DNA from: a virus
Taxonomy: Duplodnaviria > Heunggongvirae > Uroviricota > Caudoviricetes
Reading direction: 5' to 3' (one strand)
Length of the DNA: 25,078 nucleotides
Virus record (IMG/VR): IMGVR_UViG_2671180547_000002
Shown: positions 1 through 25,078 of the stretch, piece after piece
Numbering within the stretch: the first letter of the stretch is position 1
Layout: each line of letters starts with the position of its first letter
Notes under the pieces: generated by a model
The model's database searches: none
Told to the model about the DNA's origin: nothing
The model's input: the letters and a program-made list of their open reading frames with translations, nothing else
Position numbers and translations under genes: made by a program

Positions 1-83
1 AGGGACAGCTGATAGAAACAGAAGCCACTGGAGCACCTCAAAAACACCATCATACACTAAATCAGTAAGTTGGCAGCATCACC
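1..83 (-). mobile_element. IS1: IS1 terminal fragment: left end with terminal inverted repeat and the start of insA, element continues off the left edge
   Basis: Reverse complement of 1..83 reads GGTGATGCTGCCAACTTACTGAT...CCAGTGGCTTCTGTTTCTATCAGCTGTCCCT, which I recall as the IS1 left end (also present in Tn9-derived vectors); the inverted repeat is at 61..83 and the insA start (GTG, translating ASVSISCP) at about 26..28 on the minus strand. Confidence 0.75.
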
Positions 84-402
84 AGCCTTCTTGAGGCTAC
101 CACCTGTTTTCAGGTGTCATTCAGACGTGATTTGCCCCAGATTGGGAAAGCACGCTTTTTTCTCAGCTATCGTCCTCTTATTTTGCCGTTACATTTCTTT
201 TTGCATTCTAATGATTAATTTACAATAATAATATCGGTAATTATTGAGTAATAATAAATTAATTATTGCAAATGTAATTTAATTCCATCTTCGCGTTATA
301 TTCCAATCTTTAATCTCCGCATGGAACAAGTTGCATGCGTGACTATATTAAGACGACTTATAACCACCAAAACATTTGCTTTGCAAGCAAAAACAGTGAC
401 CA

Positions 403-431
403 TTGACTCTAAGAAAATTCCGATCTATTGT
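403..431 (+). promoter_or_regulatory. Candidate sigma70 promoter in the AT-rich island
   Basis: TTGACT at 403..408, a 17-bp spacer, then TATTGT at 426..431; the whole region is AT-rich so chance matches are likely. Confidence 0.25.
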
Positions 432-465
432 TAGGGTCATCAAAGTTACTTAACAGTATTCCGAA

Positions 466-567
466 ATGAAAATACAAAGCAAGCTAATTGTCTTATTAAA
501 CATTATTATTGCATTTATATTATTTGAGCTTTTAGCTCAAAAATTTGGTTTGAGTACATTATTTTAA
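466..567 (+). CDS. Hypothetical small hydrophobic peptide (33 aa)
   Basis: ATG at 466 to TAA at 565..567 encodes MKIQSKLIVLLNIIIAFILFELLAQKFGLSTLF; it sits between the candidate promoter and the terminator at 717..750 but has no clear Shine-Dalgarno. Confidence 0.2.
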   Translation: MKIQSKLIVLLNIIIAFILFELLAQKFGLSTLF

Positions 568-716
568 AGCAAGATAAACAATATCGGGCACTCTAGTTTT
601 TATAATTAACAATTAAACGTCCATAAAATGTTATTTACTTTTCTTCGCTATTGTCATATCTTAATATAGTGGCTTACGCCACTCTACTTTCATCACATTT
701 TGTACGTTTATGTACT

Positions 717-750
717 CGCCATGAAGCTCTTTCATGGCGATTTTTTATTC
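717..750 (+). terminator. Rho-independent terminator, plus strand
   Basis: Perfect 9-bp stem CGCCATGAA (717..725) / TTCATGGCG (731..739) with loop GCTCT, followed by ATTTTTTATTC; on the minus strand the hairpin is not followed by a U-tract. Confidence 0.5.
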
Positions 751-832
751 TTAATCCAAGAACATACTCCCTACCTATAGCAAAATCACTTTTTTAACAA
801 AAGAATAACGTATTTAGGTAATCATTACGAAT

Positions 833-1414
833 TTACCCTATAGGTGCTACTGGCCATTCAATATCCGGTGCAGTTGATGTATCAACACGGTTCAGCAACA
901 CCCGATACTTTTTCCAAGCTTCCAGCAACAAGGTTTCTTTCTCCGTTGCGATCTCCAGATCCACAGCATCCTGAAGCGGCGCTATATGCTCACTGGCTAC
1001 CTGCATCAGGCTGTTTTTTGTTTCTTCCGCCTCCCGGATCCGGAACAGTTTTTCTGCTTCCGTATCCTTCACCCAGGCTGTGCCGTTCCACTTCTGAAAC
1101 TCCCCTTCCGGGGATAACCAGGTGACATTTTCCGGTAATGAGCCGAGTTCAGAAATAAATAACGCGTCGCCGGAAGCCACGTCATAAACCGTTTTACCCC
1201 GATGATCTTCAACGAGATGCCACGATGACTCATCACTGTTGAAAACAGCCACGAAACCAGCCGGAATATCTGGCGGTGCAATATCGGTACTGTTTGCAGG
1301 CAGACCTGTATGAGGCGGAATATATGCGTCACCTTCACCAATAAATTCATTAGTTCCGGCCAGCAGGTTATAAATTTTTATGGTCCGTGCTTGTTCACTC
1401 ATTCTGAATGCCAT
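833..1414 (-). CDS. tfa: Tail fiber assembly protein Tfa
   Basis: 193-aa ORF beginning [44 protein letters not shown], near-identical to lambda Tfa; its ATG shares one base with the stf stop (TAATG). Confidence 0.93.
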
Positions 1415-4400
1415 TATGCGAGCCTCACAATATAGTTAAATGCGATGTTTTTGACGGTGTTTTCCGCGTTACCAGCAGCGTTAACGGTGATGGTGTGTCC
1501 ATGTGAACCAATCGCAACAGAGTGCGTATGAGCACCAATACCGACAGTATGCGCGTGTGCACCCGCAGATGCTGCTGTGCCGGACAGTGAGTGTGTATGG
1601 TTTCCTTCTGAAGATGATTTACCTACCCATTGGGAGGTGCCACTGGTTAATGAGCCACTGATACCAACCTGATTAGTCCCGCTAACTTGAGTACTCCCTG
1701 CCGGAAACATTCCAGTAGGTTGACTCCCGCTATTCGTTCTGGGCCCAGTCTGACTATGTTGGTGGGCCCCAGCTGAACTTGTAGAGCCGCTCAGACTGTG
1801 CGTATGCGCCCCGGTGTTATTCGTGGATTTAGTGCCGTAATCAAACGACGATGTGGTTTTCGTCCCCAAATCCGTACTGGATGCGCTGGCGCTGTGGGTG
1901 TGCGATTTAATGCCATCCTGTTCCTGAGACAATACGGCACGACCACTGGCGGGCTTGCCCTTAATCGTCCAGCCACGCATATCAGGGATCACGCCTGACG
2001 GATAAGCGGCTGCAAGTTTCGGGTAAGCAGATTTGTCAAAAGTCTGCCCCTGCATCAGGGCATAACCAGACGGAACGGTATCTGATGGCCACGGGATTGG
2101 TGCACCGACTGGATAAAACTCTGCAGGAGGATGAGCCGAGGTGTAAAGCTGCGCCCACGGCGACCAGTTTGCGTCGGTCGTATCCCGTCGTGAACGAATA
2201 AATGCCGGAGCATGAGCACCGCTTGTACCACTCCAGCCGATGAGTAACTCACCTTCGCCAACGGCTGTCATCCCTTTCAGGTGAATGATATTTCCATACG
2301 CTGTTGGATATCCGTTGTTATACACCTCGTATAACTCAAGACCTGCTGCCCCCTGCGTATTGTCTGTCAGCGCGGCTACCCGACCTTTTGAAGCCAGATT
2401 AACTGATGATACTGCTGTTCCACCTGACGGTAGCGCCCCGATCTCTGATGCCGTTGGCTTATTTCTGGAGTTATAGTCCCTTCGCCAGCCAGGTGAATAA
2501 TCTGTTCCGTGATTAATATAGGTAAACTGGGCGTTGGTTGTTCCGCCACCGCTGGATGTGGTCGGAGTGGTAATGCGGATCGTCATCGCTGACTTTATCC
2601 CCATTACTTCAATGACAGCTCCGGCGAGATGAATATTACCGCAGCCAGTATCAGTAATGATTTTATTATTGCCATAAGACCAGGAACCCTTGCACATCCA
2701 GTATGGATGGTTAAATGCTCCCTGAGAATCCAGCCACTCGATAAACTGTGCAGTCGTCCAGTTTCCTGTTGTTGTGCTTACTGACCCACCGAAGGCACGG
2801 CAGGCACCAATATTTTTCGTAAAGGTGTCTTTGCCAGGGATATCCGCACCGTTCTGATCTTTCTGCAGACGTTTCTCAGCATTGTCATTGGCTGCTTTTA
2901 CTGCCTTTGGCGTTGCCGCCAGCGTTTCAGACGTGCTGTTGGTCGCGCTGCTTAGCTGGATTATCCCTTTCTGTGCTGTCGTTGCATCCTGTGCGGTGTA
3001 TTTCCCGTTAGCCAGGTCATACGCGGCCTTAACGGCTTTTGGTGTTGCCGCCAGTGACTCGGAAGTGCTGTTAGTCGCACTACTGAGCTGTACTATCCCC
3101 TTTTTCGTCGTGCTCGCATCCTCAAGCGCCACGGCGGATGCAATATCCTCTGCCCGTTTTGCCGCTGTCTCAGCGCGCGTTGCTGCAGATTCCGCCGTAC
3201 TTTTGCTCTGAGCTGCTGCCGTCGCACTACCAGCAGCCTCTGTCGCCTTCGTGGATGCCGTCGTGGCGCTGCCCTTCGCTGCTGACGCCTGTCTGGTCGC
3301 CTCATCTTTTGAAGCAGACGCCGATGATGCCGATGACGCCGCCGAACTGGCGGACGATGCGGCAGCCGTTTTTGAGGATTCTGCACGGGTTTCCGACGCT
3401 TTCGCGTTCGTTTCGGATGTCTTCGCTGCGGAAGCTGACCTCGCTGCTGCCGTGGCCTGCTCAGTGGCTTCGCCAGCCTTCGTTGTGGCTGTTGAAGCGG
3501 ATGATGCGGCGCTTTCTGCCGATTTTCCGGCGGCGGTGGCACTGGCTGAGGCCTGCCCGGCACTTGTTGACGCGGCGCTGGCAGACGACGCAGCCGCTGT
3601 TTTTGAGCCTGCCGCAGCTGAGGCACTCTGTCCCGCTGCCGTTTCAGAAGACCTGGCGTTCGTCTCGGACGTTTTGGCCGCCTTCGCAGAATTTGCAGCC
3701 GCCGTCGCCGAGGAAGCTGCGCTACTGGCGCTTGATGATGCGTTCGTTTCTGATGATTTTGCCGCCTCTTTTGAAGCCGACGCATCCCGGGCTGAGGTGG
3801 CAGCTTCTGACGCTTTCGTGGTCGCGGTGGATGCAGAAGTGGCTGCTGATTGTTGTGACGCTGCCGCATTCGTTTCTAACGTTTTCGCCGCACCGGCACT
3901 GGTAGCCGCCGCGCTTTTTGAGGACTCTGCAGCGGCAGCACTTTTTGAGGCTTCAGTGGCCTTTGTTGATGCCGTTCCTGCGCTGGAAGACGCTGACTGA
4001 GCCGACGAAGCGGCCTGTCCGGCTGACGTGCTGGCTGCACGTGCTGAATCTGCAGCATCAGTCGCATGGGTTGCCGCCTCACGGGCTGATGTGCTGGCAT
4101 CGCTGGCTGATTTCTTCGCGGCTGCCGTGTTCTGTGCCACCGCGGACGCGTTACGCGCCACCTCTTCCACCATCAGCTCAAAACGGCGCAGTGCCTCCGG
4201 ACGGGCATCATCCTCCGTCATGGCACCGAGAAAATCATTCAGCGTACCGGGTCGGGAATCTTCATACACGGTGATGGTCCCGGCATGTGACGGCGGGAAT
4301 CCTTCCACCAACAGAATAACGCTGTACTGACCGTACTCAACGTCCATGCTGTAACGCCCGGCTTCATCCGGATTTTCTGAGGCCAGCGTGTTCACCACCA

Positions 4401-4497
4401 CCGTGGTGCTGTTACGTTTTGCTTTCAGCTGGATTGTGCAGTTCTGTACCGGTTTTCCTGTGCCGTCTTTCAGTACACCTGAAATCTTTACTGCCAT
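1414..4497 (-). CDS. stf: Side tail fiber protein Stf, long mosaic form (1027 aa)
   Basis: N-terminus [26 protein letters not shown] matches lambda Stf; a long Ala/Ser/Thr-rich low-complexity centre follows, then a C-terminus with repeated His motifs (GAHTHS, GAHQHS, GAHAHT, GSHGHT) ending [18 protein letters not shown]. The ATG at 4495..4497 follows GGGGTG; the track's GTG at 4503 is probably not the start. Confidence 0.9.
2890..3135 (-). repeat. Imperfect tandem duplication (about 120-bp unit) inside stf
   Basis: Two adjacent DNA units encode [27 protein letters not shown] and [27 protein letters not shown]; lambda Stf as I recall it has one copy. Confidence 0.7.
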
Positions 4498-4506
4498 ATT
4501 CACCCC

Positions 4507-4536
4507 ACAAAAAAGCCCGCCTGAACCGGCGGGCTG
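4507..4536 (-). terminator. Rho-independent terminator between lom and stf
   Basis: On the minus strand GCCCGCC-GGTTCA-GGCGGGC (stems at 4515..4521 and 4528..4534) is followed by TTTTTTGTGG, directly upstream of the stf ATG. Confidence 0.6.
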
Positions 4537-4561
4537 TCATAACACTGTGTTACCTGGCTAA

Positions 4562-4656
4562 TCAGAATTTATAACCGACACCCACGATGAAACCGTCAGT
4601 GCGCCAGAGACGTGTTGCTGTGGCGACCGTCATCACTTCCGGTCAGCACATCGTGC
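4562..4656 (-). pseudogene. lom: lom 3' remnant (Ail/Lom/PagC outer-membrane protein family), frameshifted and truncated by a gap
   Basis: Minus-strand translation ends WRTDGFIVGVGYKF-stop, the lambda Lom C-terminus; just upstream, HDVLTGSDDGRHSNTSLA matches lambda Lom in a different frame, implying loss of about 26 codons plus a frameshift. The rest of the gene falls in the N-run 4657..4707. Confidence 0.7.
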
Positions 4657-4707
4657 NNNNNNNNNNNNNNNNNNNNNNNNNNNNNNNNNNNNNNNNNNNN
4701 NNNNNNN
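4657..4707. other. Assembly gap (N-run) within the lom region
   Basis: 51 Ns; at least about 400 nt of lom N-terminal coding sequence would have to lie here, so the true length is unknown. Confidence 0.9.
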
Positions 4708-4728
4708 TTTATTGGGGTTATAAATATT

Positions 4729-7700
4729 TCAACGAATACTGATGCCGGAAGCCGCTTTTTTGGTCACAATCACCGTACAGTCGGTGATATTGCCTGCCCC
4801 CTGATTGCCTTTCTGGAAAATCTTAAACTCCAGAGTGACGCTACCACCACCACTAGGCATATCAATAACTGCACTGTAACTACCGGGAATGGCACCTTTA
4901 GTTTCTCTGGATGCGATTAATACGCCGTTTTTGCGAACTTCAAAACCATAACCCGTGTATCGCGTGCCTCCTGGGTTATTTCCGCTCCCCGGATCGTCAT
5001 ACGCTATACCGTTAAAAATAATGGGCGGAATAATAATCTGGCGGTCAAAGTTATGATCATCGCTTATGGTGACTGTAACCGTCCCGTTTGGTGTTTCCGT
5101 GTTACCCCACGTACCAGCCTGTTTCGGAAATGATTTGGATACAGCTTTAACGAAGTCACCTCTGACCTGAGTCGCCTCCAGCATGCCCTTAATCGTACAG
5201 TTTTCATTTACCGTGACATTGTTGAGCGTCCCGGCGTTCGCATTCACACTGCCACTGATATCCGCATTTTTAGCGGTCAGCTTTCCGTCCGGAGTCAGGG
5301 AAAATGCCGATGGATTTCCACCGCTGGTAATGGTGGGGGCCGTCAGGCGTTTCAGGAACACGTCGTTCATGAATATCTGATCGCCCTGACCAACAAACAT
5401 CGGTTTTGTGTTGCCATTCGCAGGATTAACCATCGCAATCCTGTCCGCCGCCAGCAGCACCTGACTCTGCATGCCGTCAGGGGTGTTCTCAATACCGGCA
5501 CCAATACCCGCGATATAAAGGCGTCCGTCCTGCATCTGCTGCAGCTTCACAGCCCACATGCTGTTCAGGTTATTATTTGTATCAACCTGAACCTTCTGTA
5601 TCTGCTGAATTGCCGCACTCTGGTCTTCCAGTTTCTTATTGACGGTCTGCGTGATTTCATTGCTGACATCCGTAATGGACGTCCTGATTTCAGCCAGGTC
5701 AGGCGCAAGCTGACCGTTATCAATCTGCGTCCACAGCTCCTGAGCCAGATGGGTTTTCCCTATCTCGCCTTTGAAAAAATCCAGATAACCGGATGCATCA
5801 TCACTCGGCTGACCAACAGCCTCCACGAATGCCGATTTGCCAACGGTGTTCACACTGCGGATATAAAAGTAATAATCATGGCCCGGTTTGATATTGATAC
5901 TGGCGGCTATCCAGTACAGCGCCGTGCCAAGATAGCGTGCTGTGGTTTCAACCTGCCTGATATCCGCAATCCGCTTTTCCGAGAACCAGAACTCAAACTG
6001 TACCGTCGGATCATAAACCGCAAGATGCGGCGTGGCGGTTATCTGAAAATAGCCCGGCGTCAGCTCAATCCGCGACAGCGCTGCCGGTGCGGCAATCCGG
6101 AACGATACCGACGCCGGATCGCCCTGCTGCCCCCACGCATTTACTGCCCGGACTGTCAGCCTGTAGTTCCCCAGCGCCAGTTGTGTGAAGCGGTAAGTGG
6201 TTTCCGTCGTCCGGGCCGTGCTGACCAGCCGCTCACTGCCGTCATCCGCTGCCACGGTCAGGCGAAGCATAAAGCTCACCCCCTTCACCACCTTCGGCGT
6301 GTCCCAGCGCGCCAGCACCTGANNNNNNNNNNNNNNNNNNNNNNNNNNNNNNNNNNNNNNNNNNNNNNNNNNNNNNNNNNNNNNNNNNNNNNNNNNNNNN
6401 NNNNNNNNNNNNNNNNNNNNNNNNNNNNNNNNNNNNNNNNNNNNNNNNNNNNNNNNNNNNNNNNNNNNNNNNNNNNNNNNNNNNNNNNNNNNNNNNNNNN
6501 NNNNNNNNNNNNNNNNNNNNNNNNNNNNNNNNNNNNNNNNNNNTCAGGTGCTGCACCGCTGGCGGCGTGACACCATTCACCGTGCCGCTCTGGTCGCCGT
6601 CAAAGTGCGCCCCGTTATCCACGATGGCTTCTTTTTCCGGCACATGCTGCACGGCGGTGATGGCATACGTGCCGTCGTCGTTCTCACGGATACTCACGCA
6701 GCGGAACAGGCGCTGGCGCAACGTCGGCAGCTTCAGCCCCCACACGCTGTATTCAGCAACACCGTCAGGAACACGGCTCACTTTTACCTTCACGCCGTCG
6801 GTGACGGACTGGACCTCCACGCTGACCGGATTCCCCTGCCCGTCAACCAGGCTTATCAGCGTGGTGCCGGAGGATGGCAGCGTGATTTCACGGTCGAGCG
6901 TCAGCGTCCGGGTCTGGCTGTTCACCGCCAGCACGCGCCCGCCGGTGCGGATACCGGCATAGTCATCATCGCAGATTTCAATGACATCGCCCGGTACATG
7001 ACGAAGCCCTTCAGCACCCACGCTGAAATCCACGGTCTGCGTCTCCAGCAGTTCCGTTTTAATCAGCCACAGCCCGGCGCGGTGTGCCTGCCCCCGGCTG
7101 GTACAGCCAAAGGCATCCATCTTCGTGACGTTACGACCGTAACGGACAATGGCCTGCGTATCCTCCACAAGCTCTGTCGCCGTCTCCCAGCCGTTATCCG
7201 GGTCAATCCAGTTCACCTCAACGGCATTATGGCGGTCTTTCAGGGCGCTGAAACTGTAGCGGAACGGCGCGCCATCATCCGGCATCACCACATTACTGCG
7301 GTTATAGGCCCACACCTTATCCGACTGTCGGTCCTGCACGAACGTCAGCGTCTGCCCGTTCCATACCGGCATACAGCGCATCGCCGAGCAGAAATCACTG
7401 AGCACATCCCACGCCTTGCGCTGTGTGGTCAGCCAGGCATTACAGGTGATGCGCGGCTCCGTGCTGCCAAAGCCGTCCGGCACCGACTGGTCACAGTACT
7501 GGCCGATGACATACAGCGCCCATTTATCCACATCTGCCGCACCAAGACGTTTCCCCATGCCATAGCGCGGATGGGTCAGCATATCCCACAGACACCAGGC
7601 CATGTTGTTGCTGTATGCCGGTTTTAACGTTCCGTCCCAGATACCGCTGTATTGCCGCGTCTGCGGATTATAGTTCGACGGCACCTGCAGAATGCGCCCG

Positions 7701-8416
7701 CGAAGATGATAATTACGGCTCACCTGCTGGCTGCCGAACTGCTCCGAATCCACCTGTACGCCGACCAGTGCCGTGTTCGGGTAGCACTGTTTCACATCGA
7801 TGATTTCGGTGTATGACGACCAGAGCGTTTTGTTCTGCAGCTGGTCTGTGGTGCTGTCCGGCGTCATTCTGCGCATCCGGATATTAAACGGGCGCGGCGG
7901 CAGGTTATCCACCACCACCGAGGCCAGATACTGCGAGGTGGTTTTGCCCTTAATGGTGATGTCTTTTTCCGTCACCCAGCCACCGTTACGCTGTATCTGA
8001 ACCAGCAGGCGAACTTCAGACGGATTCCTGTCTCCCTTTGAGGTGGTTTCCACCAGTGCCTGTACACCGAAGGTAAAACGCAGTCGGTCAATGTTTGCCG
8101 ACGTGATGGTCCGGGTGATCGGCGTGTCATATTTCACTTCCGTACCCAGCACCGTCTCGGAGCCGGAGGATTCAAATCCCTCCGGCGGTGACTGCTCCTG
8201 CTCACCTGCCCGGAACACCACCGTGACGCCGGAGATGTTGGTATTCCCCTCACTGTCCAGCACCGGCGTACTGTTCAGCAGCACGCTTTTTAATCCATCC
8301 ACCGGACCTTCAACCGGCCCTTCGCTGATGGCATCGATCACACTCAGCAGCTGCGTGGACTTCAGGTTGTCCTTCGCTTCGCGCGGGGTATGCCCCTTAC
8401 TGCTGCCTTTACCCAT
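4729..8416 (-). CDS. J: Tail tip / host specificity protein J, interrupted by an assembly gap; C-terminal domain not lambda-like
   Basis: N-terminal segment (6544..8416) begins [34 protein letters not shown] and matches lambda J; the segment 4729..6318 matches the J fibronectin-like region ([15 protein letters not shown]...), then diverges and ends [10 protein letters not shown]. The two segments are in different frames across the N-run. Confidence 0.9.
6323..6543. other. Assembly gap (N-run) inside J
   Basis: 221 Ns; the flanking J segments are in different frames and lambda has only about 13 codons between the flanking motifs, so the run length is arbitrary. Confidence 0.9.
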
Positions 8417-8476
8417 TCGTCATGCTCCATAAACGATAAAACCGCCCGGAGGCGATTTCACATAAAACATTTTGCA

Positions 8477-9148
8477 TCAGCGACCAATCACCACAACCTG
8501 ACCACCGTCCCCTTCGTCTGCCGTGCTGATCTCCTGAGATACCACACGTGACCCCACGCGCATTTCACCATACAGAACAGGCATAACATTGCCCTGGGCA
8601 ACCATGTTATCCAGTGAGGAGAAATAGGTGTTCTGCTTACCGTTATCCGTTGTCTGTGTGCGGGGAGTTCTGGCTTTCGGTGCCAGCATCTGAGCCACAC
8701 CGCCGAGCACCATACTGGCACCGAGAGAAAACAGAATGCCGGTCATACCACCGGCACCAATGGCAGCCCCCCATGCTGCAAGGGTGGCTCCGGCGGTAAA
8801 GAATGATCCGGCAATGGCGGCTGCTCCCAGGACAATCTGGAATACACCACCTGACTTGGCCCCGGCGACTCTGGGAACAATATGAATCACAGCGCCGTCA
8901 GGCAGAGCCTCATGTAACTGTGCCGTTAATCCGGACGTGCTAACATCCTGCCCGGCAATACGCACCTGATACCAGCCGTCGCTCAGCTTCTGACGAAACG
9001 CAGGGAGCTGTGTGGCCATCGCCCGGATGGCTTCGGCACCCGTTTTCACACGAAGGTCGATGCGGCGGCCAAATCGTTGCAAATCCCCGTAAAGGCAGAT
9101 GCGTGCCATGCCCGGTGACGCCAGAGGGAGTGTGTGCGTCGCTGCCAT
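8477..9148 (-). CDS. I: Tail tip assembly protein I
   Basis: 223-aa ORF MAATHTLPLASPGMARICLYGDLQRFGRRIDLRV, matching lambda gpI in sequence and length; overlaps the 3' end of K by 103 nt as in lambda. Confidence 0.93.
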   Translation of the reverse strand: MAATHTLPLASPGMARICLYGDLQRFGRRIDLRVKTGAEAIRAMATQLPAFRQKLSDGWYQVRIAGQDVSTSGLTAQLHEALPDGAVIHIVPRVAGAKSGGVFQIVLGAAAIAGSFFTAGATLAAWGAAIGAGGMTGILFSLGASMVLGGVAQMLAPKARTPRTQTTDNGKQNTYFSSLDNMVAQGNVMPVLYGEMRVGSRVVSQEISTADEGDGGQVVVIGR

Positions 9149-9789
9149 TTGTCGGTATACCTCTCTCGTTTGCTCAGTTGTTCAGGAATATGGTGCAGCA
9201 GCTCGCCGTCACCACAGTAAATGGCGGCATGATTCGGCACCGATGAACCAAAACAGCACAGCAGCACATCGCCCGGCTGCGCCGCTGACAACGGCACCTG
9301 ATACAGCCCTGTGGCCTCCAGATTATCCAGATAGAGATTCTGACCGTGACGCCACCAGTCATCCTCACGATGAAAATCCGGCATCTCAATCCCCGCCAGA
9401 TGGTAAGCATCCCGGAACAGCGTGTAACAGTCCGTCACCCCGTGCTCAAAGCGCCGCCCGGTAAGATGTGGCACACAGCGGAACTTGTGAATCGCCCCCC
9501 GGCAGACCAGCCACCACGGCAAATCACTCTGCACCTGCAGCCGCCGGTCGGCCTCACTCAGCCAGGGCAGACCACCGGGGTGGCTGTGGACCAGTGCCAC
9601 AATCTCACCCTGCATCTCTGCCTGCAGCCAGTCTTCCGGCGACATACGGAAATACGCCTCCGGCTCACCGGAGATATTCACGCAGGGGAAATATCTTTCC
9701 CCCTCCGGCGTTCTTACCACGAAGCCGCACGACTCCGCTGGAGCACATCGCCGGGCGTGCGCCAGAATCGCTGATTCTGTCTCTGTCAT
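9046..9789 (-). CDS. K: Tail tip assembly protein K (JAMM/MPN plus NlpC/P60-like domains)
   Basis: 247-aa ORF with an HSHPGG...SEAD metalloprotease-like motif and a downstream Cys/His region; the first ATG is 5 nt after the L stop. The lambda annotation I recall (199 aa) would start at the internal Met at 9645. Confidence 0.88.
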   Translation of the reverse strand: MTETESAILAHARRCAPAESCGFVVRTPEGERYFPCVNISGEPEAYFRMSPEDWLQAEMQGEIVALVHSHPGGLPWLSEADRRLQVQSDLPWWLVCRGAIHKFRCVPHLTGRRFEHGVTDCYTLFRDAYHLAGIEMPDFHREDDWWRHGQNLYLDNLEATGLYQVPLSAAQPGDVLLCCFGSSVPNHAAIYCGDGELLHHIPEQLSKRERYTDKWQRRTHSLWRHRAWHASAFTGICNDLAAASTFV

Positions 9790-9794
9790 GGGAT

Positions 9795-10493
9795 TTACTG
9801 CGAAAGTTTGTTAATGGAAAGGAAGCCGCCAAAGTTGCCGACGTTATTGCGAAACTTACAGCCACTCAGGCATTTGCTGCATTTATCCTTCGTGATGTCG
9901 GACGTTGGCTGGTCATATTCATCCGCGACCGCCGGACCGTGATAACCGCACTCATCGCCGCGATAGGTCCAGGTGCAGGTGTTGGCCAGCATGATACGTC
10001 CCGGAAAAACAGCGCCATCTGTTTCCGTCGGCGTGGACAGTACAAAAGAGGCACTCACCGCGCTCAGTTCGCTGCACTGCTCAATGCGCCAGCGGCTGAT
10101 CACCTCCTGCTCCGGATCGGCGTCACTGTTTCCGTTGACGAAGTTCACCGCATCCAGAAAACGGGCGTAAACCTTACGCCGGACCACCGTTCCGCCGACC
10201 AGACTCTGTAGATCTTCCGCCATCCCGGTGACCATACCGTACAGGTTAGAAACCATCAGCGTGGGGCGCGTACTGGTGCCTTTGCCATTCAGTTCAAAAC
10301 CACTCCCCTGAATGGGATACGGCTGATACTGTCGCCCCTGCCAGGTGACCGGCTCACCTTTTTCGTTCTGCTCATTACAGAAAAAATAACGTTCTCCACC
10401 GACCTCTGTCAGATCGATTTCCCAGAGCACCACGCTGGCCGACTGCTCCGCACGGGTGCATTCATTCAGTGTTTCCTGCCGGATATCCTGCAT
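9795..10493 (-). CDS. L: Tail tip protein L
   Basis: 232-aa ORF MQDIRQETLNECTRAEQSASVVLWEIDLTEVGGERYFFCNEQ, matching lambda gpL. Confidence 0.95.
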   Translation of the reverse strand: MQDIRQETLNECTRAEQSASVVLWEIDLTEVGGERYFFCNEQNEKGEPVTWQGRQYQPYPIQGSGFELNGKGTSTRPTLMVSNLYGMVTGMAEDLQSLVGGTVVRRKVYARFLDAVNFVNGNSDADPEQEVISRWRIEQCSELSAVSASFVLSTPTETDGAVFPGRIMLANTCTWTYRGDECGYHGPAVADEYDQPTSDITKDKCSKCLSGCKFRNNVGNFGGFLSINKLSQ

Positions 10494-10822
10494 CAGTTCA
10501 CCACCTGTTCAAACTCTGCGCTGAACTCAACACGCAGCATACTGACCCGCGACGACCATTTTGCGCAGGTCACCTTTATCTGCCGCCACTCATAAGGCGG
10601 CGTCCACAGAAAGGCTTTCCAGCCCCCGTGCTCTTCCAGAAACGACTCCAGTACCATGGCCTCCTCACGGGGGACAGAAAGCGTCACGCTGTACGTTTTC
10701 AGGTTGGCATTCAGCCCGGCAGGCGCTCGCTGGGAATAGCCATCACCAAAGCGCACCTTTCTTACAGAAGGGGCCGAAGCCACATCCATACCGGGTTTCA
10801 CTTTCCAGCGGAAGGTTTTCAT
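10493..10822 (-). CDS. M: Tail tip protein M
   Basis: 109-aa ORF MKTFRWKVKPGMDVASAPSVRKVRFGDGYSQRA, matching lambda gpM; start/stop overlap with the neighbouring genes. Confidence 0.95.
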   Translation of the reverse strand: MKTFRWKVKPGMDVASAPSVRKVRFGDGYSQRAPAGLNANLKTYSVTLSVPREEAMVLESFLEEHGGWKAFLWTPPYEWRQIKVTCAKWSSRVSMLRVEFSAEFEQVVN

Positions 10823-13380
10823 CGTCCACCTCCGGAGAACAGGCCACCATCACGCATCTGTGTCTGAATTTCATCACGGGCACCCTTGCGGGCCATGTCA
10901 TACACGGCCTTCATCATCTGTGGACCTGGCAGACCATTCGTACCGTCGTTCTGAATCACCACGTGATTGTTCTGATTAAAATTAATGCCTTCAGCCCGCC
11001 GCATCTGCGCCGGACTTCCGGCACCGCCCACATAACCACCTTCCGCATAGCCGCGCATCAGCCGGTAGAGATTCCCCACGCCAATCCGGCTGGTTGCCTC
11101 CTTCGTGAAGACAAATTCACCACGGTGAACAATCCCCGCTGGCTCATATTTGCCGCCGGTTCCCGTAAATCCCCCGGTTGCAAAATGGAATTTCACCGCA
11201 GCGGCCTGAATGGCTGTACCACCTGACGCGGATGCGCCGCCACCAACAGCCCCGCCAATGGCGCTGCCGATACTCCCGACAATCCCCACCATTGCCTGCT
11301 TAAGCAGAATTTCTGTCATCATGGACAGCACGGAGCGGGTGAAGCTGCGCCAGTTCTGTTCACTGCCGGTCAGCATCGCCGCCATATTCTGTGCAATACC
11401 ATCAAAGGTCTGCGTGGCTGCACTTTTAACCTGTGACATACTGTCCGTGGCGCTCTCTTCCCACTCACTCCAGCCGGACTTCAGGCCTGCCATCCAGCTC
11501 CCGCGAAGCTGGTCTTCAGCCGCCCAGGTCTTTTTCTGCTCTGACATGACGTTATTCAGCGCCAGAGGATTATCGCCATACTGTTCCTTCAGGCGCTGTT
11601 CCGTGGCTTCCCGCGCTGCCTGCCGGTCAGTCAGCCCCCGGTTTTTCGCATCAATGGCTGCCCGTTTTGCCCGTTGCTGCTGTGCGAATTTATCCGCCTG
11701 CTGCGCCAGCGCATTCAGGTGCTCCTGATACGTAACCTTGTCACCAAGTGCAGCCAGCTGGCGTTTGTACTCCAGCGTCTCGTCTTTATGCGCCAGCAGG
11801 GATTTCTCCTGTGCGGACAGCTGGCGACGTTGTGCCGCCTCCTCCAGTACCGCGAACTGACTTTCTGCCTTCCACAAATCCCGGCGCTGCTGGCTGATTT
11901 TCTCATTCGCTCCGGCATGCTTCTCCAGCGTCCGGAGTTCTGCCTGAAGCGTCAGCAGGGCCGCATGAGCACTGTCTTCCTGACGATCGCCCGCATACAC
12001 CTTCACGCCGGACTGTTTCGGCTTTTTCAGCGTCGCTTCATAATCCTTTTTCGCCGCCGCCATCAGCGTGTTGTAATCTGCCTGCAGGATTTTTCCGTCT
12101 TTCAGTGCCTTGTTCAGTTCTTCCTGACGGGCGGTATATTTCTCCAGCGGCGTCTGCAGCCGTTCGTAAGCCTTCTGCGCCTCTTCGGTATATTTCAGCC
12201 GTGACGCTTCGGTATCGCTCTGCTGCTGCGCATTTTTGTCCTGTTGACGCTGTTGATCTACCCTCTTTTGGGCTGCATCCCGCTCCAGGCGTTTTTTTTC
12301 ACGATCATCCCAGTAACGCGCCCGTGCTTCATCGTTAACGAAATAATCATCCTTGCGCAGATTCCAGATGTCGTCTGCTTTCTTAAACGCAGCCTCTGCC
12401 TTAATCAGCATCTCCTGCGCGGTATCAGGACGACCAATATCCAGCACCGCATCCCACATGGATTTGAATGCACGTGCAGTCCTGTCTGCCCAGGTCTCCA
12501 GCGTGCCCATGTTCTCTTTCAGGCGGCGGGTCTGGTCATCAAACCCTTTCGTTGCGGCCTCGTTCGCCGCCTGCAATGCCCCGGCTTCATCGCCGGAACG
12601 CTGCAACTGAGCAACATACGCAATCTGCTCCGCCGTCACGTTATGGAACTGGCGTGCCATCGCCGTCAGCCCCGACGTCGGGTCTGTGGTCAGCTTCCCG
12701 AAGGCTTCAGCGACCTTGTCCACCTCCACGCCGGATGCATAGGAGAAACGCGCCACACTCTGGCTGATGGACGCAATCTGAGCCTCACCGCTTACCCCCG
12801 CCTTAACCAGTGCGCTGAGTGACTCGCTGGTCTGGTTAAACGTCAGCCCTGCCGCCTGCCCGGCTCTGGACAGGACCAGCATACGATCTGCCGTCAGTCC
12901 CGCCTGATTACCGGAAAGGACCAGCGTTTTGTTGAAATCGGACAGGGTTGAGTTGCCCTGATACCAGGCATACGCCAGCGCACCGGTCGCCACCGCCAGC
13001 GAGGTGGCCCCCACCATCGGCAGGGTGATCGCGCCGGCAAGCCCCCTGAACATGGGGATCATCCCGCCGAAGGAGTCCTTAACCTGACCACCCTGTTGCA
13101 GCAGGATCAGCCAGGGATTCTGCCCCCCTGCAAGCTGCGTGGCCACGTCGGTGAACTGTGCAGGCAGCATACGCATGGCGGCTTTATACTGCCCGACGGA
13201 AATCCCCGCTTTCTGTGCAGCCAGCGCCTGTCGGCTCAGCGACTGTTCAACGACTGCCGCTGTTTTTTTCGCATCACTTTCCGTACCGGAAAAATGACGC
13301 CTGACTCTGGCCATCTGCTCGTCAAATCTGGCCGCATCCAGACTCAAATCAACGACCAGATCGCCTACCGGTTCAGCCAT
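10819..13380 (-). CDS. H: Tail tape measure protein H
   Basis: 853-aa ORF MAEPVGDLVVDLSLDAARFDEQMARVRRHFSG, same length as lambda gpH, with a Gly-rich C-terminal region. Confidence 0.95.
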   Translation of the reverse strand: MAEPVGDLVVDLSLDAARFDEQMARVRRHFSGTESDAKKTAAVVEQSLSRQALAAQKAGISVGQYKAAMRMLPAQFTDVATQLAGGQNPWLILLQQGGQVKDSFGGMIPMFRGLAGAITLPMVGATSLAVATGALAYAWYQGNSTLSDFNKTLVLSGNQAGLTADRMLVLSRAGQAAGLTFNQTSESLSALVKAGVSGEAQIASISQSVARFSYASGVEVDKVAEAFGKLTTDPTSGLTAMARQFHNVTAEQIAYVAQLQRSGDEAGALQAANEAATKGFDDQTRRLKENMGTLETWADRTARAFKSMWDAVLDIGRPDTAQEMLIKAEAAFKKADDIWNLRKDDYFVNDEARARYWDDREKKRLERDAAQKRVDQQRQQDKNAQQQSDTEASRLKYTEEAQKAYERLQTPLEKYTARQEELNKALKDGKILQADYNTLMAAAKKDYEATLKKPKQSGVKVYAGDRQEDSAHAALLTLQAELRTLEKHAGANEKISQQRRDLWKAESQFAVLEEAAQRRQLSAQEKSLLAHKDETLEYKRQLAALGDKVTYQEHLNALAQQADKFAQQQRAKRAAIDAKNRGLTDRQAAREATEQRLKEQYGDNPLALNNVMSEQKKTWAAEDQLRGSWMAGLKSGWSEWEESATDSMSQVKSAATQTFDGIAQNMAAMLTGSEQNWRSFTRSVLSMMTEILLKQAMVGIVGSIGSAIGGAVGGGASASGGTAIQAAAVKFHFATGGFTGTGGKYEPAGIVHRGEFVFTKEATSRIGVGNLYRLMRGYAEGGYVGGAGSPAQMRRAEGINFNQNNHVVIQNDGTNGLPGPQMMKAVYDMARKGARDEIQTQMRDGGLFSGGGR

Positions 13381-14211
13381 ACCGGACTCCTCCTGCGATC
13401 CCTTCTGATACTGTCATCAGCATTACGTCATCCTCCGTCATGTCCGCCACATCCGGGGAAGCGGGGATAACTTCATTCCCGTCCGGGCCAAAGCGGACAC
13501 CTCCGGCAAGCCCTGCCGCTTTCTGCATCAGCACATCATCTTCAGGCTCTTCGTCAGCCTCGCGCCGGTTCAGCAGACTGAAATCCAGCGGATGCATCTC
13601 CGGATCGCTGAAAAACAGGCTGAGCACGGTGTACGTCAGCCCGGAAAAGTGCATATCCAGCAGAACATCATGAAAATAATGGGTACTGTAAAAGCGGTGC
13701 CAGTCGGCATACTCCGTGGATGACATCCCGGCAAGCATGGCGCGCCAGTCGGGTCGCCCCATCTCACGCGCCAGTTTCAGGGCAAAACTCAGCTCACCGT
13801 CGAACACTTTCCCGCAGAAACAGGCTCTGCAGGCCCGGCGTCCTCTGCCTGTTCAGGAGCATCATTCACCACAAACTCATACATACCGGACAGCCGGTAC
13901 ACCACGTTTTCAGCATGAGAAATTGCCTCTGTGGGCCAGGTGGTAAGCACTTCCTGCTCAATCTGTTTAACGGCTTCATTCATGGACGGCATCTGCGTCT
14001 TCTTCGGATGGTTATGCCACAGGGACATCGCAACCACAAAAGCGCCGGTTCTGATGGCGTCTTCCACAGTAAACTTCCGGTTGCTGTCTGACTCCGCCTG
14101 TTCTGCCTGCCGTTTCATCAGGTCGAGATGCTCAATACGCTGCAGGGCTGACAGTTCAGAAAGCGTGACGGTCACACCGTTATGTTCAAATGATTCGGTT
14201 TTCAGGAACAT
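13373..14211 (-). CDS. T: Tail assembly chaperone G-T fusion, made by a programmed -1 frameshift
   Basis: The G frame (14211 down to the stop at 13789) and the -1 T frame (open from 13807 down to 13373) overlap at the slippery heptamer G GGA AAG at 13807..13813 on the minus strand; the frame arithmetic is consistent with a -1 shift. Confidence 0.85.
13789..14211 (-). CDS. G: Tail assembly chaperone G
   Basis: 140-aa ORF MFLKTESFEHNGVTVTLSELSALQRIEHLDLMKRQ, matching lambda gpG; ends six codons after the slippery site. Confidence 0.93.
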   Translation of the reverse strand: MFLKTESFEHNGVTVTLSELSALQRIEHLDLMKRQAEQAESDSNRKFTVEDAIRTGAFVVAMSLWHNHPKKTQMPSMNEAVKQIEQEVLTTWPTEAISHAENVVYRLSGMYEFVVNDAPEQAEDAGPAEPVSAGKCSTVS

Positions 14212-14226
14212 CGCTGACTCTCCGGA

Positions 14227-14967
14227 TTAACTGGCGGTGACGTTGATTTCTGCAACCGCAGCAAACTCACCATTACCAGATACGACCGGAATGTTGACCT
14301 TGCCTGCAGCAACACCTTTCACGGTGATGGTCATACCACTGACCGACACGGTGGCTTTTGTTTTATCCGCAGACACCGCACGGAAGCTCTTGTCGGTTGC
14401 GCCATCCGGCTGGAATGCCACGGTCAGCGTGGTGCTCTGCCCTTTCACTACGGAAGCACTGGCGGGTGTCACCGTCATGCCGGTCGTCGCCGTCACCGTG
14501 CTGCGATCTTCTGCCATCGACGGACGTCCCACATTGGTGACCTTCACCGTGCGGGTAATCACCTCCTTCGCCGTCACCGCCTTACCGATACTGCTGACCC
14601 AGCCACGGAACACATCGACCGTGCCGTTCGGGAAGCGGATTTTATAGGCACGGGTATCACCTTCATTAAACCACGCCAGCAGCGCCTGCTGCCCCTGCTC
14701 TCCGGGCATCCACGCCAGCGTGAAGCTGGTATCTCCGGCAGATTTCTGCCCCTGCCCGGTCGCAGTCCAGTCTGCATCTTCATCATCGAGATAGCTGTCG
14801 TCATAGGACTCAGCGGTCAGTTCGCCGGGCGTCAGGTCTTTAACTTTTGCCAGACGCGACCAGTCAACGTCTGAAAGCGGGTTCGCATAAGGGTCACCGC
14901 TCCCCTTATAAACCCACAGGGTGGTCCCGGCACCTTTCACCGGCATTGTAGGATTTGGTACAGGCAT
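14227..14967 (-). CDS. V: Major tail tube protein V (with C-terminal Ig-like domain)
   Basis: Matches lambda gpV from [22 protein letters not shown] (246 aa); the track's extended start at 14997 overlaps U and is probably not used. Confidence 0.93.
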
Positions 14968-14974
14968 AGCGTCC

Positions 14975-15370
14975 TCACATTTCATAGATAATGACATAAG
15001 TCAGATCGGCTGAACTCCACAGGCCCGCATCATCGTCGCGCCGGTAGTCATAGCCGCTGGCCACCATACTGGTGATCAAATCTGACAGTGCCGGGATATC
15101 GCTCATCACAGGATAAATCCGGGACTCCATCCACGAATCCAGCTCTGAATCCGGCACCTGAGCAGGCAGGAAAACTTCAATATGCAGCTCCGCCTGCCAG
15201 GTATCGCTGTCCAGCTCTTCGCCCGTGTATTCAGCGCCGGTGAGATAAACGGCAATTGCCGGAAAATCTTCCTCATCAAAAACAGCGGGGCGACCATCAA
15301 AAAGCGTCGCCCCGGTGTCATGCTTCTCCAGTGCATCCAGTACGGCTGCACGGAGTTCAGTATGTTTCAT
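14975..15370 (-). CDS. U: Tail terminator protein U
   Basis: 131-aa [40 protein letters not shown], matching lambda gpU. Confidence 0.95.
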
Positions 15371-15945
15371 CGCTTTATTACCATTCTCAGTTGATGCTGC
15401 AGCGCATAGCCCAGCTCTTTCGGAAGACGTTCACGCCGTATCCGTTCAATATTCTGTTTAAACGCCGTGGTCAGCGGCACCGCCATCGGGATTTTCACCA
15501 CATCAATGGGGTAACGGTTTTTCCCGGCCACACGCTGCATAACATGCCACCGGCCGTTTTTCAGTTGCTGAATAAACGCGCCGGGAATACGACGGTTACC
15601 CACCACAAGCACGCTGCCGCCACCTTTCAGGGATGAACGCTGCCCCTTTTTATGACGCCTGCGGCGGGACAGGACAACCCGCGCATTACCCAGCTTGATT
15701 ACGGGCAAATCCCCCCGGTTAACTTTGATTCTGGCCTGCGGATTTTTGACCGTGGCCCTTTTCAGCCTGGCCCTTTCCTTTACCAGTTTCCGGCGTACCT
15801 TTGTCTCACGGGCAACCTGTGACGCAGACTGCGATATCGCGGATGAAGCAACGCGGTTAATGGCCATTGCGGCGGCACCGGGCACCGCCGTTTTGCTGAT
15901 ACGGCTGAGGTTTTCAACGGCCTGCTCAAGACCTTTTATGGCCAT
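15367..15945 (-). CDS. Z: Tail completion protein Z
   Basis: 192-aa ORF MAIKGLEQAVENLSRISKTAVPGAAAMAINRVASS, matching lambda gpZ. Confidence 0.95.
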   Translation of the reverse strand: MAIKGLEQAVENLSRISKTAVPGAAAMAINRVASSAISQSASQVARETKVRRKLVKERARLKRATVKNPQARIKVNRGDLPVIKLGNARVVLSRRRRHKKGQRSSLKGGGSVLVVGNRRIPGAFIQQLKNGRWHVMQRVAGKNRYPIDVVKIPMAVPLTTAFKQNIERIRRERLPKELGYALQHQLRMVIKR

Positions 15946-15956
15946 ACATCCCCCTT

Positions 15957-16310
15957 TCAGCGGCGACGGTTAACGGCAGGCGGTACGCCCCGTCCAAGCC
16001 AGAGATGACAACTTCCGCCATCATCCGGCGAAACCCGATCTACCCAGAAATTTTCCTCACCGATGGTCAGCGTGTCTCCACGCCGCAGCTGCCGCACCTC
16101 ATCAGTCCGGACAAACAGGGACGGGCTGGAGCCTTCAACGCGCACGCCCTGTCCGGCATAGCTGATATTTTCAGGGTCATCAAAAACACCACGTATCACC
16201 GCACCTGACTGCTCACCGGATGTCATGGTGGCTGACGTTCCCATGTACCCGCGTATCGTTTCATCGGCGCGGGCAATGGCAGCATCGAACAGGTTATCGA
16301 AATCAGCCAC
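15957..16310 (-). CDS. FII: Head-tail joining protein FII
   Basis: 117-aa ORF MADFDNLFDAAIARADETIRGYMGTSATMTSGEQ, matching lambda gpFII. Confidence 0.95.
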   Translation of the reverse strand: MADFDNLFDAAIARADETIRGYMGTSATMTSGEQSGAVIRGVFDDPENISYAGQGVRVEGSSPSLFVRTDEVRQLRRGDTLTIGEENFWVDRVSPDDGGSCHLWLGRGVPPAVNRRR

Positions 16311-16321
16311 AGCGCCTCCCG

Positions 16322-16720
16322 TTATTGCATTCTGGCCAGGCCGCGCTCTGTCATTTCGGCTGCCACACCGGCAGAGACACGAAACGCCGTTCCCGGCAGC
16401 ACAAATGCCACAGGTTTATCCCGCGTGGCGTGAAGTGCATCAGTATGCAGCGTCACCAGTGCCACGACCGTGACCAGTTCAGCCGTATCCTGAATCACGG
16501 TATCCGGCTGCGCTGATACCACCTCATTTTCATGCCCGGTCAGCACATTTTCCCGGCTGAGAGGGGTGTCCTGACCGGCAGTTTCATCCGTGTCATCAAG
16601 CTCTTCTTCCAGCTCTGCCACACGAAGCGCCAGTTCTTCTTTCGTTCCCGTCAAACTGACATCGCGGTTCAATTGCTCACCCAGCTCCTGAAGACGGGCA
16701 ATCAGTTCATCTTTCGTCAT
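16322..16720 (-). CDS. FI: DNA packaging protein FI
   Basis: Matches lambda gpFI from MTKDELIARLQELGEQLNRDVSLTGTKEEL (132 aa); GGAGGAG precedes the ATG at 16718..16720, so the track's upstream start at 16759 is probably not used. Confidence 0.92.
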   Translation of the reverse strand: MTKDELIARLQELGEQLNRDVSLTGTKEELALRVAELEEELDDTDETAGQDTPLSRENVLTGHENEVVSAQPDTVIQDTAELVTVVALVTLHTDALHATRDKPVAFVLPGTAFRVSAGVAAEMTERGLARMQ

Positions 16721-16761
16721 GAACTCCTCCACAGAGAGAAAATGGCCCCGAAGGGCCATGA

Positions 16762-17787
16762 TTACGCCAGTTGAACGGACACGAACTCATCAGGATCAGC
16801 CAGCAGCATCAGCGGTGCTGACTGAATCATGGTGAACTCACGCGCCGGATCGCCGGTGGTCACCCAGTTTTTCGGGTAACGGGCAGAAGCGTTAATGCCT
16901 TCGCGCTGTGCGTCCGCATCCTGAATGCAGCCATAGGTGCGCAGACCGCGAGCCTGAGTGTTCCCCAGCACCATCGTGTTGTCCGGCAGGAAGTTCTTTT
17001 TGACGCCGTTTTCCACGTACTGTCCGGAATACACGACGATGGCCACATCGCCATACATTCCCTTATAGGACACCGCTTTGCCCAGGTCTTTTACCGCTGT
17101 CTCCAGCTCGGAATGAGAGCCGCGACGGGTATCCAGCTTCTCCTTGACGGCTTTGAAGGAACGGAACAGCGCCCAGCCTTTCGGGTCAAACACGATGATA
17201 TTCACCACACCGCTGGCGTTCAGCGCGTAGGCTTCGATATCGTCGGTCGGGTCATACGTGGACTTGTCACGCTTGCTCCACTCCGTGACGCCGGACTGTG
17301 TGATGTTGTTCGCCGCACTGCGGCCCATATCCACCTCAACCGGATCGAAGGCTTCACCGGTCATGGTGTATTTGCCCTTGAGCACGGCAGAAACTGCCTG
17401 CATCTCTTCGACCTGAGCAATGGCCAGCTCTTCGTCACGCATGTTCTGCATGATGATGCGACGGCGGCGGTAAGCCGGGTCCGCCAGATTCTGCGGATCT
17501 TCATCCGGCAGGCGACGCAGGGTCATCTGCGGATTCACCTCATGCTTGGGTTTGACATATCCCGGCGTAAATTCAGAGGTGGAGCCGCCACGGGAACGGA
17601 TAACCTCACCGGAAACAATCGGCGAAACGTACAGCGCCATGTTTACCAGTCCCGGAATTTGTGAGAGATAGACTTTCTCCGTAGTGAAGGGATAGCTCTC
17701 ACGGAAAAAGAGACGCAGAAACAGCGGATCAAACTTAAATTTCTGCTCATTTGCCGCCAGCAGCTGGGCGGTTGTGTACATCGACAT
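16762..17787 (-). CDS. E: Major capsid protein E
   Basis: Matches lambda gpE from MSMYTTAQLLAANEQKFKFDPLFLRLFF (341 aa); the track's upstream start at 17814 is not lambda-like. Confidence 0.95.
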   Translation of the reverse strand: MSMYTTAQLLAANEQKFKFDPLFLRLFFRESYPFTTEKVYLSQIPGLVNMALYVSPIVSGEVIRSRGGSTSEFTPGYVKPKHEVNPQMTLRRLPDEDPQNLADPAYRRRRIIMQNMRDEELAIAQVEEMQAVSAVLKGKYTMTGEAFDPVEVDMGRSAANNITQSGVTEWSKRDKSTYDPTDDIEAYALNASGVVNIIVFDPKGWALFRSFKAVKEKLDTRRGSHSELETAVKDLGKAVSYKGMYGDVAIVVYSGQYVENGVKKNFLPDNTMVLGNTQARGLRTYGCIQDADAQREGINASARYPKNWVTTGDPAREFTMIQSAPLMLLADPDEFVSVQLA

Positions 17788-17842
17788 AAAAAAATCCCGT
17801 AAAAAAAGCCACACAGGCGGCCTTTAGTGATGAAGGGTAAAG

Positions 17843-18175
17843 TTAAACGATGCTGATTGCCGTTCCGGCAAACACGGTCCGTTTTTTCGTCTCGTCGCTG
17901 GCAGCCTCCGGCCAGAGCACATCCTCATAACGGAACGTGCCGGACTTGTAGAACGTCAGTGTGGTGCTGGTCTGGTCAGCAGCAACCGCAAGAATGCCAA
18001 CGGCAGCACCGTCGGTGGTGCCATCCCACGCAACCAGCTTACGGGTGGAGGTGTCCAGCATCAGCGGGGTCATTGCAGGCGCTTTCGCACTCAATCCGCC
18101 GGGCGCGGTTGCGGTATGAGCCGGGTCACTATTGCCCAGCGGCTGGTAATGGGTAAAGGTTTCTTTGCTCGTCAT
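17843..18175 (-). CDS. D: Capsid decoration protein D
   Basis: Matches lambda gpD from [41 protein letters not shown] (110 aa). Confidence 0.95.
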
Positions 18176-18184
18176 AAACATCCC

Positions 18185-18790
18185 TTACACTGGTGTGTTC
18201 AGCAAATCGTTAACGGCATCAGATGCCGGGTTACCTGCAGCCAGCGGTGCCGGTGCCCCCTGCATCAGACGATCCAGCGCAGTGTCACTGCGCGTCTGTG
18301 CACTCTGTGGTGCTGCGGCCAGAATACGGCGGGCCGTTTCCACGGTCATACCGGGGGTTTCGGCCAGCACGCGTGCCTGTTCTTCGCGTCCGTGAGCCTC
18401 CTCACAGTTGAGGATCCCCATAATGCGACTGTTTTCTGCCGCAACCGCTGCGGTGATCTGCGCGTTCACGTCCGGCTGCGCCGCGCTGGCGTTCTCGCCC
18501 TCCGTCGCTTGCACCACGCCAGTAACGTCAGCCTGCGAAGCAGTGGCTGAAACAGTTGTTGATTGAGTCTCTTTGGTCATTCGCCCTCCTGAGAGACGGG
18601 ATTTACGTGCATCCAGTGCATCACGCATGACGGTGATCGCATCGGTACTGTTAACAAGTTCATCAGCCAGTCCGGCATCAATGGCCTCCTGACCGCTGTA
18701 CACTGCAGCCTCGGTATCCAGCACAGCCTGCACGGACAGGCCGGTATATGCCGACACCTTCTGTGCAAACATCCGGCGGGTTGCATCCAT
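18185..18790 (-). CDS. nu3: Capsid scaffolding protein Nu3, nested in-frame in the 3' third of C
   Basis: In lambda, Nu3 is translated from an internal in-frame start in C; the corresponding Met (MDATRRMFAQKVSAYTGLSVQ) gives 201 aa to the shared stop. Placed by analogy only. Confidence 0.6.
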   Translation of the reverse strand: MDATRRMFAQKVSAYTGLSVQAVLDTEAAVYSGQEAIDAGLADELVNSTDAITVMRDALDARKSRLSGGRMTKETQSTTVSATASQADVTGVVQATEGENASAAQPDVNAQITAAVAAENSRIMGILNCEEAHGREEQARVLAETPGMTVETARRILAAAPQSAQTRSDTALDRLMQGAPAPLAAGNPASDAVNDLLNTPV

Positions 18791-19484
18791 CCGGGACTGC
18801 AATGTTTCCCGGACATCATCCGGTAGATGGCTGTAGGGGTTGCCATCCACCTTATGGCTGCCGCTGTAAATCAGCGTGATTTCCACGCCCTGTTTCTCCA
18901 GTGCAGCGCCGTAATTACTGTGAGCCATCATGACGCCGATGGAGCCTGTCCGGGCGGTCTGCGTGACCAGACGCCGGGAGGCGGCACTGGCAAGCAGCTG
19001 ACCTGCGCTGCAGTTCATGTCATTGGCCAGCGCCCATACCGGCTTTATGTCACGCACACGGGCGATGATGTCAGCGCAGTCAAATGCTCCCGCCACCATT
19101 CCGCCCGGTGTGTCCATATCGAGCAGAATGCCGTCCACCATCGGGTCGCTGGCAGCCTGTTGCAGACGGGCGATAATGCCGTTGTAACCGGTCATCCCCG
19201 AGTACGGCTGCAGCGCCCGCGTCCGGCTGACCAGCGTGCCGGACACCGGCAGCACGGCGATGCCGTTCATTACCTGATAACTGCGGGCCTGTCGTGGTCC
19301 GTCATCATCACCGGATAACGCCAGCGCCGCGGGTGCCTCTCCGGCAGTCAGGCTGTCGCCGGATACTGCATCCGTCAGGCAGCTGATCCCAAGCTGGCCT
19401 GCAAGCGCACAAAAGAAAACCCGCGCATAGGCGGGTTCAAGCATCAGCGGCTCATTAAAAGCCATGCTGGCAATATGCGGGAGA

Positions 19485-19504
<20 letters not shown>
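18185..19504 (-). CDS. C: Capsid assembly protease / minor capsid protein C
   Basis: 439 aa beginning (V/M)TAELRNLPHIASMAFNEPLMLEPAYARVFF from a GTG preceded by GGAGGAG; the start overlaps the 3' end of B in another frame, as in lambda. The track's longer ORF is upstream read-through. Confidence 0.92.
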
Positions 19505-23185
<3,681 letters not shown>

Positions 23186-23211
<26 letters not shown>

Positions 23212-23731
23212 TCAGCAACCCCGGTATCAGTTCATCCAGCGCGGCTGCTTTGTTCATGGCTTTGATGATATCCCGTTTCAGGAAATCAACATGTCGGTTT
23301 TCCAGTTCCGGAAAACGCCGCTGCACCGACAGGGGGATCCCGTCGAGAATACTGGCAATTTCACCTGCGATCCGCGACAGCACGAAAGTACAGAATGCGG
23401 TTTCCACCACTTCAGCGGAGTCTCTGGCATTTTTCAGCTCCTGTGCGTCGGCCTGCGCACGCGTAAGTCGATGGCGTTCGTACTCAATAGTCCCTGGCTG
23501 GAGATCTGTCTCGCTGGCCTGCCGCAGTTCTTCAACTTCCCGGCGCAGCTTTTCGTTCTCAATTTCAGCATCCCTTTCGGCATACCATCTTATAACGGCG
23601 GCAGAGTCATAAAGCACCTCATTACCCTTGCCACCGCCTCGCAGAACGGGCATTCCCTGTTCCTGCCAGTTCTGAATGGTACGGATACTCGCACCGAAAA
23701 TGTCAGCCAGCTGCTTTTTGTTGACTTCCAT
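23186..23731 (-). CDS. nu1: Terminase small subunit Nu1
   Basis: 181-aa ORF MEVNKKQLADIFGASIRTIQNWQEQGMPVLRGGGKGNEVLYDSAAV, matching lambda Nu1 with a few substitutions; overlaps the start of A by 26 nt. Confidence 0.96.
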
Positions 23732-23739
23732 TGTTCATT

Positions 23740-23908
23740 CCACGGACAAAAACAGAGAAAGGAAACGACAGAGGCCAAAAAGCCCGTTTTCAGCACCTGT
23801 CGTTTCCTTTCTTTTCAGGGGGTGTTTTAAATAAAAACATTAGGTTACGGCGAAGAAGAACGGAAACGCCTTAAACCGGAAAATTGTCATAAATAGCGAA
23901 AACCCGCG
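23740..23908 (-). promoter_or_regulatory. cosB: terminase (Nu1) binding region with inverted R elements
   Basis: Collinear with the lambda left-end sequence between cosN and nu1; contains inverted GGAAACGACAG / CTGTCGTTTCC repeats. It carries scattered substitutions and a 1-nt indel relative to lambda as I recall it. Confidence 0.8.
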
Positions 23909-23920
23909 CGCCTTCCGCCC
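23909..23920. other. cosN cohesive-end site, variant sequence
   Basis: Flanks on both sides match lambda exactly (GCGAAAACCCGCG on one side, CGTAACCTGTCGG on the other); the 12 bp between read CGCCTTCCGCCC, i.e. GGGCGGAAGGCG in lambda orientation, against canonical GGGCGGCGACCT. Confidence 0.7.
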
Positions 23921-23946
23921 CGTAACCTGTCGGATCGCCGGAAAGG

Positions 23947-23963
23947 ACCCGCAAAATGATAAT
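23947..23963. promoter_or_regulatory. Perfect 17-bp palindrome in the cosQ-proximal region
   Basis: ATGATAATAATTATCAT is a perfect palindrome about 30 bp from cosN; the lambda counterpart as I recall it (GTGATAATGATTATCAT) is imperfect. Confidence 0.5.
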
Positions 23964-24119
23964 AATTATCATCTACATGTCACAACGTGCATCTACGCCA
24001 TCAAACCACGTCAAATAATCAATTATGACGCAGGTATCGTATTAATTGATCTGCATCAACTTAACGTAAAAACAACTTCAGACAATACAAATCAGCGACA
24101 CTGAATACAGGGCAACCTC

Positions 24120-24353
24120 ATGTCAACGAAGAACAGAACCCGCAGAACAACAACCCGCAACATCCGCTTTCCTAACCAAATGATTGAACAAATTAACATC
24201 GCTCTTGTTCAAAAAGGGTCCGGGAATTTCTCAGCCTGGGTCATTGAAGCCTGCCGCCGGAGACTGTGCTCAGAAAAAAGAGTTTCGCCTGAAGCAAACA
24301 AAGAAAAGAGTGACATTACTGAATTGCTCAGAAAACAGGTTAGACCAGATTGA
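24120..24353 (+). CDS. Hypothetical small protein with ribbon-helix-helix-like pattern (77 aa)
   Basis: MSTKNRTRRTTTRNIRFPNQMIEQINIALVQKGSGNFSAWVIEACRRRL has a basic N-terminus, a short strand (RNIRFP), helix A, a G-x-S/N turn and helix B; weak Shine-Dalgarno. The DNA here is collinear with the lambda right end. Confidence 0.4.
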   Translation: MSTKNRTRRTTTRNIRFPNQMIEQINIALVQKGSGNFSAWVIEACRRRLCSEKRVSPEANKEKSDITELLRKQVRPD

Positions 24354-24410
24354 AGCAATTTAGATAATCGTGCAGACTACGCCCCCTCATATCACATGGA
24401 AGGTACTACA

Positions 24411-24821
24411 ATGGCTCAGGTTGCCATTTTTAAACAAATATTCGATAAAGTGCGAAATAATTTAAACTATCACTGGTTTTATTCTGAACTAAAACGTCAC
24501 AATGTCTCACATTACATTTACTATTTAGCCACAGAGAATATTCATCTTGTTCTTGAAAACGATAATACGGTTTTAATAAAAGGACAGGGTAAGGTTGTAA
24601 ATGTAAGATTTTCAAAAAATAAATGCCTTATAGAAGCCACCTTAAAAGGATTCAAATCAGGAGAGTTATCATTTTACGAATACAGGAAAAATCTTGCTAC
24701 AGCAGGGGTTTTCAGATGGATTACAAATATCCACGAAAACAAAAGGTATTACTATACCTTTGATAATTCATTACTCTTTACTGAGAACATACAGAACACT
24801 ACACAAATATTTCCGCACTAA
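24411..24821 (+). CDS. ybcV: DUF1398 family protein, YbcV-like (136 aa)
   Basis: [61 protein letters not shown] resembles E. coli DLP12 YbcV as I recall it; GGAAGG lies 7 nt upstream of the ATG at 24411. The track's start at 24396 is probably not used. Confidence 0.7.
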
Positions 24822-24829
24822 ATCATAAC

Positions 24830-24858
24830 GTCCGGTTTCTTCCGTGCCAGAACCGGAC
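24830..24858 (+). other. Stem-loop downstream of the ybcV-like gene
   Basis: 8-bp perfect stem GTCCGGTT / AACCGGAC with a 13-nt loop and no U-tract; function unclear. Confidence 0.3.
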
Positions 24859-24866
24859 TCGCTGGC

Positions 24867-25076
24867 ATGATGAAATATGTGTACCCGGTAACCCCGGTGT
24901 GCATCGTTTTTGATTATTCCCGCACACTCGCGCAGAAGGAGTTCCCCGTCGGGCTACGGTCTCTGTTAATACGGGAATACGGCGACGATTGGATTTGCCC
25001 CTATATTTCCAGACATCTGTTATCACTTAACCCATTACAAGCCCGCTGCCGCAGATATTCCCGTGGCGAGCGATAA
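24867..25076 (+). CDS. Hypothetical ORF running to the window edge
   Basis: 69-aa ORF MMKYVYPVTPVCIVFDYSRTLAQKEFPVGLRSLL with no recognisable motif; it overlaps an opposite-strand ORF (24823..25026), so which strand codes is unresolved. Confidence 0.2.
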   Translation: MMKYVYPVTPVCIVFDYSRTLAQKEFPVGLRSLLIREYGDDWICPYISRHLLSLNPLQARCRRYSRGER

Positions 25077-25078
25077 CC

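Follow-up and report, generated by a model that had tools for sequence, protein, structure and literature searches.

Morons are accessory genes of lambdoid phages that have their own promoter and terminator, like lom and bor of lambda, cor of phi80 and gp15 of HK97. AzuCR and SgrS are transcripts of another kind, in which a peptide is combined with a small RNA (sRNA). The small protein YncL, which to our knowledge is not a member of any toxin-antitoxin pair, has in Escherichia coli K-12 the sequence MNVSSRTVVLINFFAAVGLFTLISMRFGWFI (b4598, 31 aa). YncL is known to be located in the inner membrane and to have depolarising activity (PMC12542507), with heat shock and minimal medium as inducing conditions (PMC12542507). 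Production from a plasmid depolarised the membrane at a sublethal level, switched on the phage-shock response, condensed the nucleoid and made the cells more sensitive to magainin-2 (PMC12542507). Sublethal depolarisation is caused by both YncL and YohP (PMC12542507). YncL is also a candidate substrate of the protease RseP (PMC10470546).

The locus described here belongs to a viral sequence of 25,078 nucleotides (Caudoviricetes, IMG/VR record IMGVR_UViG_2671180547_000002), and this whole stretch is called the window below. We consider, with a probability of roughly 70% for the model in its full form, that positions ~290..832 are a self-contained accessory cassette of the moron type, carrying a prophage paralogue of YncL. 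The surrounding region, 84..832, lies between an insertion sequence and the tail genes. On the left, the end of an IS1 (1..83, minus strand) is recognised from its terminal inverted repeat, which stops at 83 (reverse complement of IRL at 61..83), and relatives annotate an IS1A-family transposase; this end is the left limit of the region and is outside the functional unit. On the right is tfa (833..1414, minus strand), a 193-aa ORF for which relatives annotate "tail fiber assembly protein" at the matching position, and which is the anchor that the unit travels with. It is followed by a 1029-aa tail-fibre ORF (1414..4503), annotated as "prophage tail fiber" in near-identical relatives. The gene order of phage ev099 is tail fibre, tfa, this region, an AraC-family gene, IS remnants and integrase, which is matched with the position of the lambda b region that an earlier note on this DNA had assigned to it.

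The G+C content was 27-34% in 84..832 and 45-55% in the flanks (calculated in 200-nt windows). The ORF listing had no ORF of at least 60 aa within 84..832, and the longest ORF touching it was one of 52 aa at 70..228, which starts inside IS1. The description of an AT-rich island after tfa is thus accurate, and every feature that the earlier note had listed there was found again, at the same place or within one base. The mere existence of a 33-aa ORF is unremarkable, given that 11 ORFs of at least 20 aa overlap the region. There were six promoter-like sites in 1.5 kb compared with 4.8 ± 2.3 in shuffled sequences, and the scan gave two terminator-like sites compared with 0.9 ± 1.0. By plain counting, none of the promoter-like site, the ORF and the terminator is above chance in AT-rich DNA. 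The significance of these features had to come from comparison with other copies.

Using 84..832 as megablast query, matches were obtained in 1,343 of 5,426 complete E. coli genomes (chromosomes only), and the annotation beneath was "none" throughout among the matches listed. Variant A, which matched at full length in ~280 genomes, was in lambda-like prophages at att-lambda, adjoining ybhB and bioA. Variant B matched 255..832 only, with ~96% identity, and belonged to prophages at the Qin site in ydfJ. A third class, located at the ends of unrelated lambdoid prophages, matched 84..168 alone (93-100% identity); this 85-bp piece is part of a widespread "prophage-end" module, which continues leftward to a 3' fragment of serU in IS1-free relatives. 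Two more variants were identified: variant C with ~80% identity, which adjoins the sit locus, and variant D with ~94% identity, which comes from one viral metagenome contig and is homologous only from ~289. In the alignments, the homology of variant A begins near 255 with B and C and near 289 with D, and 169..289 is AT-rich filler of the att-lambda type (variant A) only, absent from B, C and D. The part common to all variants is ~290..832, always joined to the 3' end of tfa.

With variant C as query, the unit was detected in 829 of the same 5,426 genomes (820 at coverage of at least 80%), with up to four copies per genome; the copies of the unit number ~940 in all. The unit is carried by ~15% of complete E. 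coli genomes, or about one in seven, sometimes in several prophages, and its integration sites next to tfa are att-lambda, the Qin site (ydfJ) and the neighbourhood of the sit locus. Four deposited phage genomes have it (mEp332, accession PV340541.1, PhiR70_1 and two ev099 records). Plaque-forming phages are among its carriers, and mEp332 is recorded on K-12 MG1655; TUM9757 is one of the natural carrier strains. The unit is absent from K-12 MG1655 and E. coli B REL606, in which ynfT-ydfK-pinQ occupies the same position at Qin. The unit thus behaves as an exchangeable accessory cassette, mobile and mosaic in structure. Scans of viral contigs and metagenomes for more diverged copies yielded variants A to D only, and a degenerate-pattern scan of the genome collection found only the chromosomal yncL of E. 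coli and Citrobacter.

The earlier note had proposed a BLASTN search to see what normally lies here and whether IS1 interrupts a gene, and had suggested that the region could be the remnant of cargo truncated by IS1. The first question is answered by the comparison above: the unit ~290..832 normally accompanies tfa in lambdoid phages and prophages. For the second, an IS1-free relative (L003) was compared, in which 1,505 bp separate tfa from a minus-strand gene of the AraC family, a YdeO/GadX-like regulator. The IS1 junction of the window is present in identical form in another genome (L004) and at least 14 others, and in genomes of this type IS1 stands in for L003 4451..5000, a spacer segment of 550 bp that contains a 3' fragment of tRNA-Ser (serU). 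The AraC gene keeps ~206 bp of its upstream sequence in these genomes. No flanking match indicating target duplication was seen at IS1 in the IS1-junction genomes, and the junction looks like an IS1-associated deletion. It is 380 bp away from the 33-codon ORF and ~200 bp left of the conserved unit. As judged from relatives with the identical junction, the left side of IS1 being outside the window, no gene was truncated or interrupted by IS1 and only non-coding spacer was replaced. The proposal of a truncated remnant is thus not supported, since the unit is complete and identical to the copies in IS1-free genomes.

The 33-codon ORF is located at 466..567 on the plus strand (stop codon included) and encodes MKIQSKLIVLLNIIIAFILFELLAQKFGLSTLF. 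It was present as the earlier note had reported it, with a hydrophobic core at residues 7-24. ATG 466 is its sole possible start, because an in-frame TAA is at 451..453. All 77 complete copies, drawn from genomes, viral contigs and metagenomes, had the ORF intact, and there are only three peptide variants among them. Variants A and C differ in 12 codons of the ORF, seven of them synonymously, and the frame, start and stop are kept. The pN/pS ratios by the Nei-Gojobori method were 0.16 for A-C (Fisher p 2e-5), 0.05 for A-D and 0.13 for C-D (Fisher p 5e-7), from three pairwise comparisons which are not independent, because only four sequence variants exist. In the same variant comparisons, the other two reading frames contained stops and had no such substitution bias. 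By this pattern of substitutions, the ORF is protein-coding and under purifying selection.

The ORF was annotated in none of the RefSeq or phage records inspected, including the four phage genomes with the unit. Among ~15 billion proteins, no more than one or two gene calls had its exact protein sequence, and these carried no name; a phmmer search against 1.84 billion representatives returned only the ORF protein itself and one frameshift variant. Three other ORFs were also considered as genes and rejected: 321..434 (plus strand) has lost its ATG in variants B, C and D, 296..403 (minus strand) has an indel in variant C, and in 661..735 (minus strand) all three differences between A and C are non-synonymous.

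The sole NCBIfam match of the ORF protein was NF000537, "stress response membrane protein YncL", with an E value of 1.3e-5 and 25.0 bits for variant A over profile positions 1-28 of 30. Variant C matched with 23.5 bits and an E value of 3.7e-5, and both scores are below the curated 35-bit cut-off. With ten controls, shuffled or reversed, there was no NCBIfam match at E values up to 10. The Smith-Waterman scores against YncL were 60-67 compared with 20 ± 4 for shuffles, and none of 5,000 composition-preserving shuffles reached the score. YncL of E. coli and of Citrobacter align with the ORF protein without gaps from Met1 to Gly28, and share S5, K/R6, V9-L10, N12, A16, L19-F20, L22 and K/R26-F27-G28, among which N12 is within the hydrophobic segment. 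The best 18-residue hydropathy window was 2.87 in the ORF protein (residues 7-24) and 2.31 in YncL. Neither the peptide nor the region's other short ORFs had a usable match in Pfam, PHROGs or PADLOC. The synteny patD-yncL-ortT is not kept, and the ORF adjoins tfa in lambdoid prophages. By its alignment and score, the ORF protein is a diverged paralogue of YncL (~40% identity) and not an equivalog, and the ORF is very probably a genuine YncL-like gene. The suggestion of a small membrane peptide is therefore borne out as far as a gene under purifying selection and homologous to a membrane protein can indicate; the single-pass topology of the product is a prediction.

Upstream of the ORF, a putative sigma-70-like promoter was located at 403..431 on the plus strand, as the earlier note had pointed out. 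It consists of the -35 hexamer TTGACT (403..408), a 17-bp spacer and the -10 hexamer TATTGT (426..431), has 9 of 12 matches to the consensus, and ends 35 nt upstream of the ATG. All of variants A to D have the same -35 and a 17-bp spacer; in variant C the -10 reads TATCGT. When 44 distinct copies were compared, the hexamers varied at 2 of 12 positions and the six bases just 3' of the -10 at 5 of 6. This conservation fits a used promoter without proving one. Transcription would start near 438-440, and the predicted leader (~439..465) and the start codon are both unpaired in the centroid structure. The ORF lacks a Shine-Dalgarno sequence, with a pairing energy to the 3' end of 16S rRNA of -0.4 kcal/mol compared with -7.2 for K-12 yncL. 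Of the sequence-level arguments, this is the main one against efficient translation; the clear selection that acts on the reading frame has to be set against it.

Further upstream, variants A and C are 86% identical over a conserved block at 290..360 and 56% identical over the adjacent 361..399. Both ORFs overlapping this block are disrupted in variant C and there is no conserved coding frame in it. Its position, 40-110 bp upstream of the -35, would be compatible with a regulatory region. We also considered a hairpin in the block, and rejected it: A and D differ by an apparent compensatory change, but in variants B and C the pairing is broken.

Downstream of the ORF, the transcript would contain a variable spacer at 568..650 (plus strand), the putative proximal part of the 3' UTR, in which A and C have 65% identity and eight gap columns. 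After it comes a 3' domain with the fold order of a hairpin, the unpaired CUACUUUCAUCACAUUUU, a weak hairpin of four pairs and the terminator, all on the plus strand. The hairpin at 668..683 is AGUGGC-UUAC-GCCACU, and 684..715 is a highly conserved and mostly unpaired stretch, CUACUUUCAUCACAUUUUGUACGUUUAUGUAC, which would be a candidate for an sRNA seed or an Hfq-binding region. The intrinsic terminator predicted from the sequence at 716..746 has a stem-loop of 10-11 bp (716..740) and six T (741..746), and is convergent with tfa. The earlier note had described it as a clean terminator directed against the tail operon at 717..750, and except for a start one base off this description holds.

The identity between A and C was 80% in the ORF, 90% in 651..750 and 65% in 751..832, and 680..740 was the least variable stretch of the unit among the 44 distinct copies, below the end of tfa; such uneven conservation could partly reflect recombination history and not constraint. 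The folding z score of 640..750 was -5.55 relative to shuffles. The 3' domain is non-coding: in 661..735 on the minus strand, the only overlapping ORF there, 3 of 3 differences between A and C are non-synonymous. Two one-sided changes in the hairpin 668..683 give G.U or U.G pairs in the plus-strand RNA, and would be mismatches on the minus strand. No compensatory double changes were found in the pairs of the 3' domain among variants A to D, a comparison in which covariation analysis is underpowered because the scans for diverged copies returned only these variants. Support for the structure of the 3' domain thus comes from its thermodynamics and from strand asymmetry, and none comes from covariation. 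A possible self-regulation through a 25-nt inverted repeat, 329..353 with 659..683, was considered as well, and the repeat is not kept in variant C.

These properties bear on another reading of the locus, in which the main product is a small regulatory RNA from ~668..746, either processed out of the mRNA or transcribed from a weak internal promoter. We keep it as a tentative and unlikely possibility. In its favour, the 3' domain is more conserved than the ORF and nearly invariant at 680..740, is non-coding, keeps its pairing on the plus strand only, and has the layout of a 5' hairpin, an unpaired U-rich stretch and a six-U terminator with high folding stability. The Rfam covariance models of MicC, RseX, Esr41 and Aar align with it from end to end, far below their thresholds: the best score was 22.8 bits for MicC (threshold 90), and Esr41 scored 15.6 (threshold 102), so there is no family membership. 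A scan of the window at Rfam gathering thresholds found only IS009, inside tfa. The 3' domain resembles Hfq-dependent sRNAs in architecture only, as far as these models indicate. A scan for an internal plus-strand promoter of the 3' domain reported none, and the -10 candidates found by eye had no usable -35. Duplexes of 684..716 with four targets (its own start region, the K-12 yncL start, the leader of the AraC gene and the 3' end of tfa) were no better than those of shuffles, and the stability of the mRNA or its termination would explain a conserved 3' end equally well. The idea of a small RNA in the earlier note is favoured by the strong conservation and the sRNA-like form of the 3' domain, and gains nothing from covariation, Rfam membership or a clear promoter of its own. 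A separate sRNA function of the 3' domain is, in our estimate, unlikely to a similar or slightly higher degree. Such an sRNA would imply a dual-function transcript for peptide and sRNA, which overlaps with the cassette model and does not exclude it. A dual-function RNA in the full sense, with a YncL-like depolarising peptide and a trans-acting Hfq-type sRNA that would alter host expression, is doubtful.

A depolarising hydrophobic peptide held in check by an antisense or partly complementary RNA, as in a type I toxin-antitoxin locus, would match the size and hydrophobicity of the product, and the paralogue YncL depolarises the membrane when it is produced (PMC12542507). Read-through from the late operon would be fully antisense to the unit, and there is a promoter-like site on the minus strand at 657..628. 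However, this site, the only one of its kind on the minus strand, is in the most variable part of the unit, and no conserved pair of promoter and terminator was found on the minus strand. The direct repeats that give divergently encoded antitoxins their complementarity are also absent, the leader is short and unstructured and not long and folded, and no PADLOC model matched. The type I reading is less likely, and in fact quite improbable, because no antitoxin RNA, suitable repeats or long folded leader was found. The toxin suggested by the earlier note is accordingly conceivable in a loose sense only, through the depolarisation by YncL (PMC12542507).

That the region is a non-functional AT-rich spacer, decayed cargo or a stump cut by IS1, with its features there by chance, is very improbable: promoter-like sites and short ORFs do occur at chance frequency, parts of 84..289 are mosaic remnants and no pipeline annotated the region, but the ORF is under purifying selection and specifically homologous to YncL, IS1-free genomes and phages have the identical unit, IS1 replaced only non-coding spacer at a distance from the ORF, and the six-frame ORFs have no Pfam or PHROG match to a decayed larger gene, contrary to the decayed 3' end of a longer gene that had been considered before.

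In the cassette model that we prefer, the unit sits just downstream of tfa in lambdoid phages and would be transcribed against the tail operon. The sigma-70-like promoter would give an RNA of ~310 nt, with a short unstructured leader lacking a Shine-Dalgarno sequence, the ORF, the variable spacer and the 3' domain (hairpin 668..683, unpaired 684..715, terminator 716..746), and the terminator would stop the transcript before it runs antisense into tfa. Because the unit is convergent with the late operon, we would expect its expression in the lysogen rather than during lytic growth. The product would be a single-pass inner-membrane protein. In the lysogen, the prophage paralogue may become inserted in the inner membrane and act on membrane potential or envelope stress, and plausible benefits would be stress tolerance, dormancy, exclusion of other phages or an influence on lysis timing. 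This function is extrapolated from a ~40%-identical paralogue that was studied by plasmid expression.

What is new here is an unannotated, phage-borne member of the YncL family; its packaging as a moron is of an already known kind. Small membrane proteins are routinely missed by annotation. As recent work connects YncL with depolarisation, the phage-shock response and "metabolic silencing", the phage-borne copy is a candidate for lysogenic conversion, which might change how well the lysogen tolerates stress, persists or resists other phages, or how sensitive it is to antimicrobial peptides. For structure-function studies of YncL, the copy is also a second member of the family that occurs in nature. 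If the dual-function RNA were true, there would be a phage-borne counterpart of AzuCR and SgrS in ~15% of complete E. coli genomes. Full-text literature searches returned nothing relevant for the peptide, for the sequences of the 3' domain or for sRNAs that prophages encode near tfa.

Compared with the known systems, the unit shares with type I toxins and depolarising peptides (Hok, Ldr, TisB and ZorO; YohP) a product of about 30 aa with one hydrophobic helix, and differs from them in lacking an antitoxin RNA, a long folded leader and sequence similarity. With Hfq-dependent sRNAs that derive from a 3' UTR or are dual-function (the architecture of MicC, RseX and Esr41; the AzuCR/SgrS type) it has in common a hairpin, an unpaired U-rich stretch and a U-tail terminator at the end of a small-protein mRNA, whereas its 3' domain is without family membership or covariation. 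Like the morons, the unit has low G+C content (27-34% compared with ~50%), has one small gene placed between a promoter-like site and a terminator, occupies the tail-fibre or b-region end, and is present or absent between otherwise related prophages, as seen for variant B compared with K-12 and REL606 at Qin. Its protein is much smaller than those of the morons and belongs to another family, and its 3' untranslated part exceeds the coding part. In relation to YncL, the C-terminal tail is LSTLF in the ORF protein and WFI in YncL, yncL has the Shine-Dalgarno sequence AAAGGUGG while the prophage ORF is without one, yncL lies between patD and ortT while the prophage ORF is in AT-rich DNA next to tfa, and the conserved structured 3' domain of the prophage unit has no counterpart downstream of yncL. 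The two proteins themselves are close in length (33 and 31 aa), are collinear from Met1, and each contains a single hydrophobic helix.

The YncL-like gene at 466..567 (+) lies in a unit of the window (about 290..832) that adjoins the 3' end of tfa. Two other versions of this unit, variant B at the Qin site (ydfJ; locus L005) and variant C beside the sit locus (L008), have tfa 3' fragments on both sides in the same orientation (L005 ~4880..4990; L008 3892..3991 and 4596..4754), which suggests that recombination within tfa homology would carry the cassette from phage to phage. The tfa gene itself gave a match to an RNA family: Rfam IS009 (RF02111) scored 218 bits at window 873..1071 (-) against a gathering score of 117. 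The whole match falls within the tfa coding sequence, and the IS009 "sRNA" family may be merely a model of tfa-homologous DNA.

The other side of the unit was compared in the IS1-free relative at att-lambda (L003), where the spacer separating the unit from an AraC-family gene includes a segment in reverse orientation (4831..4892) that is presumably the 3' half of tRNA-Ser (serU). It looks like an old attachment site, left by an element that integrates at serU and taken up into the b region of the phage; the segment is deleted in the lineage of the window. Together with the 85 bp beside IS1 (window 84..168) the serU fragment forms one module, about 255 bp in all, which unrelated lambdoid prophages carry at their very ends with 93-100% identity. 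Copies were located at L006 2880..3086 and L007 2880..3085; examples include O26 strain RM8426, with the module beside DUF1076-domain genes near uspF, and another strain with a copy near zinT. A 55-aa ORF annotated as "capsid protein" often adjoins the module, and this label is probably wrong.

In relatives that lack IS1, the AraC-family regulator gene, a b-region cargo, lies some 1.5 kb to the left of tfa (L003 3501..4244, -), and in the relative with the same IS1 junction as the window (L004) it is just past IS1; in the IS1 lineage its upstream region is reduced to about 206 bp. It is closest to the acid-resistance regulators YdeO (149 bits) and GadX (111 bits), each score being under its own cut-off, and is reminiscent of the prophage-borne PatE/Psr regulators of EHEC.

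The tail-tip gene J (window 4504..8416, -) seems to be broken into two ORFs that overlap, one at 6242..8416 (724 aa) and one at 4729..6318 (529 aa), and the window, unlike relatives, has no lom-sized ORF between J and the tail-fibre gene. The window prophage may be defective, or a sequence error may be present.

Lambdoid prophage ends seem to be recurrent sites for small membrane-protein genes. The equivalent prophage ends of K-12 (L097 7891..8004) and REL606 (L098 30656..30769) carry ynfT, encoding a 37-aa hydrophobic protein of the YnaM/YnfT family, unrelated to the YncL-like protein of the unit. YncL is connected with prophages in a second way: RIL-seq data place chromosomal yncL among the targets of KilS, an sRNA from the Rac prophage gene kilR (PMC8175672).

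Follow-up and report, generated by a model that had tools for sequence, protein, structure and literature searches.

The window, that is, the whole 25,078-nucleotide stretch of viral DNA analysed here, very probably comes from a lambda-like prophage whose side tail fibre gene, stf, is intact; this gene stands next to the chaperone gene tfa and is built of modules known from other fibres. The architecture is already known from phage mEp460, from E. coli prophages and from a further IMG/VR viral contig (L031), and the gene exemplifies fibre shuffling without being a discovery; that lambda, T4, Mu, P1 and P2 share mosaic tail fibres is textbook knowledge. Our segment comparison with 70 related Stf proteins revealed nine presence/absence patterns of eight segments, and the modules were found rearranged and also present in the P1, P2, Mu, P7, Gifsy-1 and Vibrio phage fibres, which bears out the module shuffling proposed in the first-pass annotation. 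Full-length collinearity with lambda Stf, which that annotation had named as the contrary outcome, was not found, and its mosaic claim stands. This stf allele joins a common shaft-module combination to a rare tip.

The stf gene and its neighbourhood

The gene, its N-terminal domain and its flanking features were placed as follows.

1414..4497, minus strand: stf, side tail fibre gene (from the open reading frame list; ATG at 4497, stop at 1416..1414; 1027 codons plus stop)
4225..4497, minus strand: N-terminal domain predicted to dock the fibre on the tail tip, residues 1-91 (PF08400, E=1.4e-71; 9E7M match; limits from PMC12617516)
833..1414, minus strand: tfa, tail fibre assembly chaperone, 193 aa (PF02413, E=4.6e-44; its ATG overlaps the stf stop, TAATG)
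4514..4535, minus strand: terminator-like hairpin (8-pair stem with 7 GC pairs, and a T-run that ends a few bases short of the stf start codon)

As annotated in the first pass, Stf has 1027 aa against 774 aa for lambda Stf (full-length lambda record KT232076), a difference of 253 aa; a GTG two codons upstream of the ATG is an alternative start that would give 1029 aa. The gene is free of runs of N. Long open reading frames in other frames at 3093-4000, on both strands, were dismissed as a by-product of the rod sequence, which is repetitive, rich in GC (about 0.60) and poor in stops. Pfam reported PF08400, two stretches of PF03406 and PF07484 on Stf. The PF08400 match (residues 1-134, 239 bits versus a cutoff of 26.6) identified a lambda-type N-terminal tail-attachment domain, and chain Ta of PDB 9E7M (deposited as 'Tail fiber protein', 94 aa) matched residues 1-94 with E=1.3e-51; this structure is probably the Ur-lambda Stf N-domain of PMC12617516. 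Both ends of the protein proved lambda-like, as had been claimed. Collinearity with lambda extends over residues 1-303 (87.6% identical DNA across 909 nt; 80.7% by BLASTP over residues 1-352), and residues 795-1027, the His-rich C-terminus, correspond to lambda residues 530-774 with 70.6% protein identity and indels. At the nucleotide level, stf positions 1-909 match lambda 1-909, a 315-nt indel separates these from positions 1214-1471 (lambda 899-1156), and homology resumes at position 2392.

Upstream on the same strand lies a lambda-like late operon with gpA terminase, tape measure (H), M, L, K, I and J. J is separated from stf by the 3' end of lom and by the conserved hairpin, so that stf follows J(-lom) and precedes tfa, and relatives keep the order J-lom-stf-tfa. 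The exact hairpin sequence was present in 75 of the 85 fetched loci, and lambda has a variant of it. Tfa is 93% identical to lambda Tfa and 95% identical to that of mEp460. Beyond tfa, no open reading frame of at least 60 aa was detected in window positions 1-832, a region that is AT-rich and ends in IS1 (IS1 end at 1-82, about 750 nt beyond tfa). Neither a Ser recombinase nor an alternative inverted C-terminal exon, as in the invertase-switched P1 C segment, Mu G segment and e14 P segment, was found here; a Ser recombinase is encoded downstream of tfa in relatives (mEp460, Z1323HEC0016).

These surroundings allow the reading that stf is a relic in a decaying prophage, without present function. 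The IS1 end, a lom-like ORF that appears truncated (160 aa in the identical contig L031 versus 199 aa in relatives) and a J gene interrupted by runs of N mean that the prophage may be defective and the fibre may never be assembled despite its intact ORF; a recombinase gene, present after tfa in mEp460 and Z1323HEC0016, is lacking here, which also favours a relic. Yet the 1027-codon ORF is intact, unlike the stf of laboratory lambda, tfa is intact and coupled to it, and the head and tail genes are complete from terminase to J. A relic is thus unlikely.

The gp37-like tip and the central shaft modules

The C-terminal half of the protein was divided into three tip segments and two shaft modules.

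1762..2115, minus strand: collar domain and first half of the His-rich needle, residues 795-912 (PF07484 at 798-845; 2XGF; HxH motifs 1-3 starting at 866, 898 and 912)
1594..1761, minus strand: hypervariable head/tip segment, residues 913-968 (variation among relatives; breakdown of the 2XGF alignment)
1417..1593, minus strand: returning needle strands and conserved C-terminal end, residues 969-1027 (HxH motifs 4-7 starting at 967, 981, 990 and 999)
2428..2853, minus strand: shaft module A, residues 549-690, a domain of the Mu S/S', P1 Sv' and P2 H type (8JU3 match; Foldseek; tblastn)
2116..2427, minus strand: shaft module B, residues 691-794 (tblastn relatives; no solved relative found)

PDB 2XGF, the T4 gp37 tip, matched Stf residues 794-1027 with E=5.6e-81, and PF07484 (Collar) scored 45.6 bits versus a cutoff of 24; with the HxH motifs, these matches identified a gp37/Stf-type tip. 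Seven HxH motifs were counted in Stf, as in the gp37 chain of 2XGF in the printed alignment and in 52 of 54 relatives, and the motifs suggest that the HxH layers would bind iron and that the tip may bind OmpC or LPS. The 52 aa between motifs 3 and 4 are residues 915-966. Residues 969-1027 are 95-100% identical in most relatives, and in 54 fibres that share this C-terminal end the head segment took 20 distinct sequences of 32-53 aa. It falls where the alignment with T4 gp37 (2XGF) breaks down, and the region that sets T4 gp37 specificity corresponds to it (PMC9659904). Among the 70 relatives this head segment was shared with L031 only, and its DNA was identical in 25 of 5426 complete E. coli genomes. 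In 50,697 phage records the best phage isolate showed 73% identity over the last 148 aa, with none better over the tip. One E. coli match carrying the same tip is annotated stfR.

Module A was assigned by both sequence and fold to a solved Mu fibre domain. PDB 8JU3 (Mu tail fibre) matched Stf residues 539-723 (phmmer E=1.4e-69), and the AF2 model of the module (pLDDT 80-91) gave a Foldseek E value of 2.5e-20 to 8JU3, the sole match below 1e-3. Its tblastn identities were 82% (P1), 81% (P2), 73% (Mu) and 50% (KVP40 gp37). For module B, tblastn found relatives in Goslar (76%), P1 S (72%), P7 S (69%), Gifsy-1 Stf (61%) and Vibrio phages (48%), and a protein-database search with the module alone returned short fragments only. 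Its AF2 model (residues 537-800 modelled) had a pLDDT below 50 and no confident fold, and comparison with the second Mu S' domain gave BLASTP E values of 0.8-8 over 27 residues and an hhalign probability of 38% over 32 residues. In other fibres module B lies upstream of module A, and both occur in other orders and partnerships. PF21446 (Gp34_trimer) was rejected for the central segment, at 18.4 bits below a cutoff of 27, and precomputed PF21446 labels were taken as weak hints.

The first-pass annotation had described an inserted segment of about 250 residues (NIGACRAF...LLIGWSG). The segment is present and has no counterpart in lambda Stf; however, about 306 aa here replace about 146 aa of lambda (residues about 387-532), namely the hinge and the distal coiled coil, and the event is a cassette replacement rather than an insertion into collinear lambda sequence.

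Which part of the fibre sets host range was weighed between these elements. If the central shaft modules (residues 549-794) and not the tip changed host range, for instance by lateral binding of sugar or O-antigen, it would fit that P1 and P7 hold both modules within the invertible C segment, which switches host range, and that module B occurs in Gifsy-1 Stf, itself a binder of an LPS core sugar. Nevertheless, fibres with unrelated tips share modules A and B at 97-100% identity, both modules are found in phages of Escherichia, Yersinia, Salmonella and Vibrio, as expected of structural spacers, and module A aligns to residues 178-362 of the 488-residue 8JU3 chain, away from its C-terminal end. 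Variation is concentrated instead in the head segment, the specificity region of T4 gp37. A role of the shaft modules in host range is therefore quite unlikely, and on this analysis the head segment appears the likelier specificity determinant. The earlier expectation that the mosaic would change host range is plausible as such, but it had been assigned to the wrong part, since the hypervariable element is residues 915-966 and the central modules are common to fibres with different tips and hosts. We tentatively suggest that the rare 52-residue head (915-966) recognises a receptor, or a variant of OmpC or LPS, that characterised fibres of the lambda and T4 types do not use, and, separately, that length variation of rod and repeats, which proceeds mostly by complete heptads and by entire 44-residue units, is selected tuning of side-fibre reach; both are possible rather than probable. 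Such tuning may act relative to the central fibre, e.g., on cells with O-antigen or capsule of different thickness. A literature search on the receptors of the mEp460 or PhiR fibres, and for the primary paper on 8JU3, found nothing relevant.

Rod, fibre repeats and the origin of the long form

Four features make up the region between the N-terminal domain and the shaft modules.

3115..4185, minus strand: proximal alpha-helical coiled-coil rod, residues 105-461, 51 heptads (xAxxSAx) in one phase (periodicity, AF2, lambda homology)
3274..3588, minus strand: 105 aa (15 heptads) absent from lambda Stf, residues 304-408 (single gap in the global alignment; 315-nt in-frame indel)
2992..3114, minus strand: Phage_fiber_2 repeat copy 1, residues 462-502 (best PF03406 stretch; collinear with the single lambda copy)
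2860..2982, minus strand: Phage_fiber_2 repeat copy 2, residues 506-546 (second PF03406 stretch, 44 residues downstream of copy 1; limits derived from the 44-residue offset, not from Pfam output)

The Ala/Ser/Thr-rich tract had been described as low-complexity, a description that we discard: it is strictly heptad-periodic, with 51 unbroken heptads. Self-identity peaked at offsets 7, 14, 21 and 28 (0.37-0.41 versus about 0.18 elsewhere in the offset scan), all 46 high-scoring 21-aa windows were in one phase, and Ala occupied heptad position 2 in 47 and Ser position 5 in 36 of the 51 heptads. AF2 predicted one continuous helix over residues 98-469 (pLDDT 75.6), and by homology the rod corresponds to residues 102-393 of lambda Stf, and so to the long proximal coiled coil of a lambda-type Stf. 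The tract had also been called expanded. It is indeed 105 aa longer than that of lambda, but the long form was found in 63 of 67 complete Stf ORFs sharing the stf N-terminal domain, a biased sample, its members having been chosen for N-terminal domains with 98% or more identity to the present one, and lambda is the short outlier. Because most of these relatives have the long rod, shortening of the lambda rod by deletion is more likely, and the sequences suggest that the rod was probably not expanded here. At the 315-nt indel, the flanking homologies overlap by 11 nt in lambda.

For the repeats, PF03406 scored 125.4 bits versus a cutoff of 22 in two stretches with a period of 44 residues, the Phage_fiber_2 signature. 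The strongest self-match in Stf was at offset 44, with 23 of 25 residues matching; the shuffled Ala/Ser-biased tract, used as control, gave a best match of 14.4 on average and 17 at most. Self-BLASTP of Stf returned the identity match only, and the repeat was found by the offset-identity scan. Tandem Repeats Finder reported only three short arrays, all within the rod, and missed the 132-nt repeat because its copies are too diverged at the DNA level; with only 77% DNA identity over 87 nt, the duplication is therefore old. Copy number ranged from 1 to 4 among relatives, and the Stf of E. coli Z1323HEC0016, otherwise a near-identical allele, lacks exactly one 44-aa unit (residues 470-513). The tandem duplication noted earlier at 2890..3135 (residues 455-536) is thus present, but as two canonical PF03406 repeats of a family with 1-4 copies and not as a special event.

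These data bear on whether this Stf grew from a lambda Stf in three derived steps, in which a low-complexity tract expanded, a motif was duplicated in tandem and 250 residues were inserted. Each of the three differences is real, and the protein exceeds that of lambda by 253 aa. Growth by these events is nonetheless very unlikely, considering the prevalence of the long rod and the more likely deletion in lambda, the diverged repeats of variable copy number, and a central piece that replaces about 146 lambda residues having a structure of their own (hinge and distal coiled coil). We instead read the gene as one allele of an stf family that varies in four separate ways: the rod has indels that keep the heptad phase, the 44-residue repeat is gained or lost as a unit, shaft cassettes are exchanged, and the tip head is replaced.

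Matches covering at least 80% of stf were found in 636 of 5426 complete E. coli genomes, the best of them 97-98% identical over the gene, and a genome held a median of 3 matching places. Stf of contig L031 was 100% identical, with 4621 nt of identical DNA. It is extremely unlikely that the mosaic is an assembly chimera of misjoined reads from repeat-sharing fibre genes, as the N runs (window positions 4657-4707 and 6323-6543), whose lengths differ from those of the otherwise identical L031 and imply a gapped or masked source assembly, and the multiple stf-matching places per genome might suggest, since the entire N-free ORF is collinear at 94-95% with sequenced mEp460 and finished E. coli chromosomes, finished genomes with the same architecture and tip differ by one repeat unit only, and L031 carries the identical DNA.

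The product would be a homotrimeric fibre with domains in series, the structure predictions being of the monomer only. As expected of a lambda-type Stf, each virion would carry four such fibres, which would speed up adsorption. Residues 1-91 would clamp onto the tail-tip junction and be followed by a short linker, and residues 105-461, a 357-residue uninterrupted heptad coiled coil, would form a rod of roughly 53 nm (taking about 0.15 nm for each residue), exceeding that of lambda by about 16 nm. Two 44-residue Phage_fiber_2 repeats and two beta-rich shaft modules of the Mu/P1/P2 fibre kind would come next, the second repeat and both modules standing where lambda has its hinge and distal coiled coil, and then a collar and needle of the T4 gp37 type with seven presumably metal-binding His-x-His layers. 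At the far end, the 52-residue head segment would contact the cell-surface receptor. Tfa, translationally coupled through the overlapping TAATG, would help to fold the tip.

These assignments provide a domain map for the common long form of Stf, in which every segment but module B is tied to a solved structure (for the rod, the cryo-EM-based lambda map). They also mark natural splice points for engineering lambda-based delivery particles, i.e., the rod end, the repeat units, the module ends and the collar start (...GAPIPWP); the splice motifs expected for chimeric lambda STFs are not given in the Nature 2024 paper on them. Lambda Stf is an atypical, shortened reference, and comparison of lengths with it would flag many normal prophage fibres as "expanded".

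Comparison with known fibres

[quoted passage not shown] It has in common with the present fibre the N-terminal domain, the linker, the first 28 heptads, one fibre repeat, and the collar with the His-rich needle, and lambda also shares the gene order and the upstream hairpin. In contrast, the lambda rod is 15 heptads shorter and is followed by one repeat, not two, its hinge and distal coiled coil (394-525) stand in place of repeat 2 and modules A and B, and its tip has eight HxH motifs and a duplicated SFDYGTK unit versus seven motifs and one unit here, with a different head segment. Laboratory lambda stf is frameshifted (two ORFs in J02459), whereas the 1027-codon ORF here is intact.

The T4 gp37 tip (2XGF) aligns with the last 234 residues, with matching collar and seven HxH motifs and with the final 32 residues nearly identical. 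Within the family of T4/lambda receptor-binding proteins described by Magaziner and Salmond 2022, the divergence falls in the T4 specificity-setting segment, where the head is longer here (query 913-966 versus chain 146-181, 54 versus 36 residues). The chaperone here belongs to the lambda Tfa type (PF02413), and outside the tip the fibre has no relation to gp37.

The fibres of Mu (S/S', 8JU3, 5YVQ), P1/P7 (S/S') and P2 (H) share module A (73-82%) and the fibre repeat, and P1/P7 S share module B (69-72%). These belong to contractile-tailed phages with a different N-terminal attachment domain (PF12571 in database matches), and their C-terminal ends are of other kinds, with PF12604 (gp37_C) in matches ending ...CINGTWYNAGSI; the P1, P7 and Mu fibres are switched by an invertase, which is lacking here.

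The 1120-aa StfR encoded by the E. coli K-12 Rac prophage belongs to this family too. In fibres of 1120 aa from viral contigs, the N-domain is 99-100% and the rod 97% identical to that of this Stf, and the collar and C-terminal end are shared as well, but these fibres have one fibre repeat, and other shaft cassettes instead of modules A and B.

The closest counterparts differ in the head segment (913-968), which was not alignable with that of the mEp460, PhiR and ST70 fibres. Stf of mEp460 (LR597641, VUF53340.1) is collinear end to end at 93.9% identity (1023 versus 1027 aa), and because of this full collinearity the present protein shows nothing unusual. The Stf of an E. coli ST70 prophage (WP_257321671.1) has the same architecture from end to end at 95.1% identity, and phages PhiR68_2, PhiR42_1 and PhiR26_1 likewise combine the N-domain, the 51-heptad rod, two repeats, modules A and B, and a gp37-like tip.

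The stf-tfa unit and its surroundings

The side tail fibre gene, stf, was recovered as one ORF with an ATG start preceded by GGGGTG, and its stop codon overlaps the ATG of a second ORF, the tail fibre assembly chaperone gene tfa, as TAATG. Pfam searches assigned domains to both products, as listed below.

Features of the stf-tfa unit
1414..4497, minus strand: stf, 1027 aa
833..1414, minus strand: tfa, 193 aa
Stf residues 1-134: prophage tail-fibre N-terminal domain (PF08400)
Within Stf: two Phage_fiber_2 repeats (PF03406)
Stf residues 798-845: Collar domain (PF07484)
193-aa protein: lambda-type tail fibre assembly protein (PF02413)

Genes for terminase gpA, the tape measure, M, L, K, I and J lie upstream of stf on the same strand and, together with these domains, indicated that stf-tfa closes a lambda-like late operon. 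A GC-rich hairpin followed by a T-run (window 4514-4535, minus strand) is situated directly 5′ of the stf start codon; this sequence recurred unaltered at 75 of the 85 loci fetched, and lambda carries a variant of it. We take this terminator-like hairpin, between lom and stf, to fall within the presumed late transcription unit.

Downstream of tfa, window 83-832 is AT-rich (GC 0.36) and yielded no ORF of at least 60 aa, whereas phage mEp460 and the E. coli strain Z1323HEC0016 carry a Ser recombinase and E. coli ST70 a GIY-YIG protein downstream of tfa instead. From its terminal sequence, we take window 1-82 to be the end of an IS1 element, and an IS1A/IS1B family transposase is annotated under this end in E. 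coli genomes matching window 1-1413 (98% identity, 100% coverage).

Upstream, the window contains N runs at 4657-4707 (51 bases) and 6323-6543 (221 bases), the latter dividing J into two ORFs. The IMG/VR contig L031, whose Stf protein and 4621 nt of DNA are identical to those here, has 471 nt (6371-6841) and 31 nt (4725-4755) where the otherwise identical window has these runs; thus, the runs do not keep length, and they may represent either assembly gaps or masking. Of a lom-like gene, the window shows just the 3′ end (4562-4656), adjoining an N run. The corresponding ORF in L031 encodes 160 aa and stops early; there, ~517 nt (6420-6936) separate the lom ATG from the canonical stop, versus 600 nt in relatives, so this lom looks truncated by an ~83-nt frame-shifting deletion. 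L031 also carries, upstream of its main J, a second partial copy of the J region (1005-2452, 90-98% identical to window 5197-6834), which suggests that the segment is duplicated or mis-scaffolded there.

The heptad rod

The first-pass annotation had given a length of about 774 aa for lambda Stf, which agrees with the 774 aa of a full-length lambda record, and the differences from lambda that it described were borne out by protein and DNA alignments. In these alignments, Stf residues 1-303 are collinear with lambda Stf (87.6% DNA identity), a lone 105-aa (315-nt) indel lies at residues 304-408, and residues 405-491 are again collinear with lambda 300-386. Residues ~492-797, which stand in place of lambda ~387-532, have no lambda equivalent except for the second repeat copy, while residues 795-1027 align, indels included, with lambda 530-774 (70.6% identity).

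The Ala/Ser/Thr tract (residues 105-461) is a heptad rod. All strong self-matches within it fall at offsets that are multiples of 7 residues, with self-identity of 0.37-0.41 at offsets 7, 14, 21 and 28 and ~0.18 at others. Of the 51 heptads counted from residue 105, 47 have Ala at position 2, 36 have Ser at position 5 and 35 have Ala at position 6, and a single phase was common to all 46 high-scoring 21-residue windows between residues 120 and 455. [quoted passage not shown]

The 105 extra residues equal exactly 15 heptads, so that register is preserved; the predicted fibre is a straight rod that would exceed lambda's by ~16 nm, with the lambda hinge region replaced. Viral contigs supplied 67 complete Stf ORFs, a sample chosen for N-terminal domains close to the window's; in 63 of them rod length equalled that of the window, and lambda was the exception. 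Thus, the description of this tract as expanded probably has the polarity wrong. Further rod indels among relatives measured 7 and 35 residues, with one case each of −3, +4 and +9 (contigs L032, L007 and L072, at window residues ~387, 219 and 183, respectively); the −3 and +4 indels would move the heptad phase as coiled-coil stutters or stammers do. Three ORFs of ~250 aa lie in other frames over the rod-coding region (window 3093-4000, both strands), and we take them to be by-products of a stop-poor, GC-rich (~0.60), repetitive coding sequence.

Repeats and central modules

The duplicated motif was found where the first-pass annotation had placed it, with 23 of 25 residues identical at an offset of 44, and each copy is a canonical PF03406 unit. 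At the DNA level the two share only 77% identity over 87 nt, which argues against a recent duplication. In relatives the unit is present in 1-4 copies, spaced 44 residues apart. Among finished E. coli genomes, the closest allele is that of Z1323HEC0016 (Stf of 983 aa, same tip as the window); it lacks exactly residues 470-513, one whole repeat unit, and is otherwise nearly identical in each segment, with a dozen rod substitutions. Repeat number is therefore still polymorphic within the family.

The ~250-residue segment described as an insert divides into two independently travelling modules, A (549-690) and B (691-794). Module A matched the solved Mu tail fibre 8JU3 (E=1e-69), the sole match that Foldseek recovered with the module A model; the AF2 model of residues 537-800 was confident over this module only. 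By tblastn, module A was detected in P1 Sv′ (82%), P2 H (81%), Mu/D108 S′ (73%) and Vibrio phage KVP40 gp37 (50%), and module B is present in P1/P7 S, Gifsy-1 Stf, Goslar and many Vibrio phages. Several E. coli fibres have B upstream of A, the reverse of the window's order. The lambda residues that the central segment replaces constitute the hinge and distal coiled coil (PMC12617516). Module shuffling is right as a general reading, but the separate events proposed (expansion, duplication and insertion) were mis-described.

The tip and relatives of Stf

The final 234 residues of Stf align to the T4 gp37 tip structure 2XGF (E=6e-81). Stf has seven HxH motifs, as do T4 gp37 in its printed sequence and 52 of 54 relatives; lambda Stf has eight. 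The 52 residues between motifs 3 and 4 (915-966, the tip head segment) are the sole part unshared with near relatives; 54 fibres that share the C-terminal end show 20 distinct sequences of 32-53 residues at this place. It corresponds to the specificity-setting segment of T4 (PMC9659904). A change of host range, previously attributed to the shuffled fibre, is plausible, but its likely determinant is the tip head segment and not the central one. Of 5426 complete E. coli genomes, 25 carry a version of this segment identical to the window's, and none of 50,697 phage records exceeded 73% identity to the window's tip across its final 148 aa.

A match covered at least 80% of stf in 636 of the 5426 genomes, and Stf length in the sampled relatives ranged from ~650 to 1176 aa. 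This stf is a real, intact and well-understood mosaic side tail fibre gene. Its product is collinear from end to end with the Stf of phage mEp460 (93.9%) and with a prophage protein of E. coli ST70 (95.1%).

What the first reader, a model, noticed from the sequence alone, without database searches (positions are those of the whole stretch)
4729..5800. J has a non-lambda C-terminal receptor-binding module
J matches lambda through the N-terminal two-thirds and the fibronectin-like region, keeps one conserved block ([21 protein letters not shown]...[12 protein letters not shown]), then ends in about 130 residues ([20 protein letters not shown] ... [19 protein letters not shown]) unrelated to the lambda LamB-binding C-terminus as I recall it. 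In lambda the J C-terminus sets receptor specificity, so this phage probably uses a different receptor.
Basis: partly seen in the sequence, partly recalled or inferred. Interest (0 to 1): 0.5.

Follow-up and report, generated by a model that had tools for sequence, protein, structure and literature searches.

The report
Phage-434-type receptor tip on lambda J
The tail-tip protein J of this lambda-like E. coli prophage carries the well-known phage-434 version of the receptor-binding tip, which points to the porin OmpC rather than lambda's LamB as receptor; about 39% of complete E. coli genomes hold the same module, so the finding is real but ordinary.

Summary
The quoted peptides are present on the minus strand, and the J C-terminus does differ from lambda. 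It is not "unrelated", though. The last 140 residues align to lambda J at 35% identity (E 3e-24), match Pfam PF12421 (J C-terminal receptor-binding domain, E 1e-25), and model with the same fold as solved J tips.

The module is the phage 434 host-range allele. It is 95% identical to 434 J over 140 residues with no gaps. The same DNA occurs in 2113 of 5426 complete E. coli genomes and in 74 phage records, many of them Stx-converting phages. OmpC is the predicted receptor; this was not tested.

J has a second non-lambda block at window ~5370-5830, covering the alpha-helical shaft and upper fibre. It is 28 residues longer than in lambda or 434, is found in 67% of complete E. coli genomes, and assorts independently of the tip.

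The four indels against lambda fall at the four published J indel hot spots (lambda residues 1012, 1048/49, 1077/78, 1107).

Caveat: two N-runs (6323-6543 and 4657-4707) interrupt J and hide lom. They do not preserve length. Near-identical relatives read straight through both.

Verdict: already known, low interest.

The parts
6544..8416 (-). J gene, N-terminal 624 codons: the hub domains of the tail tip
   Evidence: This part is 94-99% identical to lambda J residues 1-624. It matches Pfam PF24801 FNIII-A_GpJ and PF13550 Phage-tail_3. It ends ...PPAVQHL, followed by the first base of the next codon.
6323..6543 (.). Run of 221 N inside J (a mask or assembly gap, not biology)
   Evidence: Lambda, MB56 and the 99.6%-identical relatives L010, L013 and L016 have only 31 nt here, encoding TAEVTADSGEYQ. 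Because 221 and 31 leave different remainders on division by 3, the two J parts are out of frame in the window as given.
5773..6322 (-). J FNIII-1 and FNIII-2 (Ig-like) domains, lambda-type
   Evidence: Matches Pfam PF24421 Ig_J and PF24489 Ig_J_second. Identity to lambda J residues 638-817 is 90-100%.
5370..5830 (-). Second mosaic block: alpha-helical shaft plus upper central straight fibre, the 130-residue type (28 residues longer than in lambda or 434)
   Evidence: DNA identity to both lambda and 434 is 28-78% here, against 100% to E. coli MB56 gpJ. Protein identity to lambda is 13-53%, with a 28-residue insertion. Domain names follow PMC11101478. The block is present in 3613 of 5426 complete E. 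coli genomes and 67 phage records.
5191..5415 (-). Conserved lower central-straight-fibre block ([21 protein letters not shown]...[12 protein letters not shown]); likely the recombination joint between the two modules
   Evidence: Protein identity is 87-97% to both lambda and 434, and DNA identity is 77-98%. It lies within the Pfam PF09327 Phage_Tail_Tip match. That it serves as a recombination joint is inference from its position.
4732..5190 (-). Receptor-binding domain of the phage-434 (h434) type; the stop codon follows at 4729-4731
   Evidence: Identity is 95% to 434 J over 140 residues with no gaps and 35% to lambda. Pfam PF12421 matches fragment residues 392-527, equal to window 4735-5142. 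The AF2 model's best Foldseek matches are 9wcb, 8xck, 9wca and 8xcj.
4657..4707 (.). Run of 51 N between the J stop and the lom remnant (mask or gap)
   Evidence: Relatives L010, L013 and L016 have 471 nt here. In MB56 and 434 an Ail/Lom gene lies between J and stf.
4562..4656 (-). Last ~95 nt of lom (ends ...WRTDGFIVGVGYKF*), the gene that normally follows J
   Evidence: Read directly from the sequence. The position matches the annotated Ail/Lom genes of 434 and MB56.
1414..4497 (-). Side tail fibre gene stf: full length and uninterrupted in the window, whereas in the lambda reference record it is annotated as two ORFs (orf-401, orf-314)
   Evidence: ORF. Matches Pfam phage_tail_N, Phage_fiber_2 and Collar. 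The distal 233 residues are 70% identical to lambda orf-314.
833..1414 (-). Tail fibre assembly gene tfa
   Evidence: 93% identical to lambda orf-194. Matches Pfam PF02413 Caudo_TAP.

Best explanation
Window 4729-8416 (minus strand) is gene J, the central tail fibre or tip attachment protein, of a lambda-like E. coli prophage. It is a three-part mosaic:
- a lambda-type hub and FNIII region;
- a non-lambda, non-434 shaft and upper-fibre block that is 28 residues longer;
- a C-terminal receptor-binding domain of the phage-434 (h434) type.

Shown here: the domain architecture, the mosaic boundaries, 95% identity of the tip to 434 J, the same predicted fold as the solved lambda and A8 J tips, and the wide distribution of the module.

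Inferred by homology: the trimeric Ig-like tip docks through its variable loops onto the OmpC porin trimer instead of LamB. By analogy with the lambda-LamB structures, binding would spread the bottoms of the three domains, twist the fibre, flip the shaft and open the tail tip for DNA ejection.

The nine substitutions against 434 (seven within the last 140 residues) mostly lie in the indel-bearing variable segments. They may tune which OmpC alleles are accepted.
For: Architecture and context:
- The J fragments match the full set of gpJ Pfam domains.
- J sits downstream of the lambda-type tail genes H, M, L, K and I, and upstream of stf and tfa.

Mosaic boundaries come from the protein profile and the DNA profile.

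Identity of the tip:
- 133 of 140 residues match 434 J with no gaps, E 3e-100. Against lambda it is 51 of 145 aligned positions with 17 gaps.
- tblastn against phage records is bimodal: 74 records at 90% or more (434, 2851, cdtI, Stx1a/2a/2c/2d phages and others) and 169 below 60% (lambda 38%, phage 21 42%).

Fold: the AF2 model has mean pLDDT 74.8. Its top four Foldseek PDB matches are the A8 gpJ-OmpC complex 9wcb, lambda J 8xck and 8xcj, and 9wca, with query-normalised TM 0.71-0.72 and E about 1e-13. The next match is at E 2e-4.

Receptor of 434 is OmpC, and h434 confers OmpC use on lambda: PMC3509688, PMC11101478, PMC12502783.

Modularity:
- Both shaft types pair with the 434-type tip: 28 long and 32 short among the classifiable sequences (the 80 IMG/VR loci plus reference loci and the window).
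- The long shaft also pairs with phage-21-like tips.
- The four indels against lambda fall at lambda 1011/12, about 1043-49, 1077/78 and about 1107. These are the four natural indel hot spots of the J 'specificity region' in PMC6646904.

Variation within the 434 type: 11 of 15 variable domain positions fall in those four segments, against 6.5 expected (P 0.013).
Against: - No adsorption or infection data exist for this allele; receptor use rests on 95% identity to 434.
- Single or few J substitutions can add OmpC or OmpF use in phage 21 and lambda (PMC11336670, PMC6646904), so nine changes could matter.
- J is interrupted by an N-run and reads in two frames in the window as given. The segment 4708-6322 is flanked by N-runs on both sides, so its linkage to the rest of the prophage is not shown by continuous sequence.
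- The structure model comes from a shallow nine-sequence alignment of a monomer. It shows the fold but says nothing about the interface.
Confidence: 0.85

Rival explanations
1. The fold and family are the same, but the loop substitutions against 434 have shifted specificity. The tip would then recognise only certain OmpC alleles, or another porin such as OmpF, so its host range differs from 434's.
For: - Nine of 165 residues differ from 434. Seven of these lie in the Ig domain, and six of the seven fall in the indel-bearing variable segments.
- The natural gpJ tips A8 and 1A2 both use OmpC but accept different OmpC alleles (PMC11338833).
- One J mutation gives phage 21 OmpC use, and four give lambda OmpF use (PMC11336670, PMC6646904).
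Against: - Between the window and 434, 12 of the 21 differing codons are synonymous, and most amino-acid changes are conservative (V/I, S/A, N/D, Q/K).
- This exact tip sequence is shared by 11 IMG/VR contigs. Alleles at 95-99% are spread across phages that plate on K-12, ECOR13 and O157 hosts.
Confidence: 0.1
2. J here is not a working gene. It is either a frameshifted remnant of a decaying prophage or an assembly chimera in which the C-terminal piece comes from another prophage in the same genome.
For: - The two J parts are in different frames across the 221-N run.
- The piece 4708-6322 is bounded by N-runs on both sides.
- J-like sequence occurs at a median of 3 and up to 20 places per E. 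coli genome. That is the situation in which assemblers break and scaffolders misjoin.
Against: - The N-runs do not keep length: 221 N where relatives have 31 nt, and 51 N where they have 471 nt. The frame offset therefore carries no information.
- Contigs L010, L013 and L016 are 99-100% identical to the window on both sides of both runs and read straight through.
- MB56 has an intact 1165-residue gpJ with the same module combination.
- Neither J part contains an internal stop, and all neighbouring tail genes are intact.
Confidence: 0.04
3. One reading: a C-terminal module unrelated to lambda J, meaning a new kind of receptor-binding domain with an unknown receptor.
For: At DNA level nothing aligns with lambda downstream of about window 5185.
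Against: - Protein homology to lambda J is clear: E 3e-24 over the tip alone.
- It matches Pfam PF12421 and has the same fold as the solved tips.
- It is 95% identical to a tip known since the 1970s.
Confidence: 0.01

Closest known systems
Phage 434 J / h434 host-range determinant (UMO75286.1, record OL657226)
   Same: The last 140 residues are 95% identical with no gaps, and the last 165 differ at nine positions. DNA identity over the tip is 94.4%. The hub and FNIII region is the same lambda type. The literature gives 434's receptor as OmpC.
   Different: 434 has the lambda-type 102-residue shaft and upper-fibre block, whereas the window has the 130-residue type. Nine substitutions separate the tips, mostly in variable segments.
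Lambda J (NP_040600; PDB 8iyk, 8xck, 8xcj), a LamB binder
   Same: The domain order is the same: hub, FNIII-1/2, helical shaft, straight fibre, Ig-like tip. Identity is 90-100% up to residue 817 and 87-97% over residues 910-969. The tip fold is the same.
   Different: The tip is only 35% identical, with four indels at lambda 1012, about 1048, 1077/78 and about 1107. The shaft block is 13-53% identical and 28 residues shorter in lambda. Lambda's receptor is LamB.
E. coli MB56 prophage gpJ (WP_257181960.1, 1165 aa) and IMG/VR contigs L010, L013 and L016
   Same: MB56 gpJ has the same full module combination and is 90-100% identical per 30-residue window. L010, L013 and L016 are 99-100% identical in DNA across both N-run junctions.
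   Different: Only a few substitutions. These sequences are continuous where the window has N-runs.
A8 gpJ chimera tip (PDB 9wca; 9wcb in complex with OmpC of EDL933; PMC11338833)
   Same: It is a natural prophage J tip shown to use OmpC. It is the best sequence and fold match among solved structures: phmmer E 2e-82 over 253 residues and Foldseek TM 0.71.
   Different: The tip is only 44% identical, so it is a separate allele class. OmpC use has therefore arisen or been retained in several diverged J tip classes.
Other OmpC-using lambdoid J tips: phi330 (PMC12502783) and Gifsy-1 (PMC12312913)
   Same: These are J-type central fibres whose tips use OmpC. PMC12502783 reports that the lambda, 434 and phi330 tips share 35-40% pairwise identity and a common ancestor.
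   Different: They are different allele classes. They were not compared directly here.

Membership tests
Lambda gpJ tip attachment protein / central tail fibre | Domain series from hub to tip: FNIII-A_GpJ and Phage-tail_3, then Ig_J and Ig_J_second, then Phage_Tail_Tip, then Ig_GpJ_C | tested here: met
   All six Pfam families match above their curated cut-offs, in the expected order.
Lambda gpJ tip attachment protein / central tail fibre | Gene position: downstream of tape measure H and tail-tip genes M, L, K and I; upstream of lom, stf and tfa | tested here: met
   Pfam matches for TMP_2, Phage_min_tail, Phage_tail_L, JAB/NlpC_P60, Lambda_tail_I, phage_tail_N and Caudo_TAP fall in that order. 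A lom 3' remnant lies at 4562-4656.
Lambda gpJ tip attachment protein / central tail fibre | One uninterrupted ORF of about 1130-1165 codons | tested here: inconclusive
   A 221-N run splits the gene and offsets the frame. Relatives at 99-100% identity are continuous, with 31 nt at that site.
Lambda gpJ tip attachment protein / central tail fibre | Homotrimer that closes the tail tip and opens on receptor binding | not testable with these tools
   Only a monomer model of the tip was made.
Pfam PF12421 Ig_GpJ_C (J C-terminal receptor-binding domain) | Profile match above the gathering score, with the Ig-like beta-sandwich fold of solved J tips | tested here: met
   90.7 bits against a cut-off of 26.2, E 1.1e-25, covering the full profile length 1-134 of 135. 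The Foldseek top four are J tips at TM 0.71-0.72.
Phage-434-type (h434) J tip allele | Near-identity and gap-free alignment to the 434 J tip, clearly separated from other tip classes | tested here: met
   95% over 140 residues with 0 gaps. The tblastn distribution has nothing between 60% and 90%.
Phage-434-type (h434) J tip allele | Carries the characteristic indels relative to lambda at the four specificity-region hot spots (lambda 1012, 1048/49, 1077/78, 1107) | tested here: met
   The alignment was numbered. The hot spots are as defined in PMC6646904.
Phage-434-type (h434) J tip allele | OmpC-dependent, LamB-independent adsorption and infection | not testable with these tools
   Known for 434 itself from the literature (PMC3509688, PMC11101478, PMC12502783). 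No data exist for this allele.

The most novel reading that the evidence does not exclude
The substitutions that separate this allele from 434 are S32, Q36, A37, N47, I136, Q138 and G143 of the 165-residue tip fragment. Almost all lie in the indel-bearing variable segments. They may retune the tip to a different subset of OmpC alleles, or add a second porin. If so, the 434-type tips found in 39% of complete E. coli genomes would be a graded series of host-range variants rather than one specificity.
Probability: 0.15. Interest if true: 0.3.

Novelty: already known. Interest (0 to 1): 0.1.

Why it matters
It matters little as a discovery. The h434 host-range determinant and the modular, indel-marked 'specificity region' of J are textbook or published (PMC3509688, PMC6646904). 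An OmpC-bound J tip structure also exists (9wcb).

The practical value is in annotation. This prophage's J can be labelled as a 434-type, predicted OmpC-binding tip, rather than LamB-binding as the rest of the lambda-like tail would suggest. The ready-made panel of natural 434-type loop variants could be used to map OmpC-allele specificity for engineered lambda delivery particles.

Tried and rejected
- I looked for the sequence of the OmpC-specific gpJ chimera 1A2 in the supplements of PMC11338833, to see whether it is the 434 type. No sequence is held there. The follow-up preprint gives none either.
- I searched for receptor data on phages that carry this tip or this shaft. PMC12315714 has no OmpC or receptor data for lambdoid phages. 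The 2026 receptor-screen preprint does not cover lambdoid 434-type tips. A literature search for phi458 turned up only biofilm, virulence and unrelated titles, none on receptor use; I did not open these papers.
- I tried to find the window's source in genome contigs through the tip protein. It returned three loci and none is the window.
- I considered phage 21 as the source of the tip. That is rejected: phage 21 is 42% identical and uses LamB natively.
- I considered whether the N-runs hide a real insertion in J (221 N against 31 nt) or a lom deletion (51 N against 471 nt). That is rejected as uninformative, because the two runs err in opposite directions relative to 99.6%-identical relatives.
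- An early search of solved structures failed on a frame error and was repeated correctly.
- Plus-strand ORFs overlapping the region (4612-4920, 5183-5380, 5749-6570) were treated as antisense chance ORFs and not pursued.

Full report
**Context.** The window is the late (head and tail) region of a lambda-like prophage, read on the minus strand. ORF sizes and Pfam matches give tape measure H, then M, L, K, I, J, a lom remnant, stf and tfa. The ORF run upstream of H, from 13373 to 23731, has a lambda-like head-gene layout, but I did not check those ORFs against any family or against lambda. J starts at 8416 and stops at 4729-4731.

The window holds two runs of N, at 6323-6543 (221 N) and 4657-4707 (51 N). 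The first lies inside J. ORF listing therefore shows J as two pieces in different frames, 6242-8416 and 4729-6318.

**The N-runs are not biological.** Between ...AVQHL and LARWDTP..., lambda and E. coli MB56 gpJ both have 13 residues. That leaves 31 nt unaccounted for in the window, against 221 N.

Three IMG/VR contigs (L010, L013, L016) are 98.9-100% identical to the window on both sides of both runs. They have 31 nt at the first run and 471 nt at the second. One run is too long and the other too short, so neither keeps length, and the frame offset says nothing about the gene.

In 434 and MB56 an Ail/Lom gene lies between J and stf. In the window only its last ~95 nt survive, at 4562-4656.

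One caveat remains. The piece 4708-6322, which holds the whole finding, is bounded by N on both sides. Its linkage to the rest of the prophage rests on relatives, not on continuous sequence in this window.

**Checking the observation.** All four quoted peptides are present. Identity to lambda J in 30-residue windows:
- N-terminal 624 residues: 94-99% (104-residue windows).
- FNIII region up to lambda residue 817: 90-100%.
- Lambda residues 818-909: 13-53%, with a 28-residue insertion.
- Conserved block, lambda residues 910-969: 87-97%.
- Last ~165 residues: 23-60%.

DNA identity follows the same pattern, and nothing aligns with lambda downstream of about window 5185.

Calling the end 'unrelated' is not right. 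The last 140 residues alone align with lambda's at 35% identity, E 3e-24. They match Pfam PF12421, 'Tip attachment protein J, C-terminal receptor binding domain', over the whole profile at 90.7 bits against a cut-off of 26.2.

An AF2 model of the last 165 residues has mean pLDDT 74.8 and is all-beta. Its four best PDB matches are J tips: 9wcb, 8xck, 9wca and 8xcj, at TM 0.71-0.72 and E about 1e-13. The next match is nine orders of magnitude weaker.

**What the tip is.** Megablast of the last 522 nt finds 76 phage records at 90-99% identity. They include phage 434 (94.4%), phage 2851, cdtI, mEp332 and many Stx1a, Stx2a, Stx2c and Stx2d converting phages.

At protein level the tip is 133/140 identical to 434 J with no gaps. 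Over 165 residues there are nine differences. tblastn against all phage records is bimodal, with 74 records at 90% or more and 169 below 60%. Lambda is at 38%, phage 21 at 42% and Fels-1 at 46%. The 434 type is therefore a discrete allele class, and the window belongs to it.

The class is very common and confined to Escherichia and close relatives:
- It is in 2113 of 5426 complete E. coli genomes, at 2859 places.
- It gives 358 matches in IMG/VR, and 11 of the best 80 have a tip identical to the window's.
- Among one genome per species it is found only in E. coli, Escherichia sp. E1V33 and one 1350-bp contig of a 'Collinsella' MAG, which is surely misbinned.
- Protein clusters carrying it are named from E. 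coli, E. albertii and Shigella sonnei.

**Receptor.** Three papers state that 434 uses OmpC and that putting the 434 J or h434 allele into lambda switches it from LamB to OmpC (PMC3509688, PMC11101478, PMC12502783). PMC12502783 also notes that the tips of lambda, 434 and the OmpC-dependent phage phi330 share 35-40% pairwise identity and a common origin.

Natural prophage J tips grafted onto lambda (A8, 1A2) use OmpC with different OmpC-allele preferences (PMC11338833). The A8 tip has been solved bound to OmpC (9wcb) and is 44% identical to the window's tip. Phage 21, by contrast, uses LamB natively (PMC11336670).

By homology at 95% identity the predicted receptor here is OmpC. That is an inference, not a test.

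**Mechanism (inferred).** Domain names follow Ge and Wang (PMC11101478): hub domains, FNIII-1/2, alpha-helical shaft, central straight fibre, Ig-like receptor-binding domain with four bottom loops. In lambda, loop insertion into LamB spreads the bottoms of the three domains, compacts and twists the fibre, flips the shaft and opens the hub.

The window's J keeps every one of these parts, so the same mechanism is expected with OmpC as the trigger.

The four gaps in the window-lambda tip alignment fall at lambda 1011/12, about 1043-49, 1077/78 and about 1107. These are the four natural indel hot spots that Maddamsetti et al. described in the J 'specificity region' 960-1132. Residues 1012 and 1107 are the two residues required for lambda's laboratory shift to OmpF (PMC6646904).

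Within the 434 class, 11 of 15 variable domain positions fall in those four segments, against 6.5 expected (hypergeometric P 0.013). Six of the seven window-versus-434 substitutions in the domain do so as well (P 0.025). The sample is biased, because only the 80 loci closest to the window were kept.

Between the window and 434, 12 of the 21 differing codons are synonymous. That fits overall purifying selection with change concentrated in likely contact loops.

**The second mosaic block.** Window ~5370-5830 encodes the shaft and the top of the straight fibre. It is a 130-residue version, against 102 residues in lambda and 434. It is identical to MB56 gpJ and 28-78% identical in DNA to lambda and 434.

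It is the commoner form in nature, found in 3613 of 5426 complete E. coli genomes and 67 phage records. It pairs with 434-type tips (phi458, Ayreon, ev099, mEp332) and with phage-21-like tips (1H12, Lambda_ev066). Among the classifiable 434-type sequences (the 80 IMG/VR loci plus reference loci and the window), 28 have the long block and 32 the short one.

The modules therefore assort independently. The conserved block [10 protein letters not shown]...SGSVNAN between them is the obvious recombination joint, though that is inference. [quoted passage not shown]

**Comparison and verdict.** The gene is a member of the gpJ family: architecture and context were tested and met, while continuity of the ORF is inconclusive because of the N-run. 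Its tip is a member of the 434-type allele class on sequence criteria; the functional criterion could not be tested.

Nothing about it is new. The exact tip sequence is in 11 public viral contigs, and the full module combination is in annotated E. coli genomes. The host-range allele has been known for decades, its modular evolution is published, and structures exist for the LamB-binding and one OmpC-binding class.

The only open point is whether the loop substitutions among 434-type alleles change OmpC-allele preference. That is a modest question.

Noticed in passing
window 6323-6543 and 4657-4707: Two N-runs of 221 and 51 bases do not keep the length of what they replace. Relatives at 99.6% identity have 31 nt and 471 nt at those sites. 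The first run splits J into two frames. The second hides most of lom.
   Followed up: yes
window 4562-4656 (-): Only the last ~95 nt of an Ail/Lom-family gene are readable (ends ...GVGYKF*). A hairpin followed by a T-run comes next, before stf. The rest of the gene lies under the N-run.
   Followed up: partly
window 1414-4497 (-): The side tail fibre gene stf is full length (~1027 codons) and unbroken, whereas the lambda reference record annotates it as two ORFs (orf-401 and orf-314). Its distal 233 residues are 70% identical to lambda orf-314, with an indel-rich divergent stretch among the His-x-His repeats. Ur-lambda Stf binds OmpC (PMC12617516), so this phage may aim both fibres at OmpC. 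The Eligo engineers avoided that situation deliberately (PMC11338833).
   Followed up: partly
window 873-1071 (-), inside tfa: The only Rfam hit at gathering score in the window is RF02111 IS009, at 218 bits against a cut-off of 117. It lies within the tfa coding sequence.
   Followed up: no
window 5370-5830 (-): The 130-residue shaft and upper-fibre variant of J is commoner in E. coli than lambda's own 102-residue version (67% of complete genomes). None of the papers I read discusses it. In lambda this part flips and refolds on receptor binding, so a 28-residue longer shaft might change fibre length or triggering.
   Followed up: partly
L004 (JAGZNZ010000056.1, 1350 bp): A contig binned into a 'Collinsella sp.' MAG encodes an E. 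coli-type J tip that is 99% identical to the window's. This is almost certainly a binning contaminant.
   Followed up: no
window 1-830 and 23900-25078: Both ends of the window drop to 36-45% G+C, against 55-60% in the head and tail genes. Beyond Nu1 there are two plus-strand ORFs, 24120-24353 (77 aa) and 24396-24821 (141 aa). I did not examine them.
   Followed up: no
window 3093-4000, both strands: Long ORFs antisense to or out of frame with stf (258, 255 and 249 aa) lie over its Ala/Ser/Thr-rich repeat region, which is 59-60% G+C. They look like composition artefacts rather than genes.
   Followed up: no

Follow-up and report, generated by a model that had tools for sequence, protein, structure and literature searches.

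Comparison of sequences indicates that the cosN site in the window (the whole 25,078-nucleotide stretch of viral DNA analysed here) is very probably a functional natural allele of the nicking site used by lambda-type terminases. It belongs to the described class of natural right-half cosN variants, within which it is a minority allele with more changes than the published examples.

Read on the minus strand, with cosN position 1 at 23920 and position 12 at 23909, the 12-mer GGGCGGAAGGCG occurs once in the window, preceded by GATCCGACAGGTTACG and followed by CGCGGGTTTTCGC. Its lambda counterpart is GGGCGGCGACCT, which in our alignment stands at the same place, between invariant flanks, in lambda/DE3, 2H10, Turner, PhiR34_1 and mEp332. 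The first-pass annotation had claimed that the site deviates from canonical lambda in its cosB-proximal half and that the first six bases and both flanks remain lambda-like, and the alignment bears this out. The changes are at positions 7, 8, 9, 10 and 12, with C11 unchanged; positions 1-6, the 16 bp to the left of cosN and positions 13-34 to its right are exactly those of lambda. With five mismatches this is not the exact canonical lambda 12-mer, and every change from lambda lies within bp 7-12. The conserved left half is that of a lambda-type cos by the published rule (PMC9303873; PMC4669245). The CG dinucleotides on the nick sides are also kept, as in a lambda-type cos, the sequence running from ...TTACG through GGGCGGAAGGCG into CGCGGG...; such CG flanks at the nick positions are conserved among cos sites (PMC4669245).

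Five changes in one hexamer are far from what chance would give, because the surrounding divergence from lambda is only 5.5% (measured from -150 to +190 with the 12-mer excluded). The probability of at least five changes within a given hexamer is about 3e-6, or about 1e-3 when corrected for all hexamer positions. The rotational symmetry of the 16-bp cosN core amounts to 8/16 bp in the window compared with 10/16 in lambda, and the symmetric pairs CG/CG and G2:C11 are retained in the variant. Ten of the 12 bases of the window 12-mer are G or C, as in lambda, and its predicted duplex free energy is -17.8 kcal/mol, compared with -18.2 kcal/mol for the lambda sequence. The variant also makes a GCGCGC palindrome (window 23906-23911, cos positions 10-15), which is centred on the inferred bottom-strand nick between positions 12 and 13 and is absent at that nick in lambda. 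A short inversion was considered by eye: lambda GCGACCTC, when reverse-complemented, gives GAGGTCGC, which matches the window sequence GAAGGCGC at 6/8 positions, and this likeness is not relied upon here.

Table 1. Coordinates of the variant cos site, its subsites and the adjacent terminase genes in the window.
Feature	Position	Strand	Basis or remark
cosN cohesive-end segment, variant GGGCGGAAGGCG	23909..23920	-	alignment; overhangs inferred from lambda
cosB-proximal half of cosN (positions 7-12), C11 alone kept	23909..23914	-	alignment
16-bp cosN core with CG flanks	23907..23922	-	symmetry computed; CG conservation from PMC4669245
Inferred nick	between 23921 and 23920	-	
Inferred nick	between 23909 and 23908	+	
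cosQ, GGGTCCT at -30..-24, identical to lambda	23944..23950	-	comparison with lambda
cosB R3, bp 50-65, exact lambda match at lambda spacing	23856..23871	-	R3 position from PMC9026076
cosB R2, AGAAAGGAAACGACAG, bp 109-124, exact lambda match	23797..23812	-	
cosB R1, CTGTCGTTTCCTTTCT, bp 151-166, exact lambda match	23756..23771	-	
Nu1 (small terminase, TerS), 181 aa	23186..23731	-	98.3% identity to lambda Nu1
A (large terminase, TerL), 641 aa	21286..23211	-	99.4% identity to lambda gpA

The remaining parts of the site are those of a lambda-type cos (Table 1): cosQ at about -30 to -24, R3, R2 and R1 at the lambda spacing, and Nu1 and A adjacent. We take the heptamer GGGTCCT to be cosQ from the lambda literature; around it the only upstream differences from lambda are at -36, -32 and -17. 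The near-lambda context described in the first-pass annotation holds, both for the 401-bp cos region (94.5% identity) and for the two terminase subunits (98-99% identity). The four differences between the window gpA and that of lambda are T151S, D185E, L404R and T466I. More broadly, the reverse strand of the window is collinear with lambda over 17.7 kb at 97% identity, starting at the right end and running through cos as far as the tail-fibre assembly gene. Nu1, A, W, B, C, D, E, FI, FII, Z, U, V, G, H, M, L, K and I are free of stops over their full length, and their proteins are 94-100% identical to those of lambda; from Nu1 to I no morphogenesis gene is truncated, frameshifted or missing (the early region lies outside the window).

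A search for the same 12-mer elsewhere, which the first-pass annotation had proposed, found it in IMG/VR, metagenomes, E. coli genomes, plasmids and phages. With its flanks, GGGCGGAAGGCG is present in 14 IMG/VR contigs, two of which (L016 and L019) match the window at 100% identity around cos, and in 31 contigs from metagenomes of human gut, food and other origin; none of these 31 carriers starts at the cosN site. Among 5,426 complete E. coli genomes, about 159 (about 3%) carry the variant, and some lambda-like cos is present in 3,475. The genomes were searched with a 52-bp variant-specific query, which canonical sites are unable to seed, having no 28-mer in common with it. About 75 of the complete E. 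coli genomes match this query over a partial span, as E. coli E24377A does, that comprises the 12-mer and right flank next to a different left flank. An exact scan of a one-genome-per-species set gave zero matches, and is uninformative because that set includes only one E. coli genome. Further matches are 23 plasmid records, which range from 34 to 92 kb (mostly about 46 kb) and come from E. coli, Shigella sonnei, E. albertii and E. fergusonii, and two GenBank phage records, neither of which has its sequence written from cos. The plasmid record inspected in full (CP056845.1, L145) is an N15-like telomere phage-plasmid with a protelomerase and SopA/ParB. One of the phage records, PhiR46_1 (PV340565.1, L179), is annotated with telL/telR, ParA/ParB and a complete lambda morphogenesis set, and according to its GenBank metadata was deposited as a complete phage with ECOR13 as propagation host. 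Both L145 and PhiR46_1 are about 46 kb long and carry a lambda-type head, tail and terminase module (about 96% identical) in place of N15's own packaging module; both combine a lambda cosB with the variant cosN. A literature search with the 12-mer and its reverse complement returned only irrelevant papers on plants and Streptomyces, although a dedicated survey (Vahanian, Oh, Sippy and Feiss, 2017, Virology 509:140) may list the allele; a literature search for a paper on the PhiR phages gave nothing relevant.

This distribution bears on two other explanations of the altered site, both of which had been put forward in the first-pass annotation. That the 12-mer is a local sequencing or assembly error could be argued from the draft state of the assembly, with its runs of N. 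However, the exact 12-mer and its flanks recur in more than 200 independent public sequences, finished E. coli chromosomes included, and an error can be practically dismissed. The second explanation is that the site is the decayed nicking site of a packaging-defective, cryptic prophage. It is true that the nicking site is where the changes fall, that some carriers are plainly defective (for example, the E24377A prophage, which has no head or tail genes), and that the window itself is a draft with N runs inside and near J. Decay would nonetheless be improbable at five of six adjacent bases when cosQ, the CG flanks, the left half of cosN and R3, R2 and R1 are all exact, and 19 morphogenesis genes are full length at 94-100% identity to lambda. 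Furthermore, the identical allele stands in diverged backgrounds, among them PhiR46_1 with its named host and the autonomous phage-plasmids of Escherichia and Shigella. An allele conserved across so many diverged backgrounds is maintained rather than decaying, and we regard the site as a marker of a defective prophage to be very improbable.

A functional allele of this kind also fits what is known of other cos sites. The first-pass annotation had assumed that phages with lambda-type terminases all share one 12-nt end, which is contradicted by phiD326 and N15 (different from lambda at positions 9 and 12) and by Gifsy-1 (positions 8, 9 and 11) (PMC4669245), as well as by mEp213/LLS, whose cohesive end is GGGCGGCGCGCT (PMC12315714) and by our computation differs from lambda at positions 9 and 10. 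The cohesive end of N15 reads GGGCGGCGTCCG and has G12 in common with the window allele. As in the window, the variation in N15, phiD326, Gifsy-1 and mEp213/LLS lies within bp 7-12, and the left half and CG flanks are conserved. However, these sites have two or three changes, whereas the window has five, including those at positions 7 and 10. The setting is different too: the window allele lies in a morphogenesis module about 97% identical to that of lambda, with a lambda-type terminase, whereas the TerL of N15 is only about 65% identical to its lambda counterpart. Natural variation in cosN falls mainly at bp 7-12, and cleavage is barely affected by such changes (Feiss, 2015); natural variants keep the CG flanks and cosQ (PMC4669245). 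Many mutations in bp 7-12 have a minimal phenotype, and of one symmetric pair of changes C11G has none, whereas G2C lowers the yield about 10-fold (PMC4669245). Right-half variants are nicked efficiently by lambda TerL, and the contrast between the two symmetric changes was traced in cleavage assays to the proximity of cosB (PMC4669245). The published tests of tolerance consulted here cover one to three changes, whereas the combination of five in the window includes positions 7, 8 and 10.

A second type of cos with the same 12-mer is found in E. coli E24377A. In the E24377A-type cos the 12-mer and the right flank to about +37 are identical to the window, whereas the left flank, the cosB repeats and TerS are different, TerS being 77% identical (54% in the relative L154). 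The N-terminus of this TerS presumably resembles that of phage 21 gp1. In the E24377A chromosome itself (1279601-1286635, L147) the variant cosN lies in a defective prophage with a non-lambda cosB and TerS, from which the head and tail genes have been deleted, so that a lom remnant and a tail-fibre gene directly adjoin the TerS gene. A third class, in the metagenome contigs L165, L166, L170 and L173, combines the variant 12-mer with a TerS that is 35% identical to Nu1 and starts at cos bp 137, and has the sequence GGGGACTGGTGGTGG in the cosB region.

Comparison of these sequences places the variant 12-mer beside at least 11 different left flanks; the cosB types next to it number three, as do the TerS classes. 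The cosB types are the lambda R3/R2/R1 arrangement, the E24377A type with different repeats, and the third type; the TerS classes are the lambda type, one at 77% or 54% identity whose N-terminal DNA-binding region is different, and one that is 35% identical. Across 117 aligned cos regions, nothing between -188 and +35 apart from the five cosN changes is exclusive to the variant. Variant carriers are enriched for linked cosB polymorphisms at +71, +97 and +137, which are also found with canonical cosN, and two Nu1 haplotypes occur with the variant. As the five changes alone are exclusive to the variant, the exchanged unit is essentially the cohesive end's right half.

A further suggestion of the first-pass annotation was a real specificity variant, of which one part stands and the other does not: the cohesive-end sequence is a real variant that recurs widely, whereas a change in terminase specificity finds no counterpart in any strictly associated residue, and three TerS/cosB classes carry the same 12-mer. 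Put in its strongest form, this explanation holds that gpA has co-evolved to need this right half, so forming a new cosN/TerL specificity pair, and it could draw on two observations. The five changes exceed any variant tested in the published work consulted, and gpA T466I (window codon 21814-21816) is found in 13 of 14 variant carriers compared with 8 of 38 canonical ones. However, canonical cosN is found with I466 too, and one variant carrier does without it. Among lambda-type terminases (14 variant and 38 canonical gpA sequences, compared by tblastn), no residue of Nu1 or gpA strictly co-varies with the variant. Of the four gpA residues that differ from lambda, only L404R is absent from canonical carriers, and it is present in just 3 of the 14 variant carriers, the window included. 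The enrichment of T466I is probably linkage rather than function. In addition, the terminases of lambda and N15 lack cosN specificity (PMC4669245). A co-evolved pair therefore seems improbable, and the sequences compared here support the reading of the variant as a cohesive-end sequence allele, with no sign of a change in terminase specificity.

The question then arises of what keeps the allele uniform. A sample of cos sites was gathered with the 12-mer left free and exact flanks required; its members are related and represent several cosB classes. Among the matches listed, 116 of 119 have the canonical 12-mer. For the 99 loci with enough flank, also among the matches listed, mean heterozygosity is 0.017 at positions 7-12, 0.003 in cosQ, 0.007 in the left half and 0.04-0.2 in the spacer. 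Positions 7-12 are tolerant in the laboratory yet nearly invariant in nature, a hint that cohesive ends come in a few discrete types instead of drifting freely. A few other alleles were seen. The isolated phage PhiR70_1 (PV340577.1, L001) has at about 481-492 a cosN with a single change, GGGCGGAGACCT (C7A), and so has A7 in common with the window allele. Rare alleles also lie between lambda flanks at L122, L078 and L108, namely GGGCGTCAGGCG in L122, and GGGCGGCGACCG and GGGCGACGACCT. The L122 allele, from IMG/VR and seen once among the matches listed, has A8, G9, G10, C11 and G12 as in the window but differs at T6 and C7.

It is possible, as a tentative reading of these sequences, that discrete and strongly conserved cohesive-end types assort independently of cosB and TerS. 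GGGCGGAAGGCG would then be a second such compatibility type, kept uniform and partly isolated in that unmatched ends circularise poorly; selection that favours matched ends where concatemers are recombinant or mixed may be what holds the alleles uniform and partly isolates their carriers, though we rate this as rather doubtful. The heterozygosity of positions 7-12, as low as that of cosQ and the left half and below that of the spacer, and the predominance of the canonical 12-mer, both among the matches listed, are consistent with such types, as is the fact that the variant stays identical next to at least 11 left flanks and in three cosB classes. Moreover, a 2-bp mismatch between ends gives a viable yield about four-fold lower (PMC4669245), and lambda and variant ends would mismatch at 5 of 12 positions. 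On the other hand, the conserved block from cosQ to +25 may spread as a unit by recombination (hitch-hiking), TerL contacts unseen in laboratory assays may constrain the block, and the sample consists of related members chosen by exact flanks.

Returning to the functional allele, its use can be outlined by homology to lambda. Nu1 would bind R3, R2 and R1, probably with IHF between R3 and R2, and gpA would thereby be placed on cosN, where its nicks in the two strands would fall 12 bp from each other, immediately within the conserved CG dinucleotides. The virion DNA would then have 12-nt 5' overhangs, GGGCGGAAGGCG at the left end and CGCCTTCCGCCC at the right end as judged from lambda, and these would anneal after injection to give a circular genome. 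Cleavage is little affected by changes in the right half, because TerS bound at cosB anchors the TerL that nicks the bottom strand and so makes this nicking insensitive to sequence (PMC4669245). As both ends are copied from the same cosN, any change in it stays self-complementary and needs no compensating mutation. The right-half patch probably moves between phages, either by recombination in the conserved flanks or by the resolution of mismatched annealed ends. Both routes fit the small size of the patch: the sequence from the 12-mer to about +37 is common even to the E24377A-type cos, and resolution of a mismatched annealed end after cutting at two different cos sites has been demonstrated for lambda/N15 ends (PMC4669245).

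This allele has consequences for both annotation and cloning. Cos finders and annotation pipelines that seek the exact lambda 12-mer miss the ends of such phages and phage-plasmids, and cloning or packaging systems based on annealing to lambda ends would fail with the variant ends. The allele is also a further, more extreme natural case of the functional asymmetry that the Feiss laboratory established for cosN. What goes beyond the published work consulted is that bp 7-12 are nearly invariant naturally, with few discrete alleles across terminase specificity classes. This near-invariance raises the testable idea of cohesive-end compatibility types, with matched-end selection as a possible cause.

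Finally, two observations concern the region of J. The window contains a run of 221 N at 6323-6543 and another of 51 N at 4657-4707, which marks the source as a draft, scaffolded or masked assembly. J is seemingly split into two open reading frames because the longer run lies inside it; a frameshift in J had been suspected and was rejected, as this run explains the split. On the minus strand at 4735-6321, J residues 636-1131 are only 63% identical to lambda J, compared with 97% for residues 1-624, and this C-terminal divergence looks like a swap of the host-range domain.
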